DNA of 64,000 bases from an uncultured Ignavibacteria bacterium (lineage in GTDB: Bacteria > Zixibacteria > MSB-5A5 > DSPP01). Made by a program: the position numbers and the translations under genes. How positions within the stretch are numbered: the stretch's first letter is position 1; every line of letters starts with the position of its first letter. The stretch spans positions 4,301-68,300 of the forward strand of contig CAZSIT010000012.1 in assembly GCA_964607165.1 (NCBI GenBank), in the 5' to 3' direction. Of this stretch, positions 1 through 64,000 are shown piece after piece. Under the pieces are notes generated by a model, which was not told the DNA's origin, ran no database searches, and worked only from the letters and a program-made list of their open reading frames with translations.

Positions 1-3
1 GGA

Positions 4-366
4 TTGTCGTATATGGCAATTAGCAAACACGGCGAGTATCAAAATCCCAAGAAAAGCCCGTATAACTTTGAACGCTACCAAAGCGATATGGAGCGGCGGA
101 TGATGGAACGGTTGGAAGACGACCCTGTTGTAAGACGCTGGATGAAACGTCATGGCATTTCCATTCCTTGGATTGATAGCCAGAAACACCAACGGCGTTA
201 TGTTCCGGATTTTCTTGTCGAGTATAGTGACGGCCGCAAAACCCTCATCGAAGTCAAAGACCCAAGCCGAATCGACTCAGATGACGTGAAACGCAAACGC
301 AAGGCGGCGGAAATGTGGTGCAAGCAACGGCGAATGGAATATGAAATAGCAACCATTTCACATTAA
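4..366 (+). CDS. TnsA endonuclease N-terminal domain / T4 gp4-like PD-(D/E)XK nuclease
   Basis: Motif YVPDFLVEYSDGRKTLIEVK and C-terminal KRKAAEMWCKQRRMEYEI; likely ATG at 13; upstream context is outside the window. Confidence 0.75.
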   Translation: MSYMAISKHGEYQNPKKSPYNFERYQSDMERRMMERLEDDPVVRRWMKRHGISIPWIDSQKHQRRYVPDFLVEYSDGRKTLIEVKDPSRIDSDDVKRKRKAAEMWCKQRRMEYEIATISH

Positions 367-374
367 AACAGAAA

Positions 375-400
375 GGGCGAACACGCCGGTTCGCCCCTAC
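375..400. repeat. GTAG-type REP-like palindrome
   Basis: gggcgaac-acgccg-gttcgccc-ctac; the CCCCTAC end recurs many times in the window. Confidence 0.7.
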
Positions 401-508
401 AATTTGACCACGTTTTTAAACTTCTTCGCTAAATTCCCCATTGCGTTGCGGGGAAGGGAAAAGGCTTTACTTTTTGGGCCGGGCACTCTACTTTTAAGGT
501 GAGTGTTT

Positions 509-1078
509 ATGGCCGCCAATCACAAGGAATTTGAAGAGCTGGCGATTCCGCATACCGATGCGCTTTTGCGCACGGCTTTGCGGATGACCAGAAACCAATC
601 CGACGCCGAGGATTTGGTGCAGGAGGCTTTCCTCAAAGCCTACCGCTTTTTCCACCGCTTTGAGCGGGGAACCAACATCCGCGCCTGGCTTTTCAAAATA
701 ATGACCAATCTTTTTATCAACAGCTACCGCAATCGGGCCAAACGGCCGCAGGAGACCTCCTTCGACGAAGTGGAAGAGAATTTCCTCTATAACAAACTGG
801 CGGAGGAAGGGCGGGCGGGAACTAATCCGGAAAAGGAACTGTTTGATAAACTGTACACCGACGAAGTCCAACAGGTGTTGGACCGATTGCCGGAAGAGTT
901 TAGAATGGTAGTTATGTTGAATTTTGTGGAAGGATTTGCGTATCAAGAGATTGCGGAAATTATGGGGATTGAGCTGGGGACGGTGAAATCGCGGCTGCAT
1001 CGCGGGCGTAAGATGCTGCAAAAAGGCTTGTGGGAACACGCCAAGAAAGCGGGGTACGTGAAGGAACGTAGCGAATGA
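509..1078 (+). CDS. ECF RNA polymerase sigma factor (SigH/RpoE-like)
   Basis: Region 2 DAEDLVQEAFLKAYR..AWLFKI; region 4 YQEIAEIMGIELGTVKSRLHRGR. Confidence 0.93.
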   Translation: MAANHKEFEELAIPHTDALLRTALRMTRNQSDAEDLVQEAFLKAYRFFHRFERGTNIRAWLFKIMTNLFINSYRNRAKRPQETSFDEVEENFLYNKLAEEGRAGTNPEKELFDKLYTDEVQQVLDRLPEEFRMVVMLNFVEGFAYQEIAEIMGIELGTVKSRLHRGRKMLQKGLWEHAKKAGYVKERSE

Positions 1079-1851
1079 TTGATTGCCGAAAGGCCGCTTT
1101 ACATCTTTACGAATACATCGACCGGGAACTGGACAGCCAGGCGGCGGCGGAAGTTGAAGCGCATATAAAACTTTGCAGCCCCTGCTTCAAGGAGTATGAT
1201 TTAGAAGCCAAACTAAAGGAATTCGTCCATCGAAAAGCGGCGGCTTGTCCGGGGACGGAAGAGTTGAAAACACGGATTTTGGCGGAATTACAAAAGATAG
1301 CCGCCGAGCCGGTGGAGCGGGGAAGAAGGATTTGGCTCTGGACCGGCGGGTTAGCCGCGGCCGCGGCTTTGATTTTCCTTTTTGTCTTCGGCCTCCCGCA
1401 TCTCGGCGGCGGGCCGGACCCGATGATAGTTCAGGCGGCGACGGAACATCAAAATCATCTGCTGGCGAGCGTCGCGAAGCTGCCGGAAGGAATTTCCGTC
1501 GATTCAGCCAATTCCATTCTTGAAGCACAAATCGGCTTTGACCCGGAGGTAACTTATTTTAAGCACATCTGGCCGGAGATAAGAGCTTTTCACGCCGCGA
1601 AGTGGAACGGCCGCTCGGCGGCCTGCCTTTACTTCGCGCCGGAGGGGGAAGAGGGAATTTCATTGTTAATCTGCCAAGATGCTTCCGGGTGGATGCCGAG
1701 AGGAAAGAAGGTCCGGCGCAGCGGAAAAGAATATGTTTTGGCTTCGCATAACGGCTGCCTGATGGTTTTCTGGACGTGGGAGGGGATGCTTTGCTGCGCG
1801 GTTGGAAAAGAGCCCGAAGAGAAGCTTTTGAATTTTACCGGATCGGTTTAA
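1075..1851 (+). CDS. zinc-binding (ZAS) transmembrane anti-sigma factor
   Basis: HIKLCSPC (HxxxCxxC), one TM helix, ATGA overlap with the sigma gene. Confidence 0.88.
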   Translation: MIDCRKAALHLYEYIDRELDSQAAAEVEAHIKLCSPCFKEYDLEAKLKEFVHRKAAACPGTEELKTRILAELQKIAAEPVERGRRIWLWTGGLAAAAALIFLFVFGLPHLGGGPDPMIVQAATEHQNHLLASVAKLPEGISVDSANSILEAQIGFDPEVTYFKHIWPEIRAFHAAKWNGRSAACLYFAPEGEEGISLLICQDASGWMPRGKKVRRSGKEYVLASHNGCLMVFWTWEGMLCCAVGKEPEEKLLNFTGSV

Positions 1852-1995
1852 GACTTAAAGTAAAACTTTAATCATCAGCACAATGCCATTCTATCGCCCG
1901 AATGGAAAGCGCCTTAATTTTCCCGGAAAATAGCCCGTAAGCTAAAAAGGGGGTTGCGCTATCGGTTTTCGGTGTTACATTTAAAGCAAGGCTTT

Positions 1996-2727
1996 ATGAA
2001 TAACTCCGAGCGCGCTTTAGTGGTTTTGGCCCGAGAGCCGGAAGAGGGGAAGGTTAAATCCCGGCTTAATTCGGACCTTTCCGCTCATGATACTTTTGAA
2101 TTGTATCAAGCGTTTGTGCTGGATACGTTACAATTGGCGTTATCAACAGAAGTCGGGCATCTTTTTGTGGCCTGCCTGGCGAACGGCCCCAAAACCCATT
2201 TAAATGAACTTATTAAAAATCTCTCCGCAGAACTGAAGGGGAAGAAACGGGAGAGCCTGAAAGAGAAGCTGGTATTAATTGACCAGAAGGGAAATCATCT
2301 GGGGGAGCGGTTAAATGAGACCTTTCGGCAGGTTTTTAAGGAAGGATATGAGAAAGTGGTTGTCATCGGCATCGACAGCCCCAGCTTGCCGAGAAAATCC
2401 CTGGAGCATGCCTTTAAGGTCTTGCACAAGAAAGACGTGGTGCTGGGCCCCACGCTGGACGGCAGCTACTATCTAATCGGGCTGAAAAAACCGTGTCCCA
2501 AGCTGTTTGAAAATATCCCATGGGACACCGGAGCAGTTTACAAGGTAACGGTTGAGCAATTAAAGAAGCTGGGTCTGGCCTGGGAGGAGCTGGAGCTTTG
2601 GTATGATGTGGACACCGCAGACGACTTGGAATTTTTAGTGCGGGACATCAATCAACTGCGTCTGGCGGGGGATGAGAAAAGTCTGAAGCATTCCGAAGAG
2701 ATTCTGGCCAAAATTTTAAAAACTTAA
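1996..2727 (+). CDS. DUF2064/TIGR04282 glycosyltransferase-like (CofC-like fold) protein
   Basis: AREPEEGKVKSRL, QKGNHLGERL, IGIDSPSL, VLGPTLDGSYYLIG, WYDVDT. Confidence 0.85.
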   Translation: MNNSERALVVLAREPEEGKVKSRLNSDLSAHDTFELYQAFVLDTLQLALSTEVGHLFVACLANGPKTHLNELIKNLSAELKGKKRESLKEKLVLIDQKGNHLGERLNETFRQVFKEGYEKVVVIGIDSPSLPRKSLEHAFKVLHKKDVVLGPTLDGSYYLIGLKKPCPKLFENIPWDTGAVYKVTVEQLKKLGLAWEELELWYDVDTADDLEFLVRDINQLRLAGDEKSLKHSEEILAKILKT

Positions 2728-3449
2728 TGAGGTTAGCCCAGCTTACCTGGCAAGAATTCGCTGAAATCGTTCCCTCGCAGCGGGACGCAGCGATTCTTCC
2801 GGTCGGCACCATCGAAGCGCACGGGGTCACCTCGCTGGCGACCGATGTTTTTATTCCTGAAAAAATTGCCGAAGAGATAGCCGACCGGCTGAAGGCGGTT
2901 GTTCTTCCCTCGGTTCCTTACGGTCTTACCCGTTCGCTGTACGGCTATCCCGGCTCGCTTACGGTTAAGCCCTCAAGTTTTGAAGGATACGTTTCGGAAA
3001 TTTTGGATTCCTGCGCCTATCACAAATTCAAGAAAGTGGTCGTCTTAAACGGCCACGGCGGGAACAATGACAGCTTAAAAAGGGTTTGTCAGGAAGGGTT
3101 CTACCGCACCGGGTTGAAAATAGCTTTGGTGCACTGGTGGCTTTTGGCGGGCGAAGTTTGCCGCGAAGTGTATGGACAAGAGGGCGGACATGCGGCTTTG
3201 GATGAGAATGCTTTTATGCTCGCCTTTTGGCCAAATTTGGTGAAAAAAGAGCGGTACAAACCGGAGATGGTTTACTTGCACGAAGGAGCAGGAGAGGTGT
3301 ATCCGAATCCAGGCTCGATAATCATTTACAAAGAGGGAGAGGGGTATTTGGATTTTGACGAGAACAAAGCTAAAAAATATGCTCGGGGGGCTATCGCCAA
3401 AGTCGGAGAATTTCTCGAAGACGTTTTCAAACGCTGGGAGAAAATTTAG
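2727..3449 (+). CDS. creatininase family amidohydrolase
   Basis: PVGTIEAHG..LATD, LNGHGGN, GGHAALDE. Confidence 0.9.
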   Translation: MRLAQLTWQEFAEIVPSQRDAAILPVGTIEAHGVTSLATDVFIPEKIAEEIADRLKAVVLPSVPYGLTRSLYGYPGSLTVKPSSFEGYVSEILDSCAYHKFKKVVVLNGHGGNNDSLKRVCQEGFYRTGLKIALVHWWLLAGEVCREVYGQEGGHAALDENAFMLAFWPNLVKKERYKPEMVYLHEGAGEVYPNPGSIIIYKEGEGYLDFDENKAKKYARGAIAKVGEFLEDVFKRWEKI

Positions 3450-4177
3450 TGCCGCTTTCCAAAGCTGAAATCCAAAAAATTTTAGAGGAGAACAAAAACC
3501 ACCGCTGCCCGGACGAGGCGCTTTGCGTGCGGATAGTTGCCATGGCCAATCTTCCTTCCCGTTTCGGGCAGTTTCAAGTGGTCGCTTTTCACAACAACTT
3601 TGACAATCTGGATCACGCCGCCTTTCTGGCGGGCGATGTTTACGGCACTGAAAACGTTCCAGTTCGCCTCCATTCCGAATGTTTAACGGGTGATGTGGTC
3701 GGTTCTTTGCGCTGCGACTGCCGGGACCAGTTGGAAGGAGCCTTGCGCCATATTGGGGAAAAAAACTTCGGTGTTCTGCTCTATTTGCGTCAAGAGGGGA
3801 GAGGGATTGGGCTTTCCAACAAAATTAAAGCGTATGCTTTGCAGGAAGATGGCCTGGATACCGTCGATGCCAACCTGGCGCTCGGTTTTCGGGAAGATGA
3901 GCGGGATTACGGGATTGCGGCGCATATGCTCTATTCGCTCAAAATTCGTTCCATCAAATTGTTGACCAACAATCCGGAAAAAATCAAGCAGCTGACGGCT
4001 TTGAAAGTTAAAGTCGTGGAGCGGGTTCCTTTAATCATCCCTCCCAACGAGTTCAACCGGAAGTATCTGGAAACCAAGGCCGAGCGAGCGGCGCATCTTT
4101 TGGGCGACAAAAGCTCTTTGCGTTTTTTAGAGCAGATGGACGAGCTTTTGGTGGATGAGGATGGGAAATCGGGTTGA
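3449..4177 (+). CDS. ribA: GTP cyclohydrolase II
   Basis: VRLHSECLTGD..SLRCDC, QEGRGIGL, KIKAYALQ, LLTNNPEK. Confidence 0.93.
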   Translation: MPLSKAEIQKILEENKNHRCPDEALCVRIVAMANLPSRFGQFQVVAFHNNFDNLDHAAFLAGDVYGTENVPVRLHSECLTGDVVGSLRCDCRDQLEGALRHIGEKNFGVLLYLRQEGRGIGLSNKIKAYALQEDGLDTVDANLALGFREDERDYGIAAHMLYSLKIRSIKLLTNNPEKIKQLTALKVKVVERVPLIIPPNEFNRKYLETKAERAAHLLGDKSSLRFLEQMDELLVDEDGKSG

Positions 4178-4407
4178 CATAATTCCCCGGAGCAGCCCTT
4201 CGACTACGTTTGGGATAAAAAGCCCCTGGGCTACCCATTCGTGGTAATGGTTTTGATAGCGGAGATATTCAGGCCTCCGGTTTTGTGTGAGATATAGTTA
4301 CTATTAATAATTTGAGGATGGAAACCTTCCTCGACTTCGCTCGGAACAAGTAAAGGTTTACGCTACCCATAAGATACAAAAAAAGGCACGGCAGGAATTT
4401 CTCGATT

Positions 4408-6024
4408 TCAGACCTGCAATTGTCTTTTGCGGCCAACGGCCGCGAGTCCCAATAGAATGGCGGAAACGAGCAGAAAAATCGCAGGCATATTGGAAGCAAT
4501 GGCTTGGGGCGTTACGCCCATAAAGTCCAGAAGGGGAAGTTTGTTGACGGGGCCGACGTACCAAATAATCAGATAAACCACTTCGAACAACTTGCTTGTT
4601 CCGCTCCAAACCCCGAGGGACAAAGCCAGGGAGGGAATAAACAGCGCGCCGACCAGCCAGCCCGCAAAGCTTACCGCCTCCCCGGACAGAAGAAAATGCA
4701 ACCCGGCACCGGCGCCGGTCAAGAGCGTCACGATGAAGCCGGCGGCCCACAGGGCGGGGAGCTGGCGCTTCAAGGGAAAAGGGGTGGAAAAAAGAAGCTG
4801 GTCAGTACGATGGTACGTTTCTTTTGTTCCGATTGGAGACCAGATTAAAATGGGCCAGACCCAGGCGATGGGGAAAAGGACGGCGCGCACGGCACCAAGG
4901 GGAGCAAAAAGAGAAGCCACGGACAAGCCTGCCGCCACAACCAGCCACCACCAACGCATATCTTTGCGCATCAGGCGCAGTTCGCCCAAAAGAAGGGGCC
5001 AAAAGTTCATTCGCAGTGCTCCGTTTACAAGCGGCGTGAGCGATACGGGAAGCGCTGCGGGTGCCGGAACGGCCGTACTTTCCGATTGAGAATTTTCCCG
5101 CTTTTTTTCCTTTGGCGTTTTGGCCTGCGAGCCGAAGCGGTCAAAGAAAAGCGAGGAGAGGAGCGTAAGCACAAAAGCGACGCCGAACCAGAACAGACGT
5201 CCGAGAAGAATTTCCGGCGTCCAGTTTACGCCTTCCCAGACAAAGGTGGTGAGGGGAGCGCCCTTGTTCGCGTCCAAATCGAAACGATAACCCAAGCTGA
5301 AAGAGCCATCGTAGCCGGGTAAGGCGGCGCGGGCGGCGGCCTGCATACCCGCCAGCGGGATGCTGACGCCCAAAAAATCGTAAAAGGGGGTTTGAATCAA
5401 CGCGCCCTGTTGGCGGGAGAGCGGAATCATAAGGGAGCCGAGTAAGCCGTTCCAGAGAAAGTAATACGCCACATTCCCCAGTCCGCCTTTGAGGGGGCGA
5501 ATCGACTCGAACAGCACGGCCAAGGCGGCAACCACACCCATCACAGGCAAGACGATAATAAGGAACGGAGCGACCAGGAGCCAGGGGCGAATGTGCATAT
5601 CCTCCCCGCGCAAAAGCTGCATTCCGGCGGCAATTAGAATCAGAGCAAGTATCATCGAAGATAGAACGGCAAAGTTGCTGAGCGCTTTTCCGAGGAGGTA
5701 AAGATGCTTCTGTATCGGAGTGGCCGCCAGAATTTGGCCAACTCCGGTTCTTTCGTCCCGGGCGACGGCGTTCTTGACCAAGTAAAAACCGAAAAGAGAG
5801 AGGAAGACGACGCACATTGCCGCCATGTTTCCTCCGACCCAGGCGGAGTTGTAAATGCCACGGCTGTCGCCCATCGTGATGGTTTTGTAAATGGCGTCGG
5901 GCGGGGGCAGGAAGGTGTAGCCGAGGTAGGCGGTGGCGGCCAGCAAAATCAAAAGGCCGGGACGCCGGACGCGCTCCAGAAAATCGGCGCGGGCCAAATG
6001 ATAGAGTAGATAAAATGTTTTCAA
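4408..6024 (-). CDS. ABC transporter permease
   Basis: Multi-TM protein with RDERTGVGQILAATP..YLLGK motif; overlaps the ATPase gene. Confidence 0.8.
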   Translation of the reverse strand: MKTFYLLYHLARADFLERVRRPGLLILLAATAYLGYTFLPPPDAIYKTITMGDSRGIYNSAWVGGNMAAMCVVFLSLFGFYLVKNAVARDERTGVGQILAATPIQKHLYLLGKALSNFAVLSSMILALILIAAGMQLLRGEDMHIRPWLLVAPFLIIVLPVMGVVAALAVLFESIRPLKGGLGNVAYYFLWNGLLGSLMIPLSRQQGALIQTPFYDFLGVSIPLAGMQAAARAALPGYDGSFSLGYRFDLDANKGAPLTTFVWEGVNWTPEILLGRLFWFGVAFVLTLLSSLFFDRFGSQAKTPKEKKRENSQSESTAVPAPAALPVSLTPLVNGALRMNFWPLLLGELRLMRKDMRWWWLVVAAGLSVASLFAPLGAVRAVLFPIAWVWPILIWSPIGTKETYHRTDQLLFSTPFPLKRQLPALWAAGFIVTLLTGAGAGLHFLLSGEAVSFAGWLVGALFIPSLALSLGVWSGTSKLFEVVYLIIWYVGPVNKLPLLDFMGVTPQAIASNMPAIFLLVSAILLGLAAVGRKRQLQV

Positions 6025-6905
6025 TTGCTCTGTTCGGAACGGCTTTTGGAGATGAAATACAAGTAAGCGTCCTCCAGCGTGGGGGAGGCCGATTGAGCCC
6101 CGGCTGCCGGCGTGGAATCTGCCACTACGCGCAGGTGCAGGCCATCGGAACGGCGGGTAGTGCCGCTAATCAGGTGCTTTTGCTTTACTTCCGGCAGGTT
6201 TTCGCTGGGGATTACCCACTCCCAGACTTTTCCTTCCACTGCTTGTAAAAGCTTTTCGGGGGAGGCACAGGCCAATAAACGGCCATGGGAAATGAGGGCA
6301 ATCTGGGTGGCGGCGGCCTCCACATCGGAAACGATGTGGGTGGAAAGAATGACGATGCGCTCGCCGGAAAGTTCGGAGAGCAGGTTGCGGAAGCGGACGC
6401 GCTCTTCGGGGTCCAAACCGGCGGTGGGCTCGTCCACAATCAGAAGTTTGGGGTCGTTCAACAACGCCTGCGCAATTCCGAGACGCTGTTTCATACCGCC
6501 GGAAAAGCCGCCCAAGGGGCGTTTGCGCACATCCGAAAGATTTACCAAAAGCAACAGCTCTTCGATGCGGCGTTTTGATGAAGCTTTATCCAGCCCTTTG
6601 GCGGCGGACAGGTATTCCAGAAACTCGACGGCATCCAGGTTTGGGTAAACGCCAAAGTCCTGCGGGAGGTAACCCAACACCTGGCGCAATTCGTCCGGTT
6701 TCCGCAAGACGTCGGTTTCGTTCCAGCTGACTTTTCCGGTGGTGGGCTTGGTCACGGTGGCCAAGATGCGCATCAAAGTAGATTTGCCGGCGCCATTGGG
6801 ACCCAGAAGGCCCAAGACCCCGGGGGAAAGATTCAGCGTGAACTCGCGCAGGCCCCAATGATTGCCTTTGTAGCGCTTGCCGACCTGCTCAATAGTTAGT
6901 TTCAA
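6021..6905 (-). CDS. ABC transporter ATP-binding protein
   Basis: GPNGAGKS, FSGGMKQR, LIVDEPT, STH. Confidence 0.95.
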   Translation of the reverse strand: MKLTIEQVGKRYKGNHWGLREFTLNLSPGVLGLLGPNGAGKSTLMRILATVTKPTTGKVSWNETDVLRKPDELRQVLGYLPQDFGVYPNLDAVEFLEYLSAAKGLDKASSKRRIEELLLLVNLSDVRKRPLGGFSGGMKQRLGIAQALLNDPKLLIVDEPTAGLDPEERVRFRNLLSELSGERIVILSTHIVSDVEAAATQIALISHGRLLACASPEKLLQAVEGKVWEWVIPSENLPEVKQKHLISGTTRRSDGLHLRVVADSTPAAGAQSASPTLEDAYLYFISKSRSEQSN

Positions 6906-6941
6906 GATCGTGTTTTTCGGATGCCGCTTGGGAAATTTGGG

Positions 6942-7925
6942 TTATTCGATTGTTTTCCAGTTCCCATTTTCCCAAACCTCGATACGGGTGATGGGGTGAA
7001 TTTCCCAGGCGGTTCCGCGCCAGTTTCCGACGCTATGGGCATCGGCGTGGGCGTTATCGAAAAATAACCAGCCGTAAATCCGTACTTTGGTCGGGGGGCG
7101 CAACATATTTCCGTTGTAACCTCCCTTGTAGCTTGCGTATTGTCCCAAATCCGTCTCGGCCCAAGATGTGTGGTTTTCCCCAAACCAGGGAGTTACTTCG
7201 GTTACCACCACCTTGTACCTTTGGTTTTTTGGGTCACCCGCATCGGCGGCAAGCAGTTCAACGTGAAGGTCTTTGCGAGTGGAAGAAGTACAGTTGGTGG
7301 TTTCTTCCGCGCTTCTTTTTACCATCGCAAGATAGCCTTCGGACATCACCGATTTGGATTCCAGGCCTTGAAGGTAGGTTATCGGCTGATCTCCGGCGGG
7401 CAGCGTACGAACGTTTTTGGGAAGGCTTTTCAGCGCCAAGATTTGTTCTATAGTGATGGTTGAATAGGTGCAGGGTATTTCAATCCGGTTTTTTTTCTGA
7501 TTGGTCAGCCGGTAGCCGGTTTGAGAGGCACTCCCTTTGGGAGGACAGATGCTCCAATCGACCGTTAATTGTGAAGGGGTGCAATTCGGCAGTGAAACCG
7601 TCTGGCCAAAGGACGGAATCTCATACGAGACGTCTGCGGGTTGGCTGATTTCTTCTTCGTCTTCTTCTTCTTCGAGAATGACCGTGCAAAGAGATTTGGC
7701 AACATACGCCGTGTGGCCGTCTTTGAGAGCTATCTTATACCAGTAAGGGACGTCTCCTTTTACCGCATAGACATCCCCCTTATTCAAAACCGCCAAGATT
7801 TTGGCATCTGAAGCGGCCGCCTTGCGGGCGTTGGCGTGTTCAACTCGAATCCGTATGGAAGTCACCGCTGCCCAACAGGGGGCGGAGCAGATTATTAAAA
7901 ACAAGAAGATTTTTGCGGCACGCAT
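6942..7925 (-). CDS. secreted SH3b-domain protein with uncharacterised C-terminal domain
   Basis: Signal peptide, SH3b-like ANARKAA..WYKIALKDGHTAYV, acidic linker, C-terminal GWLFFD..WEIHPITRIEV; RBS aggagg. Confidence 0.7.
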   Translation of the reverse strand: MRAAKIFLFLIICSAPCWAAVTSIRIRVEHANARKAAASDAKILAVLNKGDVYAVKGDVPYWYKIALKDGHTAYVAKSLCTVILEEEEDEEEISQPADVSYEIPSFGQTVSLPNCTPSQLTVDWSICPPKGSASQTGYRLTNQKKNRIEIPCTYSTITIEQILALKSLPKNVRTLPAGDQPITYLQGLESKSVMSEGYLAMVKRSAEETTNCTSSTRKDLHVELLAADAGDPKNQRYKVVVTEVTPWFGENHTSWAETDLGQYASYKGGYNGNMLRPPTKVRIYGWLFFDNAHADAHSVGNWRGTAWEIHPITRIEVWENGNWKTIE

Positions 7926-7979
7926 AACCCCTCCTCTTTTTTAGGCGTTTTTGGAAATCTTTTTCAAATCATCCGTTTC

Positions 7980-9251
7980 CTATTTATACCGCACCCAGCG
8001 CACCAGTTCGGGCAGGGTGGGGCGTTTGCCGTACATCAAAATTCCAACGCGGAAAATTTTGGCGGAGAGCCAGCCCATAATCGTTACGCTTAACCCCATT
8101 ATCGTGTAGCTGGCGGCCAGCTGCCAGGCGGGAGGCGGCAGAAAGGAGATGCGCATCATCATCAAGGTGGGTGTGAAAAATGGGATTAAGGAAAGGATGG
8201 TTACCCATCTGGCGGCGGGATTTTGGGCGACAGCGAAACCGATTATGAAGGGCAAAATCATTGTCATCACGATGGGAAAGACAAATTGCTGGACTTCCTG
8301 ATCGGAATTGGAAATGGCTCCCAGGATGGCGAAAAGGGAGGTGAAGAGGAAGTAACCCAAAGCGAGGTAGATGAAGAAATTGACCACCAAAAGCGGGTTG
8401 AAGGCTCTGGAGAGGTCGAAACCAAAAGAAGAAAGGGTTTTGGCCGCCGGAGCGCCTATCACGGCACCCACTATAATCCAGATGAAAATCGAGGTTAGGG
8501 TGGCGGAGCCCAAACCGACAATTTTCCCCATCAACAGCTGGAAGGGGGTCACCGAAGAGGTCAAGACCTCGATGATGCGGGTGTTTTTTTCTTCCACGAT
8601 GGAACGGGCTAACATCACGCCGTATCCCAAAACGGACTGGAATAAAACAAAAATGAAAAAGAAAGAGAGCAGATAGGTTGAAATGAAACTCGATTCTTTG
8701 GCTCCCTTTTCGGACACCTGCAGCGCTTTTAAGTCGGCGCGCTTCAAGACCTCGGAAAGATTTTTGGCTTGAAAGCCTTGAACTTCCAGCCGGTGGGCGA
8801 TGACCACGTTGTTTATTCTTCTTTCCAATCTGTTCTGCGTTATGAAGTTGCCCAGTGATTTGGCGTAATACTCGGCGGACTGACCGGTGTCAATTTTCTC
8901 CGGAATTATGACATAGGCGCTGATATTTTCAAGTAGCACATCCCGGTTCAGCCCTTCTTTATCCCTTGGAAACGTGGAAGGATTATACGGTTTTTGGGAA
9001 AGCAGGACGGCCTTGGTGCCGTCGGAGAGGGTATCTTTGCTTAGGGCACTGTCCAATCGGGAATAGAGCCAGCCGGTCTGGTCGATGGCCGTCAGTTTGA
9101 GCTGGGGCTCTTTGGTTTTTTGGATTAGAATGCTGGGGAGAAACATAAAGATAAAGCCCATCAGCGGGGTGAGAATCGTTCCAATGACGAAAGATTTGGT
9201 GCGAACGACTCCCAAGTATTCTTTTTTGAGCACCACCAAAAAGCTTCTCAT
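7980..9251 (-). CDS. ABC-2 type permease (NatB/YhaP-like)
   Basis: SIVEEKNTRIIEVLTSS..LLMGKI; SAKIFRVGILMYGKRP. Confidence 0.9.
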   Translation of the reverse strand: MRSFLVVLKKEYLGVVRTKSFVIGTILTPLMGFIFMFLPSILIQKTKEPQLKLTAIDQTGWLYSRLDSALSKDTLSDGTKAVLLSQKPYNPSTFPRDKEGLNRDVLLENISAYVIIPEKIDTGQSAEYYAKSLGNFITQNRLERRINNVVIAHRLEVQGFQAKNLSEVLKRADLKALQVSEKGAKESSFISTYLLSFFFIFVLFQSVLGYGVMLARSIVEEKNTRIIEVLTSSVTPFQLLMGKIVGLGSATLTSIFIWIIVGAVIGAPAAKTLSSFGFDLSRAFNPLLVVNFFIYLALGYFLFTSLFAILGAISNSDQEVQQFVFPIVMTMILPFIIGFAVAQNPAARWVTILSLIPFFTPTLMMMRISFLPPPAWQLAASYTIMGLSVTIMGWLSAKIFRVGILMYGKRPTLPELVRWVRYK

Positions 9252-10156
9252 TTGACCTCCGAGGTTTTTACCGCCTCGATGAAGATATTGTGCAACGAAG
9301 GCTCCATCAACTCGAATCGGTGTATGCGGCTGCGGGAGGAAATTTCGCGCAGAAGAGATTGCGGGTCGGCACCGTTGGAGAGGCGCACTTCCTTATACGG
9401 GCCGTAGTCATCCACCTTGGCTATGCCGGAAAGGGATGAGAGATAAGTCGAATCTCCTTCCACCGAGATTGCAATCGAGGATTTGCCGTAGCGGCTTTTG
9501 ACTTCTTTCAGCGCCCCATCCAGAATCTTCTGTCCCCGGTTGATTAAACAGATATACTCGCACAATTTTTCGGCGCTGTCCATCTGATGGGTCGAAAAAA
9601 GGATGGTGGAGCCTTTGGCCTTTAATTCGAGGATGATGTCTTTGAGCAAATCCATATTTATAGGGTCTAAGCCGGAGAAAGGTTCGTCCAGTATCAGCAA
9701 TTTCGGCTCGTGCATAACGGTGCAGATGAACTGGATTTTTTGCTGCATTCCCTTGGAAAGCTCTTCCCCTTTTTTCTTGAGCCAGTCGGCCAGCCCGAGC
9801 CTTTCGGTCCACTCCGTGCCACGACGGCGGGCTTCCTTTGGGGAAAGCCCTTTCAGTTCGCCAAAATAGCACAGCAAATCCAGAACTTTCATCTTTTTGA
9901 AAATGCCGCGCTCTTCGGGCAGGTAGCCGATTTGTTTTTTGAATTCTTCGTTAAAATGCAGGCCGCCGATTTCGATTTTGCCTGAATCGGGAATTATGAT
10001 ATTCAATATCATCCGAATCGTAGTGGTTTTGCCGGCGCCGTTCGGCCCCAAAATGCCGTAAATGGAGCCGGCGGGAACTTCCAACGAAAGGGAATCAACG
10101 GCTTTAAAATTGCCGAAGCTTTTAGAAATTGAATCAATTTTTAAGTAGTTATCCAC
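9248..10156 (-). CDS. ABC transporter ATP-binding protein
   Basis: GPNGAGKT, LSKGMQQK, ILDEPFSGLD; GTG start at 10156 after AGGAGG (track starts at 10267). Confidence 0.93.
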   Translation of the reverse strand: MDNYLKIDSISKSFGNFKAVDSLSLEVPAGSIYGILGPNGAGKTTTIRMILNIIIPDSGKIEIGGLHFNEEFKKQIGYLPEERGIFKKMKVLDLLCYFGELKGLSPKEARRRGTEWTERLGLADWLKKKGEELSKGMQQKIQFICTVMHEPKLLILDEPFSGLDPINMDLLKDIILELKAKGSTILFSTHQMDSAEKLCEYICLINRGQKILDGALKEVKSRYGKSSIAISVEGDSTYLSSLSGIAKVDDYGPYKEVRLSNGADPQSLLREISSRSRIHRFELMEPSLHNIFIEAVKTSEVK

Positions 10157-10272
10157 GAAACGCCTCCTGCCTATCGACACTGGCCATTTTGGTTTTCTTA
10201 CGAAACTTTTTCGAGTTAAGTTGCACTTTTTATCCTTGTCCGGTCGGTCAATATAATCTAAATTCAAAGCGT

Positions 10273-10443
10273 ATGAAAATTACTTTGCTGCCCGGGGATG
10301 GCATTGGGCCGGAAGTGGCCGATGCGGCGGTGGCCGTTTTGGAAGCGGCGGGCTTCAAACCGGAGTGAGAAGTGCTAAATGCCGGTAATGTGCGCCAGCG
10401 CCGAATACAAAAACCATTCGGCGCCACCGGGTTAAACTTGTAA
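10273..10443 (+). pseudogene. isocitrate/isopropylmalate dehydrogenase N-terminal remnant
   Basis: MKITLLPGDGIGPEVADAAVAVLEAAGFKPE then TGA at 10366 then EVLNAG; rest of the gene absent. Confidence 0.8.
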
Positions 10444-10459
10444 TGTTGTTGGAGGTTGG

Positions 10460-11626
10460 ATGATTGCGGAGAAGCTGGCACAGGCAGTAGAAATTCTCAA
10501 AGAGAAGAAAATTGATTTGTGGCTTACCTTCGTGCGGGAGACGGAGGTGATTCCGGATCCGGCTTATGATTTAATCGGCAAAGGAATGATTGTGTGGCAG
10601 GCGGCATTTCTGGTTTCCGCCCGCGGAGATAAAATTGCCATAATGGGACAATACGACACGGAAAACTATAAACGTCTTGGAGTATATGACAAAGTCATCG
10701 GTTATCATCAAGATATTGCCCCGGTGCTGGTCGAGGAACTGAAGCGGCTCGACCCGAAAACGATTGCCATCAATTATTCCCCCGACAGCAATCTTTCTGA
10801 CGGGTTGACCTATGGGATGTTTCTTTTACTGGAAAAAGCTTTGCAGGGAACTCCCTATCGTAACCGCTTGATTTCAGCGGAACCGGTAATTTCGGCTTTG
10901 CGCGGAAGAAAACTTCCTGCGGAAGTTGCCAAAATCAAAGAGGCGATAAAAGTTACCGAAAAAATCTGGCAGGAGCTTTTGAGCTGGCTGAAAGCAGGGG
11001 TTAGCGAAAAACAGGTAGACACTTTTGTTACTGAACGTTCCAAGGCCTACGGGTTCGCCAAATCTTTTGCTCCGATTATCACCCACGGGGACAAGTCGCC
11101 AGCGGGGCATGTGGGGCCTTCGGATGCCAAATTGGAGCCGGGGGATATTTTTCATATTGACTTTGGCCACCGGGTGGATGGCTACTGCTCCGACCTCCAG
11201 CGCTTGGCTTACTTTTTACGCCCTGGGGAAAAGGAACCGCCGGATGCCGTGAAAAAAGGGTTTGCAGCAGTAAAGGACACGATTCTTAAGTCCAAAGCGG
11301 CGCTCAAACCGGGAGCCGTCGGATGCGAAATTGACGATTTGGCCCGGAAAGTCATCAAAAGTCACGGCTTTCCAGATTACCAGCATGCCCTCGGTCACCA
11401 ACTGGGGAGGGCGGTGCACGATGGGGGTACGCTTTTAGGTCCCCGGTGGGAGCGGTACGGGCAGACGCCTTTTGGTCGGGTGGAAGAAAACAACGTTTTC
11501 ACGTTGGAACTGGAAGTTCAAATCCCCGGACACGGCTGGGTTTCGCTGGAGGAAGATTTGTTAGTTGGTGAATCCGGCTCGGAGTTTCTGACCACGCCAC
11601 AATTAGACTGGTTCTACCTAAAATGA
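10460..11626 (+). CDS. Xaa-Pro aminopeptidase family (M24) peptidase
   Basis: HIDFG..GYCSDLQR, HALGHQLGRAVHD, FTLE, LEED. Confidence 0.9.
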   Translation: MIAEKLAQAVEILKEKKIDLWLTFVRETEVIPDPAYDLIGKGMIVWQAAFLVSARGDKIAIMGQYDTENYKRLGVYDKVIGYHQDIAPVLVEELKRLDPKTIAINYSPDSNLSDGLTYGMFLLLEKALQGTPYRNRLISAEPVISALRGRKLPAEVAKIKEAIKVTEKIWQELLSWLKAGVSEKQVDTFVTERSKAYGFAKSFAPIITHGDKSPAGHVGPSDAKLEPGDIFHIDFGHRVDGYCSDLQRLAYFLRPGEKEPPDAVKKGFAAVKDTILKSKAALKPGAVGCEIDDLARKVIKSHGFPDYQHALGHQLGRAVHDGGTLLGPRWERYGQTPFGRVEENNVFTLELEVQIPGHGWVSLEEDLLVGESGSEFLTTPQLDWFYLK

Positions 11627-12471
11627 TAAACCGCTTCTGGGCCTTTGCCCGGATGGGACGGGTCTGGAATGGTATTCTGGTCGTCGCTTCGGTTCTAATT
11701 GGCGGCTATTTCACGGGAAGTATTACCCCAGGAGTGTGGTTGGGCTCCCTTTCCGCCTTCTTAATTGCCACCGGCGCCTATGCTTTAAACGATTTTTTTG
11801 ACTGGAAAATAGACAAAATCAACAAACCGACCCGGCCAATCTCTGCGGGAGATGTTCCGGCTCGAACCGCTTTGACCTTTGGGCTTTTGGTTGTTCTGGC
11901 GGGAGTCGTAATCTCGTATTTCATAAATACAAAAAGCTTTTTTGCCGCTTTTATCTCCGGCTTTCTGGCAATTCAGTATGCGATGGTTTTCAAGCGGGTG
12001 ATGATTGTCGGGCATATAGTGACTGCTTTTCTTTCGGCCTTTGGCTTTTTGTTTGGTGCCTGGGCTGCGGAAGGGTCGAGAATGACTTTGGCACTCTACG
12101 CTTTTCTATTCGGTTTTCTTTTTCATCTGGGCCGCGAGTTTTTGAAGGCAGCAGAGGATAGGGAAGCGGATTTGGAGGGGGGAGCGAAGACCTTTGCCGT
12201 TTTGACATCGGCCAAGCATTCCGTAATAGTTGCCGCCATCATTTTGGCCATTCTCGGAATTGTGGCGTGGATGCCGTTTTTTACGGAAAATTTTAATTGG
12301 ATTTATTTGATCATTGTCATCTTTGGGATTGATTTGGTTTTTGTATTTCTACTTGTGAGGGCTCTGCGGAATCCAATTCCATCGGTTCTTTCGAAGGTTA
12401 ATTCTTACCTCAAGTGGGAGATGGTGGTGGGGCTTTTGGCGTTGTGGATGGGGAAATACCTCACCCCCTGA
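11623..12471 (+). CDS. UbiA family prenyltransferase (DGGGP-synthase-like)
   Basis: NDFFDWKIDKINKPTRPISAG and REFLKAAEDREADLEGGAKTFA motifs; multi-TM. Confidence 0.8.
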   Translation: MINRFWAFARMGRVWNGILVVASVLIGGYFTGSITPGVWLGSLSAFLIATGAYALNDFFDWKIDKINKPTRPISAGDVPARTALTFGLLVVLAGVVISYFINTKSFFAAFISGFLAIQYAMVFKRVMIVGHIVTAFLSAFGFLFGAWAAEGSRMTLALYAFLFGFLFHLGREFLKAAEDREADLEGGAKTFAVLTSAKHSVIVAAIILAILGIVAWMPFFTENFNWIYLIIVIFGIDLVFVFLLVRALRNPIPSVLSKVNSYLKWEMVVGLLALWMGKYLTP

Positions 12472-13190
12472 CCCCTGGCCGTGGCACGAGGCCACGCCTC
12501 GGGCAGGCCCCTCTCCATTGAATGGAGAGGGGAAGGGCGAATGCCCCTCGACTACGCTCGGGATAAGCCATTCGCCCCTACGAATTTTGTGTTTGTAGGG
12601 GCAGACCTATGTGTCTGCCTTGATGCGAAAACGGGCGAACACATCGGTTCGCCCCTACATACCCCCTGGCACTTCGTGTCTGTCTCCTAAGAAAACGGGG
12701 CAACCACGGGGAGTTGCCCCTACGTTTTCTCAAAAAATAAGGGTTGGTTTGCCTGCCCGAGCCGAGCTCGGCAGCGTGAACCCGCTCCTACGTTGAACGT
12801 GGGGAAAGGGCGAATGCCCCTCGACTACGCTCGGGACAAGCCCGAGGCGGGAAGGGGGGGGCGATGGGTTCGAATTCGCTCACCACAAGTTCATAAATCG
12901 CCCCTACGGTTTTTATGAGCGGGAAAGGGCACGTGACAACGTGCCCCTACGACAGAGACCGACGTTGAAAAAACGGGTTCAATATATTGAACCCCTATGC
13001 AAAGGCGGGGATTAGTGGCGTTGGCCTGTCCGAGCAAGCTCGGAGAGCGGCCAGGAAAACGCCGCCTACGGGTAAACATTCCAAAGAGAGTTTGATTTTT
13101 GGGAGTTGAGTGTATAAGTTTGTATGTTTTTGATTTTGAGAATGGTTCAAATAGATTGAGCATAGTATGGTTCGACTACGCTCACCATTT
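12472..13190. repeat. cluster of REP-like palindromes of several families
   Basis: Repeated ..gcccctac hairpins; cctcgactacgctcggga at ~12545 and ~12818; GCCTG..CCAGG elements at 12474-12508 and 13024-13055. Confidence 0.8.
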
Positions 13191-13204
13191 GCAAGGAGGA
13201 AATA

Positions 13205-14191
13205 ATGCACGAAGAGATTGAGAAAATTCAGTCTCAAGTAGAGAAGGCGGCCTTCTTCGTCCGGCCACTAATGGACGAAGTGGGCAAAGTAATCGTCGGC
13301 CAGAAATATATGATGGAACGGATGTTGATTGGTCTTTTGACCGGCGGGCATGTCCTTGTTGAAGGGGTGCCGGGGCTGGCCAAAACGCTGGCGGTGCGGA
13401 CCTTGTCGGCGGCCATCGACGCTTCGTTCCAGCGCATCCAGTTCACTCCGGATTTACTGCCGGCGGATTTGATTGGAACGATGATTTACTCGCCGCAGGA
13501 TGGGAAGTTTTCGGTCAAAAAGGGGCCGATTTTCACCAATTTCGTTCTGGCGGATGAAATCAACCGCGCCCCGGCCAAGGTGCAGTCGGCGCTTTTGGAA
13601 GCGATGCAGGAAAAGCAAGTGACCATCGGGGACAAGACTTTTCCGCTCGAAGAGCCGTTTTTGGTGATGGCGACGCAGAATCCCATCGAGCAAGAGGGGA
13701 CTTATCCTCTACCCGAAGCGCAATTAGACCGCTTTATCTTCAAATTGGCCGTCGGCTATCCCAACCGCAAAGAGGAGCTGGAAATTTTGAACCGCGAGAC
13801 GGTAGGCTCAAATCATAAAATCAATGCGGTTATCAAATCGAAAGATATTCTGGCGGCGCGGGAAGTCGTCCATAAAATTTATGTGGATGAAAAGGTCAAA
13901 GAATATATCCTCAACATCGTTTTCGCCACGCGCGAGCCGAAGGCCTACAACATACCGGTGGAAGGCCTGATTGCCTACGGCGCTTCGCCGCGCGCCACCA
14001 TCTTTCTGACGTTGGCGGCGAAAGCGCATGCTTTTCTGGCCGGGCGGGGATACGTTACGCCAGAGGACGTCAAGTCCATCGGCTTAGACGTTTTGCGCCA
14101 TCGGGTTCTGCTCACCTTCGAAGCCGAGGCGGAGGAGATGAGTTCCGATGCCGTGGTGCGCAAGGTGTTCGACCAGATTGAAGTGCCGTGA
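13205..14191 (+). CDS. moxR: MoxR family AAA+ ATPase
   Basis: EGVPGLAKT, RIQFTPDLLPAD, ADEINRAPAKVQSALLEAMQE, ATQNPIEQEGTYPLPEAQLDRF. Confidence 0.95.
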   Translation: MHEEIEKIQSQVEKAAFFVRPLMDEVGKVIVGQKYMMERMLIGLLTGGHVLVEGVPGLAKTLAVRTLSAAIDASFQRIQFTPDLLPADLIGTMIYSPQDGKFSVKKGPIFTNFVLADEINRAPAKVQSALLEAMQEKQVTIGDKTFPLEEPFLVMATQNPIEQEGTYPLPEAQLDRFIFKLAVGYPNRKEELEILNRETVGSNHKINAVIKSKDILAAREVVHKIYVDEKVKEYILNIVFATREPKAYNIPVEGLIAYGASPRATIFLTLAAKAHAFLAGRGYVTPEDVKSIGLDVLRHRVLLTFEAEAEEMSSDAVVRKVFDQIEVP

Positions 14192-15066
14192 TTCCCAAGG
14201 AAATCAAAGACAAAGTCCGCCGGATTGAAATTCACTCCAAGCGGCTGGTCAACGAGGTTTTTTCCGGCGAATATCATTCCACTTTCAAGGGACGGGGGAT
14301 GGAGTTTGAGGAAGTTCGCGAATATCAGCCCGGAGATGAAATCCGCTTAATCGACTGGAACGTCACCGCCCGCACCGGCGTTCCATTCGTCAAAAAGTTC
14401 AAGGAAGAGCGGGAACTCACTTTGATATTTTTGGTGGATGTTTCCGCTTCCGGCAAGTTCGGCACGGCGGGGAAGTGGAAATCGGAAACGGCGGCGGAGG
14501 TGTGCGGAATTCTGGCTTTTGCCGCCGAGCTGAACAACGACAAGACCGGAATGGTGCTTTTTACCGACCGAGTGGAGCGTTTTGTTCCGCCGGCCAAAGG
14601 GAAAAGCCACGTTTTGCGAATCATCCGGGAGCTTTTGTACTTTTCTCCAGAGGGGAAAAAAACTTCCTTGGCGGCGGGGTTGGAATATGTGGCCAAAGTG
14701 CTCAAGCGCCGGGGGATTGTTTTTCTGGTCTCCGATTTTATTGACAGCGGCTGGGAACGAATGCTCTCGGTGGCGGCGCGCAAACATGATTTAATTGCTC
14801 TGGTTCTATCCGACCCAAGGGAAGAGGAGCTGCCGCCGGTCGGTTTGGTGGCTTTGGAAGATGCGGAGACAGGGGAGCGTTTGATTGTCGATGCCGCCAA
14901 CCGCGAGTTCCGGCGGATTTATGCCGGCCGGGCGAGGGCTTTTCGCGAGAATTTGATGCGGACTTTTCGGAGATACGAGATTGATTTTATTCCGATCCGC
15001 AATGGAAGGCCGTATTTGATTCCGTTGATGAAGTTTTTCAAGGAGCGGGAGCGGAGGTTTCGGTAG
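14188..15066 (+). CDS. DUF58 domain protein
   Basis: GRGMEFEEVREYQPGDEIRLIDWNVTAR; follows moxR. Confidence 0.92.
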   Translation: MIPKEIKDKVRRIEIHSKRLVNEVFSGEYHSTFKGRGMEFEEVREYQPGDEIRLIDWNVTARTGVPFVKKFKEERELTLIFLVDVSASGKFGTAGKWKSETAAEVCGILAFAAELNNDKTGMVLFTDRVERFVPPAKGKSHVLRIIRELLYFSPEGKKTSLAAGLEYVAKVLKRRGIVFLVSDFIDSGWERMLSVAARKHDLIALVLSDPREEELPPVGLVALEDAETGERLIVDAANREFRRIYAGRARAFRENLMRTFRRYEIDFIPIRNGRPYLIPLMKFFKERERRFR

Positions 15067-15191
15067 GTGGAAAGTGGAATGGTTTCACCCTCCCCTTTCC
15101 CGTCCCAGATTCTTCGCTTTGCTCAGAATGACGGAGTGTGAGAATTTTGTTTAAAATCAGATGGTTTAAAAAAAAACGAGGGGAAACAAAA

Positions 15192-16118
15192 GTGGAAATT
15201 AAAGACGGCAGTTCTATAAAGCTTTTGATCTTGGTTTTTATCTTTTCGGCGGTTTCGCTGGTTTTGTCTGCGGTCGGGCTTTTTATGCGGGGCGGCGGTT
15301 CCGACCCTGCAAATGTAGAGGCGACCGGTCGGGTGGTGACGGAATTAATTGATAAAAAGCTGTATATGCCGGCGGCGGGCACATACGAAAAAGCTTTGGC
15401 TTTGGGGCGGCTTTCCGCAAAGGACGAGGCCCGCCTGCATTATCTGGCGGGGGATTTGTATCTGACTTACATCGGCGATTAAGACGCGGCTTTGGCTCAC
15501 CTTTTGGCCTCGCGAGCTTTGGAAGCGCATCCGGATTACGAAAAACTGCGGGGGGAGAAAATCGTTTTTGCCCTGGAGAGAAGCGGGAGAAGCGAAGCGG
15601 CGAAAAAGGAAGGGGGGGAAGCTGTAGCCGGCAAGCCAGCGCCGGATAGCGGGGTAGTTGTGGCGGTTGTGGGGGATAAAAAGATTACTCTTTCGGAGCT
15701 CAAGAAAGAGTTTGCCAACTCACCGCCGGAGGTGCAGGCCAGCTATACCGGGCCGGAGGGGATAAAAAGGTTTTTGGAACAATACGTCGGCGTGGAGCTG
15801 CTTTACCAGTCGGCTCTGCGGCGCGGCTTCGACCAGGAGCCGAACTTTCCGGAAGTGCTGCAGCGGGCCAGAAAAGAGGTTCTGGTTCAGCGGGTTTTGG
15901 ACGAGGACATCGGGCGAAACATCGCCATCACCACGGCCGAGGTTAACCGTTTTTACAACGAGAATAAAATGATGTTTGGCGGCAGGCTTTTCGAGCAGGT
16001 GGCCCAGCAGGCGGCCTTTCTTTTGCGACAGAAAAAAGAGCAGGAAGGGTATAAACAATTGGTGGCGAATTTGGGCATAACTGAAAAAGTGCAAATTTTG
16101 GACGACCGGCTGAAATGA
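15192..16118 (+). pseudogene. TPR + SurA/PPIase N-terminal-like membrane protein split by one in-frame TAA (15480-15482)
   Basis: ORFs 15138-15482 and 15492-16118 share a frame: YIGD*DAALAHLL; VVAVVGDKKITLSEL and LLYQSALRRGFD resemble SurA-N. Confidence 0.7.
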
Positions 16119-17068
16119 AGGGAAGTTTTTTTCTTTTTATCACCTTGCTTATAGCATCGGCGTGGGGGCAAGGTCCTGCGCCGCCGGTTCAAATCAAGGG
16201 CATCCTTTCCAAGGATAAAATTAATGTGGGGGATGTTGTTACCTTGACTCTGGAAGTAAGAAGCGGCCCAGGAATAAAGATTGATTCTTTTCCAAAATTT
16301 GAACTGCCCGGCTTGGAAGTAAAAAAAGACAGTGTTCTGCCCATGCGTAAGGAAAAGGGGAAAGAGGTGCGCCGGGAGATAGTTGGACTTACCGGCTTTT
16401 CGGTCGGTTCGTTCACTATTCCTCCGGTGACGGTGTCTTACCGGAACGCCAGAGGAGACAGCGGCGGGCAGGTTTCTTCAACTCCCCTGACTTTGACGGT
16501 GGAATCGCTTTTGGAACCGGATTCCACGCGTTACAAACTGAAGGCGGAAAAGCCGCCTTTGGAAATTGGGAATAACTGGTGGCCTTGGATTTTGCTGGGG
16601 ATTCTGGTGCTTTTAGCTTTGGCGCTTTTCCTTTATTTCCGCAAAAAGAGGAAACAGGGGGCTTCGGCGCCGTTGGAGAAAATAGATTTGCGTCCGCCAT
16701 GGGAAATTGCCCTATCCGAGCTGGAAGCGCTTTTGGCCTCTTCGCTTTTGACGGAAGGAAAATTAAAGGAGTTTCATATCCGGCTTTCGGAGATTTTCCG
16801 GATTTATGCCCATCGAATCTACGGCATTCCGGCGGAAGACATGACCACGCAGGAGCAGCTGGAGTTGTTAAAAGAATTCTTGAAAGGTGAGAATTGGCCG
16901 TTAGCCAAAAGGTTTCTTTACTTTTGCGATTTGGTGAAATTTGCCCGCTGGGGGCCGGAGCGAAGAGAAATTATGGAAAACGTCCTACGTTTGAAAGTTT
17001 TGATTGAAGTCGGCAGGGCGAAACCGTCCCCATCACCCGAACCGGCGGCGGAAGCGGTGGGAGCCTGA
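16115..17068 (+). CDS. bat-locus membrane protein (BatD-like N-terminal domain, DUF4381-like)
   Basis: Signal peptide, KDKINVGDVVTLTL, TM helix, PPWEIALSEL, DLVKFA. Confidence 0.75.
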   Translation: MKGSFFLFITLLIASAWGQGPAPPVQIKGILSKDKINVGDVVTLTLEVRSGPGIKIDSFPKFELPGLEVKKDSVLPMRKEKGKEVRREIVGLTGFSVGSFTIPPVTVSYRNARGDSGGQVSSTPLTLTVESLLEPDSTRYKLKAEKPPLEIGNNWWPWILLGILVLLALALFLYFRKKRKQGASAPLEKIDLRPPWEIALSELEALLASSLLTEGKLKEFHIRLSEIFRIYAHRIYGIPAEDMTTQEQLELLKEFLKGENWPLAKRFLYFCDLVKFARWGPERREIMENVLRLKVLIEVGRAKPSPSPEPAAEAVGA

Positions 17069-18057
17069 TGTTTCAATTTCTCCATCCGGAATATTTTGGG
17101 CTGTTTTTGCTTATTCCTTTGCTCTGGCTGGCGCGCCTATGGTATCGGAAGAGACCGCCAACCATACGTTTTTCGGACGTAAACCGTGCCGCCGGAACCA
17201 GGAAAAGCTGGCGGCAAAGATTTTCCTTCCTGCCCGCTTTTTTGCGCCTGGTCGTTCTTTCCTTTTTGATTTTGGGGATGGCGCGCCCGCAAAAAGGGAC
17301 GCGCAATACCGAAAGCTCAACTTTCGGCGTCGATATTATGATTGTTATGGATATTTCGGGCAGTATGAAGGCGGAGGATTTTCATCCCCAGAACCGGCTT
17401 TTCGTGGCCAAGGACGTAACCAAGCGTTTCATTATGGGCCGCAGCAGCGACCGGATTGGCCTGGTCATTTTTTCCAAGGAAAGTTTTACCCAGTGTCCTT
17501 TGACGGTTGATTACGGGGTATTAATCAACTTAGTAGATGAAGTTCGCTTTGGAATGATTGAAGACGGAACGGCGATTGGGATGGGGCTGATAAACGGCAT
17601 CAACCGCCTGAAGGATTCGCCGGCGAAAAACAAAATTGTCATTTTGCTCACCGACGGAGCCAACAACGCCGGGGCGATTGACCCCTTGACGGCGGCGGGC
17701 ATTGCGCAGGCTTTGGGCATTAAAGTTTACACCATCGGCATCGGCCGTTCCGGCCTGGTGCCGATTCCGGTGGATGACCCGGTTTTTGGCCGGCGGTATG
17801 CTCAAATCCAGTCCGATATTGACGAGCCGACTTTGCAAAAAATGGCGCAACTGACCGGCGGACGGTTTTTCCGAGCCAAAGACCCGCAGGGATTGCAGCA
17901 GATTTTCAAGGAGATTGACAGTTTGGAAAAAACCAAGATCAAGGTAAAAGAGTTCTGGGAGTTTGACGAAAAATTTCGCCCCTGGGTTATTGGCGCTTTG
18001 GCGGTTTTGATTTTTGAGCTGTTTTTATCCGGCACGCTTTTCCGGAGGCTGCCCTGA
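17068..18057 (+). CDS. batA: BatA VWA-domain protein
   Basis: FLHPEYF, MARPQ, MIDAS DISGSM, GTAIGMGL, LLTDG. Confidence 0.9.
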   Translation: MFQFLHPEYFGLFLLIPLLWLARLWYRKRPPTIRFSDVNRAAGTRKSWRQRFSFLPAFLRLVVLSFLILGMARPQKGTRNTESSTFGVDIMIVMDISGSMKAEDFHPQNRLFVAKDVTKRFIMGRSSDRIGLVIFSKESFTQCPLTVDYGVLINLVDEVRFGMIEDGTAIGMGLINGINRLKDSPAKNKIVILLTDGANNAGAIDPLTAAGIAQALGIKVYTIGIGRSGLVPIPVDDPVFGRRYAQIQSDIDEPTLQKMAQLTGGRFFRAKDPQGLQQIFKEIDSLEKTKIKVKEFWEFDEKFRPWVIGALAVLIFELFLSGTLFRRLP

Positions 18058-19109
18058 TGCGCTTTGCCGAGCCGTTTTTCTTCTGGGGCCTTTTGGTTAT
18101 ACCTCTGTTTCTCCTTTTTGCCCTATGGCGGGAGAGGCGAAGAAGGAAAGCTCTGGGACAACTGGGAGATTTGGGCCTGATTCTGCGGCTGGCGGAAAGT
18201 TTTTCGCAAAAGCTGCGCCGGTGGAAGTATGTGTTTCTATCGTCAGCCGTTCTTTTTATGGTTTTGGCAATGGCCCGTCCCCAATGGGGGAAGAAAATGG
18301 AGCTCGTCCGGCGGGAGGGATTGGATATAATAGTAGCTATGGATGTTTCGGCCTCGATGCTGGCGGCGGATATGCCGCCTTCGCGTCTTTCCAAAGCAAA
18401 ATCGGAAACGGCGGGGTTGATTGACTTATTGAAAGGGGACCGCATTGGGCTGGTGGTTTTTTCCGGCGACGCCTACGTGCAGTGCCCTTTAACCCTCGAT
18501 TATTCGGCGGCAAAGATGTTCCTATCGGATATCGATTACGGCTCGGTTTCCAAGCCGGGCTCGGCCGTGGGGGAAGGTATCCGGAAAGCGGTGGTAGCCT
18601 TCGTTCAGAAAGAACGAAAGTACAAGGTCTTGCTTTTAATTACCGACGGGGAAGATACGGAAGAGTCCGACCTTCTGGCGGCGGCGGAAGAGGCGCATAG
18701 CGCCGGAGTTATAATCTATACCATCGGCGTCGGCACGCCGGCCGGGGAGCCGATTCCGGTGCGCAACGCCGCCGGCCAGGTGAGCGGGTATAAAAAGGAT
18801 GACGCCGGGCAGGTGGTAATGAGCCGGCTGGACGAGGCTACGCTCCAGCAGGTGGCGCTTAGAACCGGCGGGAAATATTACCGGGCCACGGCGGGAGAAT
18901 TGGAATTGGACAAGATTTTTGACGATATATCTAAGATGGAGCGCAAGGAACTGACCGGCAAGTTTATGGCCCGCTGGGAGGAACGTTTTGGTGTATTTTT
19001 GGCCATTGCAATAGCCTTTTTGAGTGTAGAATTTCTTTTGAATGAGCGGAAGAGGACTCCAGTTATGGCTGGTTCGGTGCAGGCTGGGGCTCCGGTGAGA
19101 GAAATATGA
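18057..19109 (+). CDS. batB: BatB VWA-domain protein
   Basis: MARPQWG, DVSASMLAADMPPSRL, ITDGED, GVGTPAGEPIP. Confidence 0.88.
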   Translation: MRFAEPFFFWGLLVIPLFLLFALWRERRRRKALGQLGDLGLILRLAESFSQKLRRWKYVFLSSAVLFMVLAMARPQWGKKMELVRREGLDIIVAMDVSASMLAADMPPSRLSKAKSETAGLIDLLKGDRIGLVVFSGDAYVQCPLTLDYSAAKMFLSDIDYGSVSKPGSAVGEGIRKAVVAFVQKERKYKVLLLITDGEDTEESDLLAAAEEAHSAGVIIYTIGVGTPAGEPIPVRNAAGQVSGYKKDDAGQVVMSRLDEATLQQVALRTGGKYYRATAGELELDKIFDDISKMERKELTGKFMARWEERFGVFLAIAIAFLSVEFLLNERKRTPVMAGSVQAGAPVREI

Positions 19110-19948
19110 AAGAATACGAGATTCAGAATATACAGGGTAACCCCGCGGCTTGGGCCGCGGGTGAAATCTCCCCGACATCCCTCGACTCTCTTCGGGATAA
19201 AGAAGCCGGGGAGCTACACAGATCATTTTTCGGAAAAGTACTAACGAAACTCATTTTGCTCGTGCTCTTTGCTTGCTCCGGGGCTTACGCTGATTCGTTT
19301 AGAAAGGAAATTTCCACCGGCAACCAGGCCTACAAACAGAAGGATTTTAGCCGGGCTGCGACCCACTACCGCTCGGCGGAAATCGACCAACCCGGCTCGC
19401 CTTTGGCGGCGTACAACTTGGGGACAGCTCTGGTAGCCGGACAGAGCTATGAAGAGGCTATCCAAAAGTTGAGCGAAGCGGCTTCCAAAGCCAAAGGATT
19501 AGATTTGCAAAAAACCTACTACAACATCGGCAACGGTTTGTTTGGGGCGCAGAAATATCAGGAAGCGGCCGGGGCTTATAAAAAAGCGCTGGAGCTTTTT
19601 CCTTCCGACAAAGATGCCAAGTACAACTTCGAGCTGGCGCTTAAGAAGCTGCAACAACAAAAACAGGAGCAAAAGAACCAGAAACAGAACCAAAAGAATC
19701 AAAAGCAGAATCAACAGCAGGGCTCTTCCGATTCGACCCAGCAAAATCAAGAGCAGCAGCAACAAAATCAGCAAGCGCAATCGCAAAATAAAAAAGGTCA
19801 GAAGAAACAACAACCGGCGCGGCCCAAACAGCAGATGACCAAAGAAGAAGCGGAACGGATTTTGGCGGCGTTAAAAGACGAGCAAGCAAAGGCAAACAAA
19901 CAGAAAAAGGTGCAAGGCATTCCGATAGTGGGAGGCAAGGATTGGTAG
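19106..19948 (+). CDS. batC: BatC TPR protein with Q/N-rich linker
   Basis: TPRs (YNLG, YYNIGN, DAKYNFELA), Q-rich tract, ends KDW. Confidence 0.85.
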   Translation: MKEYEIQNIQGNPAAWAAGEISPTSLDSLRDKEAGELHRSFFGKVLTKLILLVLFACSGAYADSFRKEISTGNQAYKQKDFSRAATHYRSAEIDQPGSPLAAYNLGTALVAGQSYEEAIQKLSEAASKAKGLDLQKTYYNIGNGLFGAQKYQEAAGAYKKALELFPSDKDAKYNFELALKKLQQQKQEQKNQKQNQKNQKQNQQQGSSDSTQQNQEQQQQNQQAQSQNKKGQKKQQPARPKQQMTKEEAERILAALKDEQAKANKQKKVQGIPIVGGKDW

Positions 19949-19949
19949 T

Positions 19950-21734
19950 ATGAGAAAAGCGGTTTTTCTTTCACTGCCAGTTCTTCTATCTCTCTTTGCC
20001 GCTGCGGCTGCACAGGACGTAAATTTTACCGCTGCGGTGGACAAGGATAAATTAGAGATGGGGGACCAGCTTACCCTAAGTCTGGTCGTTTCCGGCAACG
20101 TGCAGCGGATTGGCGATCCCAAGCTTAAAAATATCGGCGATTTTGCGGTCTATGCTTCCGGCCGCTCGCAGAATATCACTTTCTCGAACGGCATGGTTAC
20201 TTCGACGACCCAGTTCAACTACGTTTTGGTTCCGAAAAAAGTAGGAACTTTCACCATCGGGCCGGCGGAGCTGCAGATAGGCGGCAAAACCTTGACCACG
20301 GCATCCATCATGGTAACCGTTCTGCCATCCGGCAGCGTGCCGAAAACCACCGCTCCTCCTCCCACAGAGACGGAAGTGCGGGAAGGTTTAAAGAGTGTAT
20401 TCGTCTCCGCCTCGGTGGACCGCTCCAAGGTTTTTGTTTCCGAACAGGTGACTTACACGATGAAATTCTATCAAGCGGTAAATCTATTTGACAATCCGGA
20501 ATATACCCCGCCTTCGGTCGTCGGTTTTTGGAAAGAGGATTTGCCCCAGCCGCCTTCCCATTTCGAAATGGTTGGAGGCAGAAGGTATCGTGTCTCGGAG
20601 GCTAAAATTGCGCTTTTTCCAACCGCAGCCGGGAGCCAGACCATCGGAGAGGCGACGGTCAAATGTAAGATTGAAGATTTCGAATCCTTTTTCAACCGGG
20701 ACCCTTTTTCTTTGGATTTGGACCAGTTTTTCAATCGAGGGGCGCGGGAGAGGGTTTTGCGCACCAGCCCCCTCAACCTTGAAGTTTTGCCGCTGCCCGA
20801 GAATAACCAACCGGATGACTTTACCGGCGCCGTGGGGCAGTATCAGATGCGGGTGGATTGGAGCAAGAAGACAACCGAGGTGAACCAGCAGGTGACGGCC
20901 AAAGTGACTATTTGGGGCACGGGCAACGTCAAATCGCTGGCGGAGCCAAAAATTACCGCTCCGCCCAATTTCCGCACTTTTTTGTCCGCTTCTTCCGAGC
21001 GAGTGACCCGCGAGGGGAACAAAATCGGGGGAGGGAAAATTTTTGAAATCTCTTTTGTTCCGCGCGAGCCGGGGAGCTTCGAGCTGCCGGCGGTGACTTT
21101 TTCCTACTTTAACCCGGCGAATAGAAAGTACGTCAAGCTGAAAGGCGCGCCTTTGAATTTGACCGTCACCGGCACGCGGGAACTGGCGGGGGGGTATTCC
21201 GGAGTGACGCAGAAAGAGCTTTCCGTGCGGCAGTCAGATTTGCGCTATCTGAAAAAAGAACTGGGGGATGAGCACGGAAATTTCGTCGGCTCGCCCGGCT
21301 TTTGGCTTTTGCAGGGGCTGCCTTTGATTTTTTTGGGTGCAACGGTTGTGCTGCGGCGGGTGCGGGATAAGGAAGAATCGGACATCTCCTATTTTCGCTC
21401 CAGGCGGGCTTCCAAAATGGTGAAGAAGGGGTTAAAGGAAATTCAGGCCGCATCCTCGTTACCGGCGGTCGAATATTTTTCCCGGCTGCAGAAGATGCTT
21501 CTCGATTATTTGGGAGACCGCTACAACGTGGCGGCCTGGGGGATGACTAAAAACGAGATTGCGGCTTTGTTGGAATCGAATGCCGTTGGGGAGGAAATCA
21601 AATCTTCGCTTTTGGAGCTTTTGGATTTAACCGACCGGGCCCGTTTTTCCGGCTGGCAGCCGGGCTTAACCGAACGGGAAGAGGTGCTGGCCCGGGCGGA
21701 AGGGGTTATCCGTTCCCTGGAGAAGAGCCGGTGA
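19950..21734 (+). CDS. batD: BatD protein
   Basis: Signal peptide, repeated BatD-type beta domains, FTGAVG, C-terminal TM. Confidence 0.88.
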   Translation: MRKAVFLSLPVLLSLFAAAAAQDVNFTAAVDKDKLEMGDQLTLSLVVSGNVQRIGDPKLKNIGDFAVYASGRSQNITFSNGMVTSTTQFNYVLVPKKVGTFTIGPAELQIGGKTLTTASIMVTVLPSGSVPKTTAPPPTETEVREGLKSVFVSASVDRSKVFVSEQVTYTMKFYQAVNLFDNPEYTPPSVVGFWKEDLPQPPSHFEMVGGRRYRVSEAKIALFPTAAGSQTIGEATVKCKIEDFESFFNRDPFSLDLDQFFNRGARERVLRTSPLNLEVLPLPENNQPDDFTGAVGQYQMRVDWSKKTTEVNQQVTAKVTIWGTGNVKSLAEPKITAPPNFRTFLSASSERVTREGNKIGGGKIFEISFVPREPGSFELPAVTFSYFNPANRKYVKLKGAPLNLTVTGTRELAGGYSGVTQKELSVRQSDLRYLKKELGDEHGNFVGSPGFWLLQGLPLIFLGATVVLRRVRDKEESDISYFRSRRASKMVKKGLKEIQAASSLPAVEYFSRLQKMLLDYLGDRYNVAAWGMTKNEIAALLESNAVGEEIKSSLLELLDLTDRARFSGWQPGLTEREEVLARAEGVIRSLEKSR

Positions 21735-22471
21735 GGAAGTTTTGGGCGCTTGTTTTGTTGCTCCTTTTCGCTTTTACCGCCGGCTGGGGCAAGGAAAGCG
21801 AAGCGGTGAAAACTTTTCGTGAAGCCAATCAGCTTTACGATGGTCAAAACTACAATGGCGCGGCGCAACTCTACGAAAAGCTTATGGAAGAAGGCGTGCG
21901 CACGCCGGCTTTGTATTACAATTTGGCTTCGGCTTATTTTAAATCCAAAGAGACTGGGAAATCGATTTTGTATCTTTTGCGGGCGCGGAGGCTGTCCCCC
22001 GGTGATGAGGACGTGGAGGGAAATTTACGCTTCGTTTCCCAGTTCACGCTGGACAAGGGGAATCTCTCTTCACCGCCCCTCGCCTTTTATACAGACCGGT
22101 TGACCTTGGGCCAATGGGCTTTCTGGGGGTCGACTGTTTATTTTCTTCTGGTTGGTTTGATTTGCGGCCGTATATGGTTTAAGAGCCGCGCCCTCTTTAT
22201 CCGCTCAGGAATCTGGCTTTGCGGCATTCTTTTTTTCTTTTTCGCTTGCGGATTTTATTTGCGCTGGAATTGGGAGAAAGTGCCGCAGGGGGTGATTTTG
22301 GCCCGGGAAGCGGCGGTCAAATCCGGCCCGGGGGAGGATTTCGTCACCCAGTTGCTTGGCCACGAGGGGCTGACTTTCCAGATTTTGGAAGAGCGTCAAG
22401 ATTACTACGAAGTGCTTTTGCCCAACGGTGTCAAAGGCTGGGTGAAAAAGGAGGAAGCGGCGAAGGTTTGA
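21731..22471 (+). CDS. batE: BatE TPR + SH3 protein
   Basis: FREANQLY, LYYNLASAY, VKSGPG..GVKGWV. Confidence 0.85.
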   Translation: MRKFWALVLLLLFAFTAGWGKESEAVKTFREANQLYDGQNYNGAAQLYEKLMEEGVRTPALYYNLASAYFKSKETGKSILYLLRARRLSPGDEDVEGNLRFVSQFTLDKGNLSSPPLAFYTDRLTLGQWAFWGSTVYFLLVGLICGRIWFKSRALFIRSGIWLCGILFFFFACGFYLRWNWEKVPQGVILAREAAVKSGPGEDFVTQLLGHEGLTFQILEERQDYYEVLLPNGVKGWVKKEEAAKV

Positions 22472-22494
22472 GATTTTGGATAATTAGTTTTTTA

Positions 22495-22845
22495 CTAATC
22501 CATTCCTGAAGCTTCGAATATCCAATAAGTAATACTTAGAAAAGTAAAAAATAATCCAGATGCAATTGTCATCCCATCCAAAATGGCAGTTTTTATATTT
22601 TCTTCGTTCCGTAATCGCCAGGAAGAGAGGAAGCCAAATATTGTGCCAAGGATAGGAAACCACGTAGTCACCAAGTTTCTTATTATGGCGGGAAGCATAA
22701 AGAATTCGTCATAATACCCTAATTCAAATAGGATCTGTAATACAAGGGAGAGGCAGAGTAGCCCTGAGGGGAGCATCAAGATAAGACCCAGTATGCACCA
22801 TATATCAGGCCCTTTTCTTATAGATTGATATTGCTCAACTATCAT
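22495..22845 (-). CDS. small 3-TM membrane protein
   Basis: Three hydrophobic segments; RBS upstream; resembles 25028-25360. Confidence 0.6.
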   Translation of the reverse strand: MIVEQYQSIRKGPDIWCILGLILMLPSGLLCLSLVLQILFELGYYDEFFMLPAIIRNLVTTWFPILGTIFGFLSSWRLRNEENIKTAILDGMTIASGLFFTFLSITYWIFEASGMD

Positions 22846-22867
22846 GGTCTTGGTTTTTTCATTCCTT

Positions 22868-24394
22868 TCAGAATGAAACTAATTGGCTCAAGATAGGAAA
22901 ATTTTCGTAATACCAGAAGTTCAGCGTGCTTTGCAGAGACTCGCGATTTTTATACAAGGTCTTGTGGGCTTGAAAGCGGCCCCAGCTCCAAGTGCGCCAG
23001 TCAGTTTTTGGGGAGGCCAACTTGGGCATAAGGATTTCGATTACAACTTTTTTTCGGTCTTGGTCGCTCAAAGAGGGGAGCGCATCAACCAAAGCTGGAA
23101 TAGCGTCGGCGCTTAAGACAGCGGCGTAATTGACATCAAAAGGGCGGCCGGATTTGGTCAGTTGAGCGTTGGTACGGACGATTAAGGCATCCGGATTTAT
23201 GATTTGAAGGGCGAAAATTGTTACCAGCCCGGTAGCCACGGCGCCAAAGACGAAACGCTGACGCTGGCTGCGCAGGACTGTTAAAGTAAACCAAACGAAA
23301 ACGGCTGCCAGCCAGGCCATAAAAACAGTGGTGTAAAGCCGCAGTTCGGTCAGCCCGTACTCGCTTTGATAGAGCCGCATACGCTGGAAAGCGGATGCCA
23401 TAATGACAAAGAGTAATAGAATCAAAATTGCCGCCAACAGTTGAAAAATTCGCTCGTGGGACGAATTTTCCTTGCGCAACAGCCAGTGCCCAGCGAGCAG
23501 AAGAGGAAGCGTCAGAGCGGCTACCGTAACCAGTTCGAAGAAGCCGCGCCGCGCATATTCCGAATAAGTCAATCCCTCGGTGACTTGCACCAGAGCGGCC
23601 CCACCGAAAAAGTAGCGGAACTGCACGATAACGAAGCTGAGAAAAAGAAGATTCAAAAGGCCGAGCGCGACGCCCGTTTCCACAATGCCCAGCGCAAGGG
23701 ATTTCGGGCGCTCGAGGCCTTCAATCGCCGCCCGCTGACCCAAAAATATTCCCCGCCAGAACCCGGCCACCAACCAGGCGCCAAAAGCAGTGAAGAAAGT
23801 ATGTTGGAATATTTTGACGAGGTTTATGTGAAGAACGTTTTTTATAATCCCTTCAAATACGGCATCGGCCGCCATTAAAAGAGCGCCGAAGACCAAAAGC
23901 AAGGGGAGCGCTATTATTATCCCGCGCCCTATCGCCATCGCCCGGTGGGCTTGCCCGTTTTCTGAAATCTCTTTCCACTTAATATCGAGAAATAGTAAAG
24001 GGAAAATCCCACAGACGATGTTTAGTCCAGTGAGGGTAATCTCCCATAGGTATCTCATAAGGCCGGCCAGGCGGATTTGAATCGCTTTGGCATGCATTGC
24101 CATCAACGAAAGTCCGGCGAAGATTGCCAGAACATTCAAGAATTTCAAAGTCGTTGAGTCGCGCCAGGCAAAAGCGGCGGCGAATGGAAGAACAGTGAGG
24201 ATTAACCAATGGGCATCTTTGCTCCAATTAGTGTTGAAGTGGCGGGTTAGTAAAAAAAGGGCAGAAAGAAAGATGATTGTCCAAATGCAGAAGTTGAGCC
24301 CCCAAGGCGTTTCCCTAAGGAGAAGATCAGCAAGGAGTCCTACGATGGAGGCCGCTAAAAGAATATATAGTCCAAGCTTGGTTTTTTCGTTCAT
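22868..24394 (-). CDS. DUF4173/DUF4153 family membrane protein
   Basis: LLMAADAVF, YSEYARRGFFELV, RMRLYQSEYGLTELRLY, LSADAIP. Confidence 0.85.
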   Translation of the reverse strand: MNEKTKLGLYILLAASIVGLLADLLLRETPWGLNFCIWTIIFLSALFLLTRHFNTNWSKDAHWLILTVLPFAAAFAWRDSTTLKFLNVLAIFAGLSLMAMHAKAIQIRLAGLMRYLWEITLTGLNIVCGIFPLLFLDIKWKEISENGQAHRAMAIGRGIIIALPLLLVFGALLMAADAVFEGIIKNVLHINLVKIFQHTFFTAFGAWLVAGFWRGIFLGQRAAIEGLERPKSLALGIVETGVALGLLNLLFLSFVIVQFRYFFGGAALVQVTEGLTYSEYARRGFFELVTVAALTLPLLLAGHWLLRKENSSHERIFQLLAAILILLLFVIMASAFQRMRLYQSEYGLTELRLYTTVFMAWLAAVFVWFTLTVLRSQRQRFVFGAVATGLVTIFALQIINPDALIVRTNAQLTKSGRPFDVNYAAVLSADAIPALVDALPSLSDQDRKKVVIEILMPKLASPKTDWRTWSWGRFQAHKTLYKNRESLQSTLNFWYYENFPILSQLVSF

Positions 24395-24478
24395 TTTACA
24401 ACCTTTTTCGACTGTTTAATCAAAGCTTTCCGCCCGATTTAGTTTATCGGCAGAGTGTCTCTGTCTTTTGACTCATAT

Positions 24479-25005
24479 CTACAGTTTCACCTTCACCTTT
24501 CGATAGGCGACCCCATCAAAGACATCACCCATCAATATATCCTTATATCCTTCCAGATTTTTAGGCAAGGGTTTTTGGTGTCGGCGGGCAGGTCGAAGAC
24601 GATGTCAGCCGCTTCGGAAGCGCCGGGAGGGGTGGTGTGCAAAGCGGCGTTTGAGATGCCTTGCGCTTTATCCCAGGCCTCTTGGCCTTCGAGCGAGCGG
24701 TGATACTTGCGGCCCGATTCGTCCTCGATATAAGCCATTGAAATGTCCCATTCGTGGTTCACGCGGATGGTGCGGTTTTCGACCTTTAACGTGACGATGT
24801 AAAAGGTCCCTTTGGCGGCCACCAGATTTTCGCCTTCTCCAATGCTTTTTTGCTTTTTGACATCCACCACCGAGTATTCGAAATCATCGTGATGTATTCT
24901 TTCACCTAATCCGATGACTTTTTCCGGGCGGCTTAGAACGTAAGAGGCGTACAAAACGGCCAAGAGCGCCCAGATTAAAAAAACGGCGAAAATCAGTTTT
25001 TTCAT
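24479..25005 (-). pseudogene. DUF4352-like membrane-anchored protein, C-terminus frameshifted by an 8-bp tandem duplication
   Basis: KGTFYIVTLKVEN..IVFDLP; atatcctt duplicated at 24537-24552; removing one copy extends the frame to TAG at 24479. Confidence 0.7.
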
Positions 25006-25027
25006 TTCTCCTCCTTATACTTTACCA

Positions 25028-25360
25028 TTAAGAATTCCGCAGCGATGCCAGAAAGGCGGCCAGAATGAAAAAAAGTCCGGCACCGATTGCAATAATGGCC
25101 AAGTTGGCCGCTTTTTCGTTTACGGTTTTCATTTTTTGGTACGTGACGAACCCCAAAATTGATGTCGCCAGAGGGCCGGCGACCAAAATCGTTACTTCGC
25201 CGATTTTGGGAATGTTTTCTAACAGAGGACGGGCCAGTTCTTCCAGAAACGGTATTTTGAGCGCGGCCGAAAAGACGGCGGCCCACAGGGCTAAGGCTGG
25301 GAGGAGAAGCCCGGCTCCGATTAAAAGCCGGGGATTTAAGGTGTTGGATTGTTTGAGCAT
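25028..25360 (-). CDS. small 3-TM membrane protein
   Basis: Hydrophobic segments; AGGAGG RBS. Confidence 0.65.
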   Translation of the reverse strand: MLKQSNTLNPRLLIGAGLLLPALALWAAVFSAALKIPFLEELARPLLENIPKIGEVTILVAGPLATSILGFVTYQKMKTVNEKAANLAIIAIGAGLFFILAAFLASLRNS

Positions 25361-25370
25361 AAAACCTCCT

Positions 25371-26081
25371 TTAGGTTTTTGTTAAAGTTGTTTTTGGCAG
25401 GCGGCCAAAACGGCGCTGGCGGGTTTTGAATTCGGCTATCGCTTCTTGCAAATCTTTTTCGGTGAAATCGGGCCACTTTTTGGGGGTGAAATAAAGTTCC
25501 GCATAGGCGCATTCCCAGAGCAGAAAATCGCTCAAACGCTGTTCGCCGCCGGTGCGGATGAGCAAATCTACTGCGGGGCCGAGTTGGGACGATATTGCAA
25601 GTGGTGAGGCCGCTTTGCCGTTCAAGCCTTGAACGATTTGAAGAATTGACTCCCGGGCGGAGTAGTCAACGGCGATGCGGAGATGCAGGCGGCGGCCTTC
25701 TTTCGTTGCTGCCTCGACTGTTTCGACAGCTTTGCGCACGGCGGGGGAGAGGCGGTCGCGGCGGCCGAAGAAACTGATTTTTACGCTGTTTTTAAGGCAG
25801 TTTTCTTTTTCGGCCAGAAGCTGTGAGCGGAGCAGCGCCATCAGGGTGCTGCATTCGTTTTTCGGTCTTTGCCAGTTGTCGCTGGAGAAAGCGTAGAGGG
25901 ACAGCGTTCCGATTCCAAGCGCGGGAGCCGCTTTCACTACCCGGCGCACGGATTCAGCACCAGCGCGGTGGCCGTCGGTTCGCGGCAGGTTGCGGCAGGC
26001 GGCCCAGCGGCCGTTGCCGTCCATAATAACGGCAACGTGCAGGCCATTCGGATTTAGATTATGAAAAGTACTTTGCATCAT
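25371..26081 (-). CDS. uppS: isoprenyl transferase (undecaprenyl diphosphate synthase family)
   Basis: HVAVIMDGNGRWA, YAFSSDNWQRP, DLLIRTGGEQRLSDFLLWECAYAEL, RRFG. Confidence 0.92.
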   Translation of the reverse strand: MMQSTFHNLNPNGLHVAVIMDGNGRWAACRNLPRTDGHRAGAESVRRVVKAAPALGIGTLSLYAFSSDNWQRPKNECSTLMALLRSQLLAEKENCLKNSVKISFFGRRDRLSPAVRKAVETVEAATKEGRRLHLRIAVDYSARESILQIVQGLNGKAASPLAISSQLGPAVDLLIRTGGEQRLSDFLLWECAYAELYFTPKKWPDFTEKDLQEAIAEFKTRQRRFGRLPKTTLTKT

Positions 26082-26086
26082 AAAGT
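26070..26086. promoter_or_regulatory. candidate operator ACTTT-N7-AAAGT overlapping the uppS start
   Basis: actttgcatcataaagt; its reverse complement matches 27114-27130 at 15/17. Confidence 0.65.
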
Positions 26087-26102
26087 GTACAGTCAAAAAA
26101 AA

Positions 26103-26492
26103 TCAGCGCTTGCGCATAGCGGAAATCAGTTCTTCCATTTCATCCAAATATCTTTGCAGCGCTTTGCGTCCCGATTCGGTGATTTTGTATTCTGTTTTGG
26201 GCATTCGCCCCACGAAGGATTTGAGGCACTTTACCAGTCCGGCTTCTTCCAGTTTGCGGGCGTGGACGCTCAAGTTGCCGTCGCTGGTTTTCAATAGCTT
26301 TTTTAAATCGTTAAAGCTCAAGGATGGATTGACTGCCAGGGCGCTGATGATACCCAGCCGTATTCGTTCCTGCAACAGGCGGTCGCCGCTTGGCTGGGTT
26401 TTGGCGAGAATGCTTTGCACCACCTGTAAGATTCGGCTTTTAGGGCTGTTTTTGGAATGTTCCATCGGTAAAACTGCTTCCTTAACCACCAT
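26103..26492 (-). CDS. winged-helix transcriptional regulator (HTH_34/ArsR-like)
   Basis: [48 protein letters not shown]. Confidence 0.9.
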
Positions 26493-27072
26493 ACCTCCGG
26501 GCGATGATTATTCCGAAGATTATGTGAAGCCCTCCAAAACCGATTGCCATAAAAACGTTGCCCCAGCCAGCTGGTGAGAAAAGGGCGGCTGTTCCAATCA
26601 GCATAAAGTAAATGCCCATTACCGGCACGATACGGATGGAGAAAGCACCGCCGGTAACGATTCCGGTGCCGTAGAGCAAAAGCCAAAGGCCGGGAAGATA
26701 AGGGAAAATTTCGCGATACAGCGCCAAAGTCAGCAGGGCGCCGGCGAAAAGGGGAGGGGCTAAGCTCAAAACAAATCTGGAACCGGGGCCGGAAAGGGCG
26801 GGCTGGTTGGAAGATTTTGCTTTTTGGCGAATGGTCAGAATGGCAATTGCCAGAGCCAAAGCTGCTTCCGCCAGCCACACCAAAAGCCAGCGTCGAGACT
26901 CGGTTTGACGGGAAGAAAGGAAAGTCGCCACCAAGGCGGTCAGGCCCATAACGACCAATCCTTTGCCCGGCACACCAGTGAAGGAGGAGGCGCGCTCCAT
27001 CGTATCGCGGATGTAGCGCAGGTTCTCCAGCGCTTCGGTCGATTCCGGCCCAACGGGTTTTTCTTCAACCAT
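26482..27072 (-). CDS. multi-TM membrane protein
   Basis: [36 protein letters not shown]; ATG at 27072. Confidence 0.75.
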
Positions 27073-27113
27073 ATTCCCCGTATAATATATCGGCTTGTTT
27101 TGCATAATCAAGC

Positions 27114-27130
27114 ACTTTATAATACAAAGT
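27114..27130. promoter_or_regulatory. candidate operator ACTTT-N7-AAAGT upstream of the regulator operon
   Basis: actttataatacaaagt inverted repeat about 40 bp before the first ATG. Confidence 0.65.
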
Positions 27131-27199
27131 AAAAGGCCAAAAAGTTTCATTTTTTTTACAAGGTTTTGTCGGAACTTCCGAACTCAAGCCGGACGGTTT

Positions 27200-27580
27200 T
27201 CAGCGCAACATTTCGGCAAAGGAAACCGGCAGGCCGTCCGGGTCAATGGCGACGGCCAACTTGATGCCTTCTTGTTTCTGCTCGGTCGGCGGCATTACAA
27301 AATTCACCCCTTTGGCTTTCAGGTCGGCAAAGGTCTTTTCGAGATTTTCGACGTTGAATCCAATGGAGCAAGTGCCGGCCTGCTGCTCGCCGGGGTTGCC
27401 TGGCTTGCGTTCCTGCGGCTTACCGCCGCCGTGCAAAGCGAGGGTGGTCGCGCCAGTTTGGAATTCGGTCCATTGCGGCGACTCGAGCTTCAACGCCAGG
27501 CCCAGCTTGTCCCGGTAGAAGGCCACCGAGCGGGCCATATCGGAGACCACGACCATTACGTAATCAACCTGTTTGAACAT
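27200..27580 (-). CDS. VOC/glyoxalase family protein
   Basis: VSDMARSVAFYRDKLGL..DPDG. Confidence 0.88.
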   Translation of the reverse strand: MFKQVDYVMVVVSDMARSVAFYRDKLGLALKLESPQWTEFQTGATTLALHGGGKPQERKPGNPGEQQAGTCSIGFNVENLEKTFADLKAKGVNFVMPPTEQKQEGIKLAVAIDPDGLPVSFAEMLR

Positions 27581-28004
27581 TTTTTACCTCCTGTGTTATT
27601 GTTTTAATTATTCCCAAAGCCCAGCCATGATGGGCCACTTCGTTTCTTGGCGGCAGTTTGTCCAGCGCAAACCATTCAGCGGCCTCGAGATCGTTTGACG
27701 GTGTTAGCATGGGAATTTTATCTAATTTTGCCATATAGTGAAAAACTAAATGCCAGCTGCCGTCGTTGCCTTTGAAGGATTCGATATGATTCAAACTCAA
27801 GTTTGACACTGAAAGGTTTAGTTGCTCCTTCAGAATTCGCTTGGCGGCCTGGTCTGGATGCTCCAGATGCGCCATTGCATCATCCGGCAGAAACCAACCG
27901 GCCTGATGGTCGTATTTATTGGTTTCTCTGTATTTCACCAGCAAAATTTTCTCTTCTGCCAAAAGGGCAACATCGACAACGAGCTTGTGTAATTTGCAAT
28001 CCAC
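27564..28004 (-). CDS. NUDIX-fold hydrolase (degenerate Nudix box)
   Basis: ILLVK, WFLP..EHPDQAAKRILKEQL, EWFALDKLP. Confidence 0.75.
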   Translation of the reverse strand: MDCKLHKLVVDVALLAEEKILLVKYRETNKYDHQAGWFLPDDAMAHLEHPDQAAKRILKEQLNLSVSNLSLNHIESFKGNDGSWHLVFHYMAKLDKIPMLTPSNDLEAAEWFALDKLPPRNEVAHHGWALGIIKTITQEVKNVQTG

Positions 28005-28007
28005 TTT

Positions 28008-28727
28008 TCAATCCTTCAGCATTGCCTGTTTCTTCCACTTGGCCGGCATTTTTTCGATGGCATATCTCAACGCTGTGCGGGGCATTTCTTTTCCCTGCTT
28101 CATAACATACTGAAAAACTTCTCCGGGAAACTTATTGCTCGCTTCCTTCAACATCCAACCGTAACCCTTCTGAACCAAATCATCTTCATCCCGCAGCAAT
28201 ATACCTGCCGTTTGAAAAACTTCCCGCAAAAGTTTTTTTCTTCGGGCAGATGGAATCAAAGCCACCGCCGCCGCCCTCCGTAGCCATCTGTTTTTCGATT
28301 TAGCCCATTTTTTGGTTTGGGCGGAAAATTCCGGGAATTTCGCGATGAAGTGTCCGAGCGGGTGCACGCACAAATGGTCGCAGGAGCCCCAGCTGTGGAC
28401 GTACTTTTTCAGCCATCTTTCAAAGGTCTTGAAATCTTTCTTTTCATACCGCTTTTGGCATTTGTAAGCCCAGTCAAAAGCAATTGCCCGTTCTTCGCCA
28501 TTTCCGGATTTTAACAGTTCCTCGCACAGCCCAAAAATTTCATCCTTTGGTAAGCTTCGAATTTCCCTGAAGTGTTGGGAGGAAATCTTGCGCAAAATAT
28601 CGGTCCGCAAAACCATCGGCTCCGTCAATTCTTCTTTGTAGAATCGTTGCTCGTTTATTTGGTATTTGGGGTGGGAGTATTTAGAAAGTTCGTTCCTTAG
28701 CTTTTGAGTGATCGTATTTTTGCTCAC
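28008..28727 (-). CDS. DNA alkylation repair protein (AlkD-like)
   Basis: SWGSCD, WAKSKNRWLRRAA, DLVQKGYGWMLKE, RTALRYAIEK. Confidence 0.88.
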   Translation of the reverse strand: MSKNTITQKLRNELSKYSHPKYQINEQRFYKEELTEPMVLRTDILRKISSQHFREIRSLPKDEIFGLCEELLKSGNGEERAIAFDWAYKCQKRYEKKDFKTFERWLKKYVHSWGSCDHLCVHPLGHFIAKFPEFSAQTKKWAKSKNRWLRRAAAVALIPSARRKKLLREVFQTAGILLRDEDDLVQKGYGWMLKEASNKFPGEVFQYVMKQGKEMPRTALRYAIEKMPAKWKKQAMLKD

Positions 28728-28748
28728 GGCATTTCATTGAAAAAAAAA

Positions 28749-28854
28749 TAGCCCCACGGGGAGTCGAACCCCGGTTTGCCTGCCCGAGCCGACCGCTCGT
28801 GTCGGCCAGGGATGGCTAAGAACCACCCGTCCTGGGCCACTGGACAATGGGGCC
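28749..28854 (-). tRNA. tRNA-Glu-derived copy with CTT (Lys) anticodon and a 33-nt insertion in the variable region (possible pseudo-tRNA)
   Basis: Identical to 30992-31064 except 3 substitutions and the insert at 28778-28810; stems still pair. Confidence 0.6.
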
Positions 28855-28872
28855 GGTGTAGGCCACGCTGGG

Positions 28873-30930
28873 CTAAAGCCAGTCATAGAAATACTTAAAG
28901 GCATATCCCAAGTAGCAGTAGCGAACAAATCGAGCGGCGGCGACGGTTACGTAAAAAAGCAGCGCCGAATAGCGTTTAAGGCCGCAGACAACGTAGAAAA
29001 CATCGCAGGGAATAGGGGAAGCAGTGCCCAGAAAGAGAAAAAAGGTGATGGCCTTCATCGACCGGCCTTCCGCCCAGGGATGCTTTCCCGCGTTCGGAAA
29101 CCGGTTTTTGACAAACTGGGTTCGGCCCAAATAACGTCCCATCATAAACGTTCCGAACGAACCCAGAGCCGCTCCCAGGGCCATCACAAGGGCCAGATGA
29201 AAGACGTTATATCCCATCGCCACTCCGCCCGCCGCATAACCCCAGATCGGCAGCGGCAGGAGGGTGCTGGAAATGGCACAGAGCAAAAAGAGAACCAAAT
29301 CGACCCCCTTCTGTCCGTGCCGCTCCATCAAAGCGAGGCCAAAACGGTGGATATCCGTTTGGAACATTCCAACCAGGATGATGCCGGTTACAATTATTCC
29401 CAGCGTGACCGCCAGGGAGGCGTATTTGTTTTGATTCTTTTTGGTACTCGCTTCCGCCGGGTCAGGCGCCGGCTCGGTTGATGAGGTCGGCGGCGTTCCC
29501 GGCCGGGCGGCGCCGACTATGTCGAGCGGTTCGCCATCCAGAGGGACGGACGCCTGTTTGCCGGTCAAGGCCAGAATGGTCGGCATCAGGTCGCAGTTGG
29601 ATACTCGTTCGTTGGCGAAGGGAACGCTGAAGGCAAGCGGCACCTGCATATGCTCGCGGTGCAGCGAACCGTGGGAGCTTTTGTGCTCCGGATATTCGAA
29701 TTGATATCTCAAATCGTATCCCGGTTCGGCGCTCAAAATTAGATCCCCACTGCGCGGGCTGACAAAAAGTTTCTGCAGTTGGTTGACGGCATCCGGATAG
29801 GTGTCGTCGAACGTCGCGTGGAAAAGGTCGCGTGAGCTGAACCGTCCGGCAGGATGCTCTTTCAGCGGGCAGGCTCCGTCGATAGTAATGTCGAAATTGC
29901 CGTTGTTTTTGGCGGCGGTCAATCGCCCTTCTTTTCCCACAACGGCAATGCCGTCGCTTCCGTGCCGAGCGGCCGCAAACGAGACCCCTTCGGTATGTAC
30001 CAGCCGCTTTAACAGCTTGCCTACCCGCTTGTCCTTGGCCATCTCTGCATAGCTCCAGTGTGCTCCCCATCGGTTTCCATGCTTGAAGTAAAGCTGCGCC
30101 ATTCCGTTTCCGCTTTCCATAACGGCGCTGTCGTTTTGGCGCCGGTACAATTTGGGATACCGAAAGGGATCAAACCCCTCCTCTTTCAGGATATCCACTA
30201 CGGGAATGTGAACGGCGGTGGCACTCAGCCCGTGGTCGGAGACGAGCGCCAGAATGGTCTCGTCGTAAGTGCCCGTTTCTTGCAGGGCAGCGGCGATTTT
30301 CCCCGCGGCTTCGTCGATGCGGACATAGGCGTCGATTGTCTTTTCGTGAAAGGGACTGTATAGATGGGAGCATTTGTCGATGCCGTAGAACTGCACCACC
30401 AGGCAGTCGCTGCCGGCCCGGATGCGCTGGATGGTAATCCGTTCGGCCATTCGGTCCTGGAGGCCGGAATTTCTGGTTTGGTGCGTCCGAAAAATGTGAT
30501 AGAGCCTGCGAAAAATCTGTTTGTACAGTTTCTTGTTGCGGCAAAAATCGACCGGTTCAAAAATGCAACTCGGTTTGTCAAAATACTCAAAGAGAGAAGT
30601 CGATTTTTCGGGGTGCATATCGCGCCCCATAAACAGGCCAAACGGGCTGTTCAGGCTGCGGTGGCGGCTGAAACTTGGCAGGGTGGAATCGTGCGTTCTC
30701 CGGCAGAGCCAGCGGTATCCAGGCACGTTGGCTGTGCCGGGGTGAAGGCCGGAGACAAAAGGGATATGGGCCGGGCCGGTGGTGCTGGGGAAGACCGATA
30801 AAGCGATTCGGAAACAGCCGCGGTCAACCAGATGTTTCTTAATTTTGGGCAGGCGGCCGCTTAAAAGCAGCCCGTGCATCAGGTCGGCGCGAGCCCCGTC
30901 AGCGACTATGAGAACACAGCGTTTAAACAA
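28873..30930 (-). CDS. alkaline-phosphatase-superfamily nucleotide pyrophosphatase/phosphodiesterase fused to a C-terminal VTT/DedA domain
   Basis: IVADGAR, FPSTTGPAH, DKCSH, VSDHG, HGSLH; C-terminal TMs with GAALGS..MGRYLG, PIPCD, ARFVRY; TTG start inferred from the RBS. Confidence 0.8.
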   Translation of the reverse strand: MFKRCVLIVADGARADLMHGLLLSGRLPKIKKHLVDRGCFRIALSVFPSTTGPAHIPFVSGLHPGTANVPGYRWLCRRTHDSTLPSFSRHRSLNSPFGLFMGRDMHPEKSTSLFEYFDKPSCIFEPVDFCRNKKLYKQIFRRLYHIFRTHQTRNSGLQDRMAERITIQRIRAGSDCLVVQFYGIDKCSHLYSPFHEKTIDAYVRIDEAAGKIAAALQETGTYDETILALVSDHGLSATAVHIPVVDILKEEGFDPFRYPKLYRRQNDSAVMESGNGMAQLYFKHGNRWGAHWSYAEMAKDKRVGKLLKRLVHTEGVSFAAARHGSDGIAVVGKEGRLTAAKNNGNFDITIDGACPLKEHPAGRFSSRDLFHATFDDTYPDAVNQLQKLFVSPRSGDLILSAEPGYDLRYQFEYPEHKSSHGSLHREHMQVPLAFSVPFANERVSNCDLMPTILALTGKQASVPLDGEPLDIVGAARPGTPPTSSTEPAPDPAEASTKKNQNKYASLAVTLGIIVTGIILVGMFQTDIHRFGLALMERHGQKGVDLVLFLLCAISSTLLPLPIWGYAAGGVAMGYNVFHLALVMALGAALGSFGTFMMGRYLGRTQFVKNRFPNAGKHPWAEGRSMKAITFFLFLGTASPIPCDVFYVVCGLKRYSALLFYVTVAAARFVRYCYLGYAFKYFYDWL

Positions 30931-30991
30931 CCTGTCTCCTCGACAACTCGTCCGAAGGTTTGGTGTTGTGCCCGGGTGAGCTGGCAATTAA

Positions 30992-31064
30992 TAGCCCCAC
31001 GGGGAGTCGAACCCCGGTTTGATGGCTGAGAACCACCCGTCCTGGGCCACTAGACGATGGGGCC
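30992..31064 (-). tRNA. tRNA-Glu(CTC)
   Basis: GGCCCCA acceptor, anticodon arm GGTGG-TTCTCAG-CCATC, T-arm CGGGG-TTCGACT-CCCCG; CCA not encoded. Confidence 0.93.
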
Positions 31065-31087
31065 AAAGTTTTCACAACGGCAGTGGG

Positions 31088-31116
31088 AATTTAGTTTTTA
31101 GATGGTGGGCTGTCAA
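31088..31116 (-). promoter_or_regulatory. sigma70 promoter P1 for tRNA-Glu
   Basis: TTGACA-17-TAAATT on the minus strand. Confidence 0.7.
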
Positions 31117-31213
31117 CCACAGGATTTGACCCCTCCCTTAATCCCTCCCCTCAAGGGGAGGGAAAAAATGGAAAAAGAGGATGAGGCCAGAGTTTTCACC
31201 AAAGGCAAAACGG

Positions 31214-31242
31214 AATTTAGGTTTTTCGCTGAACGGTGTCAA
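31214..31242 (-). promoter_or_regulatory. duplicated sigma70 promoter P2
   Basis: Second TTGACA-17-TAAATT within a degenerate tandem copy of the tRNA upstream region. Confidence 0.6.
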
Positions 31243-31310
31243 GGACGACCCCTCCTTTAATACTCCCCTACGAGGGGAGGGAAAAATATTTGGGAGACCT
31301 CTCCCCTGTA

Positions 31311-31533
31311 TCCCCTCTCCATAGAATGGAGAGGGGAGGGCACGGCGTGCCGTGCCCCTACGGAAAATGTGAGGGGCACGTTGTCACGTGTCCGAGGGCA
31401 GACACATTGGTCTGCCCCTACAAATACAGGCAAATAAAAAGGGCGGTTTGTGCCTCGATTGCTTTTCCAGAACACGCTTCCTTGGTAGCGCTCGGGATAA
31501 ATCGAAACGAGCCGGGGAGGAACCTGCCCCTAC
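31311..31533. repeat. ~222-bp REP-cluster direct repeat, copy 1
   Basis: Aligns to 32145-32366 with about 16 differences by manual count. Confidence 0.9.
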
Positions 31534-31689
31534 AATATATGCAGGATATGAAAAAAACGAGGGGCACCTGGCCACGTGCCCCAGGGCAGACACGGATTCG
31601 GCTTCGCTCACCTCAGGCATTGGTCTGCCCCTACAAGAATTCCCGGGTTAATAATTTTGCCTGAAATGTCGAAAAATTTGGAGGGAAAG

Positions 31690-32124
31690 ATGGAAAAAAC
31701 TTATGCAAGCAAAAAAGATGGCTGGCTTGTCGCGGTGATGGGTATGTTTTTCGTAGCCGTCAACATCTGGAAAGCACCGGTGCCGGCTGCTTTTAAGATG
31801 CTTATTCCAATTCTGTTGTTACTGTTAGCGGCTTTTATGCTCTGGACACTATATGGAACGAACTACACGCTCACGAACTGTGAACTCATCATCCGCTCGG
31901 GGCCTTTGCGCTGGACGGTTCGGCTGGATTCCATTACCGAAGTCTTCCCGACGCACAATCCGCTTTCCAGTCCGGCCTGTTCGCTCGACCGCCTGCAGGT
32001 TCGGTATCGCAATTCGGTGTTCGGTATAATGATATCGCCAGAGGATAAGGCGGGATTTCTGCGCGACCTGGCGGCGCGGGTGCCGGGGCTCAAGTTCGAA
32101 AACGAACGAGCCGTGCGGGTGTAG
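31690..32124 (+). CDS. bacterial PH-domain membrane protein (YyaB-like)
   Basis: YASKKDGWL, two TMs, TNYTL..LIIRSGP, SSPACSLDRL, IMISPEDKAGF. Confidence 0.82.
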   Translation: MEKTYASKKDGWLVAVMGMFFVAVNIWKAPVPAAFKMLIPILLLLLAAFMLWTLYGTNYTLTNCELIIRSGPLRWTVRLDSITEVFPTHNPLSSPACSLDRLQVRYRNSVFGIMISPEDKAGFLRDLAARVPGLKFENERAVRV

Positions 32125-32144
32125 GAACGAACCTTATCCCTTTT

Positions 32145-32366
32145 TCCCCTCTCCATAAAATGGAGAGGGGTGGGCACGGCACGCCGTGCCCCTACAAAAA
32201 ATGCGAGGGGCACGTTGTCACGTGCCCGAGGGCAGACACATTGGTCTGCCCCTACAAATACAGGCAAATAAAAAGAGCGGGTTTGTGCCTCGATTGCGTT
32301 TCCAGAATACGCTCCCTTGATAGCGCTCGGGATAAATCGAAACGAGCCGGGGGAACCTGCCCCTAC
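32145..32366. repeat. ~222-bp REP-cluster direct repeat, copy 2
   Basis: See copy 1. Confidence 0.9.
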
Positions 32367-32476
32367 GGACGTCGAAATCGCCAACAAAAAACGCAGGATA
32401 CGCTCCGCAGGGCGGAGCTTTATCCCTGGCCGAAAACCGGCACGGGCAGGCCTGCGCCACGGTAACAAATACGGGA

Positions 32477-35400
32477 TTATTTGGTTTTGTTTAAGAAACT
32501 TCTTGAAATCTCCTTGTCTTCTTTTTCCCAGATAAATGGCTTGAAGCGTTTTTTTGTCGGCGCTAATTCGTCCAGTGTATTGCCATCGAACAGTTCGCCG
32601 TTTTTGATGACGTAGCGAACGGTGTTGGAGTTGTGGATGTCATCCAGAGGATTTTTGTCCAAAACCAGCAAGTCGGCGACCTTGCCCGGCTCAACCGAAC
32701 CCAAATCGTTTTGCAGGCCCAAGCATTCCGCGCCGGTCAAGGTGGCGCAGTGCAGGGCCTGGTGATTGGTCATTCCCTCAGCCATCATCCAGAGCTCCCA
32801 GTGGGCGCCGAGTCCCTGCTGTTCTCCGTGCGCGCCCAAACAGACGTTGCCGCCCCGTTTCACCACATCACCCGCCCCTTTGGCAACCAAAGGATAGTGG
32901 TATTCTTCTTCCAAAAGGAGCACACGGCGGCGGGATTTGCGGTCGATTTCCTCGTGCGAGGTAAAGCGGCGCAGCTTGGCGTCGTCGTGAATATTATATT
33001 TCTGGCGCTGCAGATACTGGCCAAATTCTCCGCCGTAGGATACAATTAAGGTCAATGTCCAATAGGTTTTGGCTTGGGCGATGAACTCGGTTACGTCTTT
33101 ATACAAAGGCACGAGCGGCAGGGAATGTTCAAAGCCGGTATAGCCATCCTGAACCATCGACAAATCGACTTTCAAATCCCCGCCCCCTTCGGCGGTGACG
33201 TTGATGCCGACTTCCTTGGCGGCCATAATCAGCCACTGGCGCTGGATGCGGCGGGATTGCATATACTCCTTTAAGCGCACCGCGCCCGCTTCCTTGTAGC
33301 GGCGGACGTGATGTTTGGCTTCCTCCAAAGAATTCCAGCGCACCTGCAGGGTGTACATCGCTGTTCCCGTGGAATAAATGCGCGGAGCTATCAAATCGCC
33401 GGTTTCGACCATTTCGGAAGCGGCAAAGACCTGGTCGTTGGCGTTGGAGGGGTCGTGGGTGGTCGTCACTCCATAGGCCAGGTTGGCGGCGTAGGAGGGG
33501 ACTTCGTCCGGGAAAACGTCGGGCTGCGGGCCTAAATGGGCGTGAATGTCTATCAGCCCCGGCATTATGGTTTTGCCGGCGCAGTCAAACTTTTGCGCAT
33601 CGGCAGGAATTTTGACGTTGCCCGAAGGGCCGACGGCGGTTAGGCGGTTGTTTTCTATCAGTACATCGCCCTGCTCAATTACTTCATCGCCTTTCATCGT
33701 GATGATACGGGCGTTGGTCAAAGCGATTTTTCCCTGCGGGATTTCGCGCGGAACTTTCAGTTCGATGGTGAATTTTTCGGGATTGAATTCCGGCTTCTCT
33801 TCCTCTTTCTTGGTTGAATCGGCTTTGGCCGAATCGGCAGCTACTTTAGTCGTATCCGCTTTTTTGGTACTGTCCGATTTTTCCTCTTTTTTCTCGTCTT
33901 TCTTTTTCTCCTCGACGAATTTGGCTTTCACCGAATCGAGCAGCAGGCGGTAGAAGTTGTTGGCGTAGGAGTAGGTTATAGTCCTGCCGCCATCGGCCCA
34001 GTTCAAATAGTAAGCCCCTTCTTTGGTGATCTCCTTAACCGGGAAAGGGCCGTCAGTTGAAATCGTCAACGGGTCGCCGGGCAATTTTGGAAAAGCGCCG
34101 ACGTAGGCGTTGTCTTTCTGCTCATACAAAATCCAGTTGCCGTCCGGGGAAGGAATCACGTCCGCTCCTCCGGTGAAATAGAGATGCGTTTTTTTGTCCA
34201 CTCCGTCCAATCGAATCGAATGAAAGGCGGTGCGGCCTTCGCCGCCGGGAGTGGTGGGGTCGGCTCCCTGCGTATAAAACACGCGGCTGGCATCGGCCTG
34301 CCCGAGTCGAGCTCCGGGCTCGGCCAGGGAATTAAAAAACGGGCGGAGGATTGGGCCGCTCACATTAGTAATAAATTTCGATTCGCCGCCGCCGGACGGC
34401 ATCCAGCGCAGTTCATAAACGTCGGAACCATCCTCCACCAGCCATTCTTTAGCGTGGCCGGCGACATAAACGATTTTGGAGCCGTCCGGAGAAAAGGAGG
34501 GATGGGCGTAGAAACCGGCGTTTGGGGTCAGGCGAACTGATTTTCCTCCGGCAGCTGGAGCTTTGCGGATGTTGCCGCCTTCACCATCCGACCAGCTTAC
34601 ATACAGAATCGAGCGGCCATCGGGCGAAAAGCGGGGATAGTATTCCCGGTCGGCCGATTGGGTCAAACGCCTTGGCTTGCTGACGCGATATGCAAGGCTG
34701 TCCTTTTTCCCGGATATTATCAAATCGGCAATCCAGAGCTTTCCCACACCCGAAAAGAGGATTTTTTTGCCGTCGGGCGATTGGCTGGCCCAGCGCATCT
34801 GGCGCACCTCCAGCGGCCCACTTTTTATCGAGTCGCGTATATAAACAAAAGGGCCCAAAGGAATTTTGGCTATAACTTTGAAAGGAATAATCTCGTCCGT
34901 TTTGGTTGTAACGTTGATTTTGTGAATTTTGCCGCCGTAGGCGAGGATGATATTCTTTCCGTCCGGCGTAAAATTGTATCCCGGTAGCACATCATTGACG
35001 GCGAACCCTTCCTGGTCGTCGCGCTGAATCGGAAGCGCCAGATAGTTTTCTTCGCGGGTTTCGATGTTGCGGAGTTTTAATCCTGTTTTAGCGTCATAAC
35101 GAGTAGCATACGTCAGCCATCTTCCATCCGGCGAAACCACCGGCCGCAGGGCGCCGCCGTAAAGACCGGTTATGGTTTGCACATCGCCGGTTTCCCTGTC
35201 CCAGCGGGCTAACTGGAAGCGGCCGATGTCCACGTTGTAGTTGAAGCGTCCGGCGTGGGTGGAAAAGTAGAGGTAACGCCCATCCGGCGAAAACGAGCCG
35301 GCGGAACAAATCGTTTGATTGTCATCCTTGGTCAGCTGCACACCGGAGCCGCCATCTTTGTGGAACATCCAGAGCTGGATTTTTCGCAAATAGCTTTCGA

Positions 35401-35887
35401 GGGGGTATTCGCCGAATCGGCGAGCAACTATATAGTTTCCATCCGGCGCCCAGGCGGGCCCGGCAAAGTTGTACTTGGTTTCTTTGGTTACGGCACGCGG
35501 CTTCGTCCCATCCGCATTCATAATCCAGACGTTGTCGTTGCCGCTGCGGTCGCTGATAAAGGCGATATATTTGCCATCGGGCGAATACTGGGGCTGGCAA
35601 TCCCAGGGCATTCCGGCGGCAATCGGGGTGGCGTCGCCGCCTTCCATTGGCAGTAAATAGAGGTCGCCCAGCAGGTCGAAGACGATGGTTTTGCCGTCCG
35701 GCGAAACGTCCAAAGATATCCAGGTGCCTTCGTCGGTTTCAAATTCCACCGTCCGTTCCGCTTTGAGCGGGAGTTCGTTGCCGAGCGTATCCTTTTTTTC
35801 TTCCTTTTTGTCCTCCGCCCAAGCGGGGGAAAAGAAGATTAAGCTTAAAGCTATCAATAGTGGTAAAAAGCGAGCAGTTGATTTCAC
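32477..35887 (-). CDS. secreted amidohydrolase with N-terminal PD40/TolB beta-propellers
   Basis: Many SPDG repeats; MPGLIDIHAH, GAHGEQQG, LGSVEPGKVADL; GTG start at 35887 after GGAGGA. Confidence 0.9.
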   Translation of the reverse strand: MKSTARFLPLLIALSLIFFSPAWAEDKKEEKKDTLGNELPLKAERTVEFETDEGTWISLDVSPDGKTIVFDLLGDLYLLPMEGGDATPIAAGMPWDCQPQYSPDGKYIAFISDRSGNDNVWIMNADGTKPRAVTKETKYNFAGPAWAPDGNYIVARRFGEYPLESYLRKIQLWMFHKDGGSGVQLTKDDNQTICSAGSFSPDGRYLYFSTHAGRFNYNVDIGRFQLARWDRETGDVQTITGLYGGALRPVVSPDGRWLTYATRYDAKTGLKLRNIETREENYLALPIQRDDQEGFAVNDVLPGYNFTPDGKNIILAYGGKIHKINVTTKTDEIIPFKVIAKIPLGPFVYIRDSIKSGPLEVRQMRWASQSPDGKKILFSGVGKLWIADLIISGKKDSLAYRVSKPRRLTQSADREYYPRFSPDGRSILYVSWSDGEGGNIRKAPAAGGKSVRLTPNAGFYAHPSFSPDGSKIVYVAGHAKEWLVEDGSDVYELRWMPSGGGESKFITNVSGPILRPFFNSLAEPGARLGQADASRVFYTQGADPTTPGGEGRTAFHSIRLDGVDKKTHLYFTGGADVIPSPDGNWILYEQKDNAYVGAFPKLPGDPLTISTDGPFPVKEITKEGAYYLNWADGGRTITYSYANNFYRLLLDSVKAKFVEEKKKDEKKEEKSDSTKKADTTKVAADSAKADSTKKEEEKPEFNPEKFTIELKVPREIPQGKIALTNARIITMKGDEVIEQGDVLIENNRLTAVGPSGNVKIPADAQKFDCAGKTIMPGLIDIHAHLGPQPDVFPDEVPSYAANLAYGVTTTHDPSNANDQVFAASEMVETGDLIAPRIYSTGTAMYTLQVRWNSLEEAKHHVRRYKEAGAVRLKEYMQSRRIQRQWLIMAAKEVGINVTAEGGGDLKVDLSMVQDGYTGFEHSLPLVPLYKDVTEFIAQAKTYWTLTLIVSYGGEFGQYLQRQKYNIHDDAKLRRFTSHEEIDRKSRRRVLLLEEEYHYPLVAKGAGDVVKRGGNVCLGAHGEQQGLGAHWELWMMAEGMTNHQALHCATLTGAECLGLQNDLGSVEPGKVADLLVLDKNPLDDIHNSNTVRYVIKNGELFDGNTLDELAPTKKRFKPFIWEKEDKEISRSFLNKTK
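34296..34328. mobile_element. 33-bp GCCTG..CCAGG palindromic element inserted in frame
   Basis: Same termini and length as the tRNA insert; removal restores RPFFNSDASRVF. Confidence 0.75.
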
Positions 35888-36488
35888 GATTCCTCCGGGA
35901 TAAATGTTTTTGCGGGTTGGGGCAGGTGTTACTCCTGCCGCCCGCCTGTGGCGGGTCGGAAGTGGTTCGGCTCCACTCACCATAAATAACTCCCGACACA
36001 ACCTGAATCTTTCCTCATCCGATAATTTCATTCAATTCTTTTTAGGCGCGATTCGTTTGCCTTTTTTCATTAACGTTGGGGGAGTATATAAGTTGCGTAA
36101 CGGTGAAACACAAGCTCAAATTGATACGATGTTTTTAAGTGCTGGAATTGAACCCAAACGTCCATTTTTGGCGCGAGACGGCGAAAATTTGTCGCTTTTG
36201 TGAATACTTTTAAGAACGGGTTTTGTTCCGGGATGTGGGATAAGAGGTTGTAGGAATGGTACGGGATTATTCTTGGCACGCAATTTGACCACTATTTTGG
36301 GTAAGCGGGTATGACTGGAGGATATTGAGCTGGTTGGCTATTGGGAAAGCAGTCGTTTTCCATTTAAAAATTTTACTTTTAAAAAAGTTTGCGGGATTGT
36401 GCTTGACAGGCAGGGTTTGAATGTTAAGTTATAGCCCTTTATGAGCTTTTGGATATACGGTTTTTGCGGACTGGAGAAGAGGAGAATT

Positions 36489-38981
36489 ATGAAACGGGTT
36501 ATTTTGCTTGTATCGATTTTGTTTATTCCGGCGGCACTTTTCGCCTTTCAGCCGCTTTTTGACACCTGGATAGCCTATCCCGTGGGGATCAACCCAACCC
36601 ACGCCCTGGCTGCCGATTTGGACAACGACGGGGATTTGGATTTGGTCGCGTCTAATCATAAAAGCTTTAGCGGCGGCAGTTTTACGGTTCTCTTCAACGA
36701 AGGCAATGGGACATTTAATGTTGATACCACGTATGAGGCTCCGACCACTCCCGCACAGACATTGGCGGTGGATTTGGATAAAGATGGAGATTTGGAATTG
36801 ATAGTAGTCAGTCGAGGCGTCCAATTTGCCGTCTTTTTGAATAGAACGATTGAAGCGGCTTTGCCGCCGGAGGCTGGCCGGTTTCGTTTCGCTTATGTCT
36901 GTCCGGTCGCCAACACTGCCGTGGGGGCAGTCGCCTTGGATTTGAAGGAAGATACGCTGGCGGATACCGACGTGGTAACCGTAAGTTTTGCTCCCCGAGA
37001 TCTTATTCAAACATTTCTGAACACCGGAGGAAAATTTCCGAACGGCCCGGATGATGACTTCAGAGCCAGGGCGGGTACGCGCTCGATAGCCGCTGCGGAC
37101 TTTAACGCCGATGGGTTCCCGGACGTGGTTGTGGCGGACTCCGCCAGCGACAGCATTTCCGTGTTTTTGAACATTGGGAATGGACTGTTTGGCCTACCCA
37201 CCCACTATCGAGTAAGCAACCGGCCGTTAGGGCCGCTGGTGATTGGGTTTATATCGCTCGCGCCAAATTCGGTTAGGACGGCAGATTTTGACGGGGATTC
37301 GGATGCGGATGTGGCCGTGGTTTGCGGAAAAAGAGACAGCGTTATTATATTCAAGGGTAACGGCAATGGAACCTTGACCTTGCAAAACATTTTTTACGGA
37401 GTGGGGCGATTGCCCCAGGCAGCCGTGGCGGCCAACCTGGACGGCGATGCGGACATAGATTTGGCGGTCGCGAATTTGGGGGGGGGCAGCATATCCATCT
37501 TGAAAAACAATGGAAATGCCACGTTTTCAGTTAAAACCGACTTTTTGGTGAAAAGCGACCCGCTTTCCTTATATGCCGCCGATTTGGACGGTGACGGCGA
37601 TTTTGATTTGGCGGCCCCCAATGACAGCGGCAATGCGGTTACGGTTTTGATAAATGATGGAAATGCCGATTTCTTTAACGGGACCCCTTACGCCACCGGC
37701 GTAACCCCGGTAGGTATAACGTTGGCCGATTTGGATGGAGATGGGGATTTGGATTTGGCAGTGGCCAACAAAAATAGCAATACGCTTTCCATATTTCTGA
37801 ATAATGGAAACGGGAGTTTTTCGGCCGGCACAACTCCTTTTACGGGGGGCGCCCCGAATTTTGTGGTTGCCTGCAACTTGGACGGAGACGGGGACGTCGA
37901 TTTAGTGACCTCCAATCAGACCAGCGGGACGATTTCGGTTTTGAAGAACAACGGGGACGGCACTTTTGCCTCCGAGGTTCCCTATCAAGTGGGAACCGCT
38001 TCCCCCAATCCGGTGCCGGACGGCGTTGCCTGCGCCGATTTTGACGGCGACGGCGATAACGATTTGGCGGTGACTTGCGCTAACCAAAACGTGCTTACCA
38101 TCCTGAAAAACAACGGGGACGGTACTTTTGCCGTTGGCGCGCGGGTTAACGTTACCACCGGCAATTCACCCACTTCGGTCGCCGCCGCCGACCTGGACGG
38201 GGATGGGGACATAGATTTGGCGGTAAGCAATCAAGGAATCAGTTCCGATTTAACAACTAATAAAATCATAGTTTATCTTAACGATGGAACCGGATTTTTC
38301 GTGCCGGCAGTGGATCTCCAAACCGGCTCGGTTCCGATACAAGTAGTGGCATGCGATTTAAACGGGGACGGGGATGTTGACCTGGCGGTGGCGAACAAAG
38401 GGGCTCCCTTGGTGCCGGCCAATACGGTCTCGATTTTTGAAAACAACGGGGACGGCACCTTTGCCGGGCAGGTCGTTTACCCGGTCGGCGGATTTCCCAA
38501 TTCCATCTTTGCAGGAGACTTTGACGGCGACGGCCGGCAGGATTTGCTGACGGCCAATTCGGCAAGCACCAGCAACAGTTTTTCATTTTTGAAAAACAAC
38601 GGCGATTCGACTTTTGCCCCGGCGATTGAATACGGAGCCGGAGGGAGAAACGTCCACTATCTCTTTGGCTTTGTTGTTGGAGGCGATTTGGACGGCGATG
38701 GTGATAGAGAAGTGGTTGTAACCAACTCCGCCGATAATAAAATTTCGGTCTTCAAAAACCTATCGATTCCGCTGGCCAACGTTTTGGGAGACGTCAACGG
38801 GGACGGCCTTTTTAGCCTGTCCGATATCGTGGCGGAATTCAACTGCGTCTTTTTGGGAGAAGGTTTGCCGGGCGGCTTTGAGCGGGCGGACATTAATTGC
38901 AACGGCTTTTTAAACAGCGCGGATGTAGTGGTGTTGCTGAACGGTTACTATTTGATTTCTCCGCTGCCGGCCTGCCCGTAG
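36489..38981 (+). CDS. secreted FG-GAP/VCBS repeat protein with C-terminal dockerin-like domain
   Basis: Many DLDGDGDxDLAV repeats; GDVNGDG..ADINCNG duplicated Ca-binding motif. Confidence 0.88.
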   Translation: MKRVILLVSILFIPAALFAFQPLFDTWIAYPVGINPTHALAADLDNDGDLDLVASNHKSFSGGSFTVLFNEGNGTFNVDTTYEAPTTPAQTLAVDLDKDGDLELIVVSRGVQFAVFLNRTIEAALPPEAGRFRFAYVCPVANTAVGAVALDLKEDTLADTDVVTVSFAPRDLIQTFLNTGGKFPNGPDDDFRARAGTRSIAAADFNADGFPDVVVADSASDSISVFLNIGNGLFGLPTHYRVSNRPLGPLVIGFISLAPNSVRTADFDGDSDADVAVVCGKRDSVIIFKGNGNGTLTLQNIFYGVGRLPQAAVAANLDGDADIDLAVANLGGGSISILKNNGNATFSVKTDFLVKSDPLSLYAADLDGDGDFDLAAPNDSGNAVTVLINDGNADFFNGTPYATGVTPVGITLADLDGDGDLDLAVANKNSNTLSIFLNNGNGSFSAGTTPFTGGAPNFVVACNLDGDGDVDLVTSNQTSGTISVLKNNGDGTFASEVPYQVGTASPNPVPDGVACADFDGDGDNDLAVTCANQNVLTILKNNGDGTFAVGARVNVTTGNSPTSVAAADLDGDGDIDLAVSNQGISSDLTTNKIIVYLNDGTGFFVPAVDLQTGSVPIQVVACDLNGDGDVDLAVANKGAPLVPANTVSIFENNGDGTFAGQVVYPVGGFPNSIFAGDFDGDGRQDLLTANSASTSNSFSFLKNNGDSTFAPAIEYGAGGRNVHYLFGFVVGGDLDGDGDREVVVTNSADNKISVFKNLSIPLANVLGDVNGDGLFSLSDIVAEFNCVFLGEGLPGGFERADINCNGFLNSADVVVLLNGYYLISPLPACP

Positions 38982-39012
38982 GGAACACTTGATGATTGGG
39001 AGATTGGAAGTT

Positions 39013-40143
39013 ATGCGAAATGGTTTTAAGGTTTTAGGATTGGCGGTTGTTACTCTGCTGGTGCTTCAGTGCAGTAAGGAAAAACCGACGCAAACGAAAA
39101 TTCCCTTCGGCAGGTCGGTGAGTTTTTCCCCGGTCGATTGGATGGCGAATCCGGCCGGAGGGATTTACGAAGGATGGGTGGTAACTTTGGATATAGTCGG
39201 GCTGGGGGTTTACACGCCGCAATATTTCAGCCTGGGGCGTTTTGGCTGGGATAATTATGTGTTCACCTTTTTGGATTCGGCGGGAAATGCGCGCGGGGGA
39301 GATTTTACGGCCAATCAAAATTTATTCACGGAAGATTTTGCGCCAATCGTCCATCCGGAAACTTTGAAAGTCATTGCGCGTCGAATGGCTGAAGGCAATA
39401 CCGTGCAATTGAGCTTTGCCAATCGGGCGCTGGCGGGGCTTAAAGTTTTGCTGGTGAGCGTGGAGCCGCTCATCGATACCGCCCGAAGCACCCCGGACAT
39501 ACCTTTTCTGGCCGGGGTCTGCAACATTTCCGGGAAATTTGACTTAATTTATCCCATTAATTATAAGGACCCGGACGTGGAGTGCCACTATTTTCTGGCC
39601 AGCCCCAGCGATACTTTGATTAACCTGGGTAAAGACAGCTCGACGGTCGCCAAAAACAATGAGACGGAAGGCATCTGGGTCGGGATTTTTGACCCGAAAA
39701 GCTCCGCCCGGGGCATGCCCGATACGATTTTTGCCAACCTTGATGTCGTGAAAGGCTGGCAGTTCGAAACCTGGTTTCAAAAAGGTTCCACTTTGATCAG
39801 CCTGGGTAAAATAAGACGCGCGGATTCGGCTGACCTGTCCAACCCCTATACCGATACCCTGCGGAAGGCCTTTCAAATACCGGGCGAGGATTTTAGAATA
39901 AACAATCCGCCGTTTACGAATGCCTTGGCGGCAACGATAATGTTGACTTTGGAGCCCTATCCCGACCCCGACCCGGCCAGCATCTTTCCATTGCTCCTCT
40001 TTCGCGACACAACTCGTGACAGCATTGCCAGTCTTAATCCGCTGACCCAGAAATTTGAGGACAACGTTCATCACAACTTTCTATTTGATAATCGGGCCCG
40101 CTTTTTCCCAAAGATAAAAGCGACCGTAATTCCCGAGCAATAG
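39013..40143 (+). CDS. hypothetical lipoprotein-like protein with an internally duplicated domain
   Basis: Hydrophobic leader ending LQC; YEGW..SLGRF / FETW..SLGKI and SVEP / TLEP repeats. Confidence 0.65.
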   Translation: MRNGFKVLGLAVVTLLVLQCSKEKPTQTKIPFGRSVSFSPVDWMANPAGGIYEGWVVTLDIVGLGVYTPQYFSLGRFGWDNYVFTFLDSAGNARGGDFTANQNLFTEDFAPIVHPETLKVIARRMAEGNTVQLSFANRALAGLKVLLVSVEPLIDTARSTPDIPFLAGVCNISGKFDLIYPINYKDPDVECHYFLASPSDTLINLGKDSSTVAKNNETEGIWVGIFDPKSSARGMPDTIFANLDVVKGWQFETWFQKGSTLISLGKIRRADSADLSNPYTDTLRKAFQIPGEDFRINNPPFTNALAATIMLTLEPYPDPDPASIFPLLLFRDTTRDSIASLNPLTQKFEDNVHHNFLFDNRARFFPKIKATVIPEQ

Positions 40144-40425
40144 CTCCCTTTTGTGAAAGGGAATTGTTTCCAGACCTGGGTAACACTTTTTCAAAATGAG
40201 AACCAGAAGGAAAAGCCCAAGCGTCGCTGCCGCCTAAAACCAGCTCCTCCTCCGGCGTCCCGACCTGTCGGGGCGCCCCGCTTCGCACTCTGAAGAGTGC
40301 GCCGGAGGGGAAACCTTGGCCAGGAAGCTACGCTCCCGAAAAGCCCTGAAAGTGTAGCCGAAACCCTTTAACTAATAACCTTGAAAATTATTACCTATGT
40401 ATAGGAACAATACATCTCTTTTTTG

Positions 40426-40463
40426 AAAGCAGCAAAGCCTCTTTCAAGAGGCTTTGCTGCTTT
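40426..40463. terminator. bidirectional intrinsic terminator
   Basis: aaagcagcaaagcctc-tttcaa-gaggctttgctgcttt between convergent genes. Confidence 0.8.
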
Positions 40464-40467
40464 CCGT

Positions 40468-43400
40468 TTAACATCCCGGTGGCAATCCCAAAAAGACGGT
40501 ATTCATTAAAATCACGGCGTCTGCGGCAGTCAACCGGCCGTCGCAGTTCATATCCGCAAAGCAGAGCTCGCAGCCGAAAATCGAGAGGAAGATACAGTTG
40601 AGCTCCCGAACGACATCGGCCGGAGTCAACAATCCATCGTCATTTATATCCCCTTTGAAAGCCGTGCAATTGATTACGGTCAGCCTAAGCGGGGTAAGCA
40701 CCAGGGGAGTGGTGGGGTCGTTGGCGGCAGTCCTGATGCTGGTTTGGTAAGTACCGGCGGGCAGGCTTTTGGCGCTTATTTTTACGGTAACGTCCTGCGT
40801 GTTTCCGGGAGCTACCACACCCGCAGCCGGAGCCACCGATAAATAGGAGGGCAGGCCGATAATTTGCCAGTTCAAATTTCCGAGCCCGGTATTTCCAATG
40901 GTCAGCGTGCGCGTGGTGCTGTCTCCCATAGGTAGCGTAACCTTAAAAGAATCGGGGGAAATCTGAACCAGGGCGGGGAGAGCCCCCAAACCGGCCAGTT
41001 GAACGGTTACGGTCGGGTCGGTGGAATCGGTGCTGGCAATGGAAAGAGCGCCGGTTTCCACTCCCGGCTGGGTGGGTGAAAAGCGCACGCGCAGGTTGTG
41101 TGAACCTCCTTGCGGGACATTGAAAACGGCCGGATCAAGGAGGGTGAAGTGCGAGTTATTGGAGGTTATTCCAGTCACTTCCAAAAGATCTGAACCGTCG
41201 TTGGAAACGGTCAAGGTCAGCGTGTCGGGGTAGTTGATATATACGGTTCCGAAGTCGAGCGTATCGTCGGATAAGACGATGTTGGGAGTGCCTATAACAT
41301 GCAGCTGCACCGGGGTGGTGTCCTGCGGCTCATCCGGGTCGTTGCTGGAAATCAGGATGTTGGCGTTGTAATACCCACCGTCCAAGCCGACAGCATCGAA
41401 GGTAACCTCCACATTTAAAGAGGAGCCAGCCGGAACTGTACCGGAAGCAGGATTGGCCGACAGCCAGTCTACGCTACCAGCTACCCATTCGAAGGCGTTA
41501 GTTATCAACAGGGTTGCATCCGTGGCGGGGTTAACCCCCCAGGAGTCCACGGCGGAAGTAAAGAGCGGAAAACTAATGTCAACCCGCCGCCCACCTCCCG
41601 CCTCTTTTACTGCGGCCAGGGGAGTCCCATCGGTAAATGACGCCAATAAAGTTGCGCCTGGAGCAACGGTAGCGCCGTTGAGGAGCTTCGATCCGGAAAT
41701 TAAGGTGCTTACTCCATTCATAACCGGATGGCTTGGCTCAAAGACAGCCCCGAGCGAAAAGGCCCCTCCACCCTCGTAACTGAAGGCGGAAATCAACCAG
41801 TAATTGCCGGTGTTGAAGCGGCCCTGAACCGTCCAGCCACCCCCGGTGCCATTGGCGGCAAAGGCGATAAAAACATTGCCACCGGCATCCACGTAGTCAG
41901 CCAAAACGTTGCCTATAGCGGCCGAACTCAACCACCCGTACCAGCCAAAGACGCCCACCGCATCAAACGCTTGCAGTTCAGCCAAGGTAGGAGTAATAAA
42001 ATACCCGTTTATAGTTGTGACGGAAGCAAACCGGCCTGAATTTACCAAATATTGGGTGATGTTGTTAAGGTACAAATCACTGCCCGTGCCGTCCGCCCCG
42101 AGGACCGCTATGTTCCCGCTGCCGGAAGAAGCATAAAATCGCGCCACGGAATTTGGCTTATATTGCGCAGCCATCCCCCCGCTGATGCTGTTTTGCGGCC
42201 CAAAAGCAGGGTTATCTCTTTCTAAATTAAACCTTGCGTTTAAGGAGGTAACCGCTGCGGCGACCCCTCCAATCGAAATATCAAAGGTCAAATCGCTATA
42301 ACCAGAGTTTGAGATAGTCAGAGTCTCAACTTTCATCTCCCCCGAATACAACTCGGCCTTCAAAGACTCGGGTGAAACCGAAATATCGGGCGGCAGGAGC
42401 CCCCGGCCCTGCAGGTAAACCGTAAGCGAAGGATCACCCGGGTCGTTGCTGGCGATGGTAAGCTGGCCGGTAAAGGAACCGGAGTCGGCCGGGGCGAAAG
42501 TCACAATCACATTTGTGTCTTGCCCAGGGTTTAAGCTGAATGCGGTCGGGTTGGGCGTGAAATTCGCATTGTCGGAACTGATGCTGCTTACCGTCAACAG
42601 GTCGGTGCCTTCGTTGGAGACAACCAAGGTTTCGGGGCGCGAGCCACCGACAAAGAGGTTGCCGTAATCGAGCGAGTCGTCGGAAAGAGCGATGTCCGGG
42701 GCGCCGGTAACGTGCAGGTGGGCCGGGGTGGTGTCCTGCGGCTCATCCGGGTCGTTTGAGGAAACGAGGATATTGGCGTAGTAATCTCCGCCAAACAAGC
42801 CGGTAGCATCGAAGGTGACTTCAACATCTAAAGAGGAGCCGGCCGGTATGGTGCCTGAAGTGGGAGCGGCCGAAAGCCAGTTGCCTCCGGCGACGGAAAA
42901 GGAATAATTGACCAGATTGGCCAGCGGGTTGCCCATGCCACCGCCGCCCCCCCAGCCATAGGTGAGGGTGGTGACGATGACCCTGCCGCCTCCCAACTTA
43001 TATTCCAACCAGGAAGCATCCTGGGTATTGTTCAAAACAATATGGCTCGCTCCGGGATAGTTGAACAGATGCCCGTGGTCAGTCGCACCCCAACTGTTAA
43101 AGTCGGCAGTGGTAAGCACCGCGCCACCGTAGGGCTGGCCGGTAATGTAGGAATGCCCCGGATCGGTGATGGTTTCCGCGTCGTGGGTCTGGCCGCCGAA
43201 ACCGCCGGCATAATTGGCGTAGTTCGTCCCCAATGGGTCAATCCCCAACCCGTCGCCAATGTTGCCGCCGACGTTGAGGACCACTACCCCACCAGATTGG
43301 ACGTAGGCGCTGATTTTGGACATATTATTAGTCAAATTGCTGTAGTCGGACCAGTCCGGTTCGCAATAGACCACCTTATATTGCTGCAAATCGGCGGTAG

Positions 43401-46400
43401 TCAGCGTGTTTAGGTCGAATTCCGAGGCCAACACGGAGCTGTAGCCGCCGAAAAAGGTTTTGTTTTTAAAATGGTCGATGATTAAAAAGTCGGCCGGAAC
43501 CAAAGGTCTGGAGATGCTTTTAGGAGCTGCCGAGTGCTGCGAAGAAGCCGTGGTCGGCGGGAGATCGGTCACGCTACGTGATGCGATCGGGTTCCAGCGG
43601 ATAGCGGGAAGCCCGTTGGGGCCTTTGAGTGCCTGTAGCGCGGCCGTTTCAATGGTGATGTCAAAGGTCAAATCGCTGTAACCGCTGTTGGCGATGGTCA
43701 GCGTTTCGACTTTCATTTCACCCGTGAACAAGTCGGCTTCCAGTGACTCGGGAGAAACCGAAATGTCGGGCGGCAGGAGCCCCCGGCCTTGCAGGTAAAC
43801 CGAAAGTGAAGGCTCATCCGGGTCATCGCTGGCGATGGTCAACTGGCCGGTAAAAGAACCGGAGTCGGCCGGGGTGAAAGTCACTATCACGTTTTGGTCA
43901 TCCCCGGGGTTTAAGCTGAAGGCGGTTGGGTTGGGTGTGAAATTCGCATTGTCGGAACTGATGCTGCTTACCGTCAACAGGTCGGTGCCTTCGTTGGAGA
44001 CAACCAAGGTTTCGGGGCGCGAGCCACCGACGAAGACGTTGCCGTAATCGAGCGAGTCGTCGGAAAGAGCAATGTCCGGAGCGCCGGTGACGTGCAGATG
44101 GGCCGGGGTGGTGTCCTGCGGCTCATCCGGGTCGTTAGAAGAGACAAGGATATTGGCGTAGTAGTCGCCGCCGTTTAGGCCGGTGGCGTCAAAGGTGACC
44201 TCAATTTCAGCCGAAGAGCCGGCGGGTATGACCCCGGAGTCAGGATTAGTCGAAAGCCAATCTGGCGCTCCCGAGAAGGCCAAAGCATTATCGATCACCG
44301 TTTGCAAAACCGCGAAATCGGTCGGATTGCTCCAGTAGAATTCGAAAGGAGAGTTAAGGAAGTAGATGAGCAGCCCGCTGCCAATTTTTTTGTTCATCAA
44401 ATCGGGAAAGCCGTCGCCGTTAATGGCGGCCACTTCGGCCAGGGCATCGTTAACCCGCAACATATAGAACGCCGCGCTGGGGTCGGTGAAGGTGTACGGA
44501 CTGGGCAAACCGGCCGCAAGCGGATGGGAGGGGTCGGAAACCTGGAGATGTGGGGTGGTCGAAACCGTCCAACCCTGCTGACCGGTGTGAGACAAAAGAT
44601 AAAGCTGCATACCGTTGTAGTAGGGAAGAAGACTGGTGCCGCCTATCATTATCAGTTTTTTACCGCTGGAAGCGGCGTTGGCTAAAGCCTGTACGTCGGG
44701 CTCTTCTACCGCGCCGCCATCCATAGCGACAATAATTGTGGTGTAGGGTGAAAAATCGATACCGGTGAAGACATCGGTTTGAATCAAATCATACGCAACT
44801 GACAGGTTGTTCAGCGCCTGTTCCACGGAGCCCAGTACTGGAATGGTGGACAAAAGCAGCACTTCCGGGGGTGCGGCGGAGGTGGAGGAACGGGCTGATA
44901 AGGTCTGAAATGGCAAGCCTCCGGAGCTGGTTTGGGTCAAAACTTCAGCGGAGATCTCCTTTGCCAGCATGGATAAATTCGGGCGGACGCCGGCTGGAGC
45001 TGGAGGTTCACTCGAATTTCGGGAACGATTAATGATTTTTGCATTCGCGAAAAGGATAGTGTCATCCTCCACGGCGATATCAAAGATGAGGTCGCTGTAG
45101 CCGGTGTTGGCGATGGTCAGCGTTTCGACTTTCATTTCGCCGGTGAATAAGTCGGCTTCCAACGAATCGGGCGAGACCGAAATGTCGGGTGGGAGTATGC
45201 CCGTGCCGGTCAAATAAACGGTCAGACTATCCTCATCCGGGTCGTTGCTGAGGATGGTAAGGTTCCCGGTGAACATACCGGTATCGACCGGGGTAAAGGT
45301 TACCAATACCAACTGGCTGTCGTCCGGATTCAAGTTAAAGCTGCTAATGTTTACCGTGAAATCCGGATTGTCGGAGGTAATACTGCTGACCATAACCACA
45401 TCGGTTCCAGGGTCTTTGACCACCAGGGTTTCAGTGCGGGAACCGCTGGTGAAAACCTCGCCATAGTCCAGTGTATCGTCCGAAAGGGCGATGTCCGGCG
45501 CCCCGGTTACGTGCAAGTGAGCGGGGGTGGTGTCCTGGGCCTCGTCCGGGTCGTTAGAGGAAACAATAACGTTGGCGTAGTAGTCGCCGCCGTTTAAGCC
45601 GGTGGCGTCAAAAGTTACTTCAACATCCAAGCTGTTGCTGGCCGGAATGGCGCCCGAATCGGGGTTGGCGGCCAGCCAGTTCAGGACGTCGCCGCTTTGA
45701 AAGGTGTCGCCGCAAAAACCGCTAAAGCTTCGTATGGCCACCCCTCCCGGCAGGAAACCAGATAGAGTCGCAGCTACGGTGTTGAGCAGGGTTGTTCCGT
45801 CGGAAGCATAGAGGCGCCCGGTAACGGCTGCGCCTTCTTCGAACGTAATTTCCAGTTTGTACCAGGTTCCGAAAGTCCACACCTGGGGGACTGAAGCGAG
45901 TGGAGAAAAGCCGTAACCGGCGTTTTCCTGGATAATTAGCTCATTGGTATTTGCGCCGGCCACCAACGACCAGGCTCCCCCGGCAGTTGCGCCAAACCCC
46001 ATATAAATGCGCCCCGAACCCGGTTTTATCCAGAGTGAAAGCTTTTCACCGGGATTGCCGATCGTGACGTCAGTCCGGTAGTGCCATTCCGGGTCGGAAA
46101 TTCCCTGCGCGCCATCGTGGGCACAGCCTGCCGAGATTAGGCCGCTCACGGGGAATACCTGCACCCAGGGAGACCAAGGCCAAGGGTCAAGTCGCTCAAA
46201 ATCTTCAATCAGCGGAAGGGCAGCACTTAGAGAGAAAGCAGCATTCAGATTTGCTCCAGCCATTGGTGCGGAAACCAGCGCTTCGGTTCTGTTTTTTACC
46301 GGCCCGGATGGGAACCTTTGACGATAGGTGGCTTCATCGAAACCGTTGGCTTCCCAAACGGAAAGACCGGCATCAAAGCTGCCCACCGAGGCAGCCCGGT

Positions 46401-48471
46401 CTATTGTTTTTACGGCAAGCGGTTTTAGCGCGGCGGCGAGCGGCGCACTGAATTTGACCGAGATGTCAAAATCCAAATCGCTGCCGCCGCTGTTGGAGAC
46501 GGTCAAAGTTTCAACTTTAGTCGCTCCGGTAAGCAAGTCGGCATCCAAGGAGTCGGGAGCGGTTGAAATGTCGGGCGGAATCAGGCCGGTTCCAAGCAAA
46601 GCAACGGTCACGGTCGGGTTGGAAGTGTCGCTGCTTAATATAGTTAACGTTCCGCTGCTTGGCCCAGCCGAGGCGGGATTGAAAGCGACTTTCACCCCTC
46701 GGCCGTTGCCCCCCGGCAGGTCGAATGAAGTGACATCCGGAGTGAAATCGGTGTTGGAGGACTGAATGTTTGTGACATGCAAAGTTTCCGGATAACCGAG
46801 ATTTCGAATATTGACTGTAAGCGTTTCGGGATTACCCAGAAATATATTGCCGTAATCCAGCGTATCGGGAGAAACGCTTATTTTCGGCGGGCTGCCGACG
46901 GCAATGAAAACCGCCCGGGTGGTGTAGCCCTGGTGTATTCCGGTTCGATTATCGTTCCAGCAGGGCCAGACTATGCCGTTTTTGGCCGCCACGCCGATGT
47001 AGTCTCCTGAATAGCCGCCCGCCAGTCCGGGGATGGAAGCGGGCTTGAAGGCCTGGTCGCTGATTAAAACGTCCTCAAAGGTAAACCCGCCATCCAGCGA
47101 GGTGGAGACATACACCTGCGCCGAGTCGTTTGCCGGAAAGTTGCGGCTGTCGTAATAAACTATGTAAAGGGCGCCGGTGGCCGGGTCGCAGGCAATCCAG
47201 GAAAACCACTGGTCTTTGCTGCTGACATCCTGATTCACTTTTAAGGGGGTGCTCCAGGAGCTGCCGCCGTTGGTGGAGCGCACCAGGAAAACATCCGGAG
47301 TGGTGGGGTTTTTTGCCGGATAGACGATGTAAATCCAGCCGTTGCGTGCGCCGCCGCTGCGGTCAACCGCCATCGAAGGAAAGCTGTTGACCCGGATAGT
47401 GTTACCACCTTTGTTCAGGGTACCGCGAATGTCGGCCACATCGGTGATGCTGACGGCCGTTCCCCAAGAGGAGCCGCCGTTGGTTGATTTGTTGAAGCCG
47501 AGATGGGTGGTGGCAGTCGGAAAAACATCATATCCGGACCAGGTTCCGTACACTTCGCCGTTGGGCCCGACGGCCAGATTGACCCCCTGCCCAAATTGGG
47601 CCCCGACCGATCCGCTGATTGGAACCGGCACGGAAAAGCTTAGCCCCCGGTTGATGGAGCGGGAAAGCATAACGTTGGGGGCAGCAACATTAAAATCGGT
47701 GTAGGCGGTGTATAAGAAATTTTCAAACGCGCCGCCCGGGTTTACGTCGATGGTCATATGGTTTTTGTCGTTGCCGGTTGAAGCGTTGGGCAGGGAGACT
47801 TGAGTCCAGTTGGTTCCGTTATTCGTGGACCGGGCCATTACGACCTCGTGGGTCCCCCCAATTAGCAGGGTATTGAAAAACAGGTTGCCATCCAGGTCGA
47901 TTCCGACCGACGGGTCGGACATAAACTGGCCCAAATTGGTATGGGTCGGCAAGGTGTCGCCGCCCAACCAAGTGGTGCCGCCGTTGGTGGTGTAATACCA
48001 TCCCTGGCTGATAAGGGCTACCGGATTGGAAGCTGCGTTTGAACCGGCCAGGACGACGTCGGGATTATTGGGATGGGTCCATATCGTCATCTCGCTTTGG
48101 GTAGTGGTTGGGTTGGGATGCATCCGAATGTTCGGAAAAATCACCGCTTTCTGGTTTTGCAGCTTAACCTCATGCGGCCCGGCTGGCCCCTGAACTTCGC
48201 GGATAATCGGGGGAGGGATAGTTTTTGCTCCGAGGGTCTCCGGCATCGGCACTATCTTTGACCAGCGCGGGTCTGGTCCTTTGGCCAAAAGTTCTTCCAA
48301 AGTGGAAGGGGACGCTTTTTTCTCTTCCGCAAAAGCCAAGGGGGAGAACGCGCTTAGTAAAAACAGAAAAGAAAAAGAGCAAAAAGTGGAAAATGTCAGA
48401 AACTTGTTTATTAAACTGGTACTTCTTTGAATTGGTGTGAACCGGCCGAAATTCGTTAGCCTTCTTTGCAT
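40468..48471 (-). CDS. ~2670-aa modular secreted protein: BNR/Asp-box propeller, repeated Ig-like (ASH/choice-of-anchor-D-like) blocks, variable domains, C-terminal dockerin-like domain
   Basis: STNGGxxW Asp-boxes; repeated SSNDPDEPQDTTPAHLHVTGAPDI; GDINDDG..ADMNCDG; start uncertain (48471 or 48549). Confidence 0.85.
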   Translation of the reverse strand: MQRRLTNFGRFTPIQRSTSLINKFLTFSTFCSFSFLFLLSAFSPLAFAEEKKASPSTLEELLAKGPDPRWSKIVPMPETLGAKTIPPPIIREVQGPAGPHEVKLQNQKAVIFPNIRMHPNPTTTQSEMTIWTHPNNPDVVLAGSNAASNPVALISQGWYYTTNGGTTWLGGDTLPTHTNLGQFMSDPSVGIDLDGNLFFNTLLIGGTHEVVMARSTNNGTNWTQVSLPNASTGNDKNHMTIDVNPGGAFENFLYTAYTDFNVAAPNVMLSRSINRGLSFSVPVPISGSVGAQFGQGVNLAVGPNGEVYGTWSGYDVFPTATTHLGFNKSTNGGSSWGTAVSITDVADIRGTLNKGGNTIRVNSFPSMAVDRSGGARNGWIYIVYPAKNPTTPDVFLVRSTNGGSSWSTPLKVNQDVSSKDQWFSWIACDPATGALYIVYYDSRNFPANDSAQVYVSTSLDGGFTFEDVLISDQAFKPASIPGLAGGYSGDYIGVAAKNGIVWPCWNDNRTGIHQGYTTRAVFIAVGSPPKISVSPDTLDYGNIFLGNPETLTVNIRNLGYPETLHVTNIQSSNTDFTPDVTSFDLPGGNGRGVKVAFNPASAGPSSGTLTILSSDTSNPTVTVALLGTGLIPPDISTAPDSLDADLLTGATKVETLTVSNSGGSDLDFDISVKFSAPLAAALKPLAVKTIDRAASVGSFDAGLSVWEANGFDEATYRQRFPSGPVKNRTEALVSAPMAGANLNAAFSLSAALPLIEDFERLDPWPWSPWVQVFPVSGLISAGCAHDGAQGISDPEWHYRTDVTIGNPGEKLSLWIKPGSGRIYMGFGATAGGAWSLVAGANTNELIIQENAGYGFSPLASVPQVWTFGTWYKLEITFEEGAAVTGRLYASDGTTLLNTVAATLSGFLPGGVAIRSFSGFCGDTFQSGDVLNWLAANPDSGAIPASNSLDVEVTFDATGLNGGDYYANVIVSSNDPDEAQDTTPAHLHVTGAPDIALSDDTLDYGEVFTSGSRTETLVVKDPGTDVVMVSSITSDNPDFTVNISSFNLNPDDSQLVLVTFTPVDTGMFTGNLTILSNDPDEDSLTVYLTGTGILPPDISVSPDSLEADLFTGEMKVETLTIANTGYSDLIFDIAVEDDTILFANAKIINRSRNSSEPPAPAGVRPNLSMLAKEISAEVLTQTSSGGLPFQTLSARSSTSAAPPEVLLLSTIPVLGSVEQALNNLSVAYDLIQTDVFTGIDFSPYTTIIVAMDGGAVEEPDVQALANAASSGKKLIMIGGTSLLPYYNGMQLYLLSHTGQQGWTVSTTPHLQVSDPSHPLAAGLPSPYTFTDPSAAFYMLRVNDALAEVAAINGDGFPDLMNKKIGSGLLIYFLNSPFEFYWSNPTDFAVLQTVIDNALAFSGAPDWLSTNPDSGVIPAGSSAEIEVTFDATGLNGGDYYANILVSSNDPDEPQDTTPAHLHVTGAPDIALSDDSLDYGNVFVGGSRPETLVVSNEGTDLLTVSSISSDNANFTPNPTAFSLNPGDDQNVIVTFTPADSGSFTGQLTIASDDPDEPSLSVYLQGRGLLPPDISVSPESLEADLFTGEMKVETLTIANSGYSDLTFDITIETAALQALKGPNGLPAIRWNPIASRSVTDLPPTTASSQHSAAPKSISRPLVPADFLIIDHFKNKTFFGGYSSVLASEFDLNTLTTADLQQYKVVYCEPDWSDYSNLTNNMSKISAYVQSGGVVVLNVGGNIGDGLGIDPLGTNYANYAGGFGGQTHDAETITDPGHSYITGQPYGGAVLTTADFNSWGATDHGHLFNYPGASHIVLNNTQDASWLEYKLGGGRVIVTTLTYGWGGGGGMGNPLANLVNYSFSVAGGNWLSAAPTSGTIPAGSSLDVEVTFDATGLFGGDYYANILVSSNDPDEPQDTTPAHLHVTGAPDIALSDDSLDYGNLFVGGSRPETLVVSNEGTDLLTVSSISSDNANFTPNPTAFSLNPGQDTNVIVTFAPADSGSFTGQLTIASNDPGDPSLTVYLQGRGLLPPDISVSPESLKAELYSGEMKVETLTISNSGYSDLTFDISIGGVAAAVTSLNARFNLERDNPAFGPQNSISGGMAAQYKPNSVARFYASSGSGNIAVLGADGTGSDLYLNNITQYLVNSGRFASVTTINGYFITPTLAELQAFDAVGVFGWYGWLSSAAIGNVLADYVDAGGNVFIAFAANGTGGGWTVQGRFNTGNYWLISAFSYEGGGAFSLGAVFEPSHPVMNGVSTLISGSKLLNGATVAPGATLLASFTDGTPLAAVKEAGGGRRVDISFPLFTSAVDSWGVNPATDATLLITNAFEWVAGSVDWLSANPASGTVPAGSSLNVEVTFDAVGLDGGYYNANILISSNDPDEPQDTTPVQLHVIGTPNIVLSDDTLDFGTVYINYPDTLTLTVSNDGSDLLEVTGITSNNSHFTLLDPAVFNVPQGGSHNLRVRFSPTQPGVETGALSIASTDSTDPTVTVQLAGLGALPALVQISPDSFKVTLPMGDSTTRTLTIGNTGLGNLNWQIIGLPSYLSVAPAAGVVAPGNTQDVTVKISAKSLPAGTYQTSIRTAANDPTTPLVLTPLRLTVINCTAFKGDINDDGLLTPADVVRELNCIFLSIFGCELCFADMNCDGRLTAADAVILMNTVFLGLPPGC

Positions 48472-48752
48472 TTCTGCCTCTCTGGGGGTTTTTAGCCCCC
48501 GTTGTGCGCCAAGCGCGTTTGTTGTTGAATGCCTAAAAAGTTGCTCCATCCTTCATTACATAAAGAGGCTTTTAAAGCAACATCCCACCCGCCTGCCAAA
48601 AATTCCTCTGTACCAATCGTAAGTAACATCCTTATACCTAATTTGTCAAGCAGAATTTGGCTTGTGAAAAAAATAACTAAGTGGGCGTTTCCTGGAGTGA
48701 AGATGTCAGGCAGGCTTCGATTTGAAAGTTGAATCATCCCTTGCTTCCCAAT

Positions 48753-48786
48753 AAAAAACCCGCCCCAACTTTTCCGGGGCGGGTTA
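48753..48786 (-). terminator. intrinsic terminator
   Basis: aacccgcccc..ggggcgggtt hairpin with a T-tract on the minus strand. Confidence 0.65.
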
Positions 48787-48809
48787 ATAAAACAAAGGAA
48801 TGAGGCTTT

Positions 48810-49085
48810 TTACTCCGGCACGGGCAGGTTGTTATCCGCGCAGAGGTGCTGGATGCGGGCTTTGGGTACCATCGGGTCGCCGGAAATCTTGGCGACCGTG
48901 AAGTTGCAGCCGTGAATGCAAGGGCTGCCGTTGGGAACCACGCAATCGCTGGTTACCCGGAAAAAGCGCGGAAATTCAGTATCCACGTAACAACCCGGTT
49001 CACAAACGTCATTCCAATTGCAATACGTAATACCTCTGGACGTGGTGCCCGAGGTTTGGGTCTGCGTCGACTTGGTTTGCGGCAT
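48810..49085 (-). CDS. small Cys-rich hypothetical protein
   Basis: AGGAGG RBS, own terminator, 7 Cys in 91 aa. Confidence 0.7.
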   Translation of the reverse strand: MPQTKSTQTQTSGTTSRGITYCNWNDVCEPGCYVDTEFPRFFRVTSDCVVPNGSPCIHGCNFTVAKISGDPMVPKARIQHLCADNNLPVPE

Positions 49086-49270
49086 CGTTAACCTCCTGTA
49101 AAAAGTTTATCCTCCCGCGGCATTGCGAGTAGGAGCAATAATTGTATCGGCATAGAGGGATTATTTCTTGACCAACGTTTGCTCCCTCTTTTATTGTGGA
49201 GTGCAACCTGCCCGAAAGCTGACCAAAATCAGCTTTTAATTTTAGCATAATGATGTATCATAGAGGGGCT

Positions 49271-50344
49271 ATGAACAGGAAAGTGAATTTGTCATTTGCG
49301 GGAGGGGCGATTCTTCTTATTTATCTATCATTATCCCGACTTTTCGCACAAAACGGGCCGGATGCCCCTTGGCCCGCCACAGGCGGACCGAAAGAAAAAC
49401 ATCTCTCCAACATACGCCAGCTTACCTTCGGCGGGGAGAATGCCGAAGCTTATTTTTCTGCAGATGATTCCAAACTGATTTTTCAATATCACAACGGCAG
49501 CGATTCCTGCGACCAGATTTACATAATGAACGTGGATGGCTCGAACAAACATCTGGTTTCCACCGGCAAAGGGCGCTGCACCTGCGGTTATTTTTTTCCG
49601 GACGGCAAAAGAATTTTGTTTTCCTCGACCCATCTGGCCGACTCGGCCTGCCCGCCGAAACCGGACTATTCGCAGGGGTACGTTTGGCCGCTTTACAACT
49701 ATGATGTTTTCACCTCCGACTCGGATGGCTCCAACCTCAAACGTTTAACTACCAAGATAGGTTACGAAGCGGAAGCAACCATTTCCAGGGACGGCCAAAA
49801 AATAATTTTCACCTACTACAACGGTTTGGATCTGGATATCTACTCGATGAATGCAGATGGTTCAGAGCTTCTGCAGCTGACCAATGAACAGGGCTACGAT
49901 GGCGGGGCCTTTTTCTCCTATGACGGCAAAAAAATCGTTTACCGTGCTTACCATCCCAAACTCGCGTTGGCTAAGCAGGATTATTTTTTCCTGGCTCAAC
50001 AAGGTTTTATACGCCCCCGAGTGCTAGAAATTTTCGTGATGGATGCGGACGGGAAAAACAAGCGTCAAGTTACCAACAACGGTGCAGCCAACTTCGCCCC
50101 GTACTTTTTTCCGGACGGAAAACGCATTATTTTTGCTTCCAATATGCATGACCCGAAAGGACGGAACTTCGATTTGTATATGATTAGGACCAACGGGAGG
50201 GGATTGAGGCGCATCACCTACAACGACACCTTCGACGGTTTTCCGATGTTTTCCTCGGACGGAAAAAAGTTGGTCTTCGCGTCAAACCGCAACGGTAAAA
50301 TTCAAGGCGAGACCAACATTTTTATCGCCGATTGGATAGAGTAA
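49271..50344 (+). CDS. TolB-like PD40 repeat protein
   Basis: QLTFGGENAEAYFS, GYDGGAFFS, FAPYFFPDG, FDGFPMFS. Confidence 0.9.
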   Translation: MNRKVNLSFAGGAILLIYLSLSRLFAQNGPDAPWPATGGPKEKHLSNIRQLTFGGENAEAYFSADDSKLIFQYHNGSDSCDQIYIMNVDGSNKHLVSTGKGRCTCGYFFPDGKRILFSSTHLADSACPPKPDYSQGYVWPLYNYDVFTSDSDGSNLKRLTTKIGYEAEATISRDGQKIIFTYYNGLDLDIYSMNADGSELLQLTNEQGYDGGAFFSYDGKKIVYRAYHPKLALAKQDYFFLAQQGFIRPRVLEIFVMDADGKNKRQVTNNGAANFAPYFFPDGKRIIFASNMHDPKGRNFDLYMIRTNGRGLRRITYNDTFDGFPMFSSDGKKLVFASNRNGKIQGETNIFIADWIE

Positions 50345-50364
50345 GGGCGGTTCGCGAACCGCCC

Positions 50365-51051
50365 TTACATCCGTTGGGCCGGTTTTTTTCCCTTTGCGAA
50401 CCAAACCATCCCATCCATCCGTTTTTCTAAAACGATATTTTTCAGCCCGGCCGTTTCGTATAAGCCCAGCAACCTTTCTTCGGAAAAAGGATAGTAAATT
50501 CGGGCGGCCGAGGCCCAGGCGAGCAACTTAAACGTATCCTTCAAATTCAGCTTTTGCACTTTGGCATAAGTTCTCATCCGGGCTGGCGAGATGGAAACAT
50601 CGGGGTCCAACGTAGCGATTATCCCGCCCGGTTTTGATACCCGCGGTTGTTCGGCAAACGCCCTTTCCGGATTAGGTAAAAGGTAATTTACGGTTGTAAC
50701 AATTACCGTGTCGAAACTGTTATCGGGATATGGTAGGGAGGAAGCATCGCCAATCTGGAAGTCGACATTCAAAATTCCTGCAGATTTTGCGTTTTGACGG
50801 GCAAGCTGGATGATTCGTTTGGAGCGGTCTATCCCGAAGATCGCTTTAACCTGTCGGGCGGCTTCGATTGCAAGCCAGCCGGGGCCGCAGCCGACGTCTA
50901 AAACTTGAGAATTCGGTTTTAGTTGAACAAAGTTCAAAAAGTCTTTGCGCAGCTCGGCTTCCGAGCCGGATGCCAGCTTGTTCGAGTAAATTTTTGCGCC
51001 CCATTCAAAAAAGAGGCGCAGGAAAAAATCTTTAATGCGGACGGAGAACAA
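50365..51051 (-). CDS. class I SAM-dependent methyltransferase
   Basis: VLDVGCGPG, GDASSLPYPDNSFD. Confidence 0.88.
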   Translation of the reverse strand: MFSVRIKDFFLRLFFEWGAKIYSNKLASGSEAELRKDFLNFVQLKPNSQVLDVGCGPGWLAIEAARQVKAIFGIDRSKRIIQLARQNAKSAGILNVDFQIGDASSLPYPDNSFDTVIVTTVNYLLPNPERAFAEQPRVSKPGGIIATLDPDVSISPARMRTYAKVQKLNLKDTFKLLAWASAARIYYPFSEERLLGLYETAGLKNIVLEKRMDGMVWFAKGKKPAQRM

Positions 51052-51157
51052 AATGTCTTCCGGTTATTTTCCCGTTCAACATTCCTTGGTAGCCTCGACT
51101 TTAGTCGAGGGATTTTCCGGCACTGAAGTGCCGGCTACCAACCCGCGAACAATTCGG

Positions 51158-51620
51158 CTACTGACCAGCCGGCTGCTCCATTTGCTGGCGCGCTTTTTTG
51201 ACCGCTTTGTGATGATACAAGTACAACGGGAAGCAAACCGCCACGGCGACGAACCAGAAGAGAATTTGCTTGAAGCCGTCGCGACGTTCCTCGTAACGGG
51301 CGTCGGCTTGGGCTTTTTTCCATTTTTCTTCCACCTGCTCGCGGGTCAAACCGCCGCCGGCTTTGGCCGTGTCGGACTTGGCTTCGAATCGACCCTGCCG
51401 GTAGTAGCGGCCGTTTTCCTCCTTTATACTCCGCTTCCAGGTAGCGGTCAAGAGTGGAAACTCGTCTCCAATCGTAGCCGGACATAGTTAAATCGGGGAT
51501 GATAATTCTCACCAATCCCCACAACCCGGAAATTGAGAAACCAACCATTATCAAAAGTAAAACCATGCTGGCGGACTGGTAATACCCCATCGCGCCGCGT
51601 TTCGGTTTTTCTTCCGTCAT
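51158..51620 (-). pseudogene. 2-TM membrane protein (DUF5671-like) split by a 1-bp frameshift near 51424
   Basis: 5' frame MTEEK..YLEAEY joins 3' frame KEENGRYY..PLYLYHHK if one A is removed from TATAAAGGAG. Confidence 0.65.
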
Positions 51621-51644
51621 TTTATCCTCCTTGTTTTCTTTGCG

Positions 51645-51905
51645 TTAATCCTTCCAATTCCACCACAACAATTTCATAGGGTCGTGCTTTTTACGCGAAG
51701 CAAAATAGGTTGCACAGCGGAAAACGTAAAGCATACACCGGTCGATAGGCTGCCCGCGTTTGCGGCACAACTCGAAGTACATTTTCTCCGGGTTTTTTCT
51801 TTTCAAGTCTCCCACCGAGCGGATTCCCAAATCGTACAAGTCCCGTGCAATGCTGGGCCCGACGCCCGGAATTACTCGCAGGTTTTTAAGAGATGAGTTT
51901 TTCAT
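51645..51905 (-). CDS. helix-hairpin-helix protein (Cdd1/mitomycin-resistance-like)
   Basis: IPGVGPSIARDLYDLGI..DRCMLYVFRCA..WWNWKD. Confidence 0.82.
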   Translation of the reverse strand: MKNSSLKNLRVIPGVGPSIARDLYDLGIRSVGDLKRKNPEKMYFELCRKRGQPIDRCMLYVFRCATYFASRKKHDPMKLLWWNWKD

Positions 51906-52372
51906 CGTTTGTAGGATACTTTTTGGCGAATGGCGCCCAAGTGATAGGCCATATGGGCGATAGCGCCGATGGCGCCTCCCATCGCATCCACGTTTGTCGG
52001 AGCGTTGGATTGAATGGCCGTGCGAAGGACTTCGTAGCCCGCACGGAGCTGTTTTTGCAGTTGCGTCCAGGCGTCCACGTCCACGGTGCTGACTTGCCAA
52101 CTCTCTTTCCAGTTTCGCGGGGAGCGGTCGCCGCGAATCCAGGCCGACGAAGCCTCCAAGCTGAAAACGAGATGGAGCGCGTGAGCCGCTACGGTCGTTT
52201 TGCCCCGCTCCTCCGAAGCCTCCGCCGCGCTTAACTTGGAAAGCGTGCCGAACAGTCCGGCATCCGGATTGTTATCGGTAAAATAGCTCCCGCCTTCTGG
52301 CGGACCTTCAAACGCCTCCCGAAGAACGCTTAACAACTGCCCAACGGTTTCATCTATGGAAACGCCCGACAT
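51902..52372 (-). CDS. DinB superfamily protein
   Basis: TVAAHALHL, AHMAYHLGAIRQ. Confidence 0.8.
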   Translation of the reverse strand: MSGVSIDETVGQLLSVLREAFEGPPEGGSYFTDNNPDAGLFGTLSKLSAAEASEERGKTTVAAHALHLVFSLEASSAWIRGDRSPRNWKESWQVSTVDVDAWTQLQKQLRAGYEVLRTAIQSNAPTNVDAMGGAIGAIAHMAYHLGAIRQKVSYKR

Positions 52373-52428
52373 TTTTTCTCCTTTAAATGGGTGGTTTTTC
52401 ATTCGGATTTTTTCGTTCCGGCAAAAAG

Positions 52429-52513
52429 CGGAGGGTGAGGGACTCGAACCCCCAAATCCCTTGCGGGACGCCAGATTTCAAGTCTGGTGCCTTACCAGTT
52501 AGGCTAACCCTCC
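52429..52513 (-). tRNA. tRNA-Ser(TGA)
   Basis: GGAGGGT acceptor, CCAGA-CTTGAAA-TCTGG, long variable arm TCCC-GCAA-GGGA, GTTCGAGTC, G73. Confidence 0.93.
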
Positions 52514-52671
52514 GGAATTTCCATCGGCAAGCCGACAGGCCTGTGCCGTTCACAAATGAAAGATTTGGAAAAGAGGAAGAAGTGTCAAGCGCTAAAGACT
52601 GTTTTACGTGATTCAAATGGAAAAAGGGGATTGCTTGCCAAGCGGCTGCTTTTTTAATACTTTGAAATCCG

Positions 52672-53469
52672 ATGCCTGATTTGAAGAAGCTGGATGAAGC
52701 TTTGAGTAAACATATTCGTCCGGAAACTTTTCCGCTTGCTATAAAAATGGCGAAAAAAGGCGAGGTTTTGCCGGAAAAAATAAAAAGGCCAGTGCGGGAT
52801 TTAGGGGTTGAGGTCGCCACCTGCCAGGGATTTTCACTGGCGCGGCGATATGGCTGGTCTTTGGCTATTTATGGCGAGGATATTTCCTGCCCTTTAACCA
52901 AAGTGGCTTTTGGGTTCGAGAAGGAGGTTGCCTATTTCACGGATGGACTGGCGTGTGAAGGAATGTATACGGCGTCGGCGCAAGCGGGGAAAAAGACCGA
53001 AAGCATGGTTCCAAAGTTTTCCCATCATGAATACGAATCGATTTGGGTGGCGCCGGTTAGCCGTGCGAATTTTACACCGGATGTCATCTGCCTATACGGC
53101 AATTCGGCGCAGGTGATGCGGCTTTTAACCGCTTCGCTCTATAAATCGGGGGGATATTTGGAGTCGCGTTCGGCGGGGAGGATTGACTGCGCAGACGTTG
53201 TCATCGAAACTATGAAAAGGGGTAAACCGCATTATATTTTGCCCTGTTACGGCGATAGGATTTTCGGACTGACCCAGGATAACGAGATGGTTTTTGCTTT
53301 TCCGTTCGATTTCTCCGACGAGCTTATCGAAGGCTTAGAGGGAACGCATCAGGGCGGGGTGCGCTATCCGGTGCCGGCTTTTTTGCGTTTTCAGGCGCAG
53401 TTTCCGGAAAAATATCAAAAATTGGCAGACTTTTGGAAGAAAGGGGAAGGGAATGAATCCCAAGAATAG
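52672..53469 (+). CDS. DUF169 family protein
   Basis: TCQGFSLARRYGW, ISCP, PDVICLYGNSAQVMRL, PCYGDR. Confidence 0.8.
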   Translation: MPDLKKLDEALSKHIRPETFPLAIKMAKKGEVLPEKIKRPVRDLGVEVATCQGFSLARRYGWSLAIYGEDISCPLTKVAFGFEKEVAYFTDGLACEGMYTASAQAGKKTESMVPKFSHHEYESIWVAPVSRANFTPDVICLYGNSAQVMRLLTASLYKSGGYLESRSAGRIDCADVVIETMKRGKPHYILPCYGDRIFGLTQDNEMVFAFPFDFSDELIEGLEGTHQGGVRYPVPAFLRFQAQFPEKYQKLADFWKKGEGNESQE

Positions 53470-54565
53470 AATAGATGCGATATTAGCGGGGGAGAAACCG
53501 GATAGAACGCCGGTGGCGGCCTGGCGGCATTTTTATCACCTTGAGAACGACCCGAAAGAATTCGTTCTGGCTACGGTCGGTTTTCAGAAGAAATTTGGGT
53601 GGGATTTTGTAAAAATAAATCCGCGCGCCTCGTATCACGTAGAGGGGTGGGGAGCGCAATACGTTCCCTCAAAAACAGCCCTGGACAAGCCGCAAAGGCT
53701 TTCCTTTCCGGTAGGGCTTCCGGCCGATTGGGAAAAAATTGAAGAGCTGTCTTTGGCCGCCGGAACGTTATCGCAAGAATTAAAAACCATTTCGGAGATT
53801 TCGAAAAAACTGGGAAAATCGGTCTATAAGTTTATGACCATTTTTTCGCCGCTTTCAATTGCCGGGGATTTAGTCGGCACGGAAGCCCAGCTGGTGCGGG
53901 ATATGCAGGAATCGCCGTTGTTGGTCGAGGAAGCCCTGGAACAAATCACGCATACCTTCGTACGCTTTGCCGTCGAGTGCCTAAACGCCGGCGCGGATGG
54001 GATTTTCTTTGCCACCACCGAGTGGGCTTCCAAAAATATTTTGACCGAGGATGATTATCGAAAATTTGGGAAGCCGTATGATTTGGAGGTCATTGAAGCA
54101 GTCAAAGGAGTCGGCGGCAAGGTGATTTTACACGTTTGCGAACCCTTCAATATGCTTTCTCTTTTTGCCGGTTATCCCGCCGATTTGGTGAATTGGGTGG
54201 CCTCCGACCGCTCCAATCTAAACCTGTCTGAAGGTTATCAATTATTGAAGAAACCGGTCATCGGCGGGATTAACCATACTTCTTCCCTTCTGCTGGGTCG
54301 GAAGGAAACGCTAATTTCCTCGATTCGTCCGGTTTTAACTCTTTTGCAGCAGTTGCCCGGAGTTTTGGGGCCGGAGTGCGCTTTGCCGCCGGCTGTGCCG
54401 GACGAAAATTTGATGGCTTTGCGGCAGCTGGTGGAAAAGAAGGCGTCATCCCGAGTTTCAAAACCGGCGAAAAAGAGCAAGAAAGCTTCGAAACCGAAAG
54501 CCAAAAGGAAAAAAGCAAAGAGGGCCAAGTCCCACAAGGTTAAGAAGACCAAAAAGCGGCGCTAA
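53453..54565 (+). CDS. uroporphyrinogen decarboxylase family protein with Lys-rich C-terminal tail
   Basis: GEKPDRTPVAAWRHF, TIFSP, AGADGIFFA, ILHVC, LGPECAL. Confidence 0.82.
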   Translation: MNPKNRIDAILAGEKPDRTPVAAWRHFYHLENDPKEFVLATVGFQKKFGWDFVKINPRASYHVEGWGAQYVPSKTALDKPQRLSFPVGLPADWEKIEELSLAAGTLSQELKTISEISKKLGKSVYKFMTIFSPLSIAGDLVGTEAQLVRDMQESPLLVEEALEQITHTFVRFAVECLNAGADGIFFATTEWASKNILTEDDYRKFGKPYDLEVIEAVKGVGGKVILHVCEPFNMLSLFAGYPADLVNWVASDRSNLNLSEGYQLLKKPVIGGINHTSSLLLGRKETLISSIRPVLTLLQQLPGVLGPECALPPAVPDENLMALRQLVEKKASSRVSKPAKKSKKASKPKAKRKKAKRAKSHKVKKTKKRR

Positions 54566-54811
54566 AATTTTTCAAAAAAAGAGCCAATGTTTTGGCGAAA
54601 TTTACGTATAATCCTCTTAGAAATAATAGGGCGTGTCGAAACGCCTTGAGGTTTGCCCGGCAGCGGGTTCGTCCGGGTTTTTCGATTTTTAGGCAGGATT
54701 GGTGCCATAACGGTCGTTGCATCTGTCGTTGTATCCTCCTCAAGGCTTGGATTAACGCGGGTGCGCCTAATAACTGAAAAATGGCGTGACGAGAACTGGA
54801 GGGTTAAGTTG

Positions 54812-56335
54812 ATGCGAAAAGCGGGGTGTTTGATTGTTTTCAGCATACTTCCCGTATTTGTCCAGCCGGCGGCCCTGGTGCCGCGCTTTCTGGCCCTGCC
54901 GCCCGGCAGCGGGTCAAATTCCATCGTGACCACAGCCGACTTCAACCGGGACGGGCGGCCGGACATTGCGGTTTTGAATTCCTTTGTGCGGGATTCAGTT
55001 TTTGTCTTTTTGCGAAACGGCGCCGGGGATTTCGACCCGCCGGTCGTTTCCCGAACCGGAGGAGCGCTCCCCAGCGAGTTTGCCGTGGGGAATTTCGACG
55101 GCGATTTGAATCCTGATTTGGCCGTGGGGCAGTTTTTGGATTCCACCTTTTCCATTTTGCTGGGAGCGGGGGACGGGAGTTTTTCCATCGCTCCCAATAG
55201 CTGGCCGAAAACCCGCGGTTTTGCCCAGTTTCTGGCGGCCGGGGACGTCAACAGTGACGGCTTTGACGACGTGATTGCGGGGATAAGCTTGAACAGCACG
55301 ACAGACGCAGACACCGTTTTTGTTTTCTTTGGCAATGGAAGCGCCGGTTTTTCGGCACCGATTGCGCTTCCCACCGGCGGGCACGGGCTGGGCCAAATCG
55401 TTTTGTCACCCGCCTTTGCCTCGCAACCGGCAGGGCCGATGGTGATATGTCTCAACCACGGGCTGCACGACACGCTGGATGTTTTCCGGGTAGGGGTCTA
55501 CCGAAGCCTGGGGGGAACGGCCTTCACGCCCTTGACCGCCTATGAAGCAGGGGAAGAACCGCGTTATTCGACCTGGGGATATTTTGACGCCGACACGCTT
55601 ATCGACCTGATCGTAGGTAATCACGAGAGTTTGAATTTTTACCTCTTTACGGGCAAAAAACCGGGGGCAGACAGCCTGTTTTTGGAAGAAAGCATTCCAG
55701 TGCCGGACTCAGCAACCGATTCAGCAGGAGCGGAAATACAGTATCTTGTTTCCGCGGACTTTAATAATGATGGAAAGACAGATTTGGCATTCAATAACCA
55801 CGTTCCCGGCCACAAAGGAACCTGGTTCCAATTCGGAAACGGTGATGGGACCTTTCAGCCGGGGGTTTTCGTCCAGATTCCGGACTCGATTGGCAACCAG
55901 CCGTTCTTTTTAACCCCCAACAACCTCGCCTCTGCCGATTTTGACGGAAACGGTATGGAAGATGTGGCCGTGGCAACCACCAGCTCGGATTCCATTTACT
56001 ACATACTTTCCGGAATTTCCACTAACGTTCGGGATATTCGGCCGGGGCAGGTGCCCCGCGAATACTCCCTTTTCCAGAACTACCCTAACCCGTTCAACGC
56101 CAATACGCAGATACGTTTTGCCCTGCCAAAAGCCGGGCACGCAACGCTTGAGATTTACAACTTGCTGGGGCAAAAGGCGATAACTTTGGTCGATGGGTAT
56201 CTTACCGCAGGGGTTAAAATCGTCAGTTGGGACGGGCGGGACAACCGGGGTGCGGCCGTTCCTTCAGGCATCTACTTTTATCGCCTACGCTCCCAGGATT
56301 TTGTGCAAACCAAAAAGATGTTGCTTGTCAAATAA
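54812..56335 (+). CDS. FG-GAP repeat protein with C-terminal FlgD/T9SS-type sorting domain
   Basis: ADFNRDGRPDIAV repeats; LFQNYPNPFN..SGIYFYRL..KKMLLVK. Confidence 0.88.
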   Translation: MRKAGCLIVFSILPVFVQPAALVPRFLALPPGSGSNSIVTTADFNRDGRPDIAVLNSFVRDSVFVFLRNGAGDFDPPVVSRTGGALPSEFAVGNFDGDLNPDLAVGQFLDSTFSILLGAGDGSFSIAPNSWPKTRGFAQFLAAGDVNSDGFDDVIAGISLNSTTDADTVFVFFGNGSAGFSAPIALPTGGHGLGQIVLSPAFASQPAGPMVICLNHGLHDTLDVFRVGVYRSLGGTAFTPLTAYEAGEEPRYSTWGYFDADTLIDLIVGNHESLNFYLFTGKKPGADSLFLEESIPVPDSATDSAGAEIQYLVSADFNNDGKTDLAFNNHVPGHKGTWFQFGNGDGTFQPGVFVQIPDSIGNQPFFLTPNNLASADFDGNGMEDVAVATTSSDSIYYILSGISTNVRDIRPGQVPREYSLFQNYPNPFNANTQIRFALPKAGHATLEIYNLLGQKAITLVDGYLTAGVKIVSWDGRDNRGAAVPSGIYFYRLRSQDFVQTKKMLLVK

Positions 56336-56337
56336 CC

Positions 56338-56595
56338 GTGGAATTTTCGCTCCCTATACCCGGTGTTGCTTTATGAAGGAGACTACGTCTTGACGCCAAG
56401 GCAGTTCCGGATATATTTAACGCAGTTGGACAGAAAGCGGCAACGCTGGTCGAATCTTTCCAGAAGGCCGGCCGCTACCAGTCGGTTTTTGATGGGAAGG
56501 GCAAAACTGGAAGGGCGCTTTCATCCGGGGTCTATTTTTATCGTTTAGAGGCGGGAAGCTTTGCCGGGGTTAACAAGATGATATACGTGAAATGA
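56338..56595 (+). pseudogene. orphan FlgD/T9SS-type C-terminal domain fragment
   Basis: One frame: VEFSLPIPGVAL*..DIFNAVGQKAATLV..SSGVYFYRLEAGSF..KMIYVK*. Confidence 0.75.
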
Positions 56596-56706
56596 AGCGG
56601 GAGCGCTGCCCTCCCGAAAGCGAAAGGAGGATTTTCCTGACAGTCAAAAAGAAAAGATCGCGGGGGCGCAACGAGGTAAACCCTTTAAGTTTTTTTAGGA
56701 GGAATT

Positions 56707-57240
56707 ATGCGAAAAACTTTGATTGGCCTTATTGCTTTAACGCTGTTTATTACGCCGGCTTTTGCGACACATTTGGTGGATTCCGTGCGCATCACGGTAA
56801 GCTCAGGCAGTCATACCATCAGCACCACTTCTTTTCCGAACGGGGTCTGGTTTGACCTGCCAGGGGGAGTGCGGGAAACAGTGAAGACTTCACCGCCTTT
56901 TCCAACTGTTGCACCGGGAAACGTAGTTTCGGTCACGCGCAACTTAGTATCCGATCCCGATACGGTAGTTGGGGCTAACTTTGATATGTCGATGGATGGC
57001 GTGCCGCATGGCGGATCAAACCATTATACGGGGGCTTCCTGGCTGGCGCACTTAAACCAGCTTGGCGACCTAATCGGCCATTCTCCCAACGATGCGGACG
57101 TTAAATACCAGCTGGTTTTGAAAGCGGACCCGCCTCCCAAGGTGCCGGCTTTGACCCCGTTCGGTCTTGCCGCTCTGATTCTGCTATTGACCGGAGTCGG
57201 GTTCTATTATTTTTTGCGCCGCAGACGAATGATGGTTTAG
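56707..57240 (+). CDS. secreted IPTL-CTERM sorting domain protein
   Basis: Signal peptide; C-terminal VPALTPFGL, TM helix, RRRR; AGGAGG RBS. Confidence 0.8.
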   Translation: MRKTLIGLIALTLFITPAFATHLVDSVRITVSSGSHTISTTSFPNGVWFDLPGGVRETVKTSPPFPTVAPGNVVSVTRNLVSDPDTVVGANFDMSMDGVPHGGSNHYTGASWLAHLNQLGDLIGHSPNDADVKYQLVLKADPPPKVPALTPFGLAALILLLTGVGFYYFLRRRRMMV

Positions 57241-57257
57241 TTTTTTTCAAATCAGAG

Positions 57258-57295
57258 TAACGGCCTCCTTTTGAGCAGGGGGCCGTTATTTTTTT
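57258..57295. terminator. intrinsic terminator
   Basis: taacggcc..ggccgtta plus T-tract. Confidence 0.7.
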
Positions 57296-57299
57296 GGAA

Positions 57300-58142
57300 C
57301 TATTTTATTGTGGCGAGCAAGTTCAAGTTGAGATAATAAAAATCTAAAACCTCCAAAGAGCGCGCCATTTTTGGCGAGAAGATGCGAACTATATCGGGCA
57401 GGGTAGTGCCAAGACCAAAGCGCAATTCGCGCAAAGGAGAAATGCGATTGGAGGCCCTGCGGGTGCCATAACCAATTCCGAGTGAGAAAGGCTGTCTATC
57501 ATCCCATTTCAGCGGGGGGCGGTAGGTGCCCCAGAAGATGAAGTTATCGAACTGCTCGCCGGTTTGGGAAAAGAGATGATTTTGCGAGAAAAATGGGTTG
57601 GATTTTGCGCTTGTTTTGATATCCCAGTTACCTGGATGGTTCAGCTTCAACAGACCCAAGCCTATACCTGCATAATCGGCAATCAAATCTTCCACGCCAA
57701 AGCCCTGGGTGGTATTGAAAGCGTCCATCGGAACTTCAACGAACGTTAAAAGAAAAGCGCTTTCGAGGGCGCTGAATATTTTGGCTTTTTTGGGAGAAAA
57801 GCCGGTCCAGCGATAGGCACGATAGAATTCTTTTGTGAGCGTGTAACCGAAAAAAAGATGGCTGACTTCATCGTTTTGCGCCAGGTAGTCACCAGACCAA
57901 TCGTTTTTAAAATGAAATTTTCCGGTTGAGCCGCCCCAGCTTTTCTGGGTTTGGTCATACGTGTAAACGAGAGCAACGGCGTGCCCACCGCCTAAAATCA
58001 AGAGCCGGGAAGATTTTGGTTTGTAGATGGAAGGCAAAGTTACCGGCGAAGCATACTGCAAAACGGAGTCGAGCTTGGCCGGCGGCTCGGCGAAAAGAGC
58101 TGATGTGGTGAGGCAGAAAAGAAAGATTGCGATATTTTTCAA
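57300..58142 (-). CDS. DUF2279/YfiM-like protein
   Basis: FHFKNDW..QNDEVSHLFFGY, EVPMDAF..GFGVEDLIADYAG. Confidence 0.72.
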   Translation of the reverse strand: MKNIAIFLFCLTTSALFAEPPAKLDSVLQYASPVTLPSIYKPKSSRLLILGGGHAVALVYTYDQTQKSWGGSTGKFHFKNDWSGDYLAQNDEVSHLFFGYTLTKEFYRAYRWTGFSPKKAKIFSALESAFLLTFVEVPMDAFNTTQGFGVEDLIADYAGIGLGLLKLNHPGNWDIKTSAKSNPFFSQNHLFSQTGEQFDNFIFWGTYRPPLKWDDRQPFSLGIGYGTRRASNRISPLRELRFGLGTTLPDIVRIFSPKMARSLEVLDFYYLNLNLLATIK

Positions 58143-59212
58143 ATTCTTTTTCCGGTTTGAGAGTCGAAAAAGAAAAAGTCTTCAGGATTTAGAGCTATTG
58201 ATTCGGGAACGAGTTCCGTTTTTTCCGGCGTCCGGACCGAAAACTTCTGGCCGTCCGGCGTCTGGAAATGATAGAAAAATTCATGGCCGAAATTTTCGAT
58301 GGTTTGAAGTTGGGCCGGAATGTTCAAAGAGTTATTTTCGGTTGTCTTTGAAAGTTTAGCTTTTTCAGGGCGAAAACCGAGGGTGATTTTAGCGGAAGCG
58401 GCGGTTTTTCCCTTTAGAAACTCTGGCAAAGGGAGTTTCCAGCTTTCAAAATTCAGGGCGCCGTCAGAAAAACCGGAGCTTGTTAGGGCGTTCATACCGG
58501 GATGGCCGAAAAATTGGGCAACAAAGAGCGTTTGCGGGTTGTTGTAAATCTCCTCGGGCGTGCCGGTTTGCAACAATTCACCTGCGCGCATCACCCCGAT
58601 TTGGTCTCCCAGGCTCATCGCCTCGGTTTGATCGTGGGTGACGTAAAGAGTGGCTGCTTTCAGTTCTTTTTTCAGTCCCAATAGTTCCTGGCGGACGCGC
58701 TGGCGCAAAGCGGCGTCTAAATTCGATAACGGCTCGTCCAAGAGCAGAACTTTCGGTTCGCGCACCATAGCGCGGCCCAACGCGACGCGCTGGCGTTCGC
58801 CGCCCGAAAGGGCTTTAGGTTTTCGCTCTAAAAGATGAGAGAGGCCGAGCAGTTCGGCGGTTTTGTGGACTTTGGTTTTGATTTCGTCCTTGGGAACTTT
58901 TTTCAATTTAAGTCCAAAGGCGATGTTTTCGAAAACGGTCATATGCGGATAAAGGGCATAGTTTTGAAAAACCATCGCCACCTCCCGCTCTTTAGGAGGG
59001 AGCTGGTTTACCTTTCGCTCCCCGATTAGAATTTCTCCCTCACTGGGGTCAGATAATCCAGCCACAAGGCGGAGGGTCGTTGATTTACCACAACCGGAAG
59101 GGCCGACTAAGACTAAGAAACTTCTGTCGGCAACTTCAAATGAAACCTGTTTGGGGATTTCGGCGCCGTTTTCAAAACGATGTGAGACTTGTTTGAGTGA
59201 GAGCGATGCCAT
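58139..59212 (-). CDS. carbohydrate ABC transporter ATP-binding protein (MalK/UgpC-like)
   Basis: GPSGCGKS, MVFQNYALYPHM, LSGGERQR, YVTHDQTEAM. Confidence 0.92.
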   Translation of the reverse strand: MASLSLKQVSHRFENGAEIPKQVSFEVADRSFLVLVGPSGCGKSTTLRLVAGLSDPSEGEILIGERKVNQLPPKEREVAMVFQNYALYPHMTVFENIAFGLKLKKVPKDEIKTKVHKTAELLGLSHLLERKPKALSGGERQRVALGRAMVREPKVLLLDEPLSNLDAALRQRVRQELLGLKKELKAATLYVTHDQTEAMSLGDQIGVMRAGELLQTGTPEEIYNNPQTLFVAQFFGHPGMNALTSSGFSDGALNFESWKLPLPEFLKGKTAASAKITLGFRPEKAKLSKTTENNSLNIPAQLQTIENFGHEFFYHFQTPDGQKFSVRTPEKTELVPESIALNPEDFFFFDSQTGKRI

Positions 59213-59340
59213 TGAAAATAAGATAAACAATCGATTCGGATTGTCAAAAAAAACCGACAGGTTTGTCGGTTTTTGTCCGACTATTTTGCTTACAGACAGG
59301 AATTGATTGCTTACCAAGGGCTTACGGGAGTCGATAGATA

Positions 59341-59396
59341 TTGACTAAAGGCCTTAAAGATAGTATAATTAAATGCCGACTTTTAGAGTCGGGTAT
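59341..59396 (+). promoter_or_regulatory. sigma70 promoter plus IscR type-1-like operator
   Basis: TTGACT-17-TATAAT (59341-59369); ATGCCGACT-TTTAG-AGTCGGGTAT immediately downstream. Confidence 0.75.
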
Positions 59397-59837
59397 ATGT
59401 TTACGCTAAGCAAAAAAACGGATTACGGGCTTTTGGCCATCGGGTATCTTTGGTTGGCGGGCCAGGAAAAACGGGTTTCGGCCAAAGAGATTTCCAGCCG
59501 ATACGAGATCCCAACCGAGCTTTTAGCCAAAATCTTACAAAAGCTGGCCCGGCGCGGCATTGTGGAAGCGGTTCCGGGACCTTCGGGCGGGTATCGGCTG
59601 GCCAAAGAAGCCCGCGAGATCCGATTGACGGACGTGATTGTGGCGGTGGGAGACGAAGTGGCGCTTATCACCTGTTTAAAGCACGACCACAACGACTGTG
59701 AGCAGATTGGCTGCTGCACCGTGCGGGGACCTCTGGTGCGGGTGCAGGAAAAGTTGATTGATTATCTGGGGCGCATAAATTTGGAAGAATTGTACCGGCC
59801 GGATTATTTGATTCCGGTGGAAGAAATTAAAGTGTAA
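59397..59837 (+). CDS. Rrf2 family regulator (IscR-like)
   Basis: KKTDYGL, LAKILQKL, GPSGGYRLA, three Cys positions in the C-terminal half. Confidence 0.9.
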   Translation: MFTLSKKTDYGLLAIGYLWLAGQEKRVSAKEISSRYEIPTELLAKILQKLARRGIVEAVPGPSGGYRLAKEAREIRLTDVIVAVGDEVALITCLKHDHNDCEQIGCCTVRGPLVRVQEKLIDYLGRINLEELYRPDYLIPVEEIKV

Positions 59838-59868
59838 TGGATTCGACTTCGCTCACCATAAAGGAGAA

Positions 59869-60228
59869 ATGATGACGGAAACTGTAAATGCCCTGCCGGA
59901 AGGAAAAATTCTCGTAACCGACACCGCCGTTCTGGAAATCAAAAAAATTCTGGAGCGGCAGAGCAATCCGGCCACTTTTTTGCGGGTTGGCGTGAAAGGC
60001 GGGGGATGCTCTGGTCTATCTTATATCATGAATCTGGACACCCAGATGGGAGAATTGGATCGGGTTTTCGAGTTTGGCGGCGTCAAGGTAGTGGTGGATG
60101 TAAAATCGCTGGTGTATCTGAACGAGTTGACCCTGGACTATACCGGCGATTTGCTGAACGGTGCTTTTCGCTTCAACAATCCCCAGGCCAAACGGAGCTG
60201 CGGCTGCGGCAGTTCCTTTAGCGTATAG
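59869..60228 (+). CDS. iscA: A-type Fe-S carrier (IscA/SufA/ErpA family)
   Basis: GGGCSGLSY and CGCGSSF. Confidence 0.9.
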   Translation: MMTETVNALPEGKILVTDTAVLEIKKILERQSNPATFLRVGVKGGGCSGLSYIMNLDTQMGELDRVFEFGGVKVVVDVKSLVYLNELTLDYTGDLLNGAFRFNNPQAKRSCGCGSSFSV

Positions 60229-60257
60229 ATATGGATTCGACCAGCTCACCATTAAAA

Positions 60258-60503
60258 ATGGAAGTAATCGATTTTGCCGATTTGGTCTCCGGCGGGATGG
60301 TGCAGGAAGAAGCGTTTAATAAAACTTTGCAGTCTGTACCCTGGCAGAAATATCAGGGAAAGGATGTTCTGATTCGGGGGTGCGCTTCCTTTCCGGTTCC
60401 GACCTGGGCCTATATGATGCTGGCGGCCCGCCTGGCCGGCGTGGCGCAGAAAATAACTTTTGGCGAAGAGCGCAATCCCTTTCCCATCTACGAGCGGGCC
60501 TAG
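60258..60503 (+). CDS. DUF2480-like small protein
   Basis: WQKYQGKDVLIRGC..VPTWAYMMLA..FGE. Confidence 0.7.
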   Translation: MEVIDFADLVSGGMVQEEAFNKTLQSVPWQKYQGKDVLIRGCASFPVPTWAYMMLAARLAGVAQKITFGEERNPFPIYERA

Positions 60504-60674
60504 TCAAACGTTTTTCCCCGGTGTTTACCAAAAGCCGCCCGTTGCTCAAACTCTTTTTTCTCTTTGCTGGTTACATTCGGCGTGGGGGCGAACCTTGTGT
60601 TCGCCAGCCGAAGGGCGAATACGGTTCGACTACGCTCACCGCAGGCAAGATTCGCCCCTATGAGAACCTAATAA

Positions 60675-61037
60675 ATGCCGAAGGTCTCTTTTAAAAACCT
60701 TGATAAAACGGTAGAAGCATTTGATGGGCAGTCGATTTTAGATGCCGCCCTGGATAACGACATTGCGCTGACCCATGATTGCGGAGGGAATTGCACCTGT
60801 TCCACCTGCCATGTTATTATCCTGGAAGGGATGGAAAATCTTACGGAAAAAGACGAAGCCGAGCAGGACCAACTGGAACTGGCGGAAGGGTTGACCGAAA
60901 CGTCACGGTTGGGATGCCAGGCGAAAGTAAGCGGGGATGTAGTACTGAAACTTCCTTCCAATAATTCTCCGGTTTCCGATACCTCGGCTACGCTCGGAAC
61001 AAGCCCGGCTTTTCGAATTGGTGCTCCGACTGGATGA
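60675..61037 (+). CDS. fdx: 2Fe-2S ferredoxin (adrenodoxin/ISC type)
   Basis: CGGNCTCSTCH, SRLGCQ. Confidence 0.9.
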   Translation: MPKVSFKNLDKTVEAFDGQSILDAALDNDIALTHDCGGNCTCSTCHVIILEGMENLTEKDEAEQDQLELAEGLTETSRLGCQAKVSGDVVLKLPSNNSPVSDTSATLGTSPAFRIGAPTG

Positions 61038-61221
61038 GGTGCAGGAAAATTTGAGACGGTGAAAACCTAACCCCCTTTATCCCCCTTCCCCTTGTCTGTG
61101 CTCCCTCGACCAAGCTCGGGACAAGTCGGGACAAGCCCGAAACGGGAAGGGGGAAGAATCTTCTCCTGTGTCAGGGAGAGGTTAGGGGGAGGGATTCGGG
61201 TAAATGTATGGAAAAGGGAAG

Positions 61222-62259
61222 ATGGACGAAAAAATTTACGACGTAACCGTCATTGGAGCGGGGCCGGTTGGGTTATTTGCCGCCTATTATGCCGGGTTGC
61301 GCGACCTTTCAATCAAAATTTTAGATTCACTCCCCTATATCGGGGGACAGTTGACAACGCTCTATCCCAAAAAGCCGGTTTACGATGTGGCCGGCTGCCC
61401 GGCGGTCATCTCCGAAGAGCTGGTCAAAAATCTGATGGAACAGGTCCGGCAGTATAAACCGGCGGTGGTTTTAGGAGAGCGGATACTGGAACTGCAGCGG
61501 TTGGATAACGGTCACTATTTGCTCAAAGGAGACCAGCGCACTACTCATCTTTCTAAAACGCTCATTATTACTGCGGGTATTGGAGTTTTTGCTCCGCGGA
61601 AGTTGGAAAAGCCGGAGGTGGAGGCCTGGCTGGGGCGGGGATTTTATTACGGGGTTTTAGACCCGGAAGAGTTTCGCGGCAAACGGGTAATCATCATCGG
61701 CGGCGGCGACACTGCTCTGGATTGGGCGTTGGTGCTCAAGGATGTTGCCAAGAGTTTGGTTTTGGTTCATCGCTCGGCCAAGTTTGCAGCCCACGAGGAC
61801 AGCACGAAAAAACTTTTTGCTTCCGGCATTCCGATTTTTACCACCACGGAAGTCGAGTCGGTTTCCGGGAATTCGAGAATCGAGCGGGCCTTTATCTTAA
61901 ACAAGCAGACGCAGGAGAAAAAAGAATTTGATGTAGATGCCGTGGTCTGTTGTATCGGCTATGCCGCCAATTTAGGGCCTTTGAAAACCTGGGGGCTTGA
62001 GTTTGGTCCCGGGCACACCATCAAAGTTAATCAGCATATGGAAACCAACCTGCCCGGCGTTTATGCCGCCGGGGATATTTGCGGCTTCGATGGCAAGTTG
62101 AAACTGATTGCCACCGGTTTTGGCGAAGCCGCCGTGGCGGCCAACAACGCCGCGCATTTTATCAATCCTTCCGCCAAGGTCTTTCCCGGATATTCCACCA
62201 ATTTTGTGGAAGAGAAGAAAGCCAAAGAGGCGGAGAAACAGACGCAGCCTCACCCCTGA
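61222..62259 (+). CDS. thioredoxin-reductase-like ferredoxin--NADP+ reductase (YumC type)
   Basis: GAGPVG, GGQLTTLYPKK, GGGDTALDW, KLIATGFGEA; no CxxC. Confidence 0.88.
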   Translation: MDEKIYDVTVIGAGPVGLFAAYYAGLRDLSIKILDSLPYIGGQLTTLYPKKPVYDVAGCPAVISEELVKNLMEQVRQYKPAVVLGERILELQRLDNGHYLLKGDQRTTHLSKTLIITAGIGVFAPRKLEKPEVEAWLGRGFYYGVLDPEEFRGKRVIIIGGGDTALDWALVLKDVAKSLVLVHRSAKFAAHEDSTKKLFASGIPIFTTTEVESVSGNSRIERAFILNKQTQEKKEFDVDAVVCCIGYAANLGPLKTWGLEFGPGHTIKVNQHMETNLPGVYAAGDICGFDGKLKLIATGFGEAAVAANNAAHFINPSAKVFPGYSTNFVEEKKAKEAEKQTQPHP

Positions 62260-62480
62260 CCCCCCTTCCCGAATCGGGAAGGGGGAAAGGGGTGAACGGC
62301 AGTTCGCCCCTATTATTTTAATCCCCAATCTCCTTGTCCTTGTGTAAGGGCGGTTCGCGAACCGCCCCTACAAGGGCAGGCACCCCTCGACTTCGCTCGG
62401 GGCAAGCAAAGACCTGCCCCTACAAGAAATACAGAACGCAACGGGCACGTTGCCCGCCTCTGGCGGGTGCCCCTACGTTT
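62255..62480. repeat. REP-like palindrome cluster
   Basis: gggcggttcgcgaaccgcccctac, nested cccctcgacttcgctcggggcaagc, further ..cccctac units. Confidence 0.75.
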
Positions 62481-62614
62481 TCCCTTGCCTCCCCAAAACG
62501 GTTAGTTATCTTTTACCTGCATACAGGTGTTAGCATTAGCGGCAGACGGAGGGATTTGCCGAAAAGGGAAAGGTGTGTCGAAACAAAAAAACAAAACCAA
62601 ACAGGAGGTGTGCG

Positions 62615-64000
62615 ATGAAACGCATTACGTTTTTGCCGGGTTGTAAACCCGGCCTACTGTGGGCGGTGGCTTTGATGGTGTTGGCCTTTTTATCTCAAAT
62701 CGCAATGGCCGCCGTTCCGCAGTTAATCAACTTTCAGGGCATCCTGCGGGACGGGAGCGGCAATCCGGTGGTGAACGGGAATTATTCTGTCCGGTTCAGA
62801 ATTTACGACGACCCCACGGTTGGCAATGTGCTCTGGTCGGAGTCAACCTCGGTGAGCACAAACAATGGCTTGTTCACGGTTCTTTTGGGCGCCGTCATCC
62901 CGGTGCCGGATACCGCCTTTAACAACCCCGACCGCTGGCTGGGAATCAAGGTCGGTGGGGATGCGGAGATGGCGCCGAGGCAGAAACTAACTTCGGTTGG
63001 CTACACTTTTCGAACCGAGCAGTGGACCTCCGCCGGGCAGGATCTCTTCCGAACGACTGGCAATGTCGGCATTGGAACCGGTCCGTCCCCCGGCTATAAG
63101 CTATGGGTCTATAACGATGGGAGTAGCCCGTTCCAATTAAGAGGCGTAATAGGCGAAGCCAATAACAGCTCTTTCGGCGAAGCCGACGGTGGGTATTTTT
63201 CCGGCAGCTCATCTTTCGGAACAAGCCGTGGCGTTTATGCCACTGGAGGATTCGAGGGCGTTTTTGCCAGCGGAGGAATCACTGGCGTTACTGGCAACGG
63301 AGGAACTGATGGCGTTAATGCCATTGGCGGCACGTTCGGCGTTGAGGCCACGGGCGGCACGTACGGTGTTTCCGCCGTGGGCGGCACGTTCGGTGTTTAC
63401 GGTCGTTCTACCGGAGCCGCCGCCGTCTATGGCGACATCGGTGGGAACCTCGGGACGTATGGGGGTTATTTCCAAGGAGACGTTAAAGTAGAGCGAAATC
63501 TTGTCGTGGTCGGCACGGTATTCAAAGGGGCTCTTGCCTTCAAAATTGACCACCCGCTTGATCCCTCCAACAAATATCTCCATCACTCTGGTGTCGAAAG
63601 CCCGGATATGATGAATATCTACAACGGCAATGTTACCCTGGATTCCAAGGGTGAAGCGGTGATTGCCTTACCGGACTGGTTCGGAGCGCTGAACAAGGAC
63701 TTCCGCTATCAACTCACCGCCATCGGTGCACCCGGGCCCAACCTCTACATAGCGCAAAAGGTCTCTAACAACCAATTCCGCATCGCCGGTGGAACTGCGG
63801 GAATGGAGGTCTCCTGGCAGGTGACCGGCATCCGACAGGATGCCTATGCCAATGCCCACCGGATTCCGGTGGAGGAAATGAAAGCGGATAAGGAGCGGGG
63901 ATATTATTTGCACCCTGACCTTTTTGGCCAGCCGGAAGAGAAGGGCGTGGAATGGGTGCGCCATCCGGAGATGATGAAGGAGATGAAGGAGAGAAGGCTG
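62615..64000 (+). CDS. secreted protein with Gly-rich repeats and tail-fibre/S74-chaperone-like C-terminal region (runs off the window)
   Basis: RBS aggagg, ATG 62615, signal peptide, AVPQLINFQGILRD, FKIDHPLDP..HSGVESP; missing from the ORF track because no stop falls in the window. Confidence 0.8.
   Translation, partial: MKRITFLPGCKPGLLWAVALMVLAFLSQIAMAAVPQLINFQGILRDGSGNPVVNGNYSVRFRIYDDPTVGNVLWSESTSVSTNNGLFTVLLGAVIPVPDTAFNNPDRWLGIKVGGDAEMAPRQKLTSVGYTFRTEQWTSAGQDLFRTTGNVGIGTGPSPGYKLWVYNDGSSPFQLRGVIGEANNSSFGEADGGYFSGSSSFGTSRGVYATGGFEGVFASGGITGVTGNGGTDGVNAIGGTFGVEATGGTYGVSAVGGTFGVYGRSTGAAAVYGDIGGNLGTYGGYFQGDVKVERNLVVVGTVFKGALAFKIDHPLDPSNKYLHHSGVESPDMMNIYNGNVTLDSKGEAVIALPDWFGALNKDFRYQLTAIGAPGPNLYIAQKVSNNQFRIAGGTAGMEVSWQVTGIRQDAYANAHRIPVEEMKADKERGYYLHPDLFGQPEEKGVEWVRHPEMMKEMKERRL

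Follow-up and report, generated by a model that had tools for sequence, protein, structure and literature searches.

The analysed window, a 64,000-nt stretch of DNA from an uncultured bacterium, carries two versions of a tRNA-Glu gene on its minus strand, with one protein-coding gene between them (Table 1). The upstream version is an intact tRNA-Glu(CTC), called by ARAGORN at 30991-31065 and scoring 51.9 bits with the Rfam tRNA model, and its sequence matches the tRNA-Glu(CTC) of two genomes of the same genus, G001 and G002, at 100% identity. The gene between the copies, referred to below as the cargo gene, encodes a 704-aa product (668 aa in its database twin) with Pfam matches to Phosphodiest (2.9e-26) and VTT_dom (5.9e-8). 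As the original prediction had proposed, the downstream version is a full-length copy located 2.1 kb downstream on the same strand.

Table 1. Features of the tRNA-Glu locus and copies of hairpin E in the window
Feature	Position	Strand	Basis
DNA alkylation repair gene, ancestral downstream neighbour of tRNA-Glu	28008..28727	-	Pfam DNA_alkylation 2.3e-53
Nine-T run right after the copy, ancestral tRNA terminator tail	28740..28748	-	The single tRNA-Glu of G001 is followed by a T-run at the corresponding place
tRNA-Glu-derived full-length copy, anticodon CTT	28749..28854	-	Downstream direct repeat with ancestral downstream flank (aligns with that of the single tRNA-Glu of G001)
33-nt hairpin E, arms CCTGGCCG ... 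CTCGGGCAGG	28778..28811	-	Alignment; one-C placement ambiguity
Cargo gene between the tRNA copies: alkaline-phosphatase-family phosphodiesterase with VTT/DedA-like membrane domain	28873..30987	-	Pfam
Intact tRNA-Glu(CTC), ancestral gene with ancestral upstream flank	30992..31064	-	ARAGORN and Rfam tRNA model
Promoter-like site (TTGACA, 17 nt, TAAATT) upstream of intact tRNA-Glu	31088..31116	-	Consensus scan
E copy	12467..12507	+	C12:16767-16807
E-like copy	13025..13055	-	C12:17325-17355
E copy, short form	32425..32450	+	C12:36725-36750
E copy in frame inside a PD40 and amidohydrolase ORF, 32477-36031 (-)	34297..34328	-	

Global alignment and in-silico removal of the insert gave exactly three differences in 73 nt (70/73 positions identical), in agreement with the number first reported. 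These lie at linear positions 9 (C>T), 13 (T>C) and 37 (the third anticodon base, CTC>CTT); all are transitions, and the last one shifts the anticodon to that of another amino acid. The change at position 13 converts a T.G pair into C-G, hence one substitution improves a pair, and none of the three breaks a stem. The 3′ 30 nt of the copy are unchanged relative to the original. A 33-nt insert in the variable region had also been predicted; it forms one uninterrupted block, 28778-28810 or 28779-28811 depending on a one-C ambiguity, at the junction of the anticodon stem and the variable loop, between tRNA positions 43 and 44. Taking these 33 nt out in silico leaves a perfect tRNA, which indicates that the insertion was precise. 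The halves of the copy align with the original at E-values of 1.8e-12 and 5.9e-9, so the layout is not a product of chance.

The expectation that all stems would still pair was borne out by the RNAfold MFE structure of the 106-nt copy, in which the insert adds a fifth arm to a cloverleaf (-52.2 kcal/mol). The Rfam model RF00005 aligned the copy end to end and placed the insert as a variable-region insertion, scoring 40.5 bits against a gathering threshold of 29 (E-value 8.9e-8) when 136 nt were searched; in a 5.5-kb search the copy was missed by the speed filters. ARAGORN in default mode made no call on the copy and reported a tRNA-Lys(ctt) once the 33 nt had been sliced out. Its -i option returned a tRNA-Ala(ggc) with a 15-nt "intron" cut from the real anticodon arm; this call was rejected, as its anticodon stem is mismatched and we know of no bacterial mechanism for such a 15-nt anticodon-arm intron. 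Two sub-threshold Rfam matches, mascRNA (23.2 bits) and whalefall-1 (22.2 bits), were taken as chance or tRNA-likeness.

Origin of the duplication

In G001 a single tRNA-Glu is followed directly by the DNA_alkylation gene, and the flanks of that locus match the sequence upstream of the intact copy on one side and the sequence downstream of the altered copy on the other. The two tRNA copies of the host genome (G000) bracket a single-gene insertion of about 2.1-2.2 kb that is absent from G001. Neighbouring genes share 68-73% nucleotide identity among G000, G001 and G002, while tRNA-Glu(CTC) is 100% identical in all three. Comparison with related genomes, one of the checks proposed at the outset, placed the full-length copy in G000 only among 61 genomes; G001 and G002 have one tRNA-Glu each, and no orthologue of the CTT copy was found in the 60 relatives.

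The cargo gene has homologues with 52-73% identity, and the phylum-level names among the matches listed are Acidobacteriota (1) and Zixibacteria (2). It was present in only one of the 60 relatives (G038, N-terminal domain only) and was not found in G001 or G002; a single-protein search of the relatives' contigs with the cargo protein returned no relative. Profile searches for cargo homologues, which covered 71 related loci (52 + 19), revealed no adjoining tRNA-Glu or hairpin of the kind described below. The GC content of the island (0.55-0.59 vs. a genome mean of 0.51) is not decisive, since other parts of the window reach 0.57-0.58.

Comparison with G001 shows that the ancestral order was promoter, tRNA-Glu(CTC), T-run and DNA-alkylation-repair gene. 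From the present layout it can be suggested that DNA with a foreign gene integrated at the tRNA, so that it is now flanked by a complete tRNA sequence at either end. This would be explained most simply if a circular donor with a tRNA-length stretch of homology recombined with the resident tRNA in a single homologous (Campbell-type) crossover. Had the exchange taken place within the 30 nt that are still identical, the clean copy would have kept the promoter on its upstream side, and the altered copy, downstream, would be followed by the old terminator, as is observed.

When genetic elements integrate at tRNA genes, partial copies or duplicates of these genes are left behind (van der Gulik et al. 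2023, PMC9897764). The systems described there and the present locus have in common a tRNA direct repeat that brackets DNA missing in relatives, with one canonical copy and another that can be mistaken for an extra isotype. They differ in that here the whole tRNA, positions 1 to 73, is repeated instead of its 3′ part, that no integrase was detected in the insert and that a hairpin repeat has been added. The reminder given with the original prediction, that att duplications mostly involve only the 3′ end of a tRNA, is fair: the repeat is full-length and no integrase or recombinase was detected between the copies in a Pfam scan of the cargo ORF, the largest in the 2.1-kb insert.

The possibility of an assembly artefact had been raised from the beginning, and it would include a free 2.2-kb circle mis-threaded into the chromosome through the 30-nt repeat. 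Logan contigs of other samples span the copy, the insert and the neighbouring gene without a difference. They cover 28747-31019 (X2, record 2), 28790-30852 (X3) and 28770-29053 (X5, from a second study), and they stop at the 30-nt 3′ part of the tRNA common to both copies (28747-28778, 30990-31019). Such ends would suit a circle, which a k=31 graph by itself does not distinguish from integrated DNA. Yet the contigs of X2, X3 and X5 (two studies) cover each junction, that of copy, insert and gene as well as that of gene and intact tRNA, without differences, the word depth of the island equals that of the flanks (5.5-5.9 and 5.9-6.3, in X2 and X3), and the deposited contig passes through both repeats. 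We therefore find an artefact or a mis-threaded circle scarcely credible. The hairpin was present in all three independent samples, and no allele lacking it was seen. Two further contigs came from run X8, which is labelled metatranscriptomic and marked "probably DNA": one of 183 nt within the cargo gene (30191-30366), and one of 211 nt over 30991-31044 that differs in three letters and is probably another organism's tRNA.

Hairpin E and its insertion sites

The 33-nt insert, which alone folds at -18.0 kcal/mol, had been predicted to derive from an element, and it turned out to be one copy of a dispersed hairpin repeat family, here called E. An exact pattern matched 47 copies in G000 and 11 in G002, with 0 in G001, G003 and G004; the reversed-pattern control gave 0 matches. 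With a relaxed pattern, 88 distinct loci were found in G000 (66 high-confidence). For 12 of the 88, a tRNA or tmRNA gene is no more than 510 nt away, compared with about 1.7 expected by chance according to our arithmetic. Further copies in the window are given in Table 1; for the one lying in frame, the surrounding 90-aa piece had no match in G001 or G002. In G002, 10 of the 11 exact-pattern loci were examined, and these showed the same host repeats, no adjoining GIY-YIG gene, and proximity to a tRNA in one case.

As regards tRNA-derived sequences, E lies inside the T-loop in local pseudo-copies of tmRNA (2), tRNA-Gly(tcc) (2), tRNA-Leu(taa) (2) and tRNA-Leu(cag). The break point lies between T-loop positions 57 and 58, at a site of the GGTTNG^A type. 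The corresponding site in tRNA-Glu is found on the opposite strand, at the anticodon-stem/variable-loop junction, and reads GGTTTG^AT. Among tRNA and tmRNA sequences, E was observed in redundant copies only and never in working genes. Judging from five tRNA-derived targets, E may insert site-specifically at T-loop-like GGTTNG^A (N = C, A or T), with one G/C shared with the flank. The redundant downstream tRNA-Glu copy, freed from constraint, would have acquired its three transitions and the precise 33-nt insertion in an order that we can only infer.

The GGTTNG^A-type motif is the universal T-loop sequence of tRNA genes. In our opinion the hairpin is the more interesting part of this locus, a 32-36-nt palindrome that occurs repeatedly at one kind of site. 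If the target preference is real, E would be a small mobile element homing on the most conserved motif of tRNA genes and tolerated only where a spare copy exists. The tRNA-Glu locus offers a clean filled-vs.-empty pair for such an insertion, with copy and original 2.1 kb apart.

The precision of the insertion, and the perfect tRNA restored by slicing, would also be expected if the 33 nt were removed from the RNA like an intron, so that a 73-nt tRNA combining a Glu body with a CUU anticodon would result. Against this, the organism is bacterial (the genome carries tmRNA and tRNA-SeC), and the archaeal-type tRNA-splicing endonuclease family (PF01974) had 0 matches in G000, with the control positive in four archaea. 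Moreover, 33 nt is far below the size of a group I intron, and E occupies about 66-88 mostly non-tRNA places, once in frame in a protein gene. An intron-like insert thus appears extremely improbable.

Among known dispersed hairpins, E can be compared with REP/BIME repeats and their RAYT (IS200/IS605-like Y1) transposases (PMC2817692, PMC3337134, PMC3733652). Like these, E is an imperfect palindrome of about 32-36 nt in tens of copies, often in composite repeats, with no long target duplication. It differs from the published repeats in lacking a GTAG or CGTC head (E starts with CCCTGG) and in occurring in tRNA-derived sequence and once in an ORF, not solely between genes. The genome has five Y1_Tnp (PF01797) matches, and E lies within 200 nt of one of these five genes, a broken one (C30:16861-17112, with E at C30:17268).

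A second group for comparison is formed by the Ssn proteins, single-domain GIY-YIG ssDNA nucleases associated with NTS/SRM hairpin repeats in an NTS-ssnA-NTS layout (Chenal et al. 2025, PMC11893778). The genome contains seven genes for GIY-YIG proteins of 83-104 aa. Two of the seven, C5:51947 and C4:106472, are flanked by E on either side, and the closest paralogue of each is the other (46%); the remaining five carry other hairpins. The E-flanked genes reproduce the published layout, which links E at two loci to tiny Ssn-like nucleases, the nuclease role being predicted here. At the same time, the published degenerate SRM motif overlapped 0 of 88 E loci, and its 11 genome matches were not above those in shuffled sequence. 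In contrast to our case, the main text of PMC11893778 makes no mention of tRNA (0 occurrences), and the tRNA-Glu locus has no GIY-YIG gene. The top-ranked matches of our literature search included no report of hairpins targeted to T-loops, or of a full-length bacterial tRNA duplicate interrupted by a hairpin repeat.

Status of the altered tRNA-Glu copy

Two readings had originally been proposed for the copy: a pseudo-tRNA, and recruitment as a tRNA for AAG codons. The first was strengthened by our analysis: the copy is the downstream repeat of an insertion, has no promoter-like site of its own and carries the derived changes, E is found in dead tRNA fragments, and a tRNA-Lys is present elsewhere. 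The second gained no support, although the cloverleaf is intact. We consider it likely that the copy is a pseudo-tRNA, i.e., a duplication scar later struck by a mobile hairpin, and that it does not decode, as can be inferred from these features.

Several observations were counted against the pseudo-tRNA. The copy scores above the Rfam gathering threshold and folds as a cloverleaf in which the insert forms an arm of its own, its 3′ 30 nt are unchanged, E is fixed in all three samples, and no integrase or recombinase was detected between the repeats. The sparing of stems by all three substitutions was also counted, as a weak point, since about one-third of random transition triplets would do likewise (estimated chance ~0.36). 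All three changed positions are invariant in the tRNA-Glu(CTC) of 29/29 relatives, with every change on the side of the copy; as 51/73 positions are invariant, the estimated chance of all three changes falling on such positions is ~0.34. Neither statistic separates decay from selection.

For the copy to be a living tRNA, it would have to be transcribed, processed and charged and to read AAG, with the hairpin as an oversized class-II-like extra arm. In E. coli, GluRS identity elements include U13.G22, C36 and a short variable loop, and a CUU anticodon with A73 suits LysRS. By these rules the copy's changes (at 13, 36 and the variable loop) would fit a directed identity switch, away from GluRS and towards LysRS or mischarging, with discriminator A73 and the anticodon CTT in agreement. 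The intact cloverleaf (Rfam 40.5 bits; MFE fold), the ARAGORN call of tRNA-Lys(ctt) after removal of the 33 nt and the spared stems point in the same direction. However, the variable region measures 37 nt and the RNA 106 nt, compared with a maximum of 95 nt in this genome (tRNA-SeC), and the helix begins right at position 43 without a spacer. The copy lacks its own promoter (no promoter-like site precedes it in the consensus scan) and is missing from G001 and G002. The check for another tRNA-Lys(CTT), suggested with the original prediction, revealed a canonical one, together with tRNA-Lys(TTT), which makes the copy redundant; the copy and this real tRNA-Lys(CTT) have only 45/76 aligned columns in common. 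Besides, E also breaks dead tRNA fragments and occupies dozens of non-tRNA places. We regard a living, AAG-reading tRNA as quite improbable.

A slightly bolder version, in which the hairpin is not lethal, seems to us a shade less probable still. The copy would then be a stable CUU-anticodon tRNA with a 33-nt extra arm derived from a mobile element, its GluRS identity lost (U13>C, C36>U, variable region), and it would be charged by LysRS, or by SerRS via the long arm. If true, an alloacceptor shift would have been observed in progress in a bacterium, and no functional tRNA known would have a longer variable arm. A long variable arm between the anticodon arm and the T arm is typical of class II tRNAs (Leu, Ser, Tyr, Sec). 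The copy likewise has an extra helix at this place; in contrast, tRNAs of this genome with natural arms measure 82-95 nt, and the 37-nt region of the copy starts directly at 43/44.

Alloacceptor anticodon shifts, or tRNA remolding, have been described for functional, synteny-conserved genes in eukaryotes or mitochondria (PMC3923123, PMC4783518). The present case resembles them in having a duplicated tRNA gene with a one-base anticodon change to that of another amino acid. Unlike the published genes, the copy is lineage-specific, has no promoter, carries a 33-nt repeat and coexists with a cognate tRNA-Lys(CTT). For annotation this means that a covariance model with lax filters calls the copy a tRNA, and if the insert is ignored an extra tRNA-Lys(CTT) results, while the context shows a scar.

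Both promoter hexamers upstream of the intact tRNA-Glu are conserved 5′ of tRNA-Glu in the G001 and G002 alignment, and no promoter-like site was found in the interval from the intact tRNA to the cargo gene. As the intact copy no longer has the T-run, transcription of the cargo gene probably starts at the tRNA-Glu promoter; the transcript is probably ended by the relic together with the T-run. One step further, the relic could be a useful tRNA-like module without a decoding role, whose fold and T-run end and/or process (by RNase P or RNase Z) the cargo transcript. This agrees with the nine T after the copy, as after the single tRNA of G001, and none after the intact copy, with the lack of a promoter-like site ahead of the cargo gene, with the terminator-like hairpins (none was detected before the cargo gene or before the copy, and the sole weak one, 29758..29746 (-), is inside the cargo gene), and with the start of the copy 18 nt past the cargo-gene stop codon. 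The argument is purely positional, and for a terminator a 3′ stem and T-run suffice, the whole cloverleaf being unneeded. We judge such a module to be unlikely; it would be compatible with the pseudo-tRNA reading rather than exclusive of it.

The altered tRNA-Glu copy and the 2.2-kb insertion

ARAGORN finds two tRNA genes in the window. One of them is tRNA-Glu(CTC) (30991-31065, minus strand), which scores 51.9 bits with the Rfam tRNA model. The same gene is repeated whole, from first to last base, on the minus strand. Global alignment, and likewise removal of the insert by coordinates, gave exactly three differences besides one insert: C>T at linear position 9, T>C at linear position 13, which gives a C-G pair, and CTC>CTT at linear position 37, the third base of the anticodon. 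The 33-nt insert separates the anticodon stem, after its last base, from the variable loop; its exact position is ambiguous by one C. The original prediction of a tRNA-Glu duplicate with a CTT anticodon and a hairpin therefore describes the locus correctly.

This two-copy layout with the insert is not an artefact. The deposited contig is continuous through both tRNA repeats, and Logan contigs from sequencing runs of other samples (X2, X3 and X5) agree with it fully across the junctions. Among the Logan contigs over the copy no hairpin-less allele appeared, and in X2 and X3 the word depth of the island, the inserted DNA between the copies, equals that of its flanks. The Logan contigs end at the 30-nt part common to both copies, and short k-mers alone are compatible with a free circle.

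G001, a genome of the same genus, has one tRNA-Glu(CTC), and a DNA-alkylation-repair gene follows it directly; this stretch is 67.6% identical to the altered copy and its downstream DNA (73% for the next gene). Four-way alignment showed that the ancestral upstream flank stays with the intact copy, and the ancestral downstream flank, a T-run and then the DNA_alkylation gene start, with the altered copy. Upstream of the intact copy is a promoter-like TTGACA-17-TAAATT, kept in G001 and in G002, another genome of the genus. The DNA between the copies has a single large ORF (the cargo gene), in which Pfam recognises Phosphodiest and VTT_dom. Searches did not find this gene in G001 or G002, and only one of 60 relatives has a match, to the N-terminal domain alone. 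Its full-length homologues (52-73% identity; among the matches listed, those named to phylum are two Zixibacteria and one Acidobacteriota) are ordinary chromosomal genes. Several homologues come from Zixibacteria MAGs. In 71 homologue loci BLAST found no tRNA-Glu-like or hairpin sequence, and ARAGORN found one tRNA, an unrelated tRNA-Gly. Synteny with G001, the split of the flanks and the distribution of the cargo gene indicate that a 2.2-kb insertion, found only in the lineage of our assembly, G000, left the two copies as its direct repeats. In G002 the DNA_alkylation gene is not the neighbour after tRNA-Glu(CTC), and the three genomes of one genus have three different neighbours there, so the 3′ side of this tRNA is a variable spot.

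A Pfam scan of the insertion covered its large ORF, which smaller ORFs overlap, and found no integrase. The layout is exactly what would result if the resident tRNA recombined once, by homologous crossover, with a tRNA-length homology on a circular donor; with the crossover point inside the 30 nt that the copies still have in common, all differences would fall into the downstream copy.

Coordinates of the features in the window and in the genomes compared (E, dispersed hairpin family that includes the 33-nt insert; C plus number, contig of G000)
Feature	Location	Strand	Remark
Altered tRNA-Glu copy	window 28854..28749	-	anticodon CTT
Intact tRNA-Glu(CTC)	window 30992-31064	-	
Cargo gene	window 28873..30987	-	704 aa
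Stretch aligned with G001	window 28854..28004		
Promoter-like site	window 31116..31088		placed by scan
Second promoter-like site	window 31242..31214	-	same hexamers
GC-rich hairpin, 40 nt	window 31125-31165		weak Rfam whalefall-1 matches, 22 and 19 bits
In-frame E	window 34297-34328	-	12 codons, read SLAEPGARLGQA
ORF with in-frame E	window 32477-36031	-	1184 aa
Logan contig, X2 record 2	window 28747-31019		no differences
Logan contig, X3	window 28790-30852		no differences
Logan contig, X5	window 28770-29053		second study; no differences
Genes after tRNA-Glu(CTC), G002	G002:C17:64000-74000, 3513-9800		TonB-dependent receptor, DUF5655-like protein, Exo_endo_phos/LTD protein
E in host repeat, one orientation	C38:12846-12877		
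E in host repeat, other orientation	C14:3055-3086, C30:21583, C38:3068		
Minimal E	C1:160555-160590		
tRNA-Gly(tcc) pseudo-copies	C4:106361-106982		upstream of intact gene
Tandem tRNA-Val(cac) pair	C45:166-551		97% alike over 62 nt
Other mini GIY-YIG genes	C33:5834-6532, C3:56138-56836, C8:19709-20407, C28:1-575		

Constraint and tRNA-likeness of the copy

tRNA-Glu(CTC) does not differ among G000, G001 and G002, where nucleotide identity of the genes next to it is only 68-73%. In a set of 29 relatives of the class, 51 of its 73 positions are invariant, including 9, 13 and the anticodon; the three changes in the copy are thus all derived, and they sit where working tRNA-Glu genes never vary. 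This comparison shows the copy to be free of tRNA-Glu constraint. By our estimate such a loss is compatible with decay or change of function alike: the chance that three random substitutions all fall on invariant positions is about one in three, as is the chance that three random transitions leave all stems intact.

The minimum-energy fold of the 106-nt copy RNA is a cloverleaf with the insert as fifth arm (-52.2 kcal/mol). With the search confined to 136 nt, the Rfam tRNA model covered the whole copy, placed the insert in the variable region and gave 40.5 bits (E 8.9e-8; gathering score 29); in a 5.5-kb search this match was filtered away. The score and the intact fold speak for a working tRNA with a giant extra arm, as do the three changes, which fit GluRS and LysRS identity rules. 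Nothing found requires such a reading, and we consider it very improbable. With default settings ARAGORN did not call the copy with its insert; after removal of the 33 nt it calls tRNA-Lys(ctt), and with introns allowed it gave only a contrived tRNA-Ala. The body of the copy is Glu, not Lys, agreeing with tRNA-Glu(CTC) at 70 of 73 positions and with the tRNA-Lys(CTT) of G000 in 45 of 76 aligned columns, and the copy exceeds in length all tRNAs of the genome, of which tRNA-SeC, with 95 nt, is the longest. A search of the assembly (bacterial; 2.66 Mb, 61 contigs, 51% GC, 45 tRNA genes plus tmRNA) for another tRNA-Lys(CTT) found a canonical gene on C5, side by side with a canonical tRNA-Lys(TTT), so AAG is already served.

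Of the two readings proposed originally, a pseudo-tRNA or a tRNA recruited to AAG, the first is the better supported. The copy is probably a pseudo-tRNA: of the two repeats around a small gene insertion at tRNA-Glu it is the downstream one, it is no longer constrained, and a hairpin element with a preference for T-loop-like DNA has struck it. Since the intact tRNA has lost its T-run, transcription of the cargo gene likely starts at the tRNA promoter and likely stops at the relic, which has a T-run; the copy thus probably still has a passive role.

The hairpin family and its target in tRNA genes

The novelty lies more in the hairpin family and its target than in the tRNA copy. BLAST and pattern searches bore out the idea that the insert is element-derived: it belongs to a dispersed family, E, whose arms (CCTGGCCG ... 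CTCGGGCAGG) and 5-nt bulge are conserved and whose self-complementary centre varies; a C stands on each side. The exact pattern occurs 47 times in G000, 11 times in G002 and not at all in G001 or two further genomes (G003, G004), and the reversed-pattern control gave no copies. A relaxed pattern gave 88 distinct loci in G000; 66 copies are of high confidence.

The usual seat of E is the loop of other repeated hairpins. It is found in both orientations at the same point of a 'cagaatgaca / cccagattcttc' host repeat, which argues that E moves or flips independently of that repeat. The minimal form, within the usual 'ggccgggttt ... caacccggc' host hairpin, consists of the two conserved arms joined without the central hairpin, so E may itself be a nested structure. 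One E in the window is in frame and separates the PD40 beta-propeller part of an ORF from its amidohydrolase part, resembling the in-frame palindromic elements known in Rickettsia; a search of G001 and G002 for the empty site with a 90-aa piece gave no match. The 40-nt hairpin near the intact tRNA matches many unrelated short contigs of X2 and X3, its ends being loose on either side, and is thus another widespread repeat.

Of the 88 E loci, twelve are no more than 510 nt away from a tRNA or tmRNA gene; our own calculation, based on the genome size and 46 genes, puts the number expected by chance at about 1.7. At four such places E is flanked by fragments of the gene next to it. The tmRNA gene is represented by two partial 3′ copies and tRNA-Gly(tcc) by two near-complete pseudo-copies; of tRNA-Leu(taa) there are two 3′ copies, and of tRNA-Leu(cag) one. 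In all of these E splits the T-loop between positions 57 and 58, with one G common to the flank, at GGTTCG^A or, for tRNA-Leu(taa), at GGTTAG^A. The E site of the tRNA-Glu copy reads GGTTTG^AT on the opposite strand, again with one base common to the flank; by our arithmetic a random site would agree at six bases with a probability of about 2e-4. From this agreement we infer that E goes to T-loop-like DNA, and it probably struck the variable-loop junction of tRNA-Glu because the opposite strand there resembles a T-loop. Both such sites are present and uninterrupted in the intact tRNA-Glu.

In the tRNA-Gly(tcc) pseudo-copies on C4 the anticodon arm is replaced by a 10-nt mini-hairpin, and the second has a nested insert. 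The two bracket an 89-aa GIY-YIG gene and its deleted second copy. On C45 an E hairpin in its host repeat lies between the tRNA-Val(cac) genes, and a 27-nt 3′ piece of the same tRNA is also present at the contig start.

Candidate movers of the hairpin

Y1-transposase (PF01797) has five matches in G000, and only one, which is broken, has E within 200 nt. The genome also has seven single-domain GIY-YIG genes (83-104 aa), at least five of which directly adjoin tRNA or tmRNA genes. The two that E flanks on either side are mutually closest paralogues (46%). Their layout is that of Ssn nucleases with NTS/SRM hairpins, which has been compared with IS200/IS605, REP and RAYT systems in a paper whose main text does not mention tRNA (PMC11893778). 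None of the 88 E loci fits the SRM motif published there. The mini GIY-YIG genes on C33, C3, C8 and C28 directly adjoin tRNA genes (for tRNA-Ser or others), and partial tRNA copies are present there. On C33 and C8 a different hairpin, with arms of the CCCTCGACT ... CTCGGGATAAA type, takes the place of E, and on C33 it lies within the T-loop of a tRNA-Ser pseudo-copy.
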